The notes under the pieces are model-generated. The model was given only the letters and a program-made list of their open reading frames with translations. It searched no databases and was not told where the DNA came from. DNA of 64,000 bases, from positions 23,814 through 87,813 of the forward strand of contig CAZFIM010000002.1 in assembly GCA_964519615.1 (NCBI GenBank). Reading direction: 5' to 3'. Below are positions 1 to 64,000 of the stretch, piece after piece. Source of the stretch: an uncultured Dehalococcoidales bacterium. GTDB lineage: Bacteria > Chloroflexota > Dehalococcoidia > GIF9 > UBA5629. The translations under genes and the position numbers were made by a program. How positions within the stretch are numbered: the stretch's first letter is position 1; each line of letters begins with the position of its first letter.

Positions 1-184
1 TGATGGCGGAGACCTCGCTCTCCGCCTGTATGAAAGCGCAGCCCTTTCTCCTGCTTAAATTAGCTGCCATATATTCAGTTAATTCATTCTGCGGCGTGAT
101 GGGATAGCCGAAATAACACTGGCACCCGGCCCTGATGGCCGCTTCGCCAATGGCGGCATTCCCATACATGAGCACTTTAGTCAC
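1..184 (-). CDS. 2-oxoacid (2-oxoglutarate/pyruvate):ferredoxin oxidoreductase alpha subunit, 5' fragment; the gene continues past the window start
   Basis: Reverse-strand translation reads (V)TKVLMYGNAAIGEAAIRAGCQCYFGYPITPQNELTEYMAANL..FIQAESEVSAI, matching the conserved KorA/PorA N-terminus (GNEAIA..AG..YAGYPITP..QAE.E). It lies directly downstream of a ferredoxin-type delta subunit. The start is either GTG at 184 or ATG at 159. Confidence 0.65.
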   Translation of the reverse strand, partial: MTKVLMYGNAAIGEAAIRAGCQCYFGYPITPQNELTEYMAANLSRRKGCAFIQAESEVSAI

Positions 185-386
185 GGTACACCTCTATAGC
201 GACCTCCGCACACACCAGAGCGCAGATAGCGCAGCCCGTACACTGCCCGCTGTCACCGCAAACAGCATACTGATAGCCGGCGGCATTGAGCTGGTCTGAA
301 AGAGAGATAAGCTCTTTGGGGCAGAAAGAGGTGCATATTGCACAGCCTTTGCAGAGTTCGGTATCGATCTGGATATATCCGCTCAT
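177..386 (-). CDS. 4Fe-4S dicluster ferredoxin-type protein, probable delta subunit of 2-oxoacid:ferredoxin oxidoreductase
   Basis: 69 aa with two CxxCxxCxxxCP-like motifs (CKGCAICTSFCP and CTGCAICALVC). It sits immediately upstream of the korA-like gene on the same strand. Confidence 0.7.
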   Translation of the reverse strand: MSGYIQIDTELCKGCAICTSFCPKELISLSDQLNAAGYQYAVCGDSGQCTGCAICALVCAEVAIEVYRD

Positions 387-636
387 AACAAGTATCGATC
401 GTGGAGCAGCCTGGACAGGTTAGGCAACCGGCGGGCTGTTCAATTGTCGCTGGTTATTCTACTCCTGAAACACGAACATACGCAAATAATGATACTCAGG
501 CGTAAATAATTGTTATCTGCAGGTTACCGTCATCCATTTGTTTCCAGATATGTTTAATCAAATGAAAGCTAAGGCTTGTCAAAGGGACCGCTTGTAAGAT
601 ATGCTTTGAACGCACTATAGTGAGCATGTATGTAAC

Positions 637-1241
637 ATGATAAAAATCCTGGCCCTTGACGCAATGGGGGTAATTTATCCGACAGCAGATGATGTAAAAC
701 ATCTGCTGATACCGTTCATTGAGGAAAAGGCGGCAGCAAAGACATTCCCGTAATAGAGAGGCTTTATTATTCGGCAAGCCTGGGTGAGATATCTGCGGCT
801 GATTTCTGGCAAAGCGCGGGATTAAACCCTCATCTTGAAGACGAATATCTTGAAAGACATCGTCTTGCTGACGGCCTGATACACTTCCTTGAAACGATCA
901 GGGGGAGGGGCTACAGAATATGGTGCCTATCCAATGACTTGTCCGAATGGTCAAAAAAACTGCGCAAGCGTTTTAGACTGGAAAAATACTTCGAAGGATT
1001 CGTTGTCAGCGGGGATGCCGGCGCAAGAAAGCCGGCACCGGCAATTTATCACAAGCTGCTTGAGCTCATGCAGGAGAACCCGAAAAATATCACCTTCGTT
1101 GATGACAATGCAAAGAATCTGGATTCAGCAGCGGCACTCGGCTTCCACACGATACTTTTTAGACCCATGGGGGATAATGTCACCGGCTGCGTCCATCAAA
1201 CGGTCCGCAATTTCGGTGAGCTTGAGCTTCTTTTGCCTTAA
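637..1241 (+). pseudogene. HAD-superfamily hydrolase interrupted by a -1 frameshift in an A-run (725-728)
   Basis: The N-terminus MIKILALDAMGVIYPTADDVKHLLIPFIEE is in frame 1 and stops at TAA 751. The rest (GGSKDIPVIERLYY...SGDAGARKPAPAIYHKLLELM..ITFVDDNAKNLDSAAALGFHTILF) continues in frame 3 to 1241. One extra A in gaggaaaagg would restore a single ORF. Confidence 0.55.
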
Positions 1242-1638
1242 ATCTGTAAATTAGCAGCCGCTTTACTATAAGTCACCCATCCATGGATAAAGGTTCCCCG
1301 GGTCAGCCATCATACAGCTTTCCCCAATACTGGATTAAACCTCTCTGGTTGGTATTTTATCCACATCACTATCCGCCAGAGATGATGTCTGGTACAATTT
1401 GCTCCCTTTTTTCCTGCGTGCTGCCTGCGCCAAGCGGCCGTATTAGAAACGTAAAACATTCGCAAAAAGCCTGAACATAATTATCTACTTTTCTTCTACG
1501 AGATTGACATGTTGCCCTCCTGCGGCAGACTCCTCGCACTGGCTAATAATAGACGATTATGATACGAATCAACGGCTGCTGCCCGCTCGTGTGTCATCAA
1601 TAATCCGTTGAAGGCGGGTTCGCACTCAAGTAAAAACG

Positions 1639-2391
1639 CTAGTGGCCGCCGCAGCACTGGACGTTGAGTGTTATTTTGGCCTCCGCCTGCCGTCCGGTGG
1701 TATCGGTCACTTTCACCGTTACGGTCTGCAGCGACCTTTGTTTGGCGATGTAGTATACCTTTTCCATCGTATCGTCCGCCGGGTCTATATCTCCGCCCGT
1801 TGCGGTCCATTCTATGGCAAGTGCATCGCCGTCCGGGTCCTCGGCTTTGCATCTGAAGATAACGGTGCTCCACTGCCTTACCTTTACCGGGTCCTGCCCC
1901 GGAAATACCTCATACGGGGGAAGGCCGGAAGGCTGTACCATAAGAGTTATGACGGGAGCATGGCCGGTCTCTTCCGGCGCAGCTACCTGCACGTGGACAG
2001 TATCCGTAGCCGCTCCGCCGGAACCGTCCGTTACCGTCACCCCGATGCTGTAATGCCCTTCCTGCGCAGGAGCTTTCCAGATAACGGTATCCCCCTTGCC
2101 CGAGATGCTGCCTGCTTCTATGGACCAGGAGTAGTAGAGCTCGCCGCCGTCGCTGTCCTCTGCGATGCAGCGGACCTCCGTGCTTGCCAGCGGGGCAATC
2201 TGTGACCGGGCCTGCACGGAACGTATAACGGGCATGCTGTTTTCAGGCTGCGGAGTATCGGCGGGTGCCGCGGCCGGCGCTGCCGGGGAAGCGGTTTCTT
2301 CCGGGGGCGTGAGCTGGCATCCGGCAAGGCACAGGGCCGTGATTGCCGGCAGTGCTATTGCCGCTGCGAGTAACCGCTTGAAAACTTTCAT
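1639..2391 (-). CDS. secreted lipoprotein with two tandem Ig-like/PKD-like beta-sandwich repeats
   Basis: Signal peptide with a LAGC lipobox and a Pro/Ala-rich linker. Two repeats follow the pattern YxWxxxxGxIxxxGxxVxWxAPxxxGxYxIxVTVTDxxGxxAxxxVxVxV. Confidence 0.75.
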   Translation of the reverse strand: MKVFKRLLAAAIALPAITALCLAGCQLTPPEETASPAAPAAAPADTPQPENSMPVIRSVQARSQIAPLASTEVRCIAEDSDGGELYYSWSIEAGSISGKGDTVIWKAPAQEGHYSIGVTVTDGSGGAATDTVHVQVAAPEETGHAPVITLMVQPSGLPPYEVFPGQDPVKVRQWSTVIFRCKAEDPDGDALAIEWTATGGDIDPADDTMEKVYYIAKQRSLQTVTVKVTDTTGRQAEAKITLNVQCCGGH

Positions 2392-2529
2392 CAGTATGCC
2401 GGAAAAACGCTTATCGGTACCGATGGGAGCACGATATATCGATTCCGTTGACTAATTATAGTGAATACAATGGGCAAAGTCGAACAACTCTAAATTGATA
2501 AAATAGATAAGGCCGGCAAGCGCAGGGGC

Positions 2530-2558
2530 TTGGACAGGCGCCCGGCATCGGTTATAAT
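2530..2558 (+). promoter_or_regulatory. sigma70-type promoter for pyrF (TTGGAC / TGGACA, 16-17 bp spacer, TATAAT)
   Basis: TGGACA at 2531-2536 and a perfect TATAAT at 2553-2558. The ATG at 2568 is only about 10 nt downstream, so the mRNA would be near-leaderless. Confidence 0.45.
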
Positions 2559-2567
2559 GCTTGTTGT

Positions 2568-3374
2568 ATGGCCATGACATTTATCGAGAAGCTGTCCGCA
2601 GCGACAGTGAAAAACAAAAGCCTGCTCTGCGTGGGGCTGGACCCGGACCCCGCGCGCATGCCCGTAAAGAGCATTCTCGATTTCAACCGGGCGATTATCG
2701 ATGCTACAGCGGACCTGGTCTGCGCCTATAAGCCGAACTTTGCCTTCTATGAGGCTTCAGGCATCGCGGGCATGGAACAGCTCAAACAGACTATCGAGTA
2801 TATCCCCTATGATATCCCCGTGATCGGCGATGCCAAACGCGGCGATATCGGCAGCACGGCGCAGGCATATGCCCGTGCGCTTTTTGCAGCTTTCGGCCTG
2901 GATGCCGCCACCGTGAACCCGTACCTGGGCTTCGATTCTATTGAGCCGTTTTTAGCCCACAAGGATAAGGGAATCTTCATCCTGTGCCGCACGTCCAATA
3001 AAGGGGCCGTAGACTTTCAGAACATTCTCTCGGCAGAAGGAGAGCCGCTCTACCGCGCTGTAGCCCGCAAGACGCTGGAATGGAATAAGCAGGGGAATAT
3101 CGGGCTTGTTGTGGGCGCCACTTATCCCGACGAGCTGAAGGAGATACGCGGCCTCTGTCCGGAAATGCCGCTGCTGATACCGGGCATAGGTACGCAGGGT
3201 GGAGACCTGAAGCTGGCTGTGTGCAACGGGGTCGATTCGGAGGGCAGGAACGCCTTATTCAACGTCTCCAGACAGGTGCTCTACGCTTCTTCCGGCCCCG
3301 ATTTTGCCCGGGCTGCCCGCCTCAGCGCACAGGAAATACGGGACCGGATACAGGACTATTTGGAGCAGGCATAG
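2568..3374 (+). CDS. pyrF: orotidine 5'-phosphate decarboxylase, type 2
   Basis: Signature motifs LCVGLDP and DAKRGDIGST; length 268 aa. Confidence 0.9.
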   Translation: MAMTFIEKLSAATVKNKSLLCVGLDPDPARMPVKSILDFNRAIIDATADLVCAYKPNFAFYEASGIAGMEQLKQTIEYIPYDIPVIGDAKRGDIGSTAQAYARALFAAFGLDAATVNPYLGFDSIEPFLAHKDKGIFILCRTSNKGAVDFQNILSAEGEPLYRAVARKTLEWNKQGNIGLVVGATYPDELKEIRGLCPEMPLLIPGIGTQGGDLKLAVCNGVDSEGRNALFNVSRQVLYASSGPDFARAARLSAQEIRDRIQDYLEQA

Positions 3375-3393
3375 CGAATGCCCGGGAGGGGAG

Positions 3394-3588
3394 ATGACGA
3401 TAGAACCGGGCGATACCGTATACCTCAAGAAAAAACACCCCTGCGGCGGCAGCCGCTGGGAGGTGATAGCGGTCGGGGCCGATATCAGGTTGAAATGCTG
3501 CACCTGCGCCCGCGTTATTCTCTTACCCCACTCCGAATTTGAGCGTAAGATCAAGACGGCAGGCTCCGGCGGCATGCCCCCGCGCTAG
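3394..3588 (+). CDS. DUF951-family small protein
   Basis: MTIEPGDTVYLKKKHPCGGSRWEVIAVGADIRLKCCTCARVILLPHSEFERKIK matches the DUF951 pattern (KKHPCG..W.V...GADI..KC..C.R..ML.R..FEK). An RBS GGGAGGGGAG precedes ATG 3394. The longer ORF starting at 3304 overlaps pyrF and was discarded. Confidence 0.7.
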   Translation: MTIEPGDTVYLKKKHPCGGSRWEVIAVGADIRLKCCTCARVILLPHSEFERKIKTAGSGGMPPR

Positions 3589-3683
3589 AATGGTCTATGA
3601 ACACAGCATGCAGGATGAATATCCGGGGAAGGCAGCGTTATGCCGTTGCCTTGCCCTTCCGCTTCCGTCTCAGCATGTAGCAG

Positions 3684-4880
3684 ATGCGGTTTAATATGGG
3701 ACGCATTATTATCCATGTGGACATTGATGCCTTCTTCGTATCGGTGGAGCAGGCGCTGGACCCTTCGCTTAAGGGTAAGCCGGTCATCGTAGGCGGACAG
3801 CCGGATCGGCGCGGCGTGGTGGCCGCCGCCTCGTATGAGGCGCGCGCCTACGGTATACATTCGGCCATGCCGCTGGCGCAGGCATACCACCTCTGTCCTC
3901 ATGCCATTTTCCTGCACGGCAGCTTCTCCCGCTACAGAGAGGTATCGGGCCGGTTCATGGCCGTACTTGCCGATTTCACGCCGGACCTGGAGCCGGCCGG
4001 GCTGGATGAGGCTTACCTGGATATCACCGGCTGCGATATGTACGGTCCGTCGCGTACTCTCGCTGAAATCCTCAAAGAGCGCGTGAAGAAGGAGTGCCGG
4101 GTGGTAGCCTCGGTGGGCATCGCCTCATCCAAAATAGTGGCCAAGATAGCCTCCGATTATGGCAAGCCGGACGGGCTGGTGGAGGTAGCGGAGGGGAAGG
4201 AAAGGGAATTTCTGGCTCCGCTCGATATCGCCCGCATTCCCGGAGTGGGCAAACGCACGGAGCAGAAACTTCGCTCGATAGGGATAACCACCATAGGCAA
4301 GCTTGCGGATATGCCGAAGGAGACGGCAAGGAACTACCTGGGCAAGTTCGGACTGATGCTGCGAGAGTACGCCTTCGGCATAGACAGCAGGCGCGTGGAG
4401 GCTCCGGGAGAGGCAAAGTCCATAAGCCGGGAGATGACCTTCTCGAACGATATCAAGGAAAGCACCCGCCTCAAGGCGGTGCTCAGCTACCTGTGCGAGC
4501 GCGTGGGCGCCGAACTGCGCAGACAGAACAAGCAGGGCGGTACCGTATCGTTGAAAATCAGGTTCGATGATTTCGAGACGCTCAACCGAAGCCGCAGCCC
4601 GGGACAATCGTTCAATACCGATAAGGTGATCTTCGATATTTCCTGGACGCTGCTTGAGCGCGTTCTCTCCGGGAACAACCGGCCGGTGAGGCTGCTGGGT
4701 GTGGAGGTGAGCAATCTGTCCCTCGAAGGGCGGCAGCTTACCTTTTTCGATGCGGATCTCGCGCAGCAGGAAAAGCTGGATAAAGCCATCGACCGCATCA
4801 GGAAGAAGTACGGCTTCCGCTCCGTGCAGACGGGACGTACTCTGTATTCGGATGATATCTTCGAGAGGGGCGGCAGGTAG
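3684..4880 (+). CDS. dinB: DNA polymerase IV (Y-family)
   Basis: IIHVDIDAFFVSVE, PVIVGG, SYEARAYGI motifs; about 398 aa. The start could instead be ATG 3696. Confidence 0.9.
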   Translation: MRFNMGRIIIHVDIDAFFVSVEQALDPSLKGKPVIVGGQPDRRGVVAAASYEARAYGIHSAMPLAQAYHLCPHAIFLHGSFSRYREVSGRFMAVLADFTPDLEPAGLDEAYLDITGCDMYGPSRTLAEILKERVKKECRVVASVGIASSKIVAKIASDYGKPDGLVEVAEGKEREFLAPLDIARIPGVGKRTEQKLRSIGITTIGKLADMPKETARNYLGKFGLMLREYAFGIDSRRVEAPGEAKSISREMTFSNDIKESTRLKAVLSYLCERVGAELRRQNKQGGTVSLKIRFDDFETLNRSRSPGQSFNTDKVIFDISWTLLERVLSGNNRPVRLLGVEVSNLSLEGRQLTFFDADLAQQEKLDKAIDRIRKKYGFRSVQTGRTLYSDDIFERGGR

Positions 4881-4912
4881 TGCCGGTATCTGTGACATGG
4901 AGCTACCGGCAC
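4880..4912. terminator. hairpin after dinB (9 bp stem GTGCCGGTA / TACCGGCAC, 15 nt loop)
   Basis: Inverted repeat seen directly. There is no strong U-tract, so terminator function is uncertain. Confidence 0.3.
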
Positions 4913-5110
4913 CGTACAATATTCAAGATCAAAGCCGCATGCACCCGCCGGCGTTGTATAACATCGTGACATTGATAGAGAATGCCGTGCCGCCTCCTGC
5001 TTGCGGCGGTGATGCCGTCCTTATTGCCGGCGCTAGGCGCTCGCTGCATATGATGCTCACAAGTTAAAATTCTGCAACTTTTTACGGGTTCTCACGTTAT
5101 AATAAAAACA

Positions 5111-5683
5111 GTGTTGCCGGATGTGGAAAAAGAGGATTTACAGCTAGAAGAAGAACTTGTCAGAAAAGCCCAGCACAGCCGCCAGGCGTTTGGCGAGCTG
5201 TACCGGCGCTATTACGCCGGCATATTCGGCTACACCCTGAACAGGGTAGCCGATGTACAGCTTGCTCTGGATATAACGTCTGCGACATTTTTTAAAGCGT
5301 TAAACAGGATTCAGCGCTTCCGCTGGCGCGATATTCCCTTCTCCGCGTGGCTTTACCGCATTGCCACCAACGAGATCAACGACTACTACAGGAAGAAAAA
5401 ACACCCCCTTATCTCACTGGAAAGCAATCCTCACTGCATGGAGATCGCCAACCCTTCCGATGAGATAACAGAAGCTGAAGAGGAGATGTCCAGACGCGAG
5501 GAGTTTTTACGCCTTCACAAAACGCTGACCGGACTGCCGCTCAAATACCAGGAGGTTATTTCATTGCGCTTCTTTGAGAAAAAGAGCATAAAAGACATCT
5601 CTCAGATACTGGGGAAGAAAGAGGGGACGGTGAAATCGCTGCTGCACCGGGGGCTGGAACAGCTCAGAGCGCACATGGAGTAA
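5111..5683 (+). CDS. ECF-type RNA polymerase sigma-70 factor
   Basis: Sigma-70 region 2 (YRRYYAGIFGYTLNRVADVQLALDITSATFFKAL) and region 4 (LKYQEVISLRFFEKKSIKDISQILGKKEGTVKSLLHRGLEQLR). GTG start. Confidence 0.85.
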   Translation: MLPDVEKEDLQLEEELVRKAQHSRQAFGELYRRYYAGIFGYTLNRVADVQLALDITSATFFKALNRIQRFRWRDIPFSAWLYRIATNEINDYYRKKKHPLISLESNPHCMEIANPSDEITEAEEEMSRREEFLRLHKTLTGLPLKYQEVISLRFFEKKSIKDISQILGKKEGTVKSLLHRGLEQLRAHME

Positions 5684-5741
5684 TGCAACTTTTTTAAAAA
5701 TCAGCGTTCTGTTATTACAGGCATAAAAAGAGGCATATATT

Positions 5742-6533
5742 GTGGACAAAGATGAACTGATTAATACACTGGAGAACCTGGACCTGCCTGATATTGTCAT
5801 TTGCAGCCACCGGGAAAATCTCGGGAAAGCTTTACAGGATGCCGCCTATCCCGCTGATTTTGAAAAGGGACAGGCGCGGGTATCCGGCCTGTCTTTTCTT
5901 GACCGCCTGCGGTATCAACCGGCATGGAAGCTGGCGGCGGGCCTTGCAGTGTGCCTTGTGATAGCTGCTCTGGCGGTCTTTCTGCCGCTGGTGACGGCCC
6001 CCTCGCCTGACAGTCTGGCGGTGCAGATCGCCCGTAATGATCCGCAGATAGCACGAACCCTGCAGGGGGAAGGAAATATAGATGTGCTGCATTTGAAGAT
6101 AGAGGGCAGAACGGCACAGGTGGTGTGTACCAGGGGCTGGGGAGATATTGTAGAGGCCAGCATCGACCTCGATGCCGGAAAAGTAGTGAGCGCCCGGCAC
6201 CTTCAGGGGCTGTATCTGCCGGAGTTGACCGAGATGGCACGTGCACACGCGCTTGATATAGCGATGGATGATCCCAGGGTCAAACAAATACTGGATAAAG
6301 GAGGCAGTGTGGGTAGAATATTTCCTTCTTTCTCAAGTTTATCGAGCGCCTCCATGGTGGGAAGCGACATGGTAAAGATTATTCCTGATACCAACCTGGC
6401 CATTCTGCAGATTGAATCACAGGGAAAGAGCTGGATTATCCAGATAAACCTCGATGAAATGCAGGTGGAGAATATAATAGAACCTCAGCTCAAATTGCCG
6501 GGGAAGAACGGAATGAGCGATATCTGCTTTTGA
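5742..6533 (+). CDS. putative anti-sigma factor (single-pass membrane protein)
   Basis: Lies immediately downstream of the ECF sigma. Short cytoplasmic N-terminus, one TM helix (WKLAAGLAVCLVIAALAVFLPLV), then an extracytoplasmic domain. GTG start. The assignment rests on position and architecture. Confidence 0.5.
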   Translation: MDKDELINTLENLDLPDIVICSHRENLGKALQDAAYPADFEKGQARVSGLSFLDRLRYQPAWKLAAGLAVCLVIAALAVFLPLVTAPSPDSLAVQIARNDPQIARTLQGEGNIDVLHLKIEGRTAQVVCTRGWGDIVEASIDLDAGKVVSARHLQGLYLPELTEMARAHALDIAMDDPRVKQILDKGGSVGRIFPSFSSLSSASMVGSDMVKIIPDTNLAILQIESQGKSWIIQINLDEMQVENIIEPQLKLPGKNGMSDICF

Positions 6534-6573
6534 AAAGGAAGAGGGCCAATTGACAAGGGAAAGGTGACCGGAT

Positions 6574-7839
6574 ATGAAATCGATCGTAAAGCTGTCTAAA
6601 AGAATATATGCAGGCCGCAGGCTTCATGCTGTTTTGCTTGCCGCAGTTATGCTGGCAGCCGCAGCTTCGGCCGGGTGCGGCGGTGCGGACCTGAATGCAT
6701 CGACCGGTTCAGGCCAATTTTCTTTGCTGTCACCGGCGCCCGCCGAAGCTGCGGCAATTTCACTTTATGATGAGGACAGCGTCGTTGCTCTCTATGAGCG
6801 GTCTATCCCCGCTGTAGTGCAGATAGATATGGCAGGCAGTATTAAGCTTGATGCTCTTGAACGCTTAGACCTTCCCGTCCCGCAGCTACGGGGACAGGGT
6901 TCCGGCTTCATTATCGATGACGAAGGGCATATCCTGACCAATTATCATGTTGTGGACAATGCCGGCAAAGTGAAGTTCACGCTGCATGACGGGACCGAGT
7001 TGACCGCAAAGGTAGGGGGCACAGACCCCAATAACGACCTCGCTCTTATTTCGGTGGACCCGGAAAAACTCGGAGATATCCTGCCTTTGCCACTGGGTGA
7101 CTCGGATGCAATAAAGCCGGGACAAATGGCCATTGCACTGGGCTCTCCCTACGGGCTAGAGGGCTCCATAACGGTAGGCGTGATAAGCGGGTTGAAGCGT
7201 TCCATTACGGGTAAAACACAGCGGCCTATAGCGGATATGATTCAGACGGACGCGGCCATCAATCCCGGCAATTCAGGAGGACCTCTGCTGAACTCCTGCG
7301 GAGAGGTTATTGGCATCAATACCGCTATCGAGGCTTTTGCCAACGGGATCGGCTACGCTGTACCGATAAATACCGCAAGGTCGGTGCTGCCTGCTCTGCT
7401 CGATGGTGAGAAGGTGAGGAGCGCCTGGCTGGGCGTGAGCGGCACGGCGGTGACAGATGAGCTTAAAGAAAAGCTGGGCCTGACGGTAGATGAAGGCGTA
7501 TACGTTATAGGAGTGATACCCGACAGCCCCGCTCAGGAAGCGGGCATAAGGGAGGGAGGCAGAAACCAGCAGGGAGAGCCCACCTCGGGCGGCGACGTTA
7601 TCATTGAGGTAGACGGTGTTGCGGTGAGCGAAGTGGAAGACCTGATACGCTATTTCAACAGTAAAAGGCCGGGGGATGAAGTAAGCCTCCTCATAGTCAG
7701 AGATGGCCGGGAGATGACGGTGGGGGTGCAACTGGATGAATGGCCTGAGGATATTGCCGTTTCAGGGGATCGTATTCAACCGAAAGAGTTCGACTTTGGA
7801 CCTTTTCACTGGTTCTGGGACTGGGACAGCCGCCAGTAG
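6574..7839 (+). CDS. HtrA/DegP-family trypsin-like serine protease with PDZ domain
   Basis: Signal peptide, HVV catalytic-His region, D..ALI, GNSGGPLLN catalytic Ser motif and a C-terminal PDZ-like region. RBS AAAGGTGA. Confidence 0.9.
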   Translation: MKSIVKLSKRIYAGRRLHAVLLAAVMLAAAASAGCGGADLNASTGSGQFSLLSPAPAEAAAISLYDEDSVVALYERSIPAVVQIDMAGSIKLDALERLDLPVPQLRGQGSGFIIDDEGHILTNYHVVDNAGKVKFTLHDGTELTAKVGGTDPNNDLALISVDPEKLGDILPLPLGDSDAIKPGQMAIALGSPYGLEGSITVGVISGLKRSITGKTQRPIADMIQTDAAINPGNSGGPLLNSCGEVIGINTAIEAFANGIGYAVPINTARSVLPALLDGEKVRSAWLGVSGTAVTDELKEKLGLTVDEGVYVIGVIPDSPAQEAGIREGGRNQQGEPTSGGDVIIEVDGVAVSEVEDLIRYFNSKRPGDEVSLLIVRDGREMTVGVQLDEWPEDIAVSGDRIQPKEFDFGPFHWFWDWDSRQ

Positions 7840-7860
7840 CGATCATCTGAATACAGGATG

Positions 7861-7906
7861 ACATAAACATAGGAGGGGGCGTTCCGGCCCCCTCCTATGT
7901 TTATGT
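7861..7906 (+). terminator. intrinsic terminator-like hairpin with a perfect 20 bp stem after htrA
   Basis: ACATAAACATAGGAGGGGGC-gttccg-GCCCCCTCCTATGTTTATGT, read directly. The U-tract is weak. Confidence 0.55.
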
Positions 7907-7996
7907 ATATCACCCGACCCCGCCCCGAGAGGAGCGTTTTTAGATGCGCGATACTTAGTGCGATTCCGGCATATCTACGCATTGAAAATTGGGGAT

Positions 7997-8025
7997 TTGA
8001 CAAATATAACTTTACTTAGTAAAAT
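7997..8025 (+). promoter_or_regulatory. near-consensus sigma70 promoter for the MarR gene (TTGACA, 17 bp spacer, TAAAAT)
   Basis: TTGACA at 7997-8002 and TAAAAT at 8020-8025. ATG at 8044. Confidence 0.5.
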
Positions 8026-8039
8026 ATTTATTTAGTAAA
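8011..8039. promoter_or_regulatory. tandem inverted repeats TTTAC-N3-GTAAA overlapping the -10 and transcription start; candidate MarR autoregulatory operator
   Basis: tttacTTAgtaaa at 8011-8023 and tttatTTAgtaaa at 8027-8039. Confidence 0.35.
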
Positions 8040-8043
8040 TAAT

Positions 8044-8523
8044 ATGTCTCCGGAGCGCCTCATGTCAAGCGGTCAATTTGATGAAATTTTCGAACTTCTT
8101 GTTCGCGTACTTCCCGTTGTACACAAGAAGATACACAGGGATATTTTCAAGGTCACAATCGAACAGGCCGGTGGGGACATGTCGCCGCATCATCTGATGA
8201 TACTTAAGATGCTCAGGGACGGTGGACTTTTCACCATGAGCGAGATCGGTGAGGAAATTGCCGTCTCCCAATCACAGATGACCCATTCAACGGATAAGTT
8301 GATAAAACTGGGTTTGATTACAAGAAAGGCAGGTACCGCCGATAGGAGAAAAATAAATATCAGGCTAACTGCGAGGGGAAGGGAATATCTGGAAAAGCTG
8401 GAGCCGGCAATGAAAAGAAGGGTAGAATCAAAGTTGTCCCTGTTATCTGATAATGATATGGTAAAGCTGGCAGTTTCGCTGAGGGATCTGGCCGGGATAT
8501 TCAGAAAATTGCACTGGGAGTAA
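8044..8523 (+). CDS. MarR-family transcriptional regulator
   Basis: Winged HTH: MILKMLRDGGLFTMSEIGEEIAVSQSQMTHSTDKLIKLGLITRKAGTADRRKINIRLTARG. Confidence 0.85.
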   Translation: MSPERLMSSGQFDEIFELLVRVLPVVHKKIHRDIFKVTIEQAGGDMSPHHLMILKMLRDGGLFTMSEIGEEIAVSQSQMTHSTDKLIKLGLITRKAGTADRRKINIRLTARGREYLEKLEPAMKRRVESKLSLLSDNDMVKLAVSLRDLAGIFRKLHWE

Positions 8524-8569
8524 TAAATAAACTGGCCCCCCATTGTTTAATAGGAATTTTTTTAAACTA

Positions 8570-8607
8570 TTATTGCAACTTATTGCAATAACAATAGGCT
8601 GCAATAA
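8570..8607. promoter_or_regulatory. three TTGCAA-type motifs, including the perfect 12 bp palindrome TTATTGCAATAA, upstream of the FmdE-like operon
   Basis: ttattgcaac at 8570-8579, ttattgcaataa at 8580-8591 and ctgcaataa at 8599-8607. The first two are spaced about 10 bp apart. Confidence 0.3.
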
Positions 8608-8624
8608 TTATAAAGGAAGGATTA

Positions 8625-9341
8625 ATGAGCACTGGTTATATTGCCAATCCGCGGCAGGAAATAACAGAGGCTGTAGACGCAGGAGATATATTGAAGCTGC
8701 TTAAGATAACAGGGACTTTACACGGCCATTTTTGCCCTGGAAGCGCGCTTGGTATCATGGCTACTATGTACGGGCTGCGTAAACTCAGAAGAGGGAGTAT
8801 GGCATCGGATGGTATGGAAGAGCTGATGGCTATAGTGGAAACGAATGCGTGTTTCACCGATGGTGTACAAATGGTATCCGGGTGTACTATCGGCAACAAC
8901 GGGCTGATATATCGTGATCTGGGCAAACACGCCGTGACTTTCATTATACGCGGGAAAGAAACTGGCGTACGTGTTCATGCACTGCCGTCTTTTCGTTCTT
9001 GTATAGAAAGGGAGGTTCCGGAATTCTTCTCCTTGGTATCCGAAGTCATTAAAAATAAGGACTGGAGCATAGCGGGGAAAAAGACCTATCGTGAAAAGGG
9101 ATGGGAAGCGGCATGTGCTCTGATAAGACACCCATTTGAGGAAATTCTGGCGGCAGAAACCTTCTTTCTTGCGCTGCCGGAATATGCACCGATTGTAAAA
9201 AGCGCCGTCTGCGCCGCCTGCGGTGAAGAGATTATGGTTACTAAAACCGTTGCTGAAAGTGAAAACCGCAGTCTCTGCTTCATGTGCAGCGGACATCGAT
9301 ACTTTCAGGTAGAGGGACAGGGAATAGTGTCCAAAGGCTGA
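8625..9341 (+). CDS. FmdE/FwdE-family protein with C-terminal zinc-ribbon
   Basis: HGHFCPGSALG motif typical of formylmethanofuran dehydrogenase subunit E-like proteins. C-terminal CAACGEE...CFMCSG, giving a CxxC...CxxC pattern. Confidence 0.8.
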   Translation: MSTGYIANPRQEITEAVDAGDILKLLKITGTLHGHFCPGSALGIMATMYGLRKLRRGSMASDGMEELMAIVETNACFTDGVQMVSGCTIGNNGLIYRDLGKHAVTFIIRGKETGVRVHALPSFRSCIEREVPEFFSLVSEVIKNKDWSIAGKKTYREKGWEAACALIRHPFEEILAAETFFLALPEYAPIVKSAVCAACGEEIMVTKTVAESENRSLCFMCSGHRYFQVEGQGIVSKG

Positions 9342-9395
9342 TATTGGATGCCGTTTCAGGGCGGTTCAGAATTCATTTGAGAACGGAGAAATATT

Positions 9396-9926
9396 ATGGA
9401 CACAGAGGGAAAATCAATTAGTCTGCGAACTGTGGGCATTGTAAGAAACGTATTAAAAGAGCCTTTTCTTAAGGCAGGAGACAGCGATATTGAAATGCAC
9501 GGCGAAATAGACGCTGTCAGGGAAGAAGTCCGCCAATCGTACCAGATGATTTCAGAAATTATTATTGACAAGGACATAATGAATATCCTCGCCGGAATAG
9601 AAGAGTATTCTCATCTTGTAGTGCTTTACTGGGCGCATCAAGTACCGGAAAAGAGCCGTCTATTAACGCAGGTACATCCAATGGGTAGAAAGGAGACTCC
9701 TATCTCCGGGATATTTTGCACGTGCAGTCCCGCTCGCCCCAATCCGGTGCTTATGTCCGTGGTCAGCCTGTACAAAAGGAAAGAAAACGTATTGCAGGTT
9801 CGCGGCTTGGATGCGGTTGACGGGAGCCCTGTTATAGATATCAAGCCATATGTCAAAGAGTTTTATCCCAAAGGCAAAGTTACAGTTCCTGAATGGATGA
9901 AACAGCTTTGCCTGGAGATGAGTTAA
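9396..9926 (+). CDS. TsaA/TrmO (YaeB)-like SAM-dependent methyltransferase-fold protein
   Basis: UPF0066-type pattern: IGIVRN, SHLVVLYWAHQ, PNPVLMSVVSL, VRGLDAVDGSPVIDIKPYV. Confidence 0.8.
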   Translation: MDTEGKSISLRTVGIVRNVLKEPFLKAGDSDIEMHGEIDAVREEVRQSYQMISEIIIDKDIMNILAGIEEYSHLVVLYWAHQVPEKSRLLTQVHPMGRKETPISGIFCTCSPARPNPVLMSVVSLYKRKENVLQVRGLDAVDGSPVIDIKPYVKEFYPKGKVTVPEWMKQLCLEMS

Positions 9927-10537
9927 TGAGTACCTTAGATAATGCCGAAGGATCCGGACACGGATTCAGACATGGATGCGGTAGAGGTATGGGCCCGAGC
10001 AGCTTCTGGATGCATGACCCTGAGGTTCTTTTCAATGCCATTAGACTAAAAAGAGGGGATACCTTTCTGGATTTGGGCTGTGGTTCGGGTGACTATGCGG
10101 TTTATGCAGCTCAAATCGTCGGAGAAGATGGGGTGGTATATGCACTGGACAGATGGCAGGAAATGATCGGTGACTTGCTGGCAAAAACGGATTCGCAGGG
10201 ACTGGAGAATATAATCGGAGTGATTGCCGATATTACCGCGCCGCTGCCGCTGCAAGAACACTGCATTGATGTGTGCATGATAGCTACAGTGCTTCATACA
10301 CTGGATACTGGTAGAGCGGTAAGGACGCTATTTACTGAAATCCGGCGCGTTCTAAAGCCGGACGGATATCTTGCCGTCATCGAGTGTAAAAAGGAAGAGA
10401 TGTCTTTTGGCCCGCCGATGCACATACGTTTATCGCCGGAGGAAATAGAGGAACTGGCAGTACCGTGCGGCTTTAAGAGGGCTGCTTTTACCGATCTTGG
10501 ATATAACTATCTGATTCAATATAGCGTCTTACGATAA
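9926..10537 (+). CDS. class I SAM-dependent methyltransferase
   Basis: Motif I LDLGCGSGDY and post-I/II motifs. Its ATG overlaps the upstream TAA as TAATG, indicating translational coupling. The longer ORF from 9893 was discarded. Confidence 0.8.
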   Translation: MSTLDNAEGSGHGFRHGCGRGMGPSSFWMHDPEVLFNAIRLKRGDTFLDLGCGSGDYAVYAAQIVGEDGVVYALDRWQEMIGDLLAKTDSQGLENIIGVIADITAPLPLQEHCIDVCMIATVLHTLDTGRAVRTLFTEIRRVLKPDGYLAVIECKKEEMSFGPPMHIRLSPEEIEELAVPCGFKRAAFTDLGYNYLIQYSVLR

Positions 10538-10714
10538 TAAACGATTATTGCAGAAACCGTGGAGTAAACAGGTAGAGAGAGCATTTCTTAAAGAGTACAA
10601 AAGTGGTCCTTGCAGCAGGAGATCGGGATAATACCTGAAGAGCATTACTTGCACCACGCGGGATAAAAGCACTTTCAATATTATGAAGTATAAAAAGGAT
10701 TATCGGTAGCGGAA

Positions 10715-10734
10715 ATGTTAGCTATTACTAACAT
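10715..10734. promoter_or_regulatory. candidate DtxR/IdeR-type iron-box palindrome (ATGTTAG-ctatta-CTAACAT) upstream of the DtxR-family gene
   Basis: 7 bp perfect inverted repeat with TTAGC/GCTAA-like half sites, 20 bp upstream of ATG 10755. It resembles the TTAGG..CCTAA iron-box architecture. Confidence 0.4.
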
Positions 10735-10754
10735 ATTAGAGAGGATAGAGCATA

Positions 10755-11264
10755 ATGATCACCAGCATCGTATTTACGAACAAGCCTACGCCCAGTCTTG
10801 AGGATTACCTTAAGACCATAGCTATCCTTAAGGAACAAGCCGGTAAGGTTACGGTTACGGCGTTGAGCGAATCGGTCGGCGTGAAGAAGCCGAGTGTTTC
10901 CTGGGCAATAGCACGGTTATCCGCCGCCGGATTGGTCCTGCATGAAAAATACCGTGATATTGAGCTTACTTCTGAAGGTGCACAGGTAGCTGCTGATATC
11001 TATAACCGCCATAAAGCGCTGCGCCGTTTTCTGGTTGATATTCTCAATGTCGATGCCAAGACGGCTGATATCGATGCCTGTCGAGTTGAGCATGTACTTA
11101 GCTTTTCCAGCTTTGTCAGGCTGGAAAAGCTTACGGATTATATATTGGGCTGCCCGAGGCATGATCATGTGTGGTCGAAAAGATTTAATCACTATGTTGA
11201 ACATGGTGAGAGGAATACAGGTCGATTAGCGGTGCCTCCCGGGGAAGATAAAGGAAAGCAATAA
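10755..11264 (+). CDS. DtxR/MntR-family metal-dependent transcriptional regulator
   Basis: N-terminal LEDYLKTIAILKEQAGKVTVTALSESVGVKKPSVSWAIARL followed by a dimerisation/metal-binding region. The DtxR C-terminal SH3-like domain is absent. Confidence 0.85.
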   Translation: MITSIVFTNKPTPSLEDYLKTIAILKEQAGKVTVTALSESVGVKKPSVSWAIARLSAAGLVLHEKYRDIELTSEGAQVAADIYNRHKALRRFLVDILNVDAKTADIDACRVEHVLSFSSFVRLEKLTDYILGCPRHDHVWSKRFNHYVEHGERNTGRLAVPPGEDKGKQ

Positions 11265-11445
11265 AAAAACCGGCCGTAATAGTTAGTCTTATTTGACTTA
11301 ATTATGCACGATATCCGGTTTTGTAATAAAGCAAAGCGATAGATGTGCATCTGCCGGGTTAAGCGGGCTAAATGCATATCTGACCACAGTGATTATTACA
11401 TGCTACAGCTAAAATAATGCCATATATATGCCTGAGGAGGTAAAA

Positions 11446-14400
11446 ATGTATGTCGCAGGAATAGATATAGGGTACTCTTCAACGAAAGTATCACTGATCA
11501 ACAGAAGCGGTGAAATAGAGTGCAGCAGCTATAGTATGCATAGAGGGCAGATCAAGCCATCGATTAAAGAGGCACTCCGTGAGCTGCTTGCAAAGTACAG
11601 CCTGTCAGAAATTTCACTGGGTGCGGTTACCGGCAGCGGCAGCGATTTACTGGTAAAACCGGGTGCTGTGGAATCTGTAAATGAGGTGCAGTCACTGGTG
11701 GAAGGCGCAATGCAGGTAAATAATACGGCTCATTCCATTATTGAAATCGGCGGTCAGAGCGCAAAATACATTACCGGGTTTAGCAAGCAGGATAAGTCAC
11801 ACATAAAAATGTCCATGAACGCCAACTGCTCCGCTGGCACCGGATCGTTCCTGGAAGAGCAGATGTCCCGGTTGAATATGGAGATTGGAAATTACTCCAC
11901 CTGTGCAAGCAAGGCCAAGTCAATACCCAGAATAGCCGGCCGGTGCAGTGTATTTGCGAAGACGGATATTATCCATCATCAGCAGGAAGGAACTCCGGTG
12001 GAGGATATTTTAATGGGCCTTGCTTATGCTCTGGTGAAAAGCTACAGAGGTTCGGTTATCAGAAAACTCTCAATGGTAAAACCAGTGCTGTTTATCGGCG
12101 GAGTAGCGCATAATGAGGCGATCGTTACTGCATTGAGGGATATACTTTGTCTGAATAATAAAGAGTTGATTATCCCGGAGTACTGCGGTAATGTTGCTTC
12201 CGTCGGGGCGGCAGTTATCGCTCTGCAAAACAATATCAGGATAGATATTCCCCTGTTGTTAGCCGGTCTGGACGAGGTATCGGAATTTCATGATGTTTCG
12301 CAGGATACAGGTGCGCTGCCTGCGCTGGCGGCTTTCGGTGATGGGGACAGCAGAAATAAGCATGTGTGTAAGGAAATAGTACCCGGGCAGCGTGGTCTGG
12401 CCTGCTATCTGGGGGTTGATGTCGGTTCCACCAGCACCAATCTGGTGCTGGCTGATGAGAAAGAAGAAATAGTCTCATATAAATATTTACGTACGCGGGG
12501 GAATCCTGCCCAAGCAGTTATAAACGGCTTAAAGGAACTGGAAGAAGAGCTTGATGATAAAGTTAATATACTCGCTGCAGGAGTAACCGGATCGGGCCGT
12601 TACATGATTGGTGCGCTTATTGGTGCCGACAGCATAAAGGATGAGATTACTGCCCAGGCCAGGGCTGCCGTAGCTGTGGACAGCAGCATAGATACGATAT
12701 TCGAGATAGGCGGACAGGATTCTAAATTTATTAGTCTTGCCAGTGGCATCGTTACCGATTTCCAGATGAATAAGGTATGCGCAGCCGGGACCGGATCTTT
12801 TATAGAAGAGCAGTCCCACAAGTTTAATATACCCATAGATAATTTCGGCGAACTGGCGCTCAGCAGCAGTAATCCTATTAACCTGGGTGAAAGATGTACG
12901 GTTTTTATCGAGACCAGTATTGCTGCCAATCTTTCCTCCGGTGCGGAATTGAAAGATATCGCCTCCGGACTCTGCTATTCCGTTGCCAGGAATTATCTCA
13001 ACAGGGTGGTCGGACAAAAAAAGATCGGCAATAAAATATCTTGTCAGGGAGGCATTGCCTACAATCAGGGTATAGTAAATGCCTTCAGGTCTCTTACCGG
13101 CAAGCCTGTTTCCGTTCTTCCTTTTTTCAGTGTCAGCGGGGCTTATGGTGCTGCCATTCTGGCTAAAGAAGAGATTGGTGACAAAAATACGCTATTTAAA
13201 GGATTCCATATAGAAAGTCCTCAGAAACAAGTAGATAAACGATTGGAAAAACCAAAATCAGGTAATACTGCAAAATTTAATAAATCGATTGAGGAACTGG
13301 TATTTGAGGGATATGATAGAGTAATCGATATCAGGAGAGCCACAGTGGGAATACCCCGTGCATTATTCGCTTACGGCATGTTTCCCATGTTCAATACTTT
13401 TTTCAAAGAACTGGGCTTCAATGTCTTACTTTCAGATCCTACCAGTGAAGAGACCATCAGATTGGGGCAGGAATACTCACTCGATGAGACCTGCTACCCG
13501 GTCAAGCTGATCAACGGCCATGTTGCCGAGCTGGTGCAAAAAAAGGTGGACTATATTTTCTTTCCCGACCTTTATACGGTAGACCACCCCGGTTCACATA
13601 CCCGCCAGAACTATGGCTGTGTCTATATGCAACTTGCTTTTAAAATGATTAATCAGGCCATGGAGCTCAAGATAAAAGGTATAGAATTACTGGCGCCGAC
13701 CATTGCCTTCAATCTTGGCAAAGAGTTCATGCTAAAAAGTTTCCTGGACCTGGGGCGGCAGATGGGTAAAGACCCGCAATTGACAACCCGGGCTCTACAA
13801 AAAAGCATGCAGGCTATTCTCGCTTTTGAAAACAGGATGGAGGAGAACGGGAAGATTGTGATGGCAAGTATCAAGCCTAGTGAAAAAGCGTTTGTTCTTA
13901 TCTCGAAGATATACGGTATTGCCGATCCCGTATTGAATATGGGTATACCGGGCAGGCTGATGGATATGGGCTATAAGGTGTTATCATTTTTTGATCTGCC
14001 CGAAGGTGATATATCGCAAGAGCACCCGAATATGTACTGGCCTTTTGGACAGCATATACTTGAGCCGGTCAAGCTCATCAAACAGCACCCTGACCTGTAT
14101 GCCATACTCCTTACTCATCACGGCTGCGGCCCGGACTCGGTAATGCTCCATTACTTCAAGGAACTTATGGGAGATAAACCCTATTTAAATATTGAGGTTG
14201 ATGAACACTCTTCTGATGTCGGCGTCATTACAAGGATAGAGGCATTTGTTAATAGCTTGAGAAAGCTTCCGGCAAAGAAAGCCGGCGGTACAGAAATTTA
14301 TGCCGGAAACAAGTGCAGCGAGAAGGTGCAAATTAGAAACAGGCTGGCAGGACTGAAAGATGGTGCGACATTGTATCTTCCACAAATGTATCCCTATTCT

Positions 14401-15441
14401 CATATATTTGAAAAAATCCTCATTGGTAAAGGAATAAATGCCAGAGTACTTCCCCAAACCGATATTGTCTCTATAGATATCGGTAAGAAATATACGCTCA
14501 CCAATGAATACTTATCCTTAACAGCACTCCTGGGTGATGCCCTGAAAGAACTTGGAAAAGCGGACAGGGATGAAGTAAGCACAGCTTTTCTTATACCGCA
14601 AACTGAGGGGGCTGAAGTATACGGGCAGTACAACCGGTTCCTGAGAGCGAAACTTGATGAAGCAGGGTACCGTGATACTGATATAATTGCACCTTTTGTA
14701 GAGGATGCCGTCTATCAAAACGGTGAAGATTTGAGGTCTATTTATCTGGGTCTGCTGGCCGGTGATATTGTAAGGATTGCCCCGGCCGGGCATAGGGATG
14801 GCTGTTTAAAAAGAATAACAGAGTCGATCACAAGGAAACAATTCGAGATAGATACTCTGGTAGAAATGGCAAGGGAGTTGAAAACTGTAATTAAATCTGC
14901 CGGATGCGAGGGAAAGAGGATCTTTGCTATCGGAGAACCTTTCATTCTATTCAATGATTTCTTGAACGGCTTTATCCTGAAAGATATCGAGGCAAATGGA
15001 CACAGGGTGATATATTGCCCGTTCAGTGAATACATGTGGCTGATGTGGCAGGACTATGTGGAGCAGAATGGAAAAGATAAATCAACGGATCTGCGCCGAA
15101 GTCTGAATGAATTCGAAAGATATATAAGTGCGGTATCCGGCTGTTTCTCAGAAGAGACTCCCTTTGAGAAGGATCTTAAGGAATTTGCTGCTGCTGCGGA
15201 TGACAAGATCAAATATTATGCCGGCTGGAGCGGCAGATACCGTGAGGCTAAATTACTCAGCGATTTGCCGAATATTCAAGGTTCTATCACTGTAGCCTCT
15301 ACGTATGAAAACACCGGAATAGCACTGGGAATATTGCATAGAGGTTTTGAGAATGGAATGCCGGTTCTCAATCTCACTTTCGATGGTAATAAAAATAGAA
15401 ATGATCAGTCAAAAATCGAGGCCTTTATTCATTATCTATAG
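11446..15441 (+). CDS. large fusion protein: two tandem BadF/BadG/BcrA/BcrD (HgdC-type) activase ATPase domains plus a 2-hydroxyacyl-CoA-dehydratase-like C-terminal domain
   Basis: Two copies of the acetate/sugar-kinase-fold activase pattern (GIDIGYSSTKV...EIGGQ...CAAGTGSFLEEQ and GVDVGSTSTNLV...EIGGQDSKFI...CAAGTGSFIEEQ). A roughly 750 aa C-terminal domain follows. RBS GAGGAGG sits 5 nt before ATG 11446. The ORF from 11428 was discarded. Confidence 0.85.
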   Translation: MYVAGIDIGYSSTKVSLINRSGEIECSSYSMHRGQIKPSIKEALRELLAKYSLSEISLGAVTGSGSDLLVKPGAVESVNEVQSLVEGAMQVNNTAHSIIEIGGQSAKYITGFSKQDKSHIKMSMNANCSAGTGSFLEEQMSRLNMEIGNYSTCASKAKSIPRIAGRCSVFAKTDIIHHQQEGTPVEDILMGLAYALVKSYRGSVIRKLSMVKPVLFIGGVAHNEAIVTALRDILCLNNKELIIPEYCGNVASVGAAVIALQNNIRIDIPLLLAGLDEVSEFHDVSQDTGALPALAAFGDGDSRNKHVCKEIVPGQRGLACYLGVDVGSTSTNLVLADEKEEIVSYKYLRTRGNPAQAVINGLKELEEELDDKVNILAAGVTGSGRYMIGALIGADSIKDEITAQARAAVAVDSSIDTIFEIGGQDSKFISLASGIVTDFQMNKVCAAGTGSFIEEQSHKFNIPIDNFGELALSSSNPINLGERCTVFIETSIAANLSSGAELKDIASGLCYSVARNYLNRVVGQKKIGNKISCQGGIAYNQGIVNAFRSLTGKPVSVLPFFSVSGAYGAAILAKEEIGDKNTLFKGFHIESPQKQVDKRLEKPKSGNTAKFNKSIEELVFEGYDRVIDIRRATVGIPRALFAYGMFPMFNTFFKELGFNVLLSDPTSEETIRLGQEYSLDETCYPVKLINGHVAELVQKKVDYIFFPDLYTVDHPGSHTRQNYGCVYMQLAFKMINQAMELKIKGIELLAPTIAFNLGKEFMLKSFLDLGRQMGKDPQLTTRALQKSMQAILAFENRMEENGKIVMASIKPSEKAFVLISKIYGIADPVLNMGIPGRLMDMGYKVLSFFDLPEGDISQEHPNMYWPFGQHILEPVKLIKQHPDLYAILLTHHGCGPDSVMLHYFKELMGDKPYLNIEVDEHSSDVGVITRIEAFVNSLRKLPAKKAGGTEIYAGNKCSEKVQIRNRLAGLKDGATLYLPQMYPYSHIFEKILIGKGINARVLPQTDIVSIDIGKKYTLTNEYLSLTALLGDALKELGKADRDEVSTAFLIPQTEGAEVYGQYNRFLRAKLDEAGYRDTDIIAPFVEDAVYQNGEDLRSIYLGLLAGDIVRIAPAGHRDGCLKRITESITRKQFEIDTLVEMARELKTVIKSAGCEGKRIFAIGEPFILFNDFLNGFILKDIEANGHRVIYCPFSEYMWLMWQDYVEQNGKDKSTDLRRSLNEFERYISAVSGCFSEETPFEKDLKEFAAAADDKIKYYAGWSGRYREAKLLSDLPNIQGSITVASTYENTGIALGILHRGFENGMPVLNLTFDGNKNRNDQSKIEAFIHYL

Positions 15442-15584
15442 ATCAGAAATGCAGGCTACATTTTTGTGATACTCCGCCCGCAAGCTGTATAATACGAAAA
15501 CATACCCCGATACCTATCCTGTAACACAAGGTGGCAAAACCGCTCTTATGCGCGATGGGTACAGTTTATAAAGGAGGGCTTATA

Positions 15585-16376
15585 ATGTCAGACCGCGCTT
15601 CCGATAAAATAAGGGGGCTGCTGCTGCTGGTCGACCGCATGAATATGAAAGGCCTGCGGCACTGGGGCGGTGAGCTTATGAGGAGAAAAATACCCGCTGT
15701 TATATCGTTAAACCCGGCCACTCTGGAGAGCGATTGTGAGATGGTCAAGCAGCTTGCTGCTGACGGGTTTGAGATTGCCGGCGCCTACAATGAAGGCCCT
15801 TTCTGGAATGAAAGCTACGAGTTTCAGCGTACGATAATATCCCGCACAATGGAGAAGATTTCTGCCTGCATCGGCAAGCCGGGCCGCGTCTTTCACGCCA
15901 AGTATTTCAGTTATAACGAGGACACGCTCAAGATAGCGGACGAGCTCGGCATCGGCTTCATCCTGGCGCGGGGGAGCGCTGGTGTGAGGGGGGTGGTGTA
16001 TAAACCGCAGGAATACGGCTGCCGTATTATCTCGGTAAGCAATGTGCCTTCTAAAGGAAAGGGCACCGGCTCGCTGTGCGATGAATCGCTTCGCTGCAGG
16101 ACTGAGCCCCCTGCTACGCTGCGGGAGCTGCTATTCAGTTTATCGGTGGACAGGATAGTGCTGGTGGCGCAAACACATGTCAGCGGTGTAAAGCTGCACT
16201 GGTGGAACGTGTACCGGGACTTTTTTGACGCGGACATCGTCTCCTGGCAGAGTCTGGACCAATTCTGCGCAAATCCGCAGGTGATGCCGAACTTGCAGAT
16301 ACCCTATAATACCGCAATGGACTATATGGAGCCCAAACCGCTGATACCTCTGGAGCAGGAGGAGGACCTGGTTTAG
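15585..16376 (+). CDS. hypothetical protein (cytoplasmic, no recognisable family)
   Basis: 263 aa ORF with a strong RBS AAGGAGGG 7 nt upstream of ATG 15585. It lies directly downstream of the activase-fusion gene. Confidence 0.55.
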   Translation: MSDRASDKIRGLLLLVDRMNMKGLRHWGGELMRRKIPAVISLNPATLESDCEMVKQLAADGFEIAGAYNEGPFWNESYEFQRTIISRTMEKISACIGKPGRVFHAKYFSYNEDTLKIADELGIGFILARGSAGVRGVVYKPQEYGCRIISVSNVPSKGKGTGSLCDESLRCRTEPPATLRELLFSLSVDRIVLVAQTHVSGVKLHWWNVYRDFFDADIVSWQSLDQFCANPQVMPNLQIPYNTAMDYMEPKPLIPLEQEEDLV

Positions 16377-16386
16377 ACGTCCCGCT

Positions 16387-17469
16387 TTACGGCTTGCATT
16401 CTACACTGATGCGGGTACCCTGACCGGGGCCACTCTGGATATGTAGCGTGCCTATAGAGCCCGCTCTCTCTCTGATGCCTATGAGCCCCAGCTTGCTCTT
16501 GGATGCGAACACGTTTATCTTCTCCGGCACTTCAAATCCCACGCCGTTATCTGAAATCTCTAATTTAACATTCCCCGCATCGTGGAATTCGAGGGTGACC
16601 AGCACTTCCGTGGCCTGGGAATGCAGCTTGATATTGTTCAAGGATTCTTCCACAATGCGTATGAGGGTGATATCCATTCCCTTAGGAATCTGGACTTCCT
16701 GCCCTTTTATCACCATTTTGGCATTCATGTGAGTTTCATTCTTCAGCCTGTCTACCAGCCATCTTAAAGCAGCCACGAAACCAACATCATCGAGCAGGCC
16801 GGGCCGTAGATCGATCGCCAGTTGCCTCAGCTTATTGGAAACCTGGATAACGCTGTCTTTTACGCCCATTGCCTCGTTCTGCAATTTGGCCTTGGTCAGG
16901 TTATTCTTGTTGACGGCGATATTCTGCACCTTGCTGGCTATCAGCAGGAGCGAATGAAGCGTATCGTCATGAATCTCCTGGGCAAGACGTTTGCGCTCAA
17001 CCTCCTGCGCCCGGAAAATTTGCGCAATATTGGCCTGCCGTTCATTCTCCCTGTCCATAAGCAGCCCGCGCTCTTTTTTGCGCCAGTTGAGCTCTATGGT
17101 GACGATGGCAATCAAAAGCAAAGGAATACTGAGATAAAACACGTTTTCCAGAACCATTATATTCAATGATCTGTAATAGAACGCCATGGGCATGACCACA
17201 AGCAATGAAATAGCCCAGATAACCAGCGTACCGTACCACCATAAGAATACTGCGGATACAATGAGAGGAATGGTAAAGAGCATACCGTGAAAATGGCTGC
17301 GGAACTCCACTATTACCAGCCGTCTTATCCAATCAGGCAGGTCATGCACAAAGACGGTAGCACCGTAAAAGAGAGCCAACGCAATGACAACGATCAGGAT
17401 TGTTAAAAAGAGCGGGTTGGAGAAAAGTTTTCTTGTTTGTGCCGGAGATATGTTGCTTAATGTATGCAT
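16387..17469 (-). CDS. sensor histidine kinase, NarL/LuxR-partner type (HisKA_3 + HATPase), membrane-embedded sensor
   Basis: N-terminal TM helices with almost no periplasmic loop. H-box ERKRLAQEIHDDTLHSLL and a C-terminal ATPase with G-boxes (DNGVGF, GLIGIRERA). Confidence 0.85.
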   Translation of the reverse strand: MHTLSNISPAQTRKLFSNPLFLTILIVVIALALFYGATVFVHDLPDWIRRLVIVEFRSHFHGMLFTIPLIVSAVFLWWYGTLVIWAISLLVVMPMAFYYRSLNIMVLENVFYLSIPLLLIAIVTIELNWRKKERGLLMDRENERQANIAQIFRAQEVERKRLAQEIHDDTLHSLLLIASKVQNIAVNKNNLTKAKLQNEAMGVKDSVIQVSNKLRQLAIDLRPGLLDDVGFVAALRWLVDRLKNETHMNAKMVIKGQEVQIPKGMDITLIRIVEESLNNIKLHSQATEVLVTLEFHDAGNVKLEISDNGVGFEVPEKINVFASKSKLGLIGIRERAGSIGTLHIQSGPGQGTRISVECKP

Positions 17470-17478
17470 CTGTGCTGA

Positions 17479-18189
17479 TTACTCTATATCATCGGAGGTA
17501 ATTAACCGTGCACGTAGCCCTGTAATGACCGCTTCAGTACGTGAACTGACATTCAATTTGGCAAATATTTCAACCATGTAACTTTTTACCGTATGTAAAC
17601 TCAGGTTCATTTCATGCGAGATATCCTTGTTGCTCAGGCCTCTTGCCGCAAGCCTGAGGATCTCGAGTTCTCTGGCAGTAAGCGTGTCCTTGGCATCCAG
17701 AACGAGCGGCTTTAACGGATACTGCAGGGCATGCTTGAGCACCTGTGTGAATATCTCTGTGACCATCACTATTTCGCCTTTGCTGATGGCCCGTATCGCC
17801 GTAATTATTTCATCTTCATATGATACGCTTTTGGTAAGATATCCCGCCGCTCCCGCATCTAGTATGCTCAAGATGTGCTCGATATCGTCATAAATGGTCA
17901 GTACCAGTATAGCCATACCCGGGCACTTAGCTTTGATTTGTTGTGTAGCCTGCAGTCCGTTCAAGACGGGCATGCCGATATCCATTATCACCATATCCGG
18001 CATCAATTCGCAGGCCAATTTCACCGCCTCTGCGCCGTTGCCTGCTTCTGCGATTACCGTAAAATCAGCCTGTTTTTCCAGTGTCTCCCGGACCGCTTTG
18101 CGAAACAGAGGATGATCATCGGCCAGCAAGATAGTTATCGCTTTATCGGCGGGACTGCGTGTAGATTTCTTACTCTTCCAACCCATCAT
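17479..18189 (-). CDS. response regulator, NarL/LuxR family
   Basis: Receiver domain (ILLADDHPLFR...MDIGMP) plus a C-terminal LuxR HTH (LTARELEILRLAARGLSNKDISHEMNLSLHTVKSYMVEIFAKL). Confidence 0.9.
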   Translation of the reverse strand: MMGWKSKKSTRSPADKAITILLADDHPLFRKAVRETLEKQADFTVIAEAGNGAEAVKLACELMPDMVIMDIGMPVLNGLQATQQIKAKCPGMAILVLTIYDDIEHILSILDAGAAGYLTKSVSYEDEIITAIRAISKGEIVMVTEIFTQVLKHALQYPLKPLVLDAKDTLTARELEILRLAARGLSNKDISHEMNLSLHTVKSYMVEIFAKLNVSSRTEAVITGLRARLITSDDIE

Positions 18190-18432
18190 GATAAATCATT
18201 GTAGCACAGACGAATTTTACACATAAAAGATACGAAAGTATACATTATATCCAACTTTTTATCGTTTACAGAGAGCGGTAAATGCATGTTAAATACTACT
18301 GCAGCCAGATATTTAAGGCCAGGCAGGGCGGCGCATGTGTATGGGTATTGCAGGAACCCACTCTGTGATTTTTATTGTTTTTGTATTGTGAGAAGGTCCT
18401 GCATTGCCGATAACGATCCCGGAGGAATTGCG

Positions 18433-20808
18433 ATGAACATTGAAGCGAGGAAACAAAGAATAAGCAAATTAAGGGAGAAGGTCACAGGCACGCCGGCAAT
18501 TTGCATGGAAAGGCTGTGTTTGATGACGGAGTCTTATAAACAGACTGAGGGTGAGCCTGCTGTCATCAGAAGGGCAAAGGCGCTGCAAAAGATATTGAGC
18601 GGGATGTACATCAATATCGATGACGGAGAGTTGATTGTGGGAAAAACCACCAGCAAAGATCGCGGCAGTACGGTAACTCCGGAGATCAGACAGGAGTGGT
18701 TTTTGCAGCAAATAGAAAGCCTTTCGACCAGAGTATGGGACAGGTTCTCGCCGCTTTCGGAAGATGAAAAGAAAAAGGCAAGGAAATACATGCCCTACTG
18801 GGAAGGCAAATCCGTATGCGACCTGTTTTATGGTATGGCGCCGGAGGAATTCATCAGGCTGGACCACAAGGTCATAACCGGCGGGCTTATCATGCACAAT
18901 TTCAATGTTGGGCATATGGTTTTCGATGCCCAAAGAATTCTAAACATGGGATTGAGCGGCATCAAGAAAGAGGCTGAAGCAGAGCTGTCCAAGTTGAATC
19001 CGGGAATCTATGAGGATTTCGAGAAGTCGCAGTTTTTAAAAGCTGCCGTTATCGCTCTTGATGCTGTAGCGGGCCTTGCCCAAAGATATGCAGAACTTGC
19101 TGAAACCATGGCAAAAAACGAGAGCGGCAGCAAGAGAAGAGCTGAGCTGAAAAAGATCGCACAAACGTGCAGGAGGGTTCCTGCGGGTGCGGCCCGAACG
19201 TTTTTTGAAGCGCTGCAGTCGATCTGGTTTGTACATATAGGGATTGTCATGGAAGGGTGGGGCACCGGCATCGGTATCGGCCGGGCGGATCAGTATTTGT
19301 ATCCCTTCTATCAGAAGGATATGGAAGAGGGGAGAATTACAAAAGATGACGTTTTGGAGCTGTTTGAACTGCTCTATATAAAAATGAATTCATCGGTTAT
19401 TCTGCTGGCAGAGGATGCTGCCAGGATTGCCGGCGGCTTTCCCATATGGCCCAATATGACGCTGGGCGGCGTGACTAAGGATGGAGAAGATGCCGTAAAT
19501 GAGCTTTCTTACCTTTTCCTTGAAGCTGAAGCGGAAGTGCGGCTGCAGCAGGAGGAATTCATTATCAGGGTCAATAAAAAAACTCCGGATGCCTTTTTGC
19601 ATAAAGCATGTGAAGTCGCCAAATTGATGAGGGGAAAATTCAAATTCGTCAGCGATGATACGGCAATACAGGCGCTGCTCGATTGCGGGAAACCCCTCCC
19701 GTACGCGCGTGACTATATTGTGACAGGTTGTTTTAATCTCACCGTCCCCGGAGTATCCGCAGACCTATTCTCAGGCATGTTCAACCTGCCGATGGCGCTG
19801 GAGCTGGCTTTGAATAACGGCGTTTCACGTTTGAGCAAAGAACGGCTGGGGCCGCAAACAGGGGATGCTCGTAAATTCAGTTCCTATGACGATGTATGGA
19901 ATGCCTTTACCAAACAAGTAGCAAGCGCTGTCCCCCTGGTTGTGTTTTATATTAACGCCGATAAGAAGATTTTTGCGGATAACTACCCGTACCCGCTTGA
20001 GTCAGCGCTTTTCAGAGATTGCATCAAGCACGGCAAGAGCATTTTGCACGGAGGTACCGCTCCCTATCTCACCTGCGGAATCGGCCTTGTGGGCGCAGCT
20101 AATGTCGGTGATTCTCTGGCGGCGATAAAAAAGGTTGTATTCGAAGACAGACAGATTACCATGGAGGAATTGGTAGATGCCCTCGATAAAAATTTTGAAG
20201 GCTGTGAGAGAGTTCTCAGCCTGCTCAAGAATGCCCCAAAGTTCGGCAATGACGAGCGCTATGTTGATTCCATTGTCAACGATGTACTCATGTATACCAC
20301 CGAGGAGATAAGAAAATATAGAACCTATTTAGGGACATTGAACACCACCGCGGGTGGAGCGGTCACTTCCAATATTCCCTTAGGATATATAGTAGGGGCG
20401 CTGCCGGACGGAAGAAAGGCCGGGGAATCGCTCTCTGAAGGAGGAATATCCCCTTATCAGGGAAGAAACGTAAGCGGGCCGACGGCTACCATGAGGTCAG
20501 TATCGCAGTTGGACCTGGCACGGTTGAGCAACGGTTCCGTATTGAATATGAGATTGGACCCCGAATCACTGAAAGATGAAGCAAAGATAAGCAAACTGGT
20601 ATCCATGATCAGGACATTCTGTGAAACGGGGGGATACCTGGTTCAATTCAATATTGTCAGTACCGAAACATTAAGGGACGCGCAGGTGCATCCGGAAAAG
20701 TATAGAGACCTTCTAGTCAGGGTAGCCACTTACAGTGCTTATTTTGTGGAACTGAGCCCTGAATTGCAGAACGATATCATTGCCCGGACGGAATTTCAGG
20801 CTCTGTGA
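18433..20808 (+). CDS. glycyl-radical-enzyme (PFL2/glycerol-dehydratase-like) family homologue with Thr at the canonical radical-Gly position
   Basis: About 791 aa. The C-terminal radical-domain fingerprint FNIVSTETLRDAQVHPEKYRDLLVRVATYSAYFVELSPELQNDIIARTEF aligns with RVxGY but has ACT (Thr) where Gly is expected. The Cys loop reads TGCFNL (20849-region gene follows) rather than GCVE. RBS GGAGGA precedes ATG 18433. Confidence 0.85.
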   Translation: MNIEARKQRISKLREKVTGTPAICMERLCLMTESYKQTEGEPAVIRRAKALQKILSGMYINIDDGELIVGKTTSKDRGSTVTPEIRQEWFLQQIESLSTRVWDRFSPLSEDEKKKARKYMPYWEGKSVCDLFYGMAPEEFIRLDHKVITGGLIMHNFNVGHMVFDAQRILNMGLSGIKKEAEAELSKLNPGIYEDFEKSQFLKAAVIALDAVAGLAQRYAELAETMAKNESGSKRRAELKKIAQTCRRVPAGAARTFFEALQSIWFVHIGIVMEGWGTGIGIGRADQYLYPFYQKDMEEGRITKDDVLELFELLYIKMNSSVILLAEDAARIAGGFPIWPNMTLGGVTKDGEDAVNELSYLFLEAEAEVRLQQEEFIIRVNKKTPDAFLHKACEVAKLMRGKFKFVSDDTAIQALLDCGKPLPYARDYIVTGCFNLTVPGVSADLFSGMFNLPMALELALNNGVSRLSKERLGPQTGDARKFSSYDDVWNAFTKQVASAVPLVVFYINADKKIFADNYPYPLESALFRDCIKHGKSILHGGTAPYLTCGIGLVGAANVGDSLAAIKKVVFEDRQITMEELVDALDKNFEGCERVLSLLKNAPKFGNDERYVDSIVNDVLMYTTEEIRKYRTYLGTLNTTAGGAVTSNIPLGYIVGALPDGRKAGESLSEGGISPYQGRNVSGPTATMRSVSQLDLARLSNGSVLNMRLDPESLKDEAKISKLVSMIRTFCETGGYLVQFNIVSTETLRDAQVHPEKYRDLLVRVATYSAYFVELSPELQNDIIARTEFQAL

Positions 20809-20848
20809 AAGAGCGGCAGGTTTAGTACGGGCAGGATAAGAGCGGTCA

Positions 20849-21769
20849 ATGGATAAACGGGAAGGAATTGTATTCCACATCATCAGAGGGTCTTTTGTGG
20901 ATGGATACGGAATCAGGACCACGGTATTTTTAAAGGGATGTCCTCTACGGTGTCTCTGGTGCTGCAACCCTGAAGGACAGCTAAAGCAGCTGCAGATCAA
21001 GTACACGCCCTCAGCGTGCAACAGCTGCGGAAGATGCGCCGAGGTCTGTCCGTATAATGCAATTCAAATCGGGCCGGATAAGAGGGCATTACTCAACAGG
21101 GAATTGTGCACTGATTGCGGACAATGTATAGATGTCTGCTTTACGGGGGCGCTTTCCTTTTTCGGCAAGGTGATGACTGTAGATGAGGTCTGGGATATAG
21201 TGAAGCAGGATGAGCGCTATTACCGTTCTTCCGGGGGAGGGGTCACCATCGGCGGCGGTGAACCGACCTTTCAACCTTATTTCACCTATGCTCTCATGAA
21301 AAGATGTCAGGAAAACCATATTCATGTGGCACTTGACACCTGCGGATATGTCGACAGCAAGCCCGTGCTGCGGTGTCTGGAGGAAGCTGACCTGCTGCTC
21401 TTTGATTTGAAGGGTCTGGATGAGGCGCGCCATAGGGACAATACCGGTGTATCGAATGAGCTGATTCTTAAAAACCTGATACGACTGGATGCCATGGGAA
21501 AAGCGATTATTATCAGATTGCCGCTCATTCCGGGATACACGGACTCGGAAATAAATATCGAAGCTACTGCCAAGCTTATATCCGGGCTTAAATCGGTAGA
21601 GAGGGTAGATCTTCTGGCCTATCACTTATATGGCTCTACAAAATACGAGCAATTAGGGATGCCCGATCGGCTGCGCATGCTGAATATTCAGCCTCTTGGC
21701 GGTGAAAGGCTCGCTGCCGTTATGGATGTGTTCTGTCGATACGATATAAAAGTTCAGATCGGAGGGTAG
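20849..21769 (+). CDS. glycyl-radical enzyme activating enzyme (radical SAM; PFL-AE family with ferredoxin-like insert)
   Basis: CPLRCLWC (Cx3Cx2C), two additional CxxCxxCxxxCP clusters, and the GGGEP SAM motif. Confidence 0.9.
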   Translation: MDKREGIVFHIIRGSFVDGYGIRTTVFLKGCPLRCLWCCNPEGQLKQLQIKYTPSACNSCGRCAEVCPYNAIQIGPDKRALLNRELCTDCGQCIDVCFTGALSFFGKVMTVDEVWDIVKQDERYYRSSGGGVTIGGGEPTFQPYFTYALMKRCQENHIHVALDTCGYVDSKPVLRCLEEADLLLFDLKGLDEARHRDNTGVSNELILKNLIRLDAMGKAIIIRLPLIPGYTDSEINIEATAKLISGLKSVERVDLLAYHLYGSTKYEQLGMPDRLRMLNIQPLGGERLAAVMDVFCRYDIKVQIGG

Positions 21770-21856
21770 GAATAGAGCGCCGGAGCCTCAAACCAGGTAT
21801 TTACAGAGCCAAAAGACGAAGTTATAAAGGAAAATAGCAAACCGGATGGTATTTAT

Positions 21857-23740
21857 ATGCAGAAAGCAATTGTAAGCTACGATAAAGGTATCGGGATACT
21901 CACGAAAGTTTGCGCATATGTAGGTATCTCAGCCATGTTTTTTGTTGTGCTGCTCACGGTAACGCACGGCACAGGACGGTACATTTTCAACAAACCTGTG
22001 CTGGGCATGGTTGAAATAACGAACTTTATGGTAATCAGCGCAGTCTTCCTCACGTTTGCGTATACACTGAAATTGAACGGGCACACGAGTATACGTGTTA
22101 TAATCGACCGCCTCTCGGAGAGAGGCCAGGCTATCTGCGGAGCGGTCAGCAGCGTAATCGGCATAATTTTCTCTGTCGGAGCGTGCTGGCAGACATTGAT
22201 GCAGTGCAAAGAGGTTGTCGGCGCGGTATCCGTCATACTCCATTTGCCCAAAGTACCCTTTTTCTATGTGATAGCTGTGGGGTGGGGACTTTTTACGCTT
22301 ACGCTGATACTGCTGTTAGCAAAAGACCTGTCCAAACTGATGGGCGGGAAATGGATACTGTCTCTTATTCTGCTGACTCTTGCGGCCTCTGCGGCGCTGA
22401 TTCTATTTACACATTCCGGTAGAGGAGTGTTAGGAGATATGAATCAACTCGCGGTCGGTCTGATCGGACTGCTGGTAATCAGTATTCTGCTCTTCTCAGG
22501 TATACCCGTTGCCATAGTTTTAGCGGCAGGCGGGTTTTTCGGCGTTGCTTTATTTGCCGGGTTTCAACCGGCAAACTGTGCTATTGCCACTATCCCTTAT
22601 GCTACCTTATATAACTATGCCTGGTCGAGCATACCGATGTATATCCTCATGGGATTTTTTGCCGATCATTCAGGATTGGCAAAAGATTTTTATACAGGGG
22701 TACAGAAATGGGTGGGACATTTCCGCGGCGGGCTGGCTCAGGCCGTCATCGTCGCCAACGCTGCATTCGGTGCGTGCAGCGGTAACTCGCTCAGTGCAGC
22801 AATTACTTTCTGCTCTATCTCCTTACCTGAAATGCGCAAGTACAGGTATGACGACAAGATCACGCTGGGGGCTATCTGCGGCGGAAGCCTGCTCTCCAGC
22901 TTAATACCTCCCAGCATAGTGCTCATTATTTTCGGTGCGGTGACACAGACGCAGATCAGCGATCTCTTTATCGGTGGGATAATTCCCGGGCTGCTGCTGT
23001 CTGTTATGTTTATGATTCAAATCTACGTTCAGTGCCGGATAAATCCTTTTGTCGGTCCGGCTATGCCGCCGTCACCCATAAGTGAGAGGCTCAGGGCAAC
23101 CACCGGCATGTGGACGGTGGTTGCTGTCTTCGGAATAATAATAGGGGGAATATACTTCGGTCTATTCACGCCCACGGAGGCGGGGGCATTCGGGGCTTTT
23201 GTTGTTCTCCTCATCGGCCTGATAAGGAGAAAACTGGGCTGGGGAGATTTCAAGGATTCCCTGCTGCAGTCAGCTATCACTCTGGGAATGGTAGGATTTT
23301 TATTCGTGGCTGCTCTGGTATTCAACCTGTTTATCGTGAGGACCGGTGTGCCCGTGGCGTTGTCTGAACTGGTGAGCAATGTCAGTTCTCCTCCTCTTTT
23401 TATGATGCTTGTCGTACTGCTGTATATCATACTGGGCCTCTTTTTAGACGGGCTGGCAATATTGATGCTGACTTTGCCTGTTCTTTTCCCGCTTGCCACA
23501 CAGTTGGGTATCGATCCGGTGCATTTCTGCATAGTAATTTCAACAGCTAATCTAATAGGTGCCTTGACGCCCCCCTTCGGTATGGTCGTTTATTCGCTCG
23601 CTACCGTAGCAAAAGATGTCCCTATTATGAAAATCTTTGCCGGTTCAGTGCCTTTTGTTCTCACTACGCTGGCCTGCAATGTAGTACTTATATTTTTCCC
23701 CCAGTTGTCAACGTTTCTTCCTTCTACGATGGCCTCGTAG
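21857..23740 (+). CDS. TRAP transporter fused permease (DctQ-like N-terminus plus DctM-like domain)
   Basis: 627 aa polytopic membrane protein. The first four or so TM helices are DctQ-like and are followed by a DctM 12-TM domain. Confidence 0.85.
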   Translation: MQKAIVSYDKGIGILTKVCAYVGISAMFFVVLLTVTHGTGRYIFNKPVLGMVEITNFMVISAVFLTFAYTLKLNGHTSIRVIIDRLSERGQAICGAVSSVIGIIFSVGACWQTLMQCKEVVGAVSVILHLPKVPFFYVIAVGWGLFTLTLILLLAKDLSKLMGGKWILSLILLTLAASAALILFTHSGRGVLGDMNQLAVGLIGLLVISILLFSGIPVAIVLAAGGFFGVALFAGFQPANCAIATIPYATLYNYAWSSIPMYILMGFFADHSGLAKDFYTGVQKWVGHFRGGLAQAVIVANAAFGACSGNSLSAAITFCSISLPEMRKYRYDDKITLGAICGGSLLSSLIPPSIVLIIFGAVTQTQISDLFIGGIIPGLLLSVMFMIQIYVQCRINPFVGPAMPPSPISERLRATTGMWTVVAVFGIIIGGIYFGLFTPTEAGAFGAFVVLLIGLIRRKLGWGDFKDSLLQSAITLGMVGFLFVAALVFNLFIVRTGVPVALSELVSNVSSPPLFMMLVVLLYIILGLFLDGLAILMLTLPVLFPLATQLGIDPVHFCIVISTANLIGALTPPFGMVVYSLATVAKDVPIMKIFAGSVPFVLTTLACNVVLIFFPQLSTFLPSTMAS

Positions 23741-23858
23741 GATTGTGTTTTATTAATGAAATAAGTCTAATAAAGGAGATGACAGTATGATTTGAACAAA
23801 ACGACTGAATTGTTTTTCATATCACTATTCGTTCTAAATAACAGGGGAGGTTATCGAA

Positions 23859-25067
23859 ATGAAATCAAAAAGCACACTGATTATTGCGAGTGTTCTGCTG
23901 GTTCTCGTAATGCTGATGGGGATTGTCGGCTGTTCCACTAAAGCACCGGCGTCGGCACCGGCGGAGAAGCCACCGACCTCAACAGCATCACCGGATAAGA
24001 ACAAGGTCTATAAATTGACGTTTTCAAGCTTTAACTCTGCTGAAGATAACAAGAGTAAAGTAATCTCAAAATGGTGGTTCAAATGGCTCAATGAGGAGAG
24101 CGGCGGCAGAATAGAGGTTACTTCTTACTTCGATGCACAGGCAGCCGCCCCGCAGGATCAGATAACGGCTGCTAAAAATCATATAGTGGATATTGCGGAA
24201 CCTGCCTCGCACGGTTCACCGGGGTCTTTCCCGCTAAACGATCTTATCGCTCTGCCATTTGTCTTTGACTGGCCGTCCAGCCGTGCTTTCTCACTGACGC
24301 AACTGGCATTACTGGAAAAATATCCTCAATTGAGAGCTGAGATAGAAGATCAGGGAGTGAAGCTGCTGGGCTCCGTTCAGTGCGCCTCACCGTCCGAACT
24401 CTGGGCAGCAGACAAACCGATAAAAGTCCCGAACGATATCAAGGGAATGGTGCTTCATTGCTGGGGGCAGATGGAGGCCGATGCCTTGAAGCTTTGCGGT
24501 GCTGCACCTGAAACCTTTGCTCCGGGTGAAGTGTATGACGCATTGTCCAAAGGCGTAATTGACGGCACTATGGACAGCTATGTTGCGGCATCGCTCGTAT
24601 TCGGTCATATCGACAAAGTCAATTATGGAATAGAAATTAATCTGTCCAATGTATACTGGATGCACGTAATGAACCTCGATACCTGGAACAGCCTACCCTC
24701 CGATCTGCAGGAGCTCTTTATAGGAGAGAACGCCCGCCGTATAACCGAACTATGGGGCTACCAATTTGAGCAGGACGATAGTTTTGCCAAGGATGTTGCT
24801 AATAAGCAGCTTAGTGAACGCGGTAAATCTGAAGTTTATGTTCCCACCGCAGCAGAGATGAAACTATGGAGAGATGCTGTCGTTCAGGTAAAAGACGCTT
24901 GGGTAAAGAGGGCAAATGAGCTGGGAGCACCGGGCGAAGACATGTGGAACGACCTGTTGAAATTCGCTGAACAGTACTCCTACAAGAATTATCCCACACA
25001 GGATTGGTACCTGCCTACATTACAGAAATATCAAAATGAGGTTCCGCTGCCTGATCACTGGAAGTAA
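23859..25067 (+). CDS. TRAP transporter solute-binding lipoprotein (DctP-like)
   Basis: Signal peptide with lipobox IVGC and periplasmic-binding-protein-like sequence features shared with the DctP at 35493. RBS GGGGAGG. Confidence 0.65.
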   Translation: MKSKSTLIIASVLLVLVMLMGIVGCSTKAPASAPAEKPPTSTASPDKNKVYKLTFSSFNSAEDNKSKVISKWWFKWLNEESGGRIEVTSYFDAQAAAPQDQITAAKNHIVDIAEPASHGSPGSFPLNDLIALPFVFDWPSSRAFSLTQLALLEKYPQLRAEIEDQGVKLLGSVQCASPSELWAADKPIKVPNDIKGMVLHCWGQMEADALKLCGAAPETFAPGEVYDALSKGVIDGTMDSYVAASLVFGHIDKVNYGIEINLSNVYWMHVMNLDTWNSLPSDLQELFIGENARRITELWGYQFEQDDSFAKDVANKQLSERGKSEVYVPTAAEMKLWRDAVVQVKDAWVKRANELGAPGEDMWNDLLKFAEQYSYKNYPTQDWYLPTLQKYQNEVPLPDHWK

Positions 25068-25087
25068 TCAATATCTGCAACCTGTAT

Positions 25088-25115
25088 CCGGGATGAGCTA
25101 CGCTGCTCATCCCGG
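25088..25115. terminator. hairpin (11 bp stem CCGGGATGAGC / GCTCATCCCGG) between the convergent TRAP SBP and MFS genes
   Basis: Perfect inverted repeat; no U-tract. Confidence 0.35.
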
Positions 25116-25228
25116 ACAGATATCCTGATATCCGGTAGCATTTGGATACAGGCGCATTGCCGTACGGTATATTCATCGGCTTCATTAGCAGTTCGTACGA
25201 CGGAATATATTCAGCAGCGACTCCACGC

Positions 25229-26626
25229 TTATTTTTTGTCAACCCGGTTGTGCGGAGGTAGCATGGATGTGGGGCGGGCGGGTATGAAAAATACCGCTGC
25301 TATGGAAAGAACCAGAACGACAGCCCAGCCGGTAAAGAGAATACTGAATGCGGCGCTCATATCATCCATAAGCTGTAGTACGATGGTGGATATCAGTATG
25401 CCTATGCTGCTGCCGATCTGCCTGAACAGGATTCGCACTGCGGTGATCGTTGCCACTCTATCGGGCATAAGTTCGATGCAGGCGTTATTCGAAGAAGGAG
25501 AAGCAGAGCCGATGCCGATTCCGGAAATGAACATGATGACGGCAAGCACTGCTGCTGCATCAAGATTGAGGCCCATGATCCTGAAGCCTTGAGGTTCGAG
25601 TGCAAGCAGGAAAAGGCTAAGCGCCATCACCACCGTGCCTACCAGAATAGGCTTGCGGTATCCCCATCTCATAAGGAAAAAACTGGCGATTGCTGAGGTT
25701 ATAATCGTTGCGACAGACCTGGGGGTAAGTATGAAACCGCTCATAAAAGTCGACATGCCGTAGACGGATACTGCGAAGTAGGGAATAAGCGTGATAACTC
25801 CTATAGCGCATGCGCCGTAAACAAGATTATATATGTTCGTAGCCAGGAACGGTCTTTCCCTCAGAAGCGCGAAATCGAGTATAGGTTCAGGAGTACTGCG
25901 TTCCCGGCGAATAAAAAGAAACAGGATAATGATACCGGCGGCAATGAATAATGTGGAAAATAGGGATGATATCCCGAATTCAGCATCTGACAGTGCGGTA
26001 AAACCGAACATAGCGGCAAAAAGGGAGAGAGAAAGCAGGCCTGCGCCGGCAAGATCGATCTTTCCCTCGCGATGTCCGCTTCCCCCGTGCAGCAGCAGCC
26101 AGGAAAAAAGGAGAACTATAATTCCTGCAGGAACATTGAGCCAGAAGACAGACCTCCACCCCCACGCATCCACCATCCACCCCCCAAGGTTCGGGCCGAT
26201 TACCATACCAATGGGAAAAATGCTGCTGATCAGGCCTATCGAGCGCTGGCGTGATTCGGGAAACTCGCTGCTGATAATAGCAGTTGCGCAGGGCATAAAC
26301 GCCGCCCCGCCGACCGCCTGAATCACACGGAAGGCGATGAGCAGATAGATATCGGGAGCGATGGCGCACAGTGCTGAGCCGATCGTAAACAATAATGTGC
26401 TTACCGTGAGGACCGTTCTCTGGCCGAAGAATTCTGTTATTTTCCCTGTCAAAGGCACTACCGCAATCCAGGTCAGTTGAAAGGCGGTCAACGTCCAGCC
26501 GGCAATAACTACGGTGGTGTCCAGATCTGAAATAATGTCAGGAAAAGCGACCGATATAGCGGTGGCACTGACCGTATAAAGCAGCAAAGGCAGGGTCGCA
26601 ATGATAAAAACAAGATATCTGCGCAT
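25229..26626 (-). CDS. MFS transporter (14-TM DHA2 / EmrB-QacA-like efflux family)
   Basis: 465 aa. MFS motif GKITEFFGQRTVL and a 14-helix hydropathy layout. Confidence 0.85.
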   Translation of the reverse strand: MRRYLVFIIATLPLLLYTVSATAISVAFPDIISDLDTTVVIAGWTLTAFQLTWIAVVPLTGKITEFFGQRTVLTVSTLLFTIGSALCAIAPDIYLLIAFRVIQAVGGAAFMPCATAIISSEFPESRQRSIGLISSIFPIGMVIGPNLGGWMVDAWGWRSVFWLNVPAGIIVLLFSWLLLHGGSGHREGKIDLAGAGLLSLSLFAAMFGFTALSDAEFGISSLFSTLFIAAGIIILFLFIRRERSTPEPILDFALLRERPFLATNIYNLVYGACAIGVITLIPYFAVSVYGMSTFMSGFILTPRSVATIITSAIASFFLMRWGYRKPILVGTVVMALSLFLLALEPQGFRIMGLNLDAAAVLAVIMFISGIGIGSASPSSNNACIELMPDRVATITAVRILFRQIGSSIGILISTIVLQLMDDMSAAFSILFTGWAVVLVLSIAAVFFIPARPTSMLPPHNRVDKK

Positions 26627-26683
26627 GTTTATCTGCTTGTTTGCAGCCGGAAAATCATAAGGCTTTTTATATCTTTCAATAAT

Positions 26684-26708
26684 AAAACCGGTAATATATA
26701 CCGGTTTT
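26684..26708. other. perfect 10 bp stem hairpin flanked by A- and T-tracts (AAAACCGGTA-atata-TACCGGTTTT), lying between divergently transcribed genes
   Basis: Looks like a bidirectional intrinsic terminator, but no ORF ends next to it. Confidence 0.3.
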
Positions 26709-26802
26709 ATTAAGAATTATACCCTTAGTATTGAAATATATAAAACACAGACGGGGACAATCGTAGTATTAGCGGAGAAAATCTGCTATTATTACTGCTG
26801 AT

Positions 26803-28203
26803 TTGAGTGAGCGAGGGATACAAAGTATATGCCTGTTTGCTGCTGTGTGTCTGCTATTGATATTTCTTTGTAGCGGCTGCGGCAAAACGGAGAAGCCCCA
26901 GGTGCCTTCCGTTTCTCCTTCCACCCCTCCCCCTAACTTACCCCCATCAGCGGAGCAGGCCCAATGTCCTGAGCTGGTGTTTAATGACCGCGAGTTCGCG
27001 TTTGAGCTCAGGCGGACCCTCTCGGCGGCGTGCGCCGGAGAAGCTGATTTGGGAGAGTGTCTTTATACCGCCTCACGCATCACAGAGCCGGATTTCGAGA
27101 GCTGGTATAGCCAGTGGTACGCGACGGCTGAACATGCCAGAGCAGGCGGCGATGAAAGCCTCGCACAGGGGCATGAGGTAAGCGCCCGCAATGCCTATTA
27201 CCGCGCTGCCACCTATTACCGCACGGCGGAATTCTTCCTGCACGGCGAACCGGCCGATCCTCGCATCATTGAAACCTGGGGAAAAAGCAGGGACGTGTTT
27301 GTGGCGGCGGCAGAGCTCGATACCGTCCCCTTTGAAATATTGGAAATTCCGTATGAGGATACAACCCTGCCCGCATATTTTTACAGTGTCGATGATTCAG
27401 GCAAGCCCCGCCCGCTGCTGATAGTACAGACAGGCTTTGACGGATGTCAGGAGGAATTGCACCCCTATGCCGTACAAGGACTTCAGCGGGGATACAACGT
27501 GCTCACCTTTGAAGGGCCCGGTCAGGGTGCCGTTATACGGCTGCAGCACATCCCTTTCCGGGCGGATTGGGAGAAAGTAGTCACACCGGTGGTGAATTAT
27601 GTGTCGGACCGCCCTGATGTGGATAAGAACCGTATAGCATTGTGGGGCATAAGCCTGGGAGGCTATTTTGCCCCGCGGGCTGCGGCTTATGAACCGAGGA
27701 TTGCGGCGGTGATAGCTGACGGGGCGGTGTATGATGTTGGCGGAAATTTGCTCAACGGCTTGAAGCAGGCGGGCGGGCAGCTCGCGCAGATAACCCGGGA
27801 GGAGTTGCATGAGTACCTGCTCACCGACCCGGAGGAATTCAACGATATCATGAAAAGCATGATGAAGAGCAGCACCGCAAGCCGCTGGCAAAATGAGCAT
27901 GGGATGTATACATTCGACGCTGCTTCTCCCGCCCTCTTCTGGGCAAAGTATATGGATTTTACGCTTGAAGGGGCGGCTCAAGCCATACGCTGCCCGGTGC
28001 TGATTTGCTTCAGCCGGACTGACAGCTTCGACCCCGACGGTAAACAGGCACACCTGCTCTACGATAATCTTAACTCTGCCAGGACGCTTATGGAATTTAT
28101 CGGGGAGTATGGGGCGGGGTATCACTGCCAGATGGGCGCGTGGGCGCAGTCATTTGCCAGGAAATTCGACTGGCTGGATCAGACAATAAACGCTTTACCC
28201 TGA
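26803..28203 (+). CDS. alpha/beta-fold hydrolase lipoprotein
   Basis: Signal peptide with lipobox LCSGC and a GISLGG nucleophile elbow (GxSxG). Probable TTG start. Confidence 0.7.
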   Translation: MSERGIQSICLFAAVCLLLIFLCSGCGKTEKPQVPSVSPSTPPPNLPPSAEQAQCPELVFNDREFAFELRRTLSAACAGEADLGECLYTASRITEPDFESWYSQWYATAEHARAGGDESLAQGHEVSARNAYYRAATYYRTAEFFLHGEPADPRIIETWGKSRDVFVAAAELDTVPFEILEIPYEDTTLPAYFYSVDDSGKPRPLLIVQTGFDGCQEELHPYAVQGLQRGYNVLTFEGPGQGAVIRLQHIPFRADWEKVVTPVVNYVSDRPDVDKNRIALWGISLGGYFAPRAAAYEPRIAAVIADGAVYDVGGNLLNGLKQAGGQLAQITREELHEYLLTDPEEFNDIMKSMMKSSTASRWQNEHGMYTFDAASPALFWAKYMDFTLEGAAQAIRCPVLICFSRTDSFDPDGKQAHLLYDNLNSARTLMEFIGEYGAGYHCQMGAWAQSFARKFDWLDQTINALP

Positions 28204-28381
28204 AGGCTTCCCTGCCTCCGCTTTTACCCGGCATACATAGCAGAACGGCTCATCATCCTTCATGCCCGCTGCCGCATATCCGCAGCTTATTGCATCAAAC
28301 GAGGATGTGCTCTTGAAATTATGTTTTGGCTGTGATACTGTTAAACCATACAACAACATTGTTGTGTTATATGATAAGTGT

Positions 28382-29740
28382 ATGAATTTGAATAATCGAG
28401 GTCTTTTGTTGAAACTGCTAACGGCTCCCCTGCTTTTTTCTCTCTTTTTCCTGTGTTGGGGACTGACTACGCAGACGGTCCTTGCGGCGGAGCCGGACTG
28501 CACCATCACCGCTCCTGCGGAAGTGTGGGCTGAATCAGAAGGCAATACCGCCTCGGTGGCAAATGCCGGCCCCGGTGCACGTTATGCATGGACAATCAGC
28601 AACGGCAGTATCACGCACGCTGATGCCAATAGCATTACCTGGAGTGCGGGCTCGGTTTCGCCGGTTGCTATCAGCGTTACCGTTACCGGCGGTGACTGCT
28701 TCTCTTGCCAGAGCAGTGTAAATGTAACTGTAAAACCGCTGCCGGGCTGTGATATCAGCGCTCCTGCTTCAGTCAACGCAGGTTCTACAGGCAATAAAGC
28801 TACAGTTGAGGGCGGCGGCATGGGTTCTACTTATGCCTGGACGGTAGGCAACGGCACAATTACCGCCGGCGCAGGCACCAGTCAGATCACATGGAGTGCC
28901 GGCAATTCATCGCCGGTGACTATTAGTGTTACTATCACCGATGGATACGGCCACTCCTGTCGTGATACTGTGAATGTAACAGTTGTTCCGCTGCCGAATG
29001 CGGCGTTCACCGCGTCACCTGTCTCCGGCTGTGCACCGCTTACGGTGCAGTTCACAGATGAATCCACCAATTGTCCGGATTCCTGGAGCTGGAATTTCGG
29101 TGACGGCAGTACCAGCGATGCGAGAAACCCATCTCACCAGTATGCTTCGCCCGGTACTTATACCGTATCGCTGACCGCCGCAAACAGCTACGGCTCCGAT
29201 ACGGAAGTAAAGTCCGCTTTTATTGCAGCGCTCTCCTGTAGCACGGCAGTACCTCCATCACCATCTTCATCGAACGGTGACGATTTTGTCCAGAAGCTGC
29301 TCACCGATGATCCTTCGGAACATGCCAATTCCTGGTCATGGGCACAGCCGTGTGATGTCATGGTCACCAATACCTGGGCCAATCCACAGACAGCAAAGGC
29401 AGGCCAGAGTGTCACCATCTATGCCAATATGGCAAACAGGGGCGATATTCAGGGTACCTATACCGCCACGCTCAGGATAAACGGCAAGATCGAAGAAACG
29501 AAAAGCGGCAGTCTGGAAGGGAATACCGCGCTGCCGCTGCAGTTCATCGTCAGCCGGGATAGGCCGGGAACGTATCAAGTCGATGTGAACGGGCAGGAGA
29601 CGTTCTTTACAATTGTTGATAGCGGCAGTAAGACAATGTCTTATCTGGGCTGGATAATCGGGATAGTTCTCCTATGTGTCTTCTCCGCTGTAGTGATGGT
29701 TTTCTTCCGCCGACGGCACAAGGTCTTTCACCGCATATAG
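28382..29740 (+). CDS. cell-surface protein with Ig-like repeats, a PKD domain and a C-terminal TM anchor
   Basis: Signal peptide. Two repeats are homologous to those in the lipoprotein at 1639-2391. A canonical PKD domain follows (WSWNFGDGSTSDARNPSHQYASPGTYTVSLTAANSYGSD), then a C-terminal hydrophobic anchor plus RRRHK. Confidence 0.8.
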   Translation: MNLNNRGLLLKLLTAPLLFSLFFLCWGLTTQTVLAAEPDCTITAPAEVWAESEGNTASVANAGPGARYAWTISNGSITHADANSITWSAGSVSPVAISVTVTGGDCFSCQSSVNVTVKPLPGCDISAPASVNAGSTGNKATVEGGGMGSTYAWTVGNGTITAGAGTSQITWSAGNSSPVTISVTITDGYGHSCRDTVNVTVVPLPNAAFTASPVSGCAPLTVQFTDESTNCPDSWSWNFGDGSTSDARNPSHQYASPGTYTVSLTAANSYGSDTEVKSAFIAALSCSTAVPPSPSSSNGDDFVQKLLTDDPSEHANSWSWAQPCDVMVTNTWANPQTAKAGQSVTIYANMANRGDIQGTYTATLRINGKIEETKSGSLEGNTALPLQFIVSRDRPGTYQVDVNGQETFFTIVDSGSKTMSYLGWIIGIVLLCVFSAVVMVFFRRRHKVFHRI

Positions 29741-29815
29741 ACATACTGACGGCTCAGGTGCCGCCCGTAACCGGATATTACAGCTAAAAAACGGCTGTCC
29801 TGTAAAGACTTGATT

Positions 29816-31126
29816 TTATCTCTCTGCGCAGTCCTTGCAGGCTGAATAGATGTTATTGAACAGTTTTTCTATCTTATCGGCGGGTGTGGAGGCAAAGGCA
29901 AGTCTCAGCACGCTGATGTCACTGTAGCAGATTACTCCCGTGCTGTATTTGTCCAGCAGAAGCTGCCAGACTTTATCGGGGTCTGAGTTCTTAAGCTGTA
30001 CACACATGAAATATCCGGAATTATAAGGATAAGCATAGAAAAAAGTGTTGTATTCGGGATGGGCGCTGAGAACTTCCTTGACCTTTACATACCGCTCCCT
30101 GATCTTTTCTATATTCTTTTCTTTTTCCTTTTCGTGAGCTTCGGAGTTAAGGGCACGCAGAAAAGCTGATTGTGAGGCATGAGGAGAATTGGAGATATTG
30201 CCCCTCACCGCTCCGGCTGTTTTACCTTCAAGAGCTTTATAGACCTCTTTAGTACCGTTCTTTACTGCGTAGGTTACAAATCCGACACGTAAACCCCAGG
30301 CATATTCCTCCTTGGTTATGCCGTCTGCTTTAATAGCAAGCAGGTTTTCATGGGCGCCGGCCAGCTTGGCAAAGAGTGATTCTCTGGCTGCGGTGGTATC
30401 GAAGATGAGCCCGAAGTAGGAGTCATCACATATCACAACAAGTTTATTGCCGGATTCAGCCGCCTCTTTCAGAACGTGTGTAATATTTTCCATCTCCGCT
30501 TCCGTTGGTGTATATCCTGAAGGATTATTGGGGAAGTTTAAAAGCACGATCTTTTTGCCGGTATGGCCTGACATGAGGGTCTCTTTGAAGGCAGTTATAT
30601 CGAACCCGTTGTTTTTAAACAGATTGAAAAATTTTAGTTTGGCTCCATAGGCGTTGGCGAACACCAGGTCATAATTTTCCCAATAGAGGTTGGAGATTAT
30701 AATCTCGTCATGCTCATCAACGAACATATAGCCTATAATACTGAGGCCGTTGGTAACTCCGCAGGTAACTACAGGCATGCTTATCTCCTGAGTGCCTAGG
30801 GAAGGATTCTTGATGCGTATCAGTTCCTGCCACTTTTCCCGCAGGGGTTTGATTCCTTCACTGGGTGCATAAGGGAAGACATCTCTGCTCTCGATTTCAT
30901 AGAGGCGTGAGATGCTCGATATAACCATAGGTTTGCCGTCATCTTCGTAGGCCGTGCCGACCGTGGCATTGATCTCTTTGCCCCTGGCTGCTGCACCCTG
31001 CGCGAGAATTCCTTTTGCAGGAAAATAGATTGCCTTCCCTTTTTTAGAAAGGAGGTCATACAGCGTTTCATTGTGAGCCTTTAATATGCGATTAAGCTCT
31101 ATTGCCTGTAAATTAAGCGCAGCCAT
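29816..31126 (-). CDS. PLP-dependent aminotransferase, class I/II fold
   Basis: NPSGYTPT and a downstream K-containing PLP region; 436 aa. Confidence 0.8.
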   Translation of the reverse strand: MAALNLQAIELNRILKAHNETLYDLLSKKGKAIYFPAKGILAQGAAARGKEINATVGTAYEDDGKPMVISSISRLYEIESRDVFPYAPSEGIKPLREKWQELIRIKNPSLGTQEISMPVVTCGVTNGLSIIGYMFVDEHDEIIISNLYWENYDLVFANAYGAKLKFFNLFKNNGFDITAFKETLMSGHTGKKIVLLNFPNNPSGYTPTEAEMENITHVLKEAAESGNKLVVICDDSYFGLIFDTTAARESLFAKLAGAHENLLAIKADGITKEEYAWGLRVGFVTYAVKNGTKEVYKALEGKTAGAVRGNISNSPHASQSAFLRALNSEAHEKEKEKNIEKIRERYVKVKEVLSAHPEYNTFFYAYPYNSGYFMCVQLKNSDPDKVWQLLLDKYSTGVICYSDISVLRLAFASTPADKIEKLFNNIYSACKDCAER

Positions 31127-31315
31127 GGTATATCCCCCGGTTATATATTCATAATTGCACTATTATACAGTTTTTTATCGGGGTAATTCGATTCTGGCGA
31201 AAGGTTGTCTGCGTTTGTAAAGTTTATTTTGCATAAAATAATGAGCTGCGAATGCCTGTGGCTGGTAAAACCTGTGTTAATTTAAGGTGATAACACGATA
31301 CCTTGAAAGGTTCAA

Positions 31316-32071
31316 CTAAACATTGGTTTCCTCTTTCAATGATTCAGGTAAATACTTGTAATCCATTATTTTAAATAGGATAGATTTACATTTCCTTGCA
31401 TCGCGTGCACGCAACGCATCGCAAAGCCTCAGATGCCCATCCTTCTCGCGTGAGATCTTTAATACTTCATCAAATATTTTTAATCTGGATACCAGAATAA
31501 TACGCAGATATTGTTTGATGGGATCCTGTGCAGCCATATATGACAGAGAAAACAAAGGATTTTTTGATAACTCGCAGATTTTTAAATGGATGTTATAATC
31601 TGCATTAACGAGCTGCTCGATTATCTCATCTTCATTATCAATGGGATATTTAGCATTGGTCAACATCTCAAAAAACTGTACACACAGCGATTCTAACTCG
31701 TCAATTTCCTTATCATTACAATTTTTTACGATGAGTCGGGTACTTTCCAATTCAATAAGCTTACGAAAATCCAGCACATCACGTACGGTTCCCGATTTGA
31801 CCATGCAGGAAGATAGCTCTTTGAAATATTTACCGGCATCGAACTTGATAACAAATGACCCTTCGCCAGCACGTGTACGTACAAGCCCCAGAGCGTTTAG
31901 TTTTTGCAGGGCGATACGAATGGTAAGGCGACTCACACCGTATATTTCACATAAACCGTGTTCGGAAGGAAGTTTTTGCCCGGCTTGCCATTGACCTGAG
32001 AGTATTTCCTCTTTTATTTGATCATATACCTGATCGGCTAGAGTATATTTGGATACCTTAAGACGCGTCAT
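31316..32071 (-). CDS. GntR-family transcriptional regulator (FadR/FCD subfamily)
   Basis: N-terminal wHTH LPSEHGLCEIYGVSRLTIRIALQKLNALGLV plus a C-terminal FCD-like all-helical domain. Confidence 0.85.
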   Translation of the reverse strand: MTRLKVSKYTLADQVYDQIKEEILSGQWQAGQKLPSEHGLCEIYGVSRLTIRIALQKLNALGLVRTRAGEGSFVIKFDAGKYFKELSSCMVKSGTVRDVLDFRKLIELESTRLIVKNCNDKEIDELESLCVQFFEMLTNAKYPIDNEDEIIEQLVNADYNIHLKICELSKNPLFSLSYMAAQDPIKQYLRIILVSRLKIFDEVLKISREKDGHLRLCDALRARDARKCKSILFKIMDYKYLPESLKEETNV

Positions 32072-32119
32072 TTTTCTTGCTTATTTCCATTAATTTAAAT
32101 TAAAAGATAGCACCTTTTA

Positions 32120-32133
32120 GCCTAGATAACAAG
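32120..32133. promoter_or_regulatory. operator-like motif GCCTAGATAACAAG, copy 1, upstream of the GntR gene; contains ATAAC-AA-GTTAT inverted repeat
   Basis: Exact 14-mer repeated at 32292-32305. Confidence 0.4.
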
Positions 32134-32257
32134 TTATACTAGTAACCGAAATTTATATAAGGGCAGAGAGAAATGCAAAAAAGTTACACGATTATATGTT
32201 TTCACTCCCTTATTATTTTGTAACGGTTTGAAGAATAAGAAATCTTCTTATATGTGC

Positions 32258-32305
32258 TTGACAATCTTGTCGGGGAAACTATAATATGTATGCCTAGATA
32301 ACAAG
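32258..32305 (+). promoter_or_regulatory. consensus sigma70 promoter (TTGACA, 16-17 bp spacer, TATAAT) with GCCTAGATAACAAG copy 2 over the predicted transcription start
   Basis: TTGACA at 32258-32263 and TATAAT at 32280-32285. The operator copy at 32292-32305 is followed by ACAAG tandem repeats. RBS AAGGAG precedes ATG 32329. Confidence 0.5.
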
Positions 32306-32328
32306 CTAACAAGTAACAAGGAGATAAC

Positions 32329-33513
32329 ATGCAAATAACCAGTGTAGATGTATTTAGATGCAACGGAAAATCTCCTATTGATAAAGAAATATTTACTGTA
32401 GTCTGTGTAAAAATAAACACCGATGAAGGGATATGTGGTTTTGGGGAAGCCGGGATGTCATATGGCGCCGGAGCAGAAGCAGCATTTGGTATTATTCAAG
32501 ATTTTGCTTATTTGATATTGGGTATGGATCCCATGAAAATTGAAGCAATATGGAATAAATTGCATCGTAATACTTTTTGGGGTATGGGGGGTGGCGCTGT
32601 CATATTTTCCGGTTTCAGTGCCATTGATATTGCATTGTGGGATATCAAAGGAAAGGCATTAGGGGTACCTGTTTACCAACTGCTAGGTGGAAAAACAAAC
32701 GATAAGCTGCGGGCATACGCCAGTCAGATACAGTTTGATTGGGGTCCTATTAGCCGTGCCATGATAACCACAAATGACTATGCTGATGCTACCAGACGCG
32801 CTATTGCCGATGGATACGACTGTATTAAAGTTGACCCTGTTATGTTCGATGAGATGGGGCGGTTTATGCACTGGAATAATTACGGCATTCTACGCAATGA
32901 ACAGCTAAGAATAGCAGTCGCCCGTATTGCAGCAATACGTAAGGCCGGCGGCCCTGATCTGGATATTATTATAGAACTGCACGGCTATACGGATACTAAT
33001 ACCAGTATACAGCTGGGCAGGGAGCTGGAACAGTTCCGCTGTTTTTATTATGAAGAGCCCACGCAGCCGCTCAATCCAAATTTATTCAAAGAAATATCAG
33101 ACAAGGTTAAAATCCCTATTGCCAGCGGTGAACGTATTTTTAGCCGCTGGGGTTATCGGCCGTTTTTTGAGAATAGAGCTTTGTCGGTAATTCAGCCGGA
33201 CATGTGCAACTGCGGCGGTCTGACCGAAGGCAAGAAGATATGTGATATGGCGCATGTCTACGATATCGGCGTACAGGTGCACGTATGCGGCGGCCCGATT
33301 TCCACTGCTGCAGCATTACAAATGGAAGCGGTAATACCGAATTTTGTCATCCACGAACAGCATCAGGCTGCACTGGTACAAGAGAATATTGCTTTGTGTA
33401 AATACGATTATCAGCCGGTCAGCGGTTATTTTGAGGTGCCTGACCGGCCGGGTATTGGGCAGGAGCTTTCAGATGCGGCAATGAGAGATGCCATTCGAGT
33501 TACTATTTCTTAG
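32329..33513 (+). CDS. enolase-superfamily (mandelate racemase/muconate lactonizing enzyme family) acid-sugar dehydratase-like enzyme
   Basis: N-terminal capping domain plus a TIM-barrel with the metal-ligand pattern of ManD/DgoD-like dehydratases (AIDIALWDIKGK, IKVDP, ELHG, EEP). Confidence 0.85.
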   Translation: MQITSVDVFRCNGKSPIDKEIFTVVCVKINTDEGICGFGEAGMSYGAGAEAAFGIIQDFAYLILGMDPMKIEAIWNKLHRNTFWGMGGGAVIFSGFSAIDIALWDIKGKALGVPVYQLLGGKTNDKLRAYASQIQFDWGPISRAMITTNDYADATRRAIADGYDCIKVDPVMFDEMGRFMHWNNYGILRNEQLRIAVARIAAIRKAGGPDLDIIIELHGYTDTNTSIQLGRELEQFRCFYYEEPTQPLNPNLFKEISDKVKIPIASGERIFSRWGYRPFFENRALSVIQPDMCNCGGLTEGKKICDMAHVYDIGVQVHVCGGPISTAAALQMEAVIPNFVIHEQHQAALVQENIALCKYDYQPVSGYFEVPDRPGIGQELSDAAMRDAIRVTIS

Positions 33514-33584
33514 TAATAAATTATTTTGCTCAAATACTCCTGTTTCAGGCCATCTGTTATTGAGTGAGAGGAAAGGAATAAAAA

Positions 33585-34574
33585 ATGGCTAAGAGAAAGC
33601 GAATTGCATTTATGCTTCCGGGTGACATGTGGATACCCACCGAGCAGCATGCAGCGGAGCTGGGTTACATAACCGAAAGACGCACCCCGAAGGGCAAAGA
33701 AGCCGCTGATATTGTAGAGGCGGTTGCAGGTGTAGATGCAATCGTTGCTGCACTGGAAAAATATACGCCGGAAGTGCTTGCGCAGCTCAAAGGAAAGATT
33801 GAGATTATTACTCGTATAGGCGTAGGGTATGATAGCATCAATGTGCCTGCGGCTACCGAAAACGGTATTGTAATCGCAAATACTCCTGGTGCAAATTCCT
33901 ATGCTGTTGCTGAGATGGCGGTTGCTTTAATGCTGGCGGCGGTAAGAAAGGTTTGCCTGCTGGACCGTACAGTACGTGCAGGTGGTGGTTGGGGTGGTCC
34001 TTTAAGTGTGACAGGGCAGCTCTTAGGCAGTACTGTGGGTATACTAGGTTTCGGTAACGTCGGCAAGAAACTAGCCAAAATACTTTACGCCTTTGATTGT
34101 AAAGTCCTGGTTTATGATCCGTATATGGATAAAGACGCACTGGCTTCTTCCGGTGCACAGGAAGCACCGATAGATGAGATTATTACGCAATCGGATTTTA
34201 TCAGTCTTCACCTGCCCGGTACAGCTGAAACAAACGGGATGGTAAATGCGGACTTTCTAAAGAGGATGAAGAAAACAGCTATTCTTATTAATACAAGCCG
34301 CGGTTCTGTAGTGAACGAAAAGGATCTAGCGAACGCTCTGAAATCATGTGAAATAGCTGCTGCAGGACTTGATGTATTTGTTAACGAGCCTCTGGAAATG
34401 GACAGTCCTTTACGCGGACTTGGTAATGTAGTATTTACTCCGCATTTCTCCGCTATGACAAAGCAGGCATTTGGTTTGATGGGAAGTATGGCTATAGATA
34501 ACATTCACGCGCACTTTTCAGGGAAAAAACCAGAAGGCCTAGTAAATCCGCCTGTATATGACCACATGAAATGA
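33585..34574 (+). CDS. D-isomer-specific 2-hydroxyacid dehydrogenase, NAD-binding
   Basis: GILGFGNVGKKLAKIL Rossmann motif and the catalytic R/E/H region (NTSRGSVV...FTPHFS). Confidence 0.85.
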   Translation: MAKRKRIAFMLPGDMWIPTEQHAAELGYITERRTPKGKEAADIVEAVAGVDAIVAALEKYTPEVLAQLKGKIEIITRIGVGYDSINVPAATENGIVIANTPGANSYAVAEMAVALMLAAVRKVCLLDRTVRAGGGWGGPLSVTGQLLGSTVGILGFGNVGKKLAKILYAFDCKVLVYDPYMDKDALASSGAQEAPIDEIITQSDFISLHLPGTAETNGMVNADFLKRMKKTAILINTSRGSVVNEKDLANALKSCEIAAAGLDVFVNEPLEMDSPLRGLGNVVFTPHFSAMTKQAFGLMGSMAIDNIHAHFSGKKPEGLVNPPVYDHMK

Positions 34575-34589
34575 ATTGGAGGGCTCATC

Positions 34590-35462
34590 GTGAAAAAAAC
34601 AATGGTAATGAAAAAGCTCTTAAGTGAGGGGAAAACACTGATACTTCCCGGTGCATATGATTGTTTTTCAGTAAAGATCATCGAGAAAATGGGATTTGAT
34701 GCGGCGTATTTAACCGGTTACGGTGCAGAAGCAAGTGTGCTCGGCAGGCCTGATATGGGTTTTACTACCATGAATGATGTTTGTGATCTTGCTCGCCGCA
34801 TGTGTACAACAGTGGATTTGCCGATTATTGTAGATGCGGACCTAGGGTGGGGAGGCACGTTGAGTATAACGCGCACGATTCAGGAATTTGAGAATGCCGG
34901 TGTGGCTGGATTGCATATTGAAGATCAGGCTATACCGCTTAAATGTGCAGGCATGCCCGGCCTGAAGTTCATTTCTTGTGAAGAGATGTGTATGCGCATC
35001 CGTGCAGCCGTTAGTGCGCGCAATGACCCTGATTTTCTTATCATCGGACGCTGCGACACTTTTGCAAAAGAAGGATTTGATGGTACTAAAGAACGTCTAC
35101 ATGCATATATGGATGCAGGCGCGGACTACCTTATAGCCGGCGGCGGATTCAATGAGGATCAACTATGGGATCTTTCACGGGAATTTCCTCACAAAATGTG
35201 CTGGAATGCGGGTCTATCCGTATGGCCGGAGAGCATGCTTCCGATATCAAGGTTCAATGAAATGAGCGCAGCAATGATGTTTTTTGCGCTTGTAGGACTG
35301 GCAGCAGCAGGCAAAGCCATCGAGGATACTTACAGCCGCTTAAAGATGGATACGCTCACCCCTGAATATATAAAAGAAAATACCATGGATATGCGGCGTA
35401 TGGAAGCTACACTCGACTATGCAAAATATATCGAGATCGAAAAGAAATTTTCACTTGATTAG
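34590..35462 (+). CDS. isocitrate lyase / PEP mutase superfamily enzyme (methylisocitrate-lyase / oxaloacetate-decarboxylase-like)
   Basis: LPGAYD, IVDADLGWGG and the GLHIEDQ hallmark. Confidence 0.8.
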   Translation: MKKTMVMKKLLSEGKTLILPGAYDCFSVKIIEKMGFDAAYLTGYGAEASVLGRPDMGFTTMNDVCDLARRMCTTVDLPIIVDADLGWGGTLSITRTIQEFENAGVAGLHIEDQAIPLKCAGMPGLKFISCEEMCMRIRAAVSARNDPDFLIIGRCDTFAKEGFDGTKERLHAYMDAGADYLIAGGGFNEDQLWDLSREFPHKMCWNAGLSVWPESMLPISRFNEMSAAMMFFALVGLAAAGKAIEDTYSRLKMDTLTPEYIKENTMDMRRMEATLDYAKYIEIEKKFSLD

Positions 35463-35492
35463 CAATTGTCTAAAAAGAAAGGAGGCAAAACA

Positions 35493-36554
35493 ATGAAACA
35501 GAAGTGGGGGATTCTTTCTATCTTAATAGTGGCTTTGGTTGCTTTTTTGGTAGGTTGTTCACCTTCTGCAGCCCCTGCAAGTCCAAGCACTACTCCCAGT
35601 TCCGGTACTACGGAAGAGGCAACGGTCACCTACATTGCTGCGGCAAGTGTTTCTGCACCAGGTCAATTCTGGGATCGTCAGGCCGATGCACTGATTGAGC
35701 TTTTAAGCGAGAAATCAGGTGGACGGTTTGTAGCTGATAAGCTGGATGCCGGTATGCAGGGCAACAGTCGTGAAGTTGGAGAAGCGGTACAGATGGGTAC
35801 AATCGAGGTACTGGTGGTCGGCGATATGGAGCTTAATCTGGTCACCGGTAATATCGGCTGGGCATGGATTCCGTTCCTGACAACCACATATGAACAGGCC
35901 GATGATGTGTATTACGGCGGCTGGATTAATGAGAAAATCAAAGAAAAGTTTGCTTCGGTAGGTATTGTTAAGATCGGTAACGCAGAAAACGAGTTCCGTC
36001 TCTGCGGTACAGTGGATAAGCCGATCGCAACAATATCAGATTTCAAAGGTGTAAAGATCCGAACTCCCGAACTTCCGGATGTAATTCGCTTTTATGAGCT
36101 GTGCGGAGCACTCCCGGTAGCTATCTCTCCTCCTGAAGTTATGACGGCGTTACAGCAGGGAACGTGTGATGGTCTTGACAATTCTATTATCAACATAAAG
36201 AATATGGGTGTGTATGATATGGTTCAGCATATCACCCGGACCAACCATCTTTATGCAGGTGCTTCGATAGTCTGTAATGCAGATTTTTGGAACAGCCTCT
36301 CCTCAAGCGATCAACAGATCTTTCTCGATGCTGCAAAAGAAAACGGCGATGAGTATATTCAATTATACAGGGAGGAAGCTGCCGCTTTACTTGCTGATCC
36401 GCATCTGACGGTCCATGAACCGGATGCTGAAATGAAGGAAACGATGATAAACATCGGGTTGCAGATACTGGATGATAACGCAGCAAACTATGATGCGGAT
36501 ATTGTTGAATTGATTCGCAAACAAATGAATACCAATATTGCAGCTATAAAGTAA
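35493..36554 (+). CDS. TRAP transporter substrate-binding protein, DctP family
   Basis: Signal peptide with lipobox LVGC and DctP-like features. RBS AAAGGAGG. Confidence 0.8.
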   Translation: MKQKWGILSILIVALVAFLVGCSPSAAPASPSTTPSSGTTEEATVTYIAAASVSAPGQFWDRQADALIELLSEKSGGRFVADKLDAGMQGNSREVGEAVQMGTIEVLVVGDMELNLVTGNIGWAWIPFLTTTYEQADDVYYGGWINEKIKEKFASVGIVKIGNAENEFRLCGTVDKPIATISDFKGVKIRTPELPDVIRFYELCGALPVAISPPEVMTALQQGTCDGLDNSIINIKNMGVYDMVQHITRTNHLYAGASIVCNADFWNSLSSSDQQIFLDAAKENGDEYIQLYREEAAALLADPHLTVHEPDAEMKETMINIGLQILDDNAANYDADIVELIRKQMNTNIAAIK

Positions 36555-36663
36555 TAATTTACAAATGCCATTTTTGCAGGGCGGTTACGTTAAAAGACGG
36601 CTCCGTCCTGCAGATTTTCTTCTACTCGCCTCTATAAACAAATTATATATGAGGTTAACGTAA

Positions 36664-37221
36664 ATGTTTGTATTACGAGGCATAAATAAATTCCTCATGC
36701 ATGTAGAAAAATTTATTGTCGTTTTAACGGGGAGCGGCCTCGTGGTTTCAATCTGCGTTCAAGTTATAGGGCGCTATATACTGCAAGTGCCCACACCGTG
36801 GGCTGAGGAAATAGCCAGATATTTATTTATCTGGATGGTGCTTGTCGGCGCCGGATATGTTCTGGCAATAAAAGACCATATTGAGATTGCTATTTTAGAC
36901 CAGTTGCTTGAAAAACTAAAAAATCCCGACAAAGCAAAAACGATACTGTTTGTGATTTCTACTATAGGCGGTATGGTTTTTATCGTTCTCTTTTCACTCA
37001 TTTATTACCGCTATCTGGTAAATATCAACCGCTACGGCGGTCAATTTTCAGCTGCGCTGCAAATCAACATGCTGATTCCCATGAGTGCTTTGCTCGTGGG
37101 TAATATCCTTATGTTATTTCACTCCATCTATTTATTGCTCGAGCTAATATTTAATTCACGTTCAAAAGCTGAGAGTGCAAAGCAAAGCAATATAGAAGAG
37201 ATGGGCATGAACTATGAATGA
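36664..37221 (+). CDS. TRAP transporter small permease, DctQ family
   Basis: 185 aa with 4 TM helices; overlaps the dctM start. Confidence 0.8.
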   Translation: MFVLRGINKFLMHVEKFIVVLTGSGLVVSICVQVIGRYILQVPTPWAEEIARYLFIWMVLVGAGYVLAIKDHIEIAILDQLLEKLKNPDKAKTILFVISTIGGMVFIVLFSLIYYRYLVNINRYGGQFSAALQINMLIPMSALLVGNILMLFHSIYLLLELIFNSRSKAESAKQSNIEEMGMNYE

Positions 37222-38530
37222 AATGATGCTGCTTGTCATATTTTTACTTATTTTCTTCGGTGCGGGCATTCTACTGCGGATCAACGTTGCTTTTTCACTC
37301 GGGCTTGCATCTCTTGGGTTGCTCTTTTTCGCCGGTGTCCAGGTTATTAACATTGCGGCACCTTCTTTTTCCGCTCTGGATAGTTTTCCATTGCTCGCTA
37401 TTCCGTTTTTTATGCTGGCAGGAACGGTTATGGAGCATGGCGGAATTTCCAGCAGCCTTGTTGGTTGGATCGATGCATTTGTTGGGCGTGTACGTGGTGC
37501 CATAGGTGCTATTACAGTGCTTGCAAGCATGGCGTTTGGTGTGCTCACCGGCTCTGCAATGGCAACTATCAGCTCGATAGGTAAGATGATGCACCCGGAA
37601 ATGGTACGCCGTGGTTATACGCCGGAATATGCAGGTGCATTAATTGCCGCTACCTGTTTTCTCGGTATTCTGATCCCTCCTTCTATACCGGGAATCATGT
37701 ATGCGTTATCCTCAGGGCAATCGATCTCCGATGTGTGGCTGTCAACTGTAGGCCCCGGTGTTCTTATAGGGATTGCTTATATCATATACAACTATTTTTC
37801 CGGTGGAAAAAAAGACAAATCTGTTGCAGATACCAAAGGTGTACTGGAATACTTTGCCAAGATAGGTCATAAGACGTGGTCAGCATCGCCTGCAATTATT
37901 ATGCCAATAATTATCTTCGGTGGTATATACGGCGGTGTTTTTACTCCTACAGAAGCAGGTGCTGTCTGTATGGCCTACGGAGTGGGGTTCTATCTTGTCA
38001 AGCGAGCACTCAAAAAGGACAGCGTTTCCAGTTCCATGTGGTTAATCTTTTTAACCGGTGGACTGGCCACAGCGACAATTTGTATCATCCAGATTTTTGC
38101 TAATACGGCCAGCCGTGCAATTTCACTGGCAGGTATTACCCAGGCACTTGCGGAGTTTATTGTTGCAAACGTAAGTGCGACATGGCAGTACTTATTAATC
38201 TGTAATGTGATCTTTTTGATTCTGGGCTGTCTTATAGATATTACAAGTGCGGTTCTAATGATGACACCGCTGTTGCTCCCTACAACACTGGCGATGGGAA
38301 TAGATCCAATCCATTTTGGTGGTATAATGCTTGTTAATCTGAGCATAGGCTTCATGACACCGCCATTTGCCGGAGGGCTATTTGTAGCCTGCAAAATATC
38401 TCAAGTACCGTATATTAAACTGGTAAGGGAATGCATTCCATTTTTAATAATCGGTATATGTGTTGTGATCTTTACAACCTTTGTGCCTGATATAGTACTT
38501 TTCCTACCAAAACTCCTGGCGACATCATAA
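37214..38530 (+). CDS. TRAP transporter large permease, DctM family
   Basis: 438 aa with 12 TM helices. Confidence 0.85.
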   Translation: MNEMMLLVIFLLIFFGAGILLRINVAFSLGLASLGLLFFAGVQVINIAAPSFSALDSFPLLAIPFFMLAGTVMEHGGISSSLVGWIDAFVGRVRGAIGAITVLASMAFGVLTGSAMATISSIGKMMHPEMVRRGYTPEYAGALIAATCFLGILIPPSIPGIMYALSSGQSISDVWLSTVGPGVLIGIAYIIYNYFSGGKKDKSVADTKGVLEYFAKIGHKTWSASPAIIMPIIIFGGIYGGVFTPTEAGAVCMAYGVGFYLVKRALKKDSVSSSMWLIFLTGGLATATICIIQIFANTASRAISLAGITQALAEFIVANVSATWQYLLICNVIFLILGCLIDITSAVLMMTPLLLPTTLAMGIDPIHFGGIMLVNLSIGFMTPPFAGGLFVACKISQVPYIKLVRECIPFLIIGICVVIFTTFVPDIVLFLPKLLATS

Positions 38531-38802
38531 CTTTATACAATTTATGAAGTATCGTCTAATCGAATCAAGCGTATTATTGTAAGCATTCAGTATGCGTTTC
38601 AAACCCGTTAAGCATCTTCCAGATATTTTTAGTAATTTCTCTATAATGTTGTTTCAAAGGGTTTCGATTCGACACAGTTACCTTTATAGTAGTTGGATAG
38701 GGTACACAGATTAACATACGAAGATGTGTTATCATTGTTATTAACCGGCCATTTACGGTCCGGTGAAAGGTTCGAACCCAGCAAACTACTGCCAGGAGGT
38801 GT

Positions 38803-39093
38803 ATGATAATCCAGATTACCGATATAGCCAAAGACAAACTTAAAGAGGTTCTCGATGAGAATCCCGGAAAATATATACGTGTTGTCATCGAGGGGATAGG
38901 CTGAAGCGGTCCCAGATTGGGATTAGCTCTGGATGAGCTAAAAGAAAATGAAAAAGCGGTGCAGATAAACGGCATCGATATCTTAATATCTGATACGGTT
39001 GGAGCTTTAGCAACGGATAAAAAGGTTGATTATGTAAAATCGTCATATGGAGAGGGTTTTGCGATAACTTCTCCGAATCAGACATGCTGCTGA
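38803..39093 (+). CDS. HesB/IscA-like small protein with in-frame TGA (38902-38904) at the conserved first-Cys position; probable selenoprotein
   Basis: Read-through translation gives MIIQITDIAKDKLKEVLDENPGKYIRVVIEGIG[U]SGPRLGLALDELKENEKAVQINGIDILISDTVGALATDKKVDYVKSSYGEGFAITSPNQTCC. This matches the IscA fold pattern (I.LT..A...L...G..IRV...GGCSG....L.LDE...D.V.......I.........VDY....EGF.I.NPN..C), with TGA exactly where the GCSG Cys sits. RBS AGGAGGTG precedes ATG 38803. A bulged hairpin AGCGGUCCC-AGAUU-GGGAUUAGCU starts 1 nt after the UGA. Confidence 0.55.
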
Positions 39094-39191
39094 TAGTGCG
39101 AGGATTTGCTGCCGGCGGGGGAATAAGAAAGTGTGCTGATAATCCGTTGTCAAGGAAAATAGTACACAGCTAAATATACATCGTGGCGCTG

Positions 39192-39753
39192 CTAGCTTTT
39201 TTTGCCGGAAAGCCCCAGCGTAAGGACACGCAGCAGACCGGCAATGCTTTTGGCATCGACGATTTCGCCGGAAGCGATAAGGTTCTGTACCTGCGACATA
39301 GGCACCTTCACTACCTCGATCTCATCCGTATCCTCTGCTTCAAGCTGGCTGTGCTCAAGCTGAGTAGCCAGGTAGAAATGCAGGTATTCGGTACAGTATC
39401 CCGGTGCTGAGTAGAACCCCCCCCAGCTTCTGAATTTTCTTGGGACGAAAGCCGATCTCTTCCTGTAGTTCCCTGCTTACCGCTTGCACCGGCTGTTCCC
39501 CCGGCTCTATACCGCCTGCCGGTATCTCAAGAAGGGTCTTTTCAACGGCCTTTCTATACTGTTTTACCATCAGGACGTTATCAGCCTCATCCAATACTAC
39601 TACGGCTATGCAGTCGCTGTGTTCCACGATTTCGCGTGTGGTCCGGCTTCCGTTCTCCTTTTCAACCGTATCCACGCGCAAATTGACCGCTCTGCCTTTA
39701 TAAATTTGCTCGCTTGAGAGTGTCTTCTCAACCACGTTAACCTCCTCCTGCAC
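39192..39753 (-). pseudogene. NUDIX hydrolase (ADP-ribose pyrophosphatase-like) interrupted by a frameshift at a C8/G8 homopolymer (39417-39424)
   Basis: The N-terminal part has a Nudix box GGIEPGEQPVQAVSRELQEEIGF. After ..KLGG the frame breaks at the G8 run, and the C-terminal part continues in another frame (FYSAPGYCTEYLHFYLATQLEHSQLEAEDTDEIEVVKVPM..) to TAG at 39192. Confidence 0.6.
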
Positions 39754-39756
39754 CGG

Positions 39757-40212
39757 TTATTCGAACCTGTAAACCAGCGCCACTTCGTCGCAGTCAGGGA
39801 ATTTGGGACAATGGAAGCATTCTGACCATATTTTGCGCGGCAGCTCCATTTTATCTATATCCTTGAAGCCGCACTTTTTAAAGAACTCGGGTTTATAGGT
39901 GAGGCAAAAGATGGTAGCTATTCCCAGTTGTTTTGCTTCTTCCAAACATGCTTTCACCAGCAGTCTGCCGCATCCATGAAACTGCGCCTCTTTGTTTACG
40001 GCCATAGACCGAATCTCCGCCAGATCAGCCCAGCTAATATGCAGAGCTACGCACGCCAGAACTTTATCATTCTCTCTGATGACATAGTAGTCACGCAGAT
40101 TCTCATAAATATCGCTTAAGGCGCGCGGTAGCATCTCGCCTTTATTTGCAAAGCCATTGATGAGCACGTGCATCTGCTGCGCATCGCCTATTTTTGCTTT
40201 CTCAACCTTCAT
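39757..40212 (-). CDS. GNAT-family N-acetyltransferase
   Basis: Acetyl-CoA binding motif region (VNKEAQFHGCGRLLVKACLEEAKQLG); 151 aa. Confidence 0.8.
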   Translation of the reverse strand: MKVEKAKIGDAQQMHVLINGFANKGEMLPRALSDIYENLRDYYVIRENDKVLACVALHISWADLAEIRSMAVNKEAQFHGCGRLLVKACLEEAKQLGIATIFCLTYKPEFFKKCGFKDIDKMELPRKIWSECFHCPKFPDCDEVALVYRFE

Positions 40213-41033
40213 GTCGTTTTCCTTCTCAATTTGCTTTCCAGTGACTGGTAGAAATAGTTGCCGGATTGTATTCTCATAAGTTTTGCTGTATAAGGGCTGT
40301 CCATCACTTCCACGTAATCTCCGCTCTTAAGCTGTACTTCCACCTGACCGTCTACGCTGATCATGGCTTCATGTCTTGTGATAATTGTTAGCCCGAGGAC
40401 CGTCTTCTGCGGCAGTACCAGCGCTTTATCGAAAGTAACATGCGAGCATACAGGCATCAATATCATATCCTGCGACTGTGGATGGAGCACAGGACCTCCG
40501 GCAGCAAGTGCGTATCCCGTACTTCCGCTCGGAGTTGCCACCAGTACTCCGTCCGCGCGGTAGGTGGCCATAGTCTCGCCGTCTATTCTGCATTCGACAT
40601 TGACCAGTCTTGCTATACTTCTGCGCCCGATAAAGACATCGTTCACCGCATACAATATGCGCTCACAGGAGGGCAGATACGCTTGAAGCACGCAGCGCTC
40701 CTCTATCCAGCCTTCTCCTTTAAGCAGAGCAGGCAGTTTAGTAAAGGCTTCAGCGCTTTCAAGCTCGGTCATAAATCCGAGCTTTCCCAGATTTATTCCA
40801 ATGATGGGAATGGCATACTGAAGCACGGCACGTGCCGCGCGCAGGATGGTGCCATCCCCCCCGACACTAATAACTATGTCTGTACCTTGCAGATGCAGTT
40901 CCGCCTGCTCCGGCTCCCATGCCGAGCATAGCCAGGAGGATATGCCTTCACGTGACAGAAACTTTTCAATTTCCCGGCTTAAAGACAGCGCCTTACTGCG
41001 GCGCGGATTATAGAAAATACCAGCTCGCTTCAA
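40209..41033 (-). CDS. nadK: NAD kinase
   Basis: GGDGTILRAAR, NLGKLGFMTE and DGVLVATPSGSTGYALAAGGPVLHP motifs. Confidence 0.9.
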   Translation of the reverse strand: MKRAGIFYNPRRSKALSLSREIEKFLSREGISSWLCSAWEPEQAELHLQGTDIVISVGGDGTILRAARAVLQYAIPIIGINLGKLGFMTELESAEAFTKLPALLKGEGWIEERCVLQAYLPSCERILYAVNDVFIGRRSIARLVNVECRIDGETMATYRADGVLVATPSGSTGYALAAGGPVLHPQSQDMILMPVCSHVTFDKALVLPQKTVLGLTIITRHEAMISVDGQVEVQLKSGDYVEVMDSPYTAKLMRIQSGNYFYQSLESKLRRKTT

Positions 41034-41117
41034 AGCATCTGGAGTCTATCACCGCCTGATAAAAGTGTCAAATATAAGCGGCAGGCGGTTGTTACTTTGA
41101 CATGAAGTGAAGTATAT

Positions 41118-42590
41118 CTAGCCTGTAAAGAGTTTTGAGGCCGCCTGTGCCAGGCTTACAAAACTGCCCGGAATAATACCCAGCAGCAGCACGAAGAGGC
41201 AGGCTATACCCAAAGCTACGCGCAGCGCTATGGTCGATGGAACTTTCTCGCTGGAGGCAGGTTCTCCCGTCCACATTACCTTCACTACTCTGAGATAGTA
41301 GAAGGCTGAGATAACGCTGTTGATGACCGCGACCACGACCAGCCATACCAGCCCGTTTTGTACGGCTCCGTTGAAAATATAGAGCTTGGCGATAAGTCCG
41401 CCGGTAGGGGGCAGGCCTATTAGCGATATCATGCAGAAGCTGAGGGCTATAGCCAGCAGCGGTGCACGCCTGATCATACCGGTAAAATCGGAGATATCAT
41501 CGCTTGCTATTTTATTGGAGATGGCGATAATGGCGAAAAATGCTCCCAGGTTGGTGACAGCATAGCTCATAAGGAAGAAGATAAGCCCGCTCTGTCCCAG
41601 CAGGTCGCCTGTGGCTGCCATGCCTACCGTTGCCAGACCGACCATCAGATATCCTGCCTGGGCGATACTGGAGTAACCGAGCATACGCTTTATATTGGAC
41701 TGCAGGAGCGCCACAACATTACCCACAGTCATGGTGATAGCGGCCAGCACCGCGATAATCAGCCCCCATTCCAGGCTGAGCCAGACGGTGGATCCGAAGG
41801 CGGTGAAAAAGACCCGTGTTATAACCGCAAATCCCGCTGCTTTACTTGCCACGGAGAGATACGCGGTGACCGGTGTGGGAGCGCCTTCATAGACGTCCGG
41901 TACCCACATCTGGAAGGGGAAGCTGGCAATTTTAAATCCGAATCCGGCGATCATAAGCACAATGCCCATAAGCAGGCCGGGGCTTGCCAGCAGGCTGGTG
42001 AAAGGCATGGTCTCTACCACACCGGCAATGCATACCAGACAGGTATGCTGGGTGATGCCGAAGGTAAATGCCATGCCGTAGAGAAGCACCGCTGAAGATA
42101 CGGACCCAAGCAGTAAATATTTCAGGCCGGATTCGGTTGATTTCTCATCTTTTAAGAAGGTGGTCAGGACATAGAGTGAAATGCCGCTTAACTCCAGCGC
42201 AACAAAGACCGTAATCAGGTCTTCCGCTGCCGCCAGCAGCATCATCCCCATTGCCGATATCAGCAGCAGAGCGTAATACTCGCCCTGGAAGCGTTCGAAC
42301 TTATTTACGTAGTCCTGAGAAGCCAATATTACCAGACCGCAGGCCAGCAGCAGAACGATTTTGAAAAAGACCGCGAATTTATCCACCGCCAGCATGGCAA
42401 AAAAGGTATCAGTTGTGGGATGACTCCAGAGATTGATAGAGAAGCCGCATGCTACCAGCAGTGCCAGTATGCTGATTGCTGCCAGTATCTTCTTCTGCTT
42501 GATAAAAACATCGGCCAGAATTATTGCCAGAGCAGCGACCAGCAGTGTGATCTCCGGTGCGACCATGTATAGCTCGCTCACTATTACCAT
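41118..42590 (-). CDS. nuoN: NADH-quinone oxidoreductase subunit N
   Basis: 490 aa, 14 TM antiporter-like subunit at the 3' end of the nuo operon. Confidence 0.9.
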   Translation of the reverse strand: MVIVSELYMVAPEITLLVAALAIILADVFIKQKKILAAISILALLVACGFSINLWSHPTTDTFFAMLAVDKFAVFFKIVLLLACGLVILASQDYVNKFERFQGEYYALLLISAMGMMLLAAAEDLITVFVALELSGISLYVLTTFLKDEKSTESGLKYLLLGSVSSAVLLYGMAFTFGITQHTCLVCIAGVVETMPFTSLLASPGLLMGIVLMIAGFGFKIASFPFQMWVPDVYEGAPTPVTAYLSVASKAAGFAVITRVFFTAFGSTVWLSLEWGLIIAVLAAITMTVGNVVALLQSNIKRMLGYSSIAQAGYLMVGLATVGMAATGDLLGQSGLIFFLMSYAVTNLGAFFAIIAISNKIASDDISDFTGMIRRAPLLAIALSFCMISLIGLPPTGGLIAKLYIFNGAVQNGLVWLVVVAVINSVISAFYYLRVVKVMWTGEPASSEKVPSTIALRVALGIACLFVLLLGIIPGSFVSLAQAASKLFTG

Positions 42591-42636
42591 CTGTTCAGGT
42601 CATCCCATTTACATAACATTCCATTTATATTCATGA

Positions 42637-44106
42637 TCAGAATCCTGCTATTCTCACTATCGGTTCGATACCTGCCTTGATTATGTTCGTAAGCACAGCG
42701 GGGTAGATGCCGACGACCATAATGGCCAGCACGAATAGAAAGATGGAAATCTTCTCGATCGTATCGGCATCAGGAGTTCCCTCATACTTTTCCTGCGGTG
42801 GCCCGTAGAAGACCTTTTGCAGCATATAGAGAATATAGCCCGCCGTCAGCACAATGCCGAAGACGCCCAGCAGCGTATATATTTTAATTCCTGTCACAGC
42901 AGTACTGGAGAAGCAGCCGGTGAAGGTGATAAACTCGGCGGCAAAGCCGCTGGTTCCTGGAAGACCAAGAGATGCCAACCCGGCTATACTGAAAACCACC
43001 ACGATAACCGGCATCTGCCTGGCAAGTCCTCCCAGCGTATCTATATTGCGGTTGTGGGTCTTATCGTAGACAAGTCCCACCATAGCGAAGAGCAGCCCGG
43101 TGATGATGCCGTGGCTGAACATCTGCAGGGTTGCGCCGGTAAGGCTTATCTCATTCAAGGCAAATATACCCAGCAGTACATAGCCCATGTGGCTTACGCT
43201 GCTGTAGGCGATAAGCCGCTTCAGGTCGGTCTGTCTGAGCGTGATGCCTGCTCCGTATAATATGCCTATCACTGCCAGGATTACCAGTATCGGCGCATAG
43301 AGGCGTGCCATATCCGGCATGATGCTCACGCACAGGCGAATCATTCCGTAGCCTCCCATCTTCAGCAGCGCACCCGCCAGTATGACGCTCACCGCGGTGG
43401 GAGCATCGGTATGGGCATCAGGCAGCCACGTGTGGAAGGGGAACATAGGCAGTTTGATGGCAAAGCCGATAAAGAGCAGGAAGAACATCGCCGCCAGAGG
43501 TATTACCGGGCGTATGCCGGCACCTGCCAGCGCTATCATATCGAAGCTGCCGGTAGAGAAGTAGAGCGTTAGAATGCCCGCCATCATCATTGCGCTTCCG
43601 GTGAGGGTATACAGAACATACTTCATGGCGGAGTATTCTTTGCGGCCGCTGCCCCAGATGGAAATAAGGAAATACATGGGGAAGAGTTCAAGCTCCCAGA
43701 AAAGGAAGAAGAGTATCAGATCCAGCGAGCAGAAGACGCCGAGAATGCTCAGTTCCAGCAGCAGCAGCCAGATGAAATACTCCTTGATTCTGAGCGTTAC
43801 CTTCAATGATATCAGCACGGTGAGGAAGCCCAGAAAAGTCATCAGTATGACCATGGGCAGGTTGATGCCGTCCACGCCGACATGGTAAGAGGCATTGATA
43901 GCAGGAATCCAGGCTAGCTTCTCTTCAAACTGAATCCCGGAGGCAGCACGGTCGAATTGTGAAAAGACCACCAGCGAAAGCACGAACGCGGCCAGAGTAG
44001 CAATAAGGGCGGTGTACCTGATCGCTTTTTCCTGCCGTGAAGACAGGAAAGCGATAACTATCAGCCCGATTAGCGGGAGCAGCAATATTGTACTCAGATA
44101 ACCCAA
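42637..44106 (-). CDS. nuoM: NADH-quinone oxidoreductase subunit M
   Basis: 489 aa antiporter-like subunit. Confidence 0.9.
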   Translation of the reverse strand: MGYLSTILLLPLIGLIVIAFLSSRQEKAIRYTALIATLAAFVLSLVVFSQFDRAASGIQFEEKLAWIPAINASYHVGVDGINLPMVILMTFLGFLTVLISLKVTLRIKEYFIWLLLLELSILGVFCSLDLILFFLFWELELFPMYFLISIWGSGRKEYSAMKYVLYTLTGSAMMMAGILTLYFSTGSFDMIALAGAGIRPVIPLAAMFFLLFIGFAIKLPMFPFHTWLPDAHTDAPTAVSVILAGALLKMGGYGMIRLCVSIMPDMARLYAPILVILAVIGILYGAGITLRQTDLKRLIAYSSVSHMGYVLLGIFALNEISLTGATLQMFSHGIITGLLFAMVGLVYDKTHNRNIDTLGGLARQMPVIVVVFSIAGLASLGLPGTSGFAAEFITFTGCFSSTAVTGIKIYTLLGVFGIVLTAGYILYMLQKVFYGPPQEKYEGTPDADTIEKISIFLFVLAIMVVGIYPAVLTNIIKAGIEPIVRIAGF

Positions 44107-44117
44107 ATTACATTACC

Positions 44118-46040
44118 TCATCCGAACAAATATACACAAAGTGCAATTGCGATAATTCCAATAACAATGAACATCCCGTAGACCTGCAGCTGGCCTGTCT
44201 GCGCCTGCCGGATGACCCTGCTTGCCGCTGAGGTTCCGCTGGCGATGCCGTTGACTGCGCCGTCGACCGCTTTGCTGTCAAAGAATGAAAATGCCCTGAA
44301 AATGCCATTGTAGAGGACAGTGCGTATAATAACGTTTTCATAGAGCTCGTCCAGCCAGTACTTGCGTGAGAAAAGAAGATAAAGCGGTTTGAATATATTG
44401 CCCAGCGATTCTGCCGAAATAATTTTTGCACTGTAAACAATATATGCCGTCAGAATCCCCGCAAGGGCAACAGCAAGTGAGACCAAGGGTACCGGGTGTG
44501 TTAAGATGCCGAAGAAGCCGCCGAAAAAGCCGTGGACTTCATGTGCAGCCTCGTGCCCCATGAAAGCATCGAACCCACCCGCAGCATTCCACCATCCCGC
44601 TACAATAGAGAAGAATGCCAGGATAACGAGCGGGACCACCATTACCGGAGTGGACTCATGCGGCCCGTGATGCTCATGTGAGCTATGGCCGCTTTCCTCC
44701 GAGGGTGCTCCTCCCCTGTACTCCCCTCCGAATGTCATGAAAATAGCCCTGAACATGTAGAAAGCGGTCATAAAGACAGTTATCATCGCCAGATAGAACA
44801 GCAGCGGCTGTCCGCCCGCTCCTGCAACGATCTCGTCTTTACTCCAGAAACCGGATAAAGGCCATATTCCGGAAAGGCTGAGGGAACCGATAAGGAAGGT
44901 GGCATAGGTCCATGGCATGGTCTTGCGCAGGCCGCCCATCAACCGCATGTCAAAAGTATTGGTGCTGTGGTTGACGCTGCCCGCTCCTAAAAACAGGAGA
45001 GCTTTGAAGAAAGCATGTGTAAACAGATGGAATATGCCTGCAGCTATACCGGCTGTGCCCAATCCCAGCATCATATAGCCCAACTGGCTAATGGTGGAGT
45101 AAGCCAGCACGCGTTTGATATCGTTCATCACCAGGCCCATGCTGGCAGCGAAAATAGCAGTGAAGCCGCCGATATAGGCTACGGTTGCCAGGGCGGTGGG
45201 GGATGCTTCGAAGAAGGGATAAAAACGCGCCACCAGGAAAACGCCGGCGGCTACCATTGTCGCTGCATGTATCAGCGCGCTGACGGGTGTAGGACCTTCC
45301 ATGGCGTCCGGCAGCCAGACATGGAGCGGGAACTGTGCTGATTTGCCAGCGGCACCGGCAAAGATGCCCAGTGCCACCCATGTGAGCACGGTTCCGCTCA
45401 ATGTGCCCGCCAGCACCATAGCGTGCAGTTCCTCGGTATCGAAAGTACCTGTTGTGGTGAATAACATGAGAATGGCGGCTAAAAAGCCCAGGTCGCCAAA
45501 TCGGGTGACGATAAATGCCTTCTTGGCTGCGTTTGCCGCGGAAGGCTTGTGAAACCAGAAACCGATAAGCAGGTATGAACCCAGCCCCACTCCCTCCCAG
45601 AAGAGGAACATAAATACAAGATTATCCGCCATCACCAGGCCCAGCATGCATAATGTAAACAGTGACATGAAGGCATAGTAGCGTGGATACCCGGGATCTC
45701 CGTGCATATATCCCTGCGAATATATCTGTACCATCAAGCTGATAAAGCTCACTACCACCGCCATAACCGCTGTCAAGGAGTCAATCAGCAGTCCTGCGCT
45801 GATGCTTAAGTTCCCGATAACCAGCCACTGAATATCGGGCATATCCAGTTTGTGCCCCGGAGTGCCCATCACGGCGATCAGCATCCAGATGGACAGCACG
45901 CATGAGATGCCTATCGCGGCAATTGTCACGTATCCGCTCAACCGCGGTCTGTCATTAAAAAACGGCCGCAAGATAAAGGCGATGAGCAGCAGCGAAATCA
46001 CCGGAAAAAGGAGTATCAGCCATGGTACCTGATAGGGCAT
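44118..46040 (-). CDS. nuoL: NADH-quinone oxidoreductase subunit L
   Basis: 640 aa antiporter-like subunit with a C-terminal long-helix extension. Confidence 0.9.
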   Translation of the reverse strand: MPYQVPWLILLFPVISLLLIAFILRPFFNDRPRLSGYVTIAAIGISCVLSIWMLIAVMGTPGHKLDMPDIQWLVIGNLSISAGLLIDSLTAVMAVVVSFISLMVQIYSQGYMHGDPGYPRYYAFMSLFTLCMLGLVMADNLVFMFLFWEGVGLGSYLLIGFWFHKPSAANAAKKAFIVTRFGDLGFLAAILMLFTTTGTFDTEELHAMVLAGTLSGTVLTWVALGIFAGAAGKSAQFPLHVWLPDAMEGPTPVSALIHAATMVAAGVFLVARFYPFFEASPTALATVAYIGGFTAIFAASMGLVMNDIKRVLAYSTISQLGYMMLGLGTAGIAAGIFHLFTHAFFKALLFLGAGSVNHSTNTFDMRLMGGLRKTMPWTYATFLIGSLSLSGIWPLSGFWSKDEIVAGAGGQPLLFYLAMITVFMTAFYMFRAIFMTFGGEYRGGAPSEESGHSSHEHHGPHESTPVMVVPLVILAFFSIVAGWWNAAGGFDAFMGHEAAHEVHGFFGGFFGILTHPVPLVSLAVALAGILTAYIVYSAKIISAESLGNIFKPLYLLFSRKYWLDELYENVIIRTVLYNGIFRAFSFFDSKAVDGAVNGIASGTSAASRVIRQAQTGQLQVYGMFIVIGIIAIALCVYLFG

Positions 46041-46234
46041 CAGAGTTTTCTCAAGACCTCCTCAACTACATGGACTCTTTCCTGTGAGACGTAGATGTTG
46101 TATCCGGCCTGCAGTTGTGAGCCCGGCTTTTCCGGGTCCGGCAGCAGGCGGGTGGGGATTCCCTCACCCTCGAACAACTCCTTCCACATCTCTGCTATTA
46201 TTAGATTAGGAGCGCTTTTTACATGAACCCACAT
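46040..46234 (-). CDS. small DUF2007-like protein inserted between nuoK and nuoL
   Basis: 64 aa: MWVHVKSAPNLIIAEMWKELFEGEGIPTRLLPDPEKPGSQLQAGYNIYVSQERVHVVEEVLRKL. This matches the DUF2007 pattern (L..A..L...LLE.EGIP..L...........I.V.EE....A.E.L). Its stop overlaps the nuoL start as TGATG. Confidence 0.55.
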   Translation of the reverse strand: MWVHVKSAPNLIIAEMWKELFEGEGIPTRLLPDPEKPGSQLQAGYNIYVSQERVHVVEEVLRKL

Positions 46235-46244
46235 ATTAGCTTCT

Positions 46245-46556
46245 CTACCATTTAGTCAGATCGAACTTATCGACATTTATTGACTGTCGGTTGCGGTAAA
46301 TTGCGATGATAATGGCAATTCCCACCGCTGCTTCTGCGGCCGCAACGGCCATAACGAATATAGCGAATATCTGTCCCGTCAGCAATGACGGGTCTGAATA
46401 GCGCGAGAAAGCGATGAGCGCTATATTAACCGCATTGAGCATAATCTCAATACACATAAGTATTATGACGGCATTACGCTTGGCCAGTACGCCGTACAGG
46501 CCTATGGAGAACAGAATAACCGAAAGAATTAAATAGTGCTCCAGCGTTACTGCCAT
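46245..46556 (-). CDS. nuoK: NADH-quinone oxidoreductase subunit K
   Basis: 103 aa, 3 TM, conserved E residues. Confidence 0.9.
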   Translation of the reverse strand: MAVTLEHYLILSVILFSIGLYGVLAKRNAVIILMCIEIMLNAVNIALIAFSRYSDPSLLTGQIFAIFVMAVAAAEAAVGIAIIIAIYRNRQSINVDKFDLTKW

Positions 46557-46560
46557 AGAA

Positions 46561-47046
46561 TTACTTCTCCCTGATGAGCACGATCGCTCCCAGTATCGCC
46601 GTTAACAGCAGCACAGCCGTTATCTCCACTGGCAGCAGATATCCTCCCATCCCGAAAAGGCGTGAGCCTAAAAAGGCTACTGTCGGCTCCTGCGGAGGCG
46701 TTGTGCTGATAAACCAAGCTGTATGGACGATCGATAGTATCAGTATTATTGCCAGCAGCCCTCCTATGATCAATGCGGGAAGGCGCAGTCTGCCGGAAGG
46801 ATTGCCGTGTTGCGCATCTCTAGTAAGCATTATCCCCACGATGATCAGAATGGAGATGGCGCCGACGTAGACCAGTATCTGGACCACAGCCAGAAAATCT
46901 GCGTGCAAGGTAATATAGATGCCTGCTATAGTGATGAAGAGCAGCACCAGTGAGAGCGCCGCACGAAAGACATCGCGCAGCAGCACAACCGCTGCCGCTG
47001 CGGCAACCGTTATAATCGACAGTATCCAGAAAGCTGCATCAAACAC
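46561..47046 (-). CDS. nuoJ: NADH-quinone oxidoreductase subunit J
   Basis: 161 aa, 5 TM. Confidence 0.85.
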   Translation of the reverse strand: MFDAAFWILSIITVAAAAAVVLLRDVFRAALSLVLLFITIAGIYITLHADFLAVVQILVYVGAISILIIVGIMLTRDAQHGNPSGRLRLPALIIGGLLAIILILSIVHTAWFISTTPPQEPTVAFLGSRLFGMGGYLLPVEITAVLLLTAILGAIVLIREK

Positions 47047-47587
47047 CGCGCCCTCTCTTTTTGCTCAGCGGGAAGTAATAAAGCTTTTGCCCGCCTTCTT
47101 CACGTTCTTTATCGCCGTAGACGAGCAGAGTTTGTTTGGGCAGTGAGGCGGCGAACTCCGGCCGCATATAACCGCTGGGCTGTTTCAGCGCCGGCGAGAT
47201 CTGCTCTTTTGACAGCACCAGATCCTTGCGGCGGTACTGTGCCCGCTCATAGCTCATCCCCATTGCAAGGGCATTATAGGGGCATGACTCCACGCACAAA
47301 CCGCAAAACATACATCTGCCTGTATCGACCTCAAATTTATCAACGATATAGTGCCCCTTGCCGTCGCTGTGGGTTACTATCTCGATATTGCCCTGCGGGC
47401 ACGCTTTGGCGCAGGTGGCACAGCCGGTGCACCGCTCCTGCAGCCATACCAGCTCATTGCCGCGCAGCCTGCGCGACATGACCAGTTTTTCCTCCGGGTA
47501 CTGAACGGTGATGGGCTGGCGGAAGAAATGTTGGAGGGTAAGTGCCATTCCTTTCAGTATCCCTTTGCCGTAGCGCTCAAACTTCAA
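47039..47587 (-). CDS. nuoI: NADH-quinone oxidoreductase subunit I (2x[4Fe-4S])
   Basis: CTGCATCAKACP and CMFCGLCVESCP motifs. Confidence 0.9.
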   Translation of the reverse strand: MKFERYGKGILKGMALTLQHFFRQPITVQYPEEKLVMSRRLRGNELVWLQERCTGCATCAKACPQGNIEIVTHSDGKGHYIVDKFEVDTGRCMFCGLCVESCPYNALAMGMSYERAQYRRKDLVLSKEQISPALKQPSGYMRPEFAASLPKQTLLVYGDKEREEGGQKLYYFPLSKKRGRGV

Positions 47588-48689
47588 CCTTGCCGCCTCC
47601 CAGTGTAAACAGTCTGGACCAGAGCAGAATCAGGACGCCCGCCAGCGCAAAATTGATTAAGAGAATAACCCAGGGGAGTGTCTGGGGTATCCACAGTACC
47701 TCCAGCGCGATAATGAAGAGATTGATAACCGCCATTGGGAAAAGCCCTTTCCAGGCAAAGGACATGAGCTGATCCACGCGCAGCCGCGGAAGGGTGCCGC
47801 GTATCCAGACGATTACCAGAAAGACGATAAGCATTTTTATTAAGAACCAGATGATTCCCGGCAAGAGAGGGCCTTTCCAGCCGCTTAAGAAAAGAGAGGT
47901 GATGATTGCCGAGTATACCACAGTGTGCCCATACTCTCCCAGATAGAACATGGCGAATTTCATGCCGGAGTACTCGGTGTGATACCCTGCTACTATCTCC
48001 GAGTCCGCTTCCAGCAGATCGAAGGGACAGCGGTTCATCTCCGCCAGCGCTCCGATAAAAAAGATAATAAAACCCAGCGGCTGCAGCAGGATAAAGGGGA
48101 CGGTCTGAACTTCCACAATCTGGTTTATGGAGAGTGATCCTACCATAAGCACCACTCCCAGGAGTGAGAGCACTACCGGCAGCTCATAGCTCACCATCTG
48201 CGCTACTGTGCGCATGGCGGCAATTAGTGCGTATTTATTGTTGGAAGACCAGCCTGCCATGTAAATACCGACGGCGGAGATAGAGCTGATAGCGATAATA
48301 TAGACGATGCCCACGTTGAGGTCTGCGTATATCGCCCCGCGGTGTATGGGGATGACAGCGAAGATAAGCAGTATGGGAATGAATACCACCAGAGGTGCCA
48401 GAAAATGAATAACCTTATCAGCTTTGGCCGGTACGATGTCCTCTTTGAGAAGTATCTTGACCGCGGTGGCAATAGGCTGGAAAATGCCTTCCGGTCCCAG
48501 CCGGTTGGGTCCCAGCCGTATTTGGAAACGTCCTAATGCCCTGCGCTCGACATAGATAAACACGATTACCATTGTGAGTACAAGACCCAGTATGACGATA
48601 ATTCCGGCTACGGAAGGAAGCAGATATGCCGCCCAGTGAGGCATATAATGTGACAGCCACAGTTCGAACTGCTCCAGAAGCGTCATCAT
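47577..48689 (-). CDS. nuoH: NADH-quinone oxidoreductase subunit H
   Basis: Conserved VERRALGRFQIRLGPNRLGP motif. The first ATG overlaps the nuoD stop as ATGA. The longer ORF to 48710 was discarded. Confidence 0.85.
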   Translation of the reverse strand: MMTLLEQFELWLSHYMPHWAAYLLPSVAGIIVILGLVLTMVIVFIYVERRALGRFQIRLGPNRLGPEGIFQPIATAVKILLKEDIVPAKADKVIHFLAPLVVFIPILLIFAVIPIHRGAIYADLNVGIVYIIAISSISAVGIYMAGWSSNNKYALIAAMRTVAQMVSYELPVVLSLLGVVLMVGSLSINQIVEVQTVPFILLQPLGFIIFFIGALAEMNRCPFDLLEADSEIVAGYHTEYSGMKFAMFYLGEYGHTVVYSAIITSLFLSGWKGPLLPGIIWFLIKMLIVFLVIVWIRGTLPRLRVDQLMSFAWKGLFPMAVINLFIIALEVLWIPQTLPWVILLINFALAGVLILLWSRLFTLGGGKVEV

Positions 48690-49789
48690 CGGTCTATCTC
48701 CGCAAGACAAATGTCAATACTGCCGAAGGTAATAATGAGATCGGCGATCTTCCAGCCGCGTACCATATCCCGCAGGGCGGTCAGGTTAAGCAGCTCGCAG
48801 GGACGTACGTGAAAACGGTAGGGTGCAATGGAGTTATCGCTCACCAGGTAGAAGGCAAGCTCTCCCTTTGGAGCTTCGATACGGCCGTAGACCTCTCCCG
48901 CAGGCGGACGCAGCAGCAGAGGTACATCTGTACAGACCTCTCCCGGCGGGATATCTTTAACGGCTTGTTTGAGGATTTTTACGCTCTCTCGCATTTCCAG
49001 CATTTTCACCATGAAGCGGTCATAGCAGTCCCCGTTTTCTCCCGTGGGGATATCGAAATCGAATCTATCATAGATCGAATACGGGGCAGCGCGCCGCAGG
49101 TCCCATTTCATGCCGCTGGCTCTGAGCACGGGGCCGCTGGCGCCGCTGTTTACGGCCAGTTCGCGGGACAGTACGCCCACACCTTTACTGCGTACCAGCA
49201 GTATCTCATTTTCGGAGAGCAATTGCTCGTATTCGTCTATAAAGCCGGGCATCTCATCGATGAAGCGCTCCAGAGCCGGCATAAACTCCTCCGGCAGGTC
49301 CTGGCTGACGCCTCCGATGCGCATATAATTATAGGTAAGCCTCTGCCCGCAGACCATCTCGAACAGGTCCATAATCTTCTCACGTTCACGCCACATGTAA
49401 AGCACGGGCGTCATCATTGCCCCCATATCGTTAAGGAAAAAGCCTACACCCATCAGATGGCTGGATATACGCATAAGCTCGGCCATGATTATTCTGATGT
49501 ACTCCGCTCTTTCCGGAACGGCTATATCGGCAAGCTTCTCTACCGACATGACATACGCCAGGTTATTGGTCATCGAAGTAAGATAGTCCAGCCGGTCAGT
49601 GAAAGGTATATTCTGCGTATAGGTACGGCCTTCAGCCAATTTTTCTATACCGCGGTGCAGGTATCCGATGACGGGTTCCACGTCGACGATGACCTCACCA
49701 TCGAGCGTTACCCTCATCCTGAATACTCCGTGTGTGGAGGGATGCTGCGGCCCCATATTCAATATGAATGGTTCTGTCCGTAACGCCAT
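48686..49789 (-). CDS. nuoD: NADH-quinone oxidoreductase subunit D (49 kDa)
   Basis: 367 aa NuoD; not fused to NuoC. Confidence 0.9.
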   Translation of the reverse strand: MALRTEPFILNMGPQHPSTHGVFRMRVTLDGEVIVDVEPVIGYLHRGIEKLAEGRTYTQNIPFTDRLDYLTSMTNNLAYVMSVEKLADIAVPERAEYIRIIMAELMRISSHLMGVGFFLNDMGAMMTPVLYMWREREKIMDLFEMVCGQRLTYNYMRIGGVSQDLPEEFMPALERFIDEMPGFIDEYEQLLSENEILLVRSKGVGVLSRELAVNSGASGPVLRASGMKWDLRRAAPYSIYDRFDFDIPTGENGDCYDRFMVKMLEMRESVKILKQAVKDIPPGEVCTDVPLLLRPPAGEVYGRIEAPKGELAFYLVSDNSIAPYRFHVRPCELLNLTALRDMVRGWKIADLIITFGSIDICLAEIDR

Positions 49790-50260
49790 TTAGAGATAGT
49801 CCCTCCGCAGGGGGTGTCCCGGGAACCCTTCCCAGAGAAACAGCCGTTTGAGATTGGGATGTCCGGTAAAAGTTATACCCATCAGGTCATAAAGCTCTCT
49901 TTCCTGATAGTCCGCTGCCCGCCATAGATCGTATACAGAGTCTATGACAGGGTTTTGACGGTCATAGAGATGCGTTTTCAGTACGAGACTGTGGTTGTGT
50001 TCGAGCGATACCAGATGATAGACAAGTTCGAAGCGGTCCAGATAGTCGACCGCGGTAAGGCTGGCAAGATAATCGAACCTCATATCCTGCGCGTTCTTTA
50101 AATGTTCGGCAGTCCGGTAAAGTATATCTGAGCCGACCACCATCGTGTTTTCACCCTGGATGGTAATTTCGCCCGGTACTGCTTGTGCTATCTTCTGTTT
50201 GACCTCTTCGGCATTTAAATGGACTGTCAAAGAAACTATGTGCCTCCGTATGTTTTGCAT
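49790..50260 (-). CDS. nuoC: NADH-quinone oxidoreductase subunit C (30 kDa)
   Basis: 156 aa. Confidence 0.85.
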   Translation of the reverse strand: MQNIRRHIVSLTVHLNAEEVKQKIAQAVPGEITIQGENTMVVGSDILYRTAEHLKNAQDMRFDYLASLTAVDYLDRFELVYHLVSLEHNHSLVLKTHLYDRQNPVIDSVYDLWRAADYQERELYDLMGITFTGHPNLKRLFLWEGFPGHPLRRDYL

Positions 50261-50271
50261 GCTGCGGGAGT

Positions 50272-50871
50272 CTAGATTTTATGTCTGGCCAGCGAATCGT
50301 TGCCTATCTTTTTATGCAGCATGGTTATTGCGTGAATAAGCCCTTCCGGTCTGGGTGGGCACCCCGGTACATAGACATCGACAGGAACGATATGATTGAT
50401 ACCCGGAACGACACTGTACGATTCTCTGAATGTTCCTCCGCTGATAGCACAGGCTCCCATCGCGATCACCCATTTAGGCTCAGCCATCTGCTCGTAGATC
50501 ATTTTGACGGCCGGGGCCATTTTCCAGGTGAGCGTGCCGGCCACGATCATAAGGTCTGCCTGACGTGGTGACCAGCGGAAGATATCCATGCCGAAACGGG
50601 AGATATCGAAACGCGAGCATGCTGTCCCGATCATCTCGAAGGCGCAGCATGCCAGGCCGAACATGAGTGGAAATATGGAACGGGAACGTGCCCAATCCAG
50701 AATATAATCGACTGTGGTGAGGCCTATATTGCGCTTAAGCTCCTCATCGAGCCACGCATCGGGGTCAGGAATGACGTACTTTTCAGCGTTTTCCCGCAGG
50801 CGTATTATACGCTCCGCTTCCGCTATATCGATCTCATGAGAGGAAGCGATCTGAGGCCTTTCTATTTCCAC
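50272..50871 (-). CDS. nuoB: NADH-quinone oxidoreductase subunit B (20 kDa, N2 cluster)
   Basis: [17 protein letters not shown] and VPGCPP motifs. Confidence 0.9.
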
Positions 50872-51284
50872 TCGAGCGCTCCTTTAAGCCATGCGTAGAC
50901 ATAGCCGACCATGAGTATGAAAAAGAATACTACTATAGCCACCAGTCCGAAAACGCCCAGATTCTTGAGGTTGACCGCCCAGGGATAGAGAAAAACCGTC
51001 AGGACATCCAGCGCAACGAACAGTATAGCAAAAAAATAGTACCTGAAATTAAACTGTACCCATGTATTACCGATAGTCTCGATTCCGCACTCATAAGGCG
51101 AGGTTTTTACTTCGTTGCTTTTCCTTGGAACCAGTCCCATGAGTCCAAGTAATAAAGGCACCAAAGGCATTATGACTGTAAATACTATGGCAACAATGAG
51201 AAGGATGCCAATATAGCCGTAACCAGCTAACACCGGGAATACCTCCTTTGCGCCATCACGCGACGCCAACGGCGAGTATACCAT
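50862..51284 (-). CDS. nuoA: NADH-quinone oxidoreductase subunit A
   Basis: 3 TM; conserved SPYECGIE motif. Start trimmed to ATG 51284. The 194 aa ORF extending to 51446 would overlap rsmD. Confidence 0.7.
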
Positions 51285-51392
51285 ATACTTTTCTCTATTT
51301 GCAATGCTTTGTAGTGTCACTGATTTTGTGTAAAATTTGATAATTGGACTAATACGCGCTGCACGGTATAATAGGTACGCACGATTTACACT

Positions 51393-51944
51393 ATGCGAAT
51401 TACAGGCGGTACAGCAAAAGGGCAGCAGCTCAAAGTGCCGGAGCACGTCCGGATGAGACCTACTACGGACAGGGTGAGGGAAGCGGTATTTTCTCTTCTG
51501 GCCTCTTATGAGTGTGCGTGGGAACGAGTGCTGGACCTCTATGCCGGAACCGGCGCATTGGGTATTGAATCACTTAGCAGGGATGCCGTATGGGTTGATT
51601 TTGTTGACCGGGAACCCAGATGTTGTGCTATCATTAAACAAAATCTGGAGAAGACCGGATTCATACGCAATGCGCACGTCTATTGCGCCGCGGTCAATAA
51701 AGCGTTGACATTTCTCGATGGCATATACGACGTGGTTTTTATGGATCCGCCATATTCCGATACGGCGTTGGAGAACGTGATTGAACAACTGGATAACTCA
51801 GATTGTATCGGCGACGGTTCGCTTATAGTAGTCTCGCATTCATCGCGGGTTCTCCTGTCCGCATGCTACGGCAGGCTTCACATATGCAAGGAACGCCGCT
51901 ATGGAGATACAGGTATTTCTCTATTCCTCAGGGAGGCTGACTAG
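51393..51944 (+). CDS. rsmD: 16S rRNA (guanine966-N2)-methyltransferase RsmD
   Basis: DLYAGTGALGIE and the DPPY motif. Confidence 0.85.
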   Translation: MRITGGTAKGQQLKVPEHVRMRPTTDRVREAVFSLLASYECAWERVLDLYAGTGALGIESLSRDAVWVDFVDREPRCCAIIKQNLEKTGFIRNAHVYCAAVNKALTFLDGIYDVVFMDPPYSDTALENVIEQLDNSDCIGDGSLIVVSHSSRVLLSACYGRLHICKERRYGDTGISLFLREAD

Positions 51945-52421
51945 GTGATTACCGCTTTGTACCCCGGGAGTTTTGACCCGATTACCAACGGGCATCTGGA
52001 TATCGCCCGCCGTTCGGCAGCCATTTTCGATAAGGTGGTTATGGGCGTTTATAACCGTCCTTATAACAAGAATCTCATGTTCACCACCGACGAAAGAATT
52101 AAGCTGGCCAGGGAGGCTACCGCTGATATCGGCAATGTGGAGGTGCAGCCTTACTGTTCCTTAACCGTCGATTTTGCACGCAGCATAGGCGCCCGGGTTA
52201 TCGTGAGGGGCCTTAGAATGAGCCCCGATTTCGAGCATGAATTTGAGATTGCAGTTATGAACCGTAAGCTTGCGCCCGATCTCGATATGGTTTGTTTTAT
52301 GGCCAGTGTGGATTATCAGTTTCTCAGTTCCAGTCTGCTCAAGGAGGTGGCGCAGCTTGATGGTAAACTGGAAGATATGGTGCCGGAGAATGTAGCCCGT
52401 GCGCTAAAGGCAAAGCTTTAA
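51945..52421 (+). CDS. coaD: phosphopantetheine adenylyltransferase
   Basis: YPGSFDPITNGHLDI. GTG start abuts the rsmD stop; RBS GGGAGG. Confidence 0.9.
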   Translation: MITALYPGSFDPITNGHLDIARRSAAIFDKVVMGVYNRPYNKNLMFTTDERIKLAREATADIGNVEVQPYCSLTVDFARSIGARVIVRGLRMSPDFEHEFEIAVMNRKLAPDLDMVCFMASVDYQFLSSSLLKEVAQLDGKLEDMVPENVARALKAKL

Positions 52422-52519
52422 TAAAAGTCTGCCGCATTGCGTAAAGCCTGTCGCCGGACAGCGGCTGTATATACGATGCAGCCTTAATCAATTTTAATAA
52501 CTATAGGAGGCAATATTAG

Positions 52520-52765
<246 letters not shown>

Positions 52766-52790
52766 TAATCTGTGTGTGAAATAAGCAGAC

Positions 52791-53051
52791 TTACGGTAAT
52801 ACCGTGTAAATAATTTGCAAAACCAATATCGCAATCAAAGGGCTGAAATCTATACTTCCCGTCCGCCCGGCTATTTTAACACCGAGCCGGCGGATGGGAG
52901 ACAGAATAGGTTCTGTAGTGCGGTTCAAAAAAGAGACTGCAGGGCCGTTAGGGTATGTTGACGTCCAGGAGAGAATAATCCGGAATATAATAAGAAATGT
53001 CCATATCTGACAGAGGACCTTAAGAATTATAAACAGGATTTTCAGAGCCAC
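52791..53051 (-). CDS. yggT: YggT-family membrane protein
   Basis: 86 aa, 2 TM; directly downstream of proC, overlapping it by 1 nt. Confidence 0.75.
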   Translation of the reverse strand: MALKILFIILKVLCQIWTFLIIFRIILSWTSTYPNGPAVSFLNRTTEPILSPIRRLGVKIAGRTGSIDFSPLIAILVLQIIYTVLP

Positions 53052-53848
53052 TAGCTGCCCATTTTTTTTGATTTCTCAAATGCTGCCGTAACCGCTTCCA
53101 ACAGCAAGGTGCGTATGCCTCCCGCTTCCAACTGCATTAATCCCTCGCTGGTGGTTCCGGCGGGTGAAGTAACCATATTACGCAGTTCAGCTGGATGTTT
53201 CTCCATAAGTTTTACGCTCATAGCTGAACCTATCACGGTGTCCGTAACCAGTCTCTCAGCTATGGTGCGGGGCAGACCTATATGAACCGCGGCATCCATG
53301 AGAGCCTCCATAATGAGGAAGATGTAAGCGGGGCCGCTGCCGCTGACGGCCGTTGCCATATCGATATACTTCTCACTGCTGACGTACACCTCTCCGCCGG
53401 TAGCTGCCAGCACTGTTCTGGCCATCTCCTTCTGTTCTTTGTTTACCTGGTCGGTAGCAGTCCAGACTGTTATACCTTCGCTGATTTGCGCCGGCATGTT
53501 GGGCATTGCCCGCACGAGGACGTGATGCTCAAGGCCTTTGCTCAGCGTATCCAGCGTGATGCCCGCTGCAATTGAGATTACCACCTGTTGTTCGCTAATG
53601 GCGCGCAGCTCCGGCAGTACAGACGGGATATCCTGCGGTTTAACTGCCAGTACCACTATATCCGCTCCGGCTGCAGCTTCACGGTTTTGCGCCGTTGTTT
53701 TAATGCTGTACTCCCTGTTAAGTATGTCACGCCGCTCGGGGCTTACATCGCTTACGATGATATCAGATGCCTGTGTGATGCCGTCTGCAAGAATGCTCCT
53801 GATGATAGCCTCGCCCATTTTGCCGCCGCCTATAAAGCTGATTTTCAT
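53051..53848 (-). CDS. proC: pyrroline-5-carboxylate reductase
   Basis: ISFIGGGKMGEAI Rossmann motif and a ProC C-terminal dimerisation domain. RBS AGGAGG lies 5 nt before the second ATG. Confidence 0.9.
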   Translation of the reverse strand: MKISFIGGGKMGEAIIRSILADGITQASDIIVSDVSPERRDILNREYSIKTTAQNREAAAGADIVVLAVKPQDIPSVLPELRAISEQQVVISIAAGITLDTLSKGLEHHVLVRAMPNMPAQISEGITVWTATDQVNKEQKEMARTVLAATGGEVYVSSEKYIDMATAVSGSGPAYIFLIMEALMDAAVHIGLPRTIAERLVTDTVIGSAMSVKLMEKHPAELRNMVTSPAGTTSEGLMQLEAGGIRTLLLEAVTAAFEKSKKMGS

Positions 53849-54005
53849 CATTACCTCCTGTCGCGGAATTATAGTAATTATACTCAAACCGGAATGTAAA
53901 CGGTCTGTTTCTTAAGGAAAAACCGGACAAAAATCGAGATGGAAAGTACTTGCATTACCGAATTTCTATATTTTCTTCTGTCATAGGTGCCCGTTCTGAA
54001 CGCGG

Positions 54006-56456
54006 CTACCTGATAACGATATTGAGCAGTTTGCCGGGGACGAATATCTTCTTTACTACGACTTTCCCATCTATGTACGCTTTAACCTTTTCCCTCTCGA
54101 ATGCCAGCTTCACAGCCTCGTTTTCTCCGATGGAGGCGGGTACGGTGAGCTTGTCTCTGAGCTTACCGTTGACCTGGATGACAAGGGTGATCTCCTCTTC
54201 TTTGGCCAGATTTTCATCCCATGAAGGCCATGGTTGATTGTGTATGCTGTACCGGTGCCCGGAAAGTTCCCAGAGTTCCTCAGCCAGATGGGGGGCGGTG
54301 GGTGCCAGGAGCAGCAGCAGCGTGCTGACCGTCTGCTGCCATAGATGGGAGGTAACGTCAGCGGCCTCCTGCACTTTGGCCAGGTAATTAGTAAGCTCCA
54401 TTAATGCCGCAAGCATGGTATTGAAATGAAAGCGCTCCATATCCTCAGTGGCTTTTCTGATTGTTTTATGGAGCATACGTTCAAGGTCTCGCTCAGCGCC
54501 TGAATCACGGGTTTTCTCCCTGTAATCAGCCAGCGCCAGATTCCAAACACGGTTGAGCCAACGGCTCATACCCACGATTCCATTATCGTTCCACTCGCCG
54601 CCCTGCTCCCACGGTCCTACGAACATGATATAAGCACGAACGGAATCAGCGCCCATCTCACCGACATAGACATCCGGAGTGATGACATTGCCCTTGGACT
54701 TGCTCATCTTGCCGCCGCGGTAGATGACCAGCCCCTGGTTGAATAGGTGAAGGAAAGGCTCGTTGAAGTCCACCAGCCCCAGGTCACGTATAGCCTTGAC
54801 GAAAAAGCGGGCATAAAGCAGGTGCATTACGGCATGCTCCGCTCCTCCGGTATAGGAATCCACCGGCATCCAGTATTTAAGCTTCTCCTTATCGAAAGGA
54901 TGATCGTCTATCCCCGGACTGGTATAGCGCAGAAAATACCATGAGGAGCACATAAAGGTGTCCATGGTATCAGTTTCACGGCGGGCAGGTGCACCGCAAA
55001 CCGGGCAGGTGGTATTGACGAAGGACTGGCAGTATTTGAGCGGCGATTCTCCCGTGGGCTTGAACTCCGCATCCGGCGGCAGCAGCACGGGAAGGTCCTT
55101 CTCCGGCACGGGAACGATCCCGCATTTATCACAATACACTATAGGAATGGGTGCCCCCCAATAACGCTGGCGCGAGATGAGCCAGTCGCGTATGCGGTAG
55201 GATACCGTTCGTTTGCCCCAGCCTTTTTCTTCCATATAATCACAGATAGCCTCGAAGCCCTGCTCGCTGGGCAGGCTGTCGAACTGTCCGGAGTTGACCA
55301 TAGTCCCTGTCTCCGTATATGCCTGCTCAAGCTCGCCGCCACTATAACCGGACGGGGCGATGACCACCTTCACGGGCAAGCCGTATTTATGTGCGAACTC
55401 CAGATCCCGCTGGTCATGAGCGGGTACACCCATAACGGCACCGGTGCCGTAGCCCGGCAGTACGTAATCGCCTATCCATACCGGGACCTTTTGCCCGTTC
55501 AATTTATTGATAACATAGCTCCCCAGAAAGACGCCGGTCTTCTCCTTCTCTGTTGAGGTACGTTCGATCTCACTCTCGTGCCGTGTTTTCTCAATATAGG
55601 CTTCCACCTCGGCCTTCCGCTCAGGGGTGGTGAGGGGGGGCACCAGCGGATGTTCCGGAGCAAGCACGAAGAAGGTAACGCCGTAGACTGTGTCCGGCCG
55701 CGTGGTGAAGACCTTTATTTCGCGTGGCTCCATTTCTTCATTTTCCAGACCGAAGGATATCTCTGCGCCTTTGCTCTTGCCTATCCAGTTCTTCTGCATG
55801 ATTTTAATGCGTTCCGGCCAGTCAATACGGCTGTGATCGGCCAGTTCATCAGCATATCTGGTGATACGGAAGAACCACTGTTCCAGCGATTTTCTGATGA
55901 CAGGAGTTTCACAGCGCTCGCACACTCCTTCACCAGTGACCTGCTCGTTGGCCAGCACCGTCTGACAGGTGGGACACCAGTTAACAGGCGCCTCTCCGCG
56001 GTAAGCAAGGCCGCCTTTATAGAGCTTGAGGAAGAACCACTGAGTCCATTTATAGTAGTCAGGCTGACAGGTGATAACCTCCCGTTTCCAGTCATAAATA
56101 GCGCCTATGCTTTTAAGCTGACGGCGCATGTTCTGGACATTATTCATAGTCCAGGTATAGGGATGAATGCCTCGTTTGATGGCAGCGTTTTCCGCGGGCA
56201 GCCCGAAGGCATCGAAGCCTATGGGGTGGAGTACATTATAACCCTGCATGCGCTTGAAGCGGGCATGTACATCGGAAGGTGCCATGGCATACCAGTGACC
56301 GATGTGCAGGTCTCCTGATGTATAGGGAAACATGGTAAGCGCATAGTACTTGGTACGGCTCTCATCCTCTCCTACCTCATAAATACCGTCCGCCGCCCAG
56401 CGCTCCTGCCATTTCTTCTCTATTTCCTGAGGATTGTATTTTAGGGCTGTATTCAT
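54006..56456 (-). CDS. leuS: leucine--tRNA ligase
   Basis: HIGH (HIGHWY) and KMSKS motifs plus the editing domain; 816 aa. Confidence 0.95.
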   Translation of the reverse strand: MNTALKYNPQEIEKKWQERWAADGIYEVGEDESRTKYYALTMFPYTSGDLHIGHWYAMAPSDVHARFKRMQGYNVLHPIGFDAFGLPAENAAIKRGIHPYTWTMNNVQNMRRQLKSIGAIYDWKREVITCQPDYYKWTQWFFLKLYKGGLAYRGEAPVNWCPTCQTVLANEQVTGEGVCERCETPVIRKSLEQWFFRITRYADELADHSRIDWPERIKIMQKNWIGKSKGAEISFGLENEEMEPREIKVFTTRPDTVYGVTFFVLAPEHPLVPPLTTPERKAEVEAYIEKTRHESEIERTSTEKEKTGVFLGSYVINKLNGQKVPVWIGDYVLPGYGTGAVMGVPAHDQRDLEFAHKYGLPVKVVIAPSGYSGGELEQAYTETGTMVNSGQFDSLPSEQGFEAICDYMEEKGWGKRTVSYRIRDWLISRQRYWGAPIPIVYCDKCGIVPVPEKDLPVLLPPDAEFKPTGESPLKYCQSFVNTTCPVCGAPARRETDTMDTFMCSSWYFLRYTSPGIDDHPFDKEKLKYWMPVDSYTGGAEHAVMHLLYARFFVKAIRDLGLVDFNEPFLHLFNQGLVIYRGGKMSKSKGNVITPDVYVGEMGADSVRAYIMFVGPWEQGGEWNDNGIVGMSRWLNRVWNLALADYREKTRDSGAERDLERMLHKTIRKATEDMERFHFNTMLAALMELTNYLAKVQEAADVTSHLWQQTVSTLLLLLAPTAPHLAEELWELSGHRYSIHNQPWPSWDENLAKEEEITLVIQVNGKLRDKLTVPASIGENEAVKLAFEREKVKAYIDGKVVVKKIFVPGKLLNIVIR

Positions 56457-56491
56457 ATCAGGCTGATTGTATCCCCCTTCTGAGTATTACG

Positions 56492-57487
56492 TCAACCGTA
56501 CGAGGCCATTTCCTTATGCCACTTTTCCAGCAGTTGCAGGCCGGCGTCGGCTTTGTTCTTCAGCTCCTGACTGCGGGCAAGCTCTTTTGCCTTCCTGTAG
56601 TATGCCAGCGCCAGATCGTAGTTCTCGTTGCCGGTGGACAGCGGGTTTATCTGACCGGCAGAAGGTTGTCCGGAAAGAATCTCCACTACCCTGTCATAGT
56701 CCGCGATGACGTTGTCCCATCGGGCATATTTTTCTACGGCTGCCTCTTTAGGAAAAGGCCCGCGGTTGAGAGATGCATCGCGCGCAAGCGCAGCATCGAA
56801 ATCGGCAATGGCTTTTGCCCACTGCGCTTTCTTAAAATAAGAGAAACCGATGTTGATAAAGGCCTCGGCAGTATCCGGTTGCTGCTCCACCGCGTTTTTA
56901 AGGTTGGGTGTACTGGCAATGTCCCACTGCTCCTGCCGCACCCATTTCCAGCCGGAGCCGGTGTAGGCGGTTGCGAGTCCGGAATCCGCCTCAAATTTCT
57001 GATAAAGGTAGAGGATGGATGATTGGCTCCACTGGGCGATATTGAGGTTTGCCCACCCGCGTCCGTAATAAGCGCCTAACAGATCCGGGCTCTGCTCAAG
57101 CGCCGCGGTAAAATCGGCGACCGCCAGTTCAAATCCGTTCTCAGCCGTGCGCGCCCAGGCACGGTAGTAGTAGACATCGGCATCGCTGCGCCCCAGCTCC
57201 ATAGCGGTGGTGAGATCGTCTGACGCACGTATGGAGCGGCTGTCGAAGTAATAAGCTCTGCCTCGCCCGAAATAGGCATCTGCAAGGTCTGCTTTAAATT
57301 TCATGGCGATCGTGTAGTTATCGATGGCCTCGGTATAATTGCCCTGTTCATAAGCGGAATCGCCCTTGCTGAGGTAGATAGCTGCCTGCTGGGCCTGGGG
57401 GTCCGCGAGCTCCTTGCTCCCGCTGCACTGGGCAGAAGGCGTTATTGCTATGCAGGCAAGCAGTAGAATACTGAGTATTATTTTCAC
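56492..57487 (-). CDS. secreted TPR-repeat protein
   Basis: Signal peptide and multiple tetratricopeptide repeats (A..Y..G.A type). Confidence 0.8.
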   Translation of the reverse strand: MKIILSILLLACIAITPSAQCSGSKELADPQAQQAAIYLSKGDSAYEQGNYTEAIDNYTIAMKFKADLADAYFGRGRAYYFDSRSIRASDDLTTAMELGRSDADVYYYRAWARTAENGFELAVADFTAALEQSPDLLGAYYGRGWANLNIAQWSQSSILYLYQKFEADSGLATAYTGSGWKWVRQEQWDIASTPNLKNAVEQQPDTAEAFINIGFSYFKKAQWAKAIADFDAALARDASLNRGPFPKEAAVEKYARWDNVIADYDRVVEILSGQPSAGQINPLSTGNENYDLALAYYRKAKELARSQELKNKADAGLQLLEKWHKEMASYG

Positions 57488-57710
57488 GCTGTCTCTCCGG
57501 ATGTGCTATTTGAGGCTATTCTATTATACAGTCTCTTTGTACTAATGAGAAACCGGAATAGTTCATGCCAGATGCGTATGTAAGGGCGAACAGCGGGAGA
57601 TAAATCACATGTATATCGATCCGCTGGCATGGTTTCATCAGGGGGTGGTATGCTATATGTGTGCGGGTTGTTGAGCGCAGCGTACAAAACTTGCTGGAGT
57701 GAGATGGTAT

Positions 57711-58103
57711 ATGGATAGGGATCAATTTGAGGCCCATGTTTTAAAAGCCGTGGAGGCGCTGCCGGAGGAGTTCAAGCAGAAGCTTGAAAACGTGGATATC
57801 GTGGTGCAGGGCTGGCCGGATCGTGAGCAGATGAGGAGTGTGGGGCTGCGCAGCCGCTACCAGCTGCTGGGATTATATGAAGGCGTACCGCAGACAGCGC
57901 GCAGCCACGGCTATACGCTGGTGCTGCCGGATAAAATAAGCATCTTTCAGAAACCCATCGAAGCAGTCAGCCGCACCACAGAAGAGGTTGTGGAGCGGAT
58001 AGGGGAGGTTGTGCGCCATGAGATAGCACACCATTTCGGTCTCAACGATGCCGCACTGTATGAGATAGAGCGGGAGAAGAGGAGGAGGGGGAGTACGAGA
58101 TAG
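57711..58103 (+). CDS. zincin-like metallopeptidase-domain protein (HExxH: HEIAHHFG)
   Basis: Small cytoplasmic protein carrying HEIAHHFGL. The start could be GTG 57699. Confidence 0.6.
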   Translation: MDRDQFEAHVLKAVEALPEEFKQKLENVDIVVQGWPDREQMRSVGLRSRYQLLGLYEGVPQTARSHGYTLVLPDKISIFQKPIEAVSRTTEEVVERIGEVVRHEIAHHFGLNDAALYEIEREKRRRGSTR

Positions 58104-58134
58104 ATTGGCAAATAGAAAACGGCGGTTGTTTTTC

Positions 58135-58350
58135 TTATGCTATCTTCGATTTACGGCCAGCCGAAACGCCTTTGCCTAGACCTGCCTGCCTATCCAGTGA
58201 TAGCACTGTCTCTGTAGGTGATATTTTTTTCTGCCGTATCCCGCCAAGAGCTTTAATACGCCCGCCGATATTCAGATACCATAGTAAGACAACAGGAAAG
58301 AGGATGACGGGGATGGCAAAGATGAGGGCTATAATAAACTTCCACTCCAT
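58135..58350 (-). CDS. small membrane protein (MEWKFI... family), paralogue of 61009-61182
   Basis: 71 aa with an N-terminal TM helix MEWKFIIALIFAIPVILFPVVLLWYLNIGG and a basic tail. RBS AAGGAGG. Confidence 0.5.
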   Translation of the reverse strand: MEWKFIIALIFAIPVILFPVVLLWYLNIGGRIKALGGIRQKKISPTETVLSLDRQAGLGKGVSAGRKSKIA

Positions 58351-58587
58351 TATCAGGCCTCCTTAAACTAGCCCGCTTAACTTCAAAATAGTCCAGTTAA
58401 GGACGCATGTAACCGTTGAAAACGCGTAGTCGCAAAATAAAAAAGCAAGTATAAATACCTGTTTTGATAGTCGTGGACGAGATGATGTGACATTGTTAAT
58501 ATTTTATGTACAGGCCTAAACAGGGAAAAATAATATATTCAGCATCATGAAAACTGCAAAATAAATCACTGAAAATCAATTAAAAAG

Positions 58588-58610
58588 AAAATGGCGTTTA
58601 TCGCCATTTT
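58588..58610. terminator. bidirectional intrinsic-terminator-like hairpin AAAATGGCG-tttat-CGCCATTTT followed by a T-run
   Basis: 9 bp stem flanked by A- and T-tracts, inside a 580 bp AT-rich non-coding stretch. Confidence 0.5.
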
Positions 58611-58934
58611 TACGGGGGAAGCTGTAAAAAAAGAGTGTGCTTAGTATAAAATATGTGGAATTATATCTTTGGAGATGTAATCAGTATAAAAAAGGCGGGA
58701 TGTCACATACCCTGATGTAACCGGAAAACCCACCACTAAGGAAGTTGCGCATGTGTATTGTTTCAGCAGGGAAGAGAGGAGAAAACGTCGTAAAACCCGG
58801 TTACCCCTTGACAGAGCCCGCCTGTACTTGGCTTCTCTAAAATGATTCCCCTTGATGCTCTCGCACTGCAAAGGGGAACATGATATACCAGACTTATCCA
58901 GCATAGAAATAGTTATCCCGGCGAAAGCCAGCGG

Positions 58935-59627
58935 TTAGCTGTCCTTTCCCGGTGCGTTGTTTTGCATTACCTTTCGTCTTGCTTTTAAAATTGAAGGCTC
59001 CAGGGCCCAGTCGCCGAAGTGTTCCAGGAGAGTCTTTTGTAATGTCTCTAACGGCACATCGGGGTAGTGGCGGCCCAGGTCCTGGAGATATTCTATATGC
59101 GGCTTCCCGTCCCGGTTGTATGGGGGGAAAACGGCATCGTGGTAGCCGTCGAAATCGACGGGGATAAAGCGGAATTTTTCACACATGTGGATATCGAAAG
59201 CAGGCGTCGCTTTTACCCACTTGCCTTCCAGAAATAACTCGGTATAACCATGAAAGGGAAAGATATTGGTACCAATCAGCTGAATTGTATGTGTGGGGAT
59301 CAGGTTATTCTTTATTCTCGCAAAACTCAGACTGGATGGTATGCCCGCGGCTCGGGCTAAGGCGGAAAGGAGGACAGCTTTCTGGACACAATATCCTTCC
59401 CTTCTGGTTAAAATATTACTGGCCTTAAAATGCTCCGGCAGGGATTTGGAGACGAAGACATTGTAGCGGATTTCGTCTCGTACAAAGTAAAACAGGCTTA
59501 CGGCCTGATCAACGGGTCTGGTCTTCCCGCGGATCAGGTTGCGGGCTTGCTCCTGAATAATGGGAGTAGCGGAGTCTATGATAGGGGAGTTCTCCAGGTA
59601 TTTATTCAGGTCTTCGTTCGTAAACAT
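58935..59627 (-). CDS. transglutaminase-like superfamily protein (Cys-protease fold)
   Basis: REGYCVQKAVLLSALARAAGIPS core with downstream His/Asp. Start trimmed to MFTNEDL; the upstream 26 codons look non-coding. Confidence 0.65.
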   Translation of the reverse strand: MFTNEDLNKYLENSPIIDSATPIIQEQARNLIRGKTRPVDQAVSLFYFVRDEIRYNVFVSKSLPEHFKASNILTRREGYCVQKAVLLSALARAAGIPSSLSFARIKNNLIPTHTIQLIGTNIFPFHGYTELFLEGKWVKATPAFDIHMCEKFRFIPVDFDGYHDAVFPPYNRDGKPHIEYLQDLGRHYPDVPLETLQKTLLEHFGDWALEPSILKARRKVMQNNAPGKDS

Positions 59628-59759
59628 TTTTTTCTCGTTTCTTGCTGATAGCCCGCATTTTCGCCGGTGTGTGTAAGAAGAGTGGTAACACCGGTTCCGT
59701 ATCATTTTAAGGCCGCAAATAAGCCGTTTGTGAGTATCAATCCTTTCTCTTTTTTTATA

Positions 59760-60956
59760 CTATGCCGTTTGAGCGGCTTTGGACGATTTTTCTTTAGCCG
59801 CATCCACAAACTGCGCTTCGCGCATCAAGTGGCGGGCGATAGTCAAGCGCTGCATTTCACTGGTGCCCTCATAAATGCTGCAGATTCTGGCATCGCGGAA
59901 ATACCGCTCCACCGGATAGTCCTTGACATAGCCGTAGCCGCCGAATATCTGGATGGCCTTGTCCGTGACAAACATGGCTGCTTCAGCAGCATAGAGCTTG
60001 GCCATGCAGGCCTCTTTTACGAAAGGCAGTCCGTTCTGCTCAAGCCATGCTGCACGGTAGGTGAGCAGGCGGGCGCAATCAAGCTGCGTGGCCATATCGG
60101 CCAACATCCACTGAATGGCCTGCAGGTTGATGATCGGCTTGCCGAACTGCTGCCTGTCCTTGGCATACTCTATTGCTTTGTCAAAGGCGCCCTGGGCGAT
60201 ACCCAGCGCCTGAGCGGCAACACTGATGCGGCTGGAATCGATAGCGGAGATGGCGATCTTGAACCCTTCTCCGATCTTGCCCAGAATGTTCTCTTCCGGC
60301 ACGAAGCAGTCTTCTAAAATAAGCTCTGCCGTCGATGAACCGCGGATACCGAGCTTGTGCTCCAGTTTGCCCACTGAATATCCGGGAGTGCCTTTCTCGA
60401 CTATAAAAGCGGTTACACCCTTATGCCCCAGGGATTTATCGACAGTGGCGAACACCAGAATAATCTCCGCTTCATTGCCGTTGGTGATGAATATTTTGTT
60501 TCCGTTGAGCAAATAGCCGCCGTCTGTCTTGGTTGCGGTGGTCTGAAGTGCAGTTGCGTCACTGCCTGCGCTCGGCTCGGTTAAACCAAAACAGCAGATC
60601 TTCTCGCCTTTGGCAATCGGGACGGTGAAACGCTTGCGCTGGTCTTCATTGGCAAATTTATATATCGGTTTCCCGGCAAGACCCGCGGTAACCATGTAAA
60701 CAGTTGATGTAGAAGCGCATGTACGAGAAAGCTCTTCCATCACTAAAGCGAAGTCGACTGAGCTTCCTCCGCCACCGGCGTATTGCTCGGGAAAAGGCAG
60801 GCCGATAAGGCCCAGCTCAGCGAGTTTCTTGATGTTCTCTGCAGGGTAGAGACAGTTCTCATCTATCTCCGCTGCCAGCGGCTCAAAATCTTTGGTACAC
60901 AGATCGCGCACCATTGTCTTAAGCATTTTTTGTTCTTCCGTTAGTTCATAATCCAT
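59760..60956 (-). CDS. acyl-CoA dehydrogenase (short/medium-chain type)
   Basis: 398 aa ACAD with the catalytic Glu region (YEGTSEMQRL) and FAD-binding motifs. Confidence 0.9.
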   Translation of the reverse strand: MDYELTEEQKMLKTMVRDLCTKDFEPLAAEIDENCLYPAENIKKLAELGLIGLPFPEQYAGGGGSSVDFALVMEELSRTCASTSTVYMVTAGLAGKPIYKFANEDQRKRFTVPIAKGEKICCFGLTEPSAGSDATALQTTATKTDGGYLLNGNKIFITNGNEAEIILVFATVDKSLGHKGVTAFIVEKGTPGYSVGKLEHKLGIRGSSTAELILEDCFVPEENILGKIGEGFKIAISAIDSSRISVAAQALGIAQGAFDKAIEYAKDRQQFGKPIINLQAIQWMLADMATQLDCARLLTYRAAWLEQNGLPFVKEACMAKLYAAEAAMFVTDKAIQIFGGYGYVKDYPVERYFRDARICSIYEGTSEMQRLTIARHLMREAQFVDAAKEKSSKAAQTA

Positions 60957-61008
60957 TGTGTTTTCCTCCTATATTCCTGCTATTTCTGAGTTGCTTGTTA
61001 AAAAACAA

Positions 61009-61182
61009 CTATTTGTTTCCTATTTCAACCGTCACATCCGTTCGTATCCCTTTTTGGCGCATCAGTCTTTTTTCCTTAAGCGCGGTATAAAGGCCGCCCA
61101 GATTCAAATACCATAAAAATGCAGCCGGAAAGAGAATGACGGGTATGGCGATGATCAATACTACTATGAATTTCCATTCCAT
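61009..61182 (-). CDS. small membrane protein (MEWKFI... family), paralogue of 58135-58350
   Basis: 57 aa: MEWKFIVVLIIAIPVILFPAAFLWYLNLGGLYTALKEKRLMRQKGIRTDVTVEIGNK. The first 30 residues are nearly identical to the other copy. The ORF was missed by the provided track because it is shorter than 60 aa. Confidence 0.5.
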   Translation of the reverse strand: MEWKFIVVLIIAIPVILFPAAFLWYLNLGGLYTALKEKRLMRQKGIRTDVTVEIGNK

Positions 61183-61213
61183 TGTTCAGATATCCTTTGT
61201 CCTTGTCCATTTC

Positions 61214-63121
61214 TTAAAAAGTGAGCTTTATTTCAAGCATCTCTCGGCTGGAGACCTTTTCCATCTTCAAGCCGGTCTTTTCAAACAGGTGCTGCATCGG
61301 CTGGTTTTCCTTCAGTACCTCTGCCGTAAATCCCAGCAGTCCCTGCTTCTTGGCTAAAAAAATCAAATATGAGAGCAGTTCTGTGCCTATACCCAAATTC
61401 TGATACTCGTCCGATACTATAAAAGCCACATTAGCGGTGTGAGTATTTTCGTTTCTCCAGAAACGCCCTTCACCTACTATAGTCTCTTTCACTCCATTTT
61501 CTATTACGGCAGCGATAGCCATTTCCTTGTTATAATCGATGCCCACTAATCTCTGAAGGCGCTCATGCGGCATATCGCGGCGCTGCGAGATAAACCTGCG
61601 GTACATGCTGTTTTCAGAAATAGAGTAGAACAAATCCTTGAGCAGGGGCTCATCACTGATCCGTACCGGTCTGAGCAGTACGGGAAGGTCGTTTTTAGCG
61701 ACCATGTGTGTTTCAAGCTCCTCGGGATACTCTCCTCCTTTGCCTTCGATGAAGACCTGATCCTGATAGATGAGCTTGAGGTTTTTAGCCTTCTCTATAA
61801 GCTCCTGTCTGAATTGGGGATGAGCGATAGAGATAAGCGCCATCGCGCGCTCACGCACATTTTTACCGTGAAGATAGGCGATCCCGTACTCGGTAACCAC
61901 ATAGTGAATGTCCCCTCTGGTGAGAGTTACGCCTGCGCCCTCGGTCAGGAAAGGAACGATGCGCGAGACGGCCCCATCCTCAGCGGTGGACTGCATGGCC
62001 AATATAGTCTTTCCTCCGCGTGCCAGCACCGCACCTCTCATAAAATCAGCCTGCCCGCCTATGCCGCTGTAAAATGTTTTGCCCAGCGATTCCGCCGTGG
62101 CCTGTCCGGTCAGGTCTATTTCCAGTGCACTATTTATAGCGGTAATGTTATCATGCTGGGCGATTATCAACGGATTATTGGTATAATCGATGGTTTTGAA
62201 CTCGATACCGGGGTTGTCGTGTATATATTGATAGGTTTCCGCTTTGCCCATGCAGAAAGAGGCTACCGTTTTACCGCGGCCGACGGTCTTCTTGCTGTTA
62301 TCGACAACACCCAGCTTCATCAGATGGATGATGCCTTCGGTCAGAAGCTCGGTATGTACGCCCAGATGCTTCTTGCCTTTGAGGCTGGAAAGTATCGCAT
62401 TGGGCATGCTGCCGTAGCCGACCTGAATGGTATCTCCGTCCTGTATCAGCCGGGCTACATATTTTCCTATCCTGTTTACGATCTCGTCTGGCGCTTTCTC
62501 ATCATATTCCAGTAAGGATTCATCGTAAGGAACGATGTAGTCAACATCCTCGATGTGGATAAAGCCGTCGCCGTGCACGCGCGGCATCTGTGAGTTGACC
62601 TGCGCGATGACCAGTGAAGCGTTCTCAACGGCAGCCTTGACAATATCGACGCTTACCCCCAGGCTAATATACCCTTTTTCATCGGGAAGGGAGGTCTGCA
62701 CCAGCACTACATCTATAGGCACCAGCTTCTGCGCAAATAGCCCGGGGAGCTGTGAGAGAAATATGGGAGTGTAATCAGCTATACCGGCATTAACTTTCTC
62801 TCTGGTGGCATTGCCTATAAAAAAGGAGTTATGCCTGAAATTGGTCTTGAACTTTTCATCAGTATAGGGAGCGATTCCCAGAGTCCAGACCTGGATGACC
62901 TGGGTATCGAAGAAGGCCTTGGGCCTGGCCTTCACATACTCGATCAGCGCGCTGACCAGATATTGAGGTTCGCCGCAGGCAGTGCTGATAAAAATGCGGG
63001 AGCCAGGACGGATATGATTGAAAATAGCTTGTTCAGATGCGAATTTTTCCGGATATAACAGGCGCATCTGTTCCAGATTCTGGTGGTTTGTATTCGTTTT
63101 TATGATTTCAGCTATTTCCAT
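61214..63121 (-). CDS. acetyl-CoA hydrolase/transferase-family (4-hydroxybutyrate CoA-transferase-like) domain fused to a C-terminal GNAT acetyltransferase domain
   Basis: An N-terminal CoA-transferase fold of about 490 aa (GGQADFMRGA...) is followed by a GNAT domain (FIVSDEYQNLGIGTELLSYLIFLAKKQGL). Confidence 0.8.
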   Translation of the reverse strand: MEIAEIIKTNTNHQNLEQMRLLYPEKFASEQAIFNHIRPGSRIFISTACGEPQYLVSALIEYVKARPKAFFDTQVIQVWTLGIAPYTDEKFKTNFRHNSFFIGNATREKVNAGIADYTPIFLSQLPGLFAQKLVPIDVVLVQTSLPDEKGYISLGVSVDIVKAAVENASLVIAQVNSQMPRVHGDGFIHIEDVDYIVPYDESLLEYDEKAPDEIVNRIGKYVARLIQDGDTIQVGYGSMPNAILSSLKGKKHLGVHTELLTEGIIHLMKLGVVDNSKKTVGRGKTVASFCMGKAETYQYIHDNPGIEFKTIDYTNNPLIIAQHDNITAINSALEIDLTGQATAESLGKTFYSGIGGQADFMRGAVLARGGKTILAMQSTAEDGAVSRIVPFLTEGAGVTLTRGDIHYVVTEYGIAYLHGKNVRERAMALISIAHPQFRQELIEKAKNLKLIYQDQVFIEGKGGEYPEELETHMVAKNDLPVLLRPVRISDEPLLKDLFYSISENSMYRRFISQRRDMPHERLQRLVGIDYNKEMAIAAVIENGVKETIVGEGRFWRNENTHTANVAFIVSDEYQNLGIGTELLSYLIFLAKKQGLLGFTAEVLKENQPMQHLFEKTGLKMEKVSSREMLEIKLTF

Positions 63122-63132
63122 TTTTAACGGTT

Positions 63133-63161
63133 CCGCCGCCGCTCCTTGCGGTGCGGCGGCG
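63133..63161. terminator. GC-rich hairpin CCGCCGCCGC-N10-GCGGCGGCG between the acyl-CoA synthetase and CoA-transferase/GNAT genes
   Basis: Inverted repeat read directly; no U-tract. Confidence 0.3.
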
Positions 63162-63190
63162 AACCCCTCCGTTGTAGTAAAACTGGCTAT

Positions 63191-64000
63191 TTAACTCTTA
63201 TTTACCAGGTCACGTTCTCTCTGTTTCAGTACGTTCTTTTGTATCTTTCCGGTAGCCGTTCTGGGAATCTTGTTGAATTCTATTTCCCGCGGGATCTTAA
63301 ATCCGGCCAGACGCTCCCGGCAGAACTGCTGTATCTCTTCTTTAGTTACGCTTTCACCGGCCGCTACCTGTATCACGGCTTTTACGATCTCGCCCCACTT
63401 CTCGTCCGGTTTACCGATAACCGCTACGTCGAACACCGCAGGGTGCTCAATGATGACGTTCTCAACCTCAACACTGGATACGTTCTCGCCGCCGGTGATA
63501 ATGATGTCCTTGATACGGTCAACTATCTCAATATAGCCGTCGGGATGTACTACTGCGGCGTCTCCGGTATGGAACCAACCGCCCCTGAAGGCCTCTTCCG
63601 TTTTATCATGTTCTTTGAAATACCACTGCATGACGTTGTTGCCGCGCATGATGATCTCGCCGCGGGTCTCGCCGTCCCAGGGGATTTCATTCATATCATC
63701 GTCAACTACTTTGACGAAGGTGCAGGTGACATAAGGAACACCCTGTCGTGACTTGAGTTTAGCACGCTCCGCAAGGGGAAGGTGGTCCCATTCCTCACTC
63801 TTCCATTCACAAATGGTATGCGGCCCATAGACCTCGGTCAATCCGTATACCTGATGGACATCGAAGCCCACGCTCTCGGCCAGACCGATGACCATCGGTG
63901 AAGGCGGTGCACCGGCAATATAGCCGAATACCCTGTTATCGAATTGGCGGTTGTTCTGTTTCATATAATCGCCGATAGTGGTATAGACGGTGGGTGCGGC
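63191..64000 (-). CDS. AMP-forming acyl-CoA synthetase (AMP-binding enzyme), 3' portion; gene continues beyond window end
   Basis: C-terminal AMP-binding signature GWFHTGD, hinge DRIKDIIITGGENV and terminal PRTATGKIQK. Confidence 0.8.
   Translation of the reverse strand, partial: AAPTVYTTIGDYMKQNNRQFDNRVFGYIAGAPPSPMVIGLAESVGFDVHQVYGLTEVYGPHTICEWKSEEWDHLPLAERAKLKSRQGVPYVTCTFVKVVDDDMNEIPWDGETRGEIIMRGNNVMQWYFKEHDKTEEAFRGGWFHTGDAAVVHPDGYIEIVDRIKDIIITGGENVSSVEVENVIIEHPAVFDVAVIGKPDEKWGEIVKAVIQVAAGESVTKEEIQQFCRERLAGFKIPREIEFNKIPRTATGKIQKNVLKQRERDLVNKS

What the first reader, a model, noticed from the sequence alone, without database searches (positions are those of the whole stretch)
38803..39093. 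IscA/HesB-like ORF with UGA exactly at the conserved GCSG cysteine: probable selenoprotein with a candidate SECIS hairpin
Translation through the TGA at 38902-38904 yields a 96 aa protein that matches the IscA/HesB fold along its whole length. The stop falls precisely on the first conserved Cys (GIG-U-SGP where IscA has GGCSG), which is the usual signature of Sec/Cys family pairs. Coding potential continues 190 nt past the TGA. The gene has a strong RBS. A bulged stem-loop AGCGGUCCC-AGAUU-GGGAUUAGCU begins 1 nt after the UGA and has G and U in its apical loop. A HesB-like selenoprotein family has been reported in comparative selenoproteome surveys. Here the C-terminal CGCG motif is reduced to ..TCC, which is unusual.
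Basis: partly seen in the sequence, partly recalled or inferred. Interest (0 to 1): 0.65.

Follow-up and report, generated by a model that had tools for sequence, protein, structure and literature searches.

The report
HesB-like selenoprotein gene with SECIS
This is a real but ordinary member of the known "HesB-like" selenoprotein family: a small IscA-type protein whose first metal-binding cysteine is replaced by selenocysteine, encoded by an in-frame UGA that is read with the help of a conserved RNA hairpin about 20 nt downstream, and that ordinary gene callers split into two fragments.

Summary
ORF 38803-39093(+) has an in-frame TGA at 38902-38904, and read-through gives a 96-aa IscA/HesB-domain protein with the TGA on the first ligand Cys (GCSG). 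The selenoprotein reading is strongly supported. In 80 related loci from several phyla, 80 genes (window included) carry TGA at this position and 6 carry TGT/TGC. The downstream frame is conserved. Two independent assemblies 98% identical to the window keep the TGA. TGA is an ordinary stop in 12 of 48 window genes. The motif U-x-G-P matches the published HesB-like selenoprotein family. Two details need correcting. That hairpin meets all four published bSECIS constraints, is 96% paired across the family with GC/GU/AU exchanges, and fixes synonymous codons (CTG 80/80, GAG 80/80). The "...CC" C-terminus is also common in the family (17/80). Sec machinery is not in the window and the rest of the genome could not be searched. 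The protein scores below the curated NCBIfam cut-offs, as do its Dehalococcoidia and Geobacter relatives. Verdict: a new member of a known kind, of low interest apart from correcting the annotation.

The parts
38794..38801 (+). Shine-Dalgarno-like AGGAGGTG, 1 nt upstream of the ATG (3 nt after the AGGAGG core)
   Evidence: Read directly from the sequence. The start at 38803 agrees with homologues that begin M-x-x-I-T-D.
38803..39093 (+). Coding sequence of a 96-residue HesB/IscA-like selenoprotein (Sec33; stop codon included)
   Evidence: Translation; Pfam PF01521; best NCBIfam hit NF038090 IscA_HesB_Se, 70.1 bits; 38 protein homologues; 80 genomic loci.
38902..38904 (+). UGA codon read as selenocysteine (Sec33), in the motif G-U-S-G-P
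   Evidence: TGA in 80 genes and TGT/TGC in 6 at the aligned codon. It aligns to the Cys of GCSG in 2apn and 1nwb. It is kept in the independent assemblies L081 and L082.
38923..38941 (+). Conserved bacterial SECIS hairpin UUAGCUC-UGGAU-GAGCUAA (loop 38930-38934; 6-bp core 38924-38940), which also encodes L-A-L-D-E-L
   Evidence: 96.3% of cells paired; pair 27-41 is GC 66 / GU 8 / AU 6 with none broken. It is the only helix in the RNAalifold consensus. It folds at -8.2 kcal/mol, z -4.0. Codons GCT 78/80, CTG 80/80, GAT 76/80 and GAG 80/80 are fixed, while Cys paralogues vary. There are 25 nt between the UGA and the loop.
38905..38928 (+).
   Evidence: Folds at -9.7 kcal/mol. Pairing is 81.3% against 80.8% in shuffles (127/500); pair 12-24 is unpaired in 56/80. 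The loop starts 9 nt after the UGA.
39085..39090 (+). Codons for the C-terminal Cys95-Cys96, the presumed partners of Sec33
   Evidence: The last Cys is invariant in alignment A1. The family's C-terminal types were counted.
39091..39096 (+). Tandem stops TGA-TAG; this TGA has no SECIS behind it and terminates translation
   Evidence: Sequence. 57 of 80 family genes also end in TGA.

Best explanation
The 291-nt gene at 38803-39093(+) encodes a 96-residue HesB-like (IscA/A-type-carrier fold) selenoprotein. During translation the UGA at 38902 is not read as stop. The hairpin at 38923-38941 (6-7 bp stem, loop UGGAU) acts as a bacterial SECIS that recruits SelB-GTP-Sec-tRNASec, so selenocysteine is inserted at position 33, which is the first of the three cluster/metal-ligand cysteines of IscA-type proteins. 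The C-terminal Cys95-Cys96 supply the remaining thiols. Shown here: the gene, the conserved UGA, the Sec/Cys pairs, the conserved frame, the conserved hairpin under RNA-level selection, and that TGA is otherwise a stop in this genome. Inferred: SelB binding, actual Sec insertion, and the biochemical role. The role is most likely a selenolate/thiolate site that binds Fe or an Fe-S cluster, or performs a redox or metal(loid)-handling step. No member of the family has an assigned function.
For: Translation and coordinates. PF01521 above its gathering score. Best NCBIfam hit is the Sec-specific model NF038090. Sec aligns to the GCSG Cys of solved ErpA/IscA-type proteins. 80 TGA against 6 Cys codons at the aligned site in loci from Dehalococcoidia, Desulfuromonadales/Geobacter, Desulfobulbaceae, Bacillaceae, Tissierellia, Leptospirales, SAR324 and others. 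The nearest homologues include a TGC form (P0002) and a TGA form (P0001). The hairpin at 38923-38941 shows 96% pairing with compensatory GC/AU changes, is the sole RNAalifold helix, folds at -8.2 kcal/mol with z -4.0, and sits on codon-level fixation that the Cys paralogues lack. It fits the published bSECIS constraints: loop 3-9 nt, stem 4-16 bp, G in loop position 1-2, 16-37 nt spacing, MFE <= -7.5 (PMC13188914). TGA ends 12 of 48 Pfam-supported genes in the window. Two independent metagenome assemblies keep the TGA, and the gene differs only by V->I and one synonymous change. The family is published with motif UxGP, and a methanogen member was confirmed by 75Se labelling (PMC11097638).
Against: The window holds no tRNA-Sec, selA, selB or selD, and the rest of the genome could not be examined. 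The protein scores below the curated cut-offs of NF038090 (70.1 vs 85) and TIGR01911 (44.4 vs 66.35). There is no expression or protein-level evidence. No promoter or terminator consensus was found on the + strand around the gene. The loci were retrieved with peptide patterns that include GLALDE, so amino-acid conservation of that motif is inflated by ascertainment; the codon-level fixation is not.
Confidence: 0.88

Rival explanations
1. Decayed pseudogene: an IscA-like gene whose ligand Cys codon (TGC/TGT) mutated to TGA, so only a 33-residue peptide is made.
For: Gene callers split it into 33 + 58 aa ORFs. No Sec machinery is in the window. The neighbouring NUDIX gene in the window carries a frameshift.
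Against: TGA sits at the same codon in 80 genes across several phyla with an intact, conserved downstream frame. Two strains 1.5-2% diverged keep the TGA and show only a conservative and a synonymous change in the gene. The RNA hairpin behind the TGA is under codon-level selection.
Confidence: 0.03
2. UGA is decoded here, but as cysteine or another standard amino acid and not as Sec. One route is a tRNASec-like selC* tRNACys(UCA) delivered by a SelB paralogue, as described in some anaerobes. Another is a genome-wide TGA reassignment.
For: selC* tRNACys species with GCA or UCA anticodons exist in anaerobic bacteria (PMC5389517), and one with a GCA anticodon lies in related locus L057. Many metagenome callers translated this TGA as Trp.
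Against: TGA is a normal stop for 12 of 48 genes in the window, including this gene's own stop, which rules out genome-wide reassignment. The 'W' calls are artefacts of callers switching code on short contigs; both W positions in P0001 are TGA, and the second is the true stop. No selC* gene is in the window. The selC* route has been shown only in a few lineages.
Confidence: 0.04
3. Sequencing or assembly error: the true codon is TGC or TGT.
For: The window has at least one probable homopolymer-length error nearby (C8 vs C7 at 39410-39417). A close relative (P0002) does have TGC.
Against: Two independent assemblies from different samples have the same TGA. The errors seen are indels in homopolymers, not substitutions. 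TGA is the majority state in the family.
Confidence: 0.01
4. The antisense ORF 38574-38975(-), 133 aa, is the real gene and the + strand reading is spurious.
For: It is the longest uninterrupted ORF over the region. Antisense frames are often open across the family (median 82 codons).
Against: Variation among the 80 genes falls on third positions of the + frame. The + frame carries the Pfam and PDB homology. The antisense ORF runs into the non-coding upstream spacer. Open antisense frames are a common by-product of codon composition.
Confidence: 0.01

Closest known systems
HesB-like selenoprotein family (Kryukov/Zhang/Gladyshev surveys; TIGR01911 HesB_rel_seleno, NF038090 IscA_HesB_Se; motif UxGP)
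   Same: Same domain, the same Sec position on the first conserved Cys, the same U-x-G-P motif (U-S-G-P here), Sec/Cys pairs among homologues, small size (~95-110 aa), a SECIS directly downstream, and occurrence in anaerobes.
   Different: The window protein and its Dehalococcoidia, Desulfuromonadales and Geobacter relatives score ~70 bits on NF038090 (cut-off 85) and 28-45 on TIGR01911 (cut-off 66.35). Only the Desulfobulbaceae type passes (136-148 bits). The C-terminus is a bare Cys-Cys, not the Cys-rich GxCSSGSC tail.
A-type Fe-S cluster carriers IscA / SufA / ErpA (PF01521; PDB 1s98, 1r94, 2apn, 1nwb)
   Same: Homologous over the whole length (residues 2-95). The first ligand position and the C-terminal Cys are conserved, and the D-E after the ligand loop is shared.
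   Different: Sec replaces the first Cys. The C-terminal C-G-C-G is reduced to C-C. All IscA, SufA and ErpA equivalog models score far below their cut-offs. The gene is not in an isc, suf or nif context; its neighbours are a TRAP transporter, NUDIX, GNAT and NAD kinase.
Bacterial SECIS elements (E. coli fdhF type; Zhang and Gladyshev consensus model)
   Same: A hairpin inside the coding sequence just 3' of the UGA, with a small apical loop carrying G-G at positions 2-3, 25 nt from the UGA, at -8.2 kcal/mol.
   Different: No bulged U as in fdhF. The sequence is family-specific and nearly invariant across phyla because it doubles as the codons for A-L-D-E. SelB binding has not been tested.
HesB-like orf7 of the Bacillus sp. 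CDB3 ars1 operon (arsRYCDATorf7orf8)
   Same: The Bacillaceae and Tissierellia Sec-type relatives found here sit beside arsA, arsC-like LMW-PTP, arsR and DSP phosphatase genes, the same association as in CDB3.
   Different: The window gene has no ars neighbours and is only 35-38% identical to that subgroup (GFG-U-GQP, no G-E-G-F motif).

Membership tests
HesB-like selenoprotein family | In-frame UGA aligned with the first conserved Cys of the HesB/IscA domain | tested here: met
   Alignment to 2apn and 1nwb puts the codon on the Cys of GCSG. The same column is TGA in 80 genes.
HesB-like selenoprotein family | U-x-G-P motif | tested here: met
   U-S-G-P at residues 33-36. The motif is listed for the family in PMC13188914.
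HesB-like selenoprotein family | Cys-containing homologues at the Sec position (Sec/Cys pair) | tested here: met
   6 TGT/TGC genes in the loci. P0002, 63% identical, has TGC.
HesB-like selenoprotein family | Score above the curated HMM cut-off (NF038090 >= 85 bits or TIGR01911 >= 66.35 bits) | tested here: not met
   70.1 and 44.4 bits with U->C. Undoubted Sec-bearing relatives from Dehalococcoidia, Desulfuromonadales, Geobacter, Leptospirales and Tissierellia also fall short, and only the Desulfobulbaceae type passes. The models therefore cover part of the family; NF038090 is still the top hit.
HesB-like selenoprotein family | Conserved reading frame downstream of the UGA | tested here: met
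   Invariant A42 L43 D44 E45 G85 F86 C96 in A1 and full-length translations in 80 loci.
HesB-like selenoprotein family | Host encodes selA, selB, selC (tRNA-Sec) and selD | not testable with these tools
   None in the 64-kb window or in 1.17 Mb of related loci. The rest of the genome is not available.
HesB-like selenoprotein family | Selenium actually incorporated (75Se labelling or MS) | not testable with these tools
   Shown only for the Methanococcus maripaludis member (PMC11097638).
Bacterial SECIS (consensus model) | Apical loop of 3-9 nt on an upper stem of 4-16 bp | tested here: met
   Loop UGGAU (5 nt) with a 6-7 bp stem at 38923-38941.
Bacterial SECIS (consensus model) | G in the first two loop positions, usually followed by G or U | tested here: met
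   The loop is U-G-G-A-U; the three central loop columns (alignment columns 33-35, G-G-A) are invariant in 80 sequences.
Bacterial SECIS (consensus model) | 16-37 nt between the UGA and the apical loop | tested here: met
25 nt (38905-38929) for hairpin 38923-38941.
Bacterial SECIS (consensus model) | MFE <= -7.5 kcal/mol | tested here: met
   -8.2 kcal/mol for the 19-nt hairpin, z -4.0, and 0 of 200 shuffles fold as well.
Bacterial SECIS (consensus model) | Binds SelB and is required for UGA read-through | not testable with these tools
   Needs a reporter or binding assay.
A-type Fe-S carrier (IscA/SufA/ErpA) | PF01521 domain above the gathering score | tested here: met
   30.2 bits vs 26.3, residues 1-92.
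A-type Fe-S carrier (IscA/SufA/ErpA) | Three ligand cysteines C...C-x-C (GCSG and CGCG) | tested here: not met
   The first is Sec and the C-terminus is C-C without the intervening residue.
A-type Fe-S carrier (IscA/SufA/ErpA) | Equivalog HMM cut-offs (IscA, SufA, ErpA) | tested here: not met
   Scores of 24.7-45.3 bits against cut-offs of 117-181.

The most novel reading that the evidence does not exclude
The clade containing the window gene (Dehalococcoidia, Desulfuromonadales and Geobacter type; bare C or CC terminus; below both curated HMM cut-offs) could be a functionally separate selenoprotein subfamily. Its Sec plus one or two C-terminal thiols might bind a metal(loid) such as As(III), as the ars-operon context of the Bacillota relatives hints, and not carry Fe-S clusters. 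Its almost sequence-invariant SECIS across phyla might then reflect horizontal spread of a gene-plus-SECIS cassette.
Probability: 0.1. Interest if true: 0.45.

Novelty: new member of a known kind. Interest (0 to 1): 0.2.

Why it matters
The main value is correct annotation. Standard pipelines split this gene into 33-aa and 58-aa fragments (as JGI did) or switch short contigs to a TGA=Trp code, so the selenoprotein is missed or mistranslated. It marks the host, probably a Dehalococcoidia-like anaerobe, as a likely user of selenocysteine. It also adds a clade to the HesB-like family that the current NCBIfam cut-offs do not capture. The family-wide data give a clean example of a SECIS under dual constraint, where the RNA hairpin and the A-L-D-E codons occupy the same nucleotides. 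This could serve as a precise search pattern for the family. None of it changes what is known about Sec decoding.

Tried and rejected
(1) tRNA-Sec search with ARAGORN in the window and 60 loci found none. (2) Rfam at gathering threshold on the window, and a permissive scan of 38500-39400, gave only a chance lncRNA hit at E = 2.4. (3) Pfam annotation of 48 window genes found no SelA, SelB or SelD. (4) tblastn of E. coli SelA, SelB and SelD against the window plus 1.17 Mb of loci gave no hits. (5) A scan for other TGA-split ORFs in the window found nothing convincing; the hits were adjacent genes in the same frame or short extensions. That scan was restrictive and missed the target gene itself. 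(6) Neighbourhood clustering across the 80 loci found conservation only within clades and nothing shared with the window. (7) The promoter/terminator scan found no + strand signals.

Full report
OBSERVATION. An ATG at 38803 is preceded by AGGAGGTG (38794-38801). The frame runs to TGA 38902-38904, continues open for another 62 codons, and ends at TGA 39091-39093, followed directly by TAG. Mechanical ORF listing shows the two halves as separate ORFs of 33 aa and 58 aa. With the TGA read as Cys, the 96-residue product matches Pfam PF01521 (Fe-S_biosyn, the IscA/HesB domain) over residues 1-92 at 30.2 bits against a gathering score of 26.3. It also matches solved ErpA/IscA-type proteins (2apn E = 6e-8, 1nwb, 1s98/1r94). 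In those alignments the TGA codon falls exactly on the Cys of the G-C-S-G ligand loop.

IS THE TGA MEANINGFUL? A protein search returned 38 homologues at 43-64% identity, plus a 58-aa fragment 100% identical to the downstream half. Many of them show 'W' at the TGA position and again just after the last Cys, where the stop should be. Fetching the DNA showed that both W residues in P0001 are TGA. They are artefacts of gene callers that switched short contigs to a TGA=Trp code. P0002 (63% identical) has a true TGC at the same position. A scan of one genome per species returned 80 loci. Over these loci and the window, the aligned codon is TGA in 80 genes, TGT in 5 and TGC in 1, always with an intact, conserved downstream frame. 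The hosts are Dehalococcoidia (the closest, up to 62%), Desulfuromonadales/Geobacter, Desulfobulbaceae, Bacillaceae, Tissierellia, Leptospirales, SAR324, Deferribacteraceae and others. Several loci carry a Sec copy and a Cys paralogue 600-700 bp apart (L036, L070, L072, L075), and L004 has two tandem Sec copies. Within the window, TGA ends 12 of 48 Pfam-supported genes, so the genome uses the standard code and this TGA needs dedicated recoding. Two independent JGI metagenome assemblies from different samples are 98.0-98.5% identical to the window over 2.4-3.7 kb. Both keep the TGA, and within the gene they differ only by one Val->Ile change and one synonymous change. Sequencing error and a decaying pseudogene are therefore very unlikely.

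THE SECIS. The window's minimum-energy fold shows two tandem hairpins after the UGA. On an ungapped alignment of 80 Sec genes, that structure pairs in 81.3% of cells against 80.8% in column shuffles (127 of 500 shuffles do as well). One of its pairs is unpaired in 56 of 80 sequences, and its loop begins only 9 nt after the UGA. The second hairpin, 38923-38941 (UUAGCUC-UGGAU-GAGCUAA), pairs in 96.3% of cells. Pair 27-41 is GC in 66 sequences, GU in 8 and AU in 6, and is never broken; the window is one of the AU cases. Pair 25-43 switches between UA and CG. RNAalifold, run without any structure imposed, returns this helix and nothing else. Coding constraint alone does not explain the conservation. 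The four codons inside the hairpin are fixed at the codon level (GCT 78/80, CTG 80/80 out of six possible Leu codons, GAT 76/80, GAG 80/80). Comparable Gly, Leu, Ala and Pro codons a few positions away have 1.2-2.1 bits of codon entropy, and the six Cys paralogues use GCA/GCC, CTA/CTT/CTC, GAC and GAA/GAT/CAG at these positions. The hairpin meets every constraint of the published bacterial SECIS model (loop 3-9 nt, stem 4-16 bp, G in the first two loop positions followed by G or U, 16-37 nt from the UGA, MFE <= -7.5 kcal/mol; PMC13188914). Its loop is UGGAU, its stem 6-7 bp, its spacing 25 nt, and its energy -8.2 kcal/mol with z = -4.0. One caveat applies. The loci were retrieved with peptide patterns that include GLALDE, so amino-acid conservation of that motif is inflated by ascertainment. 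The codon-level fixation and the contrast with Cys paralogues are not affected. Two Cys forms (L070 and P0002/L083) still carry a perfect hairpin, the 'fossil SECIS' pattern already described for a Desulfitobacterium HesB-like gene (PMC1794560).

WHAT IT IS AND HOW IT WORKS. The best-supported reading is a selenoprotein gene. SelB carrying Sec-tRNASec is recruited by the 38923-38941 hairpin while the ribosome sits on UGA 38902, and Sec is inserted at position 33. The gene's second TGA (39091) has no such element behind it and terminates translation, backed up by TAG. The protein has the A-type-carrier fold, with Sec in place of the first ligand Cys and Cys95-Cys96 at the C-terminus. The last Cys is invariant in the family. 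SelB binding, real Sec insertion and the biochemical role are inferences. The role is presumably a selenolate/thiolate site that binds Fe or an Fe-S cluster, or handles a redox or metal(loid) substrate. For the one experimentally confirmed member (Methanococcus maripaludis, by mutagenesis and 75Se labelling), the function is still described as unclear, and a disruption mutant had no nitrogen-fixation defect (PMC11097638).

CONTEXT. The gene stands alone between a TRAP transporter operon (dctPQM, + strand) and a convergent NUDIX-GNAT-NAD kinase-nuo block. No + strand promoter or terminator consensus was detected. Neighbourhoods of the 80 homologous loci are conserved only within clades and share nothing with the window. 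No tRNA-Sec, SelA, SelB or SelD is encoded in the window or in 1.17 Mb of related loci. This says only that the machinery is unlinked.

COMPARISON WITH WHAT IS KNOWN. The HesB-like selenoprotein family has been in the prokaryotic selenoproteome catalogues since the mid-2000s (11 members counted in PMC1794560; listed as a known family in the Sargasso Sea survey of 2005, PMC1088965). It is listed with motif UxGP under TIGR01911 in a 2026 review. The window protein has U-S-G-P, the right Sec position, Sec/Cys pairs and a SECIS. Its best NCBIfam hit is the Sec-specific model NF038090, but at 70.1 bits against a cut-off of 85, and it scores 44.4 against 66.35 for TIGR01911. The same is true of clearly Sec-bearing relatives from Dehalococcoidia, Desulfuromonadales, Geobacter, Leptospirales and Tissierellia. 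Only the Desulfobulbaceae type passes, at 136-148 bits. I therefore file it as a member of the family as the literature defines it, in a clade that the curated HMM cut-offs do not reach. It is not an IscA, SufA or ErpA orthologue: those equivalog models score far below their cut-offs, and the C-x-C motif is absent.

VERDICT. The SECIS assignment moves about 18 nt downstream, to 38923-38941, and the C-terminus is not unusual. This is a new member of a known kind, and the practical consequence is an annotation fix. Interest is low (0.2). The most novel reading still open is that this sub-cut-off clade has a distinct role, for instance in metal(loid) handling. That is suggested only indirectly, by ars-operon neighbours in distant Bacillota relatives, an association already reported for Bacillus sp. 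CDB3 (PMC4562236). I give it about 10%.

Noticed in passing
window 39192-39753 (- strand), homopolymer at 39410-39417: The NUDIX (ADP-ribose pyrophosphatase-like) gene is split over two frames in the window (132-aa and 39-aa ORFs). Contigs L081 and L082, 98% identical, encode an intact 186-aa protein. The window has C8 where both others have C7, and lacks one G at about 39754. This is probably a homopolymer-length assembly error, or else a real frameshift.
   Followed up: partly
L081 (window-equivalent positions 36936 and 37478): Conversely, L081 lacks one base in an A-run and one in a T-run, which fragments its dctQ and dctM into four ORFs; the window's copies are intact. The assemblies of this population carry homopolymer indels but no substitution at the Sec codon.
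   Followed up: partly
L057 1520-1609 (- strand): A 90-94 nt tRNA scores 52.8 bits on Rfam tRNA-Sec (gathering score 47) but has a GCA (Cys) anticodon. This fits the published selC* tRNACys class (PMC5389517). It lies about 8.5 kb from a TGT-type HesB-like gene whose hairpin loop is UUGAU and not UGGAU.
   Followed up: partly
L034, L044, L055, L067, L073 (Bacillaceae) and L042, L077 (Tissierellia), within about 5 kb upstream of the Sec gene: The Sec-type HesB-like gene sits beside arsenic-resistance genes: ArsA ATPase, an ArsC-like LMW phosphatase, ArsR and a dual-specificity phosphatase. This matches the known ars1 operon of Bacillus sp. CDB3 (orf7 HesB-like, orf8 DSP) and hints at a metalloid-related role for that subgroup. 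There is no such context in the window.
   Followed up: partly
P0001, P0003, P0009, P0012 and others (metagenome protein calls); L084 163-507: Many database proteins of this family carry Trp at the Sec position and read through the true TGA stop into junk C-terminal extensions. The gene callers chose a TGA=Trp code on short contigs. This is a systematic annotation artefact caused by selenoprotein genes.
   Followed up: yes
L004 9710 and 10097; L036, L070, L072, L075; L083 325-400: There are tandem Sec-Sec duplicates (L004) and adjacent Sec/Cys paralogue pairs (L036, L070, L072, L075). The Cys forms in L070 and in L083 (P0002) keep a perfect SECIS hairpin ('fossil SECIS'), which indicates recent Sec-to-Cys conversion.
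   Followed up: partly
window 39091-39093 and the family generally: The gene uses TGA both for Sec and as its own terminator, 189 nt apart; 57 of 80 family genes also end in TGA. The window backs the terminator up with an adjacent TAG.
   Followed up: no
window 41118-51446 (- strand): The nuo operon has the order A-B-C-D-H-I-J-K-L-M-N with no nuoE/F/G between D and H. This is an 11-subunit complex-I-like enzyme that lacks the NADH-oxidising module.
   Followed up: no
window 11428-15441 and 18286-21769 (+ strand): The window holds a 1337-aa fusion of two BcrAD/BadFG-type ATPase domains with DUF2229 (a CoA-enzyme activase type). Nearby are a glycyl-radical enzyme (PFL-like, 840 aa) and its radical-SAM activase, next to a second TRAP transporter with fused DctQM. 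This points to an anaerobic fermentative lifestyle, consistent with a Sec-using anaerobe.
   Followed up: no
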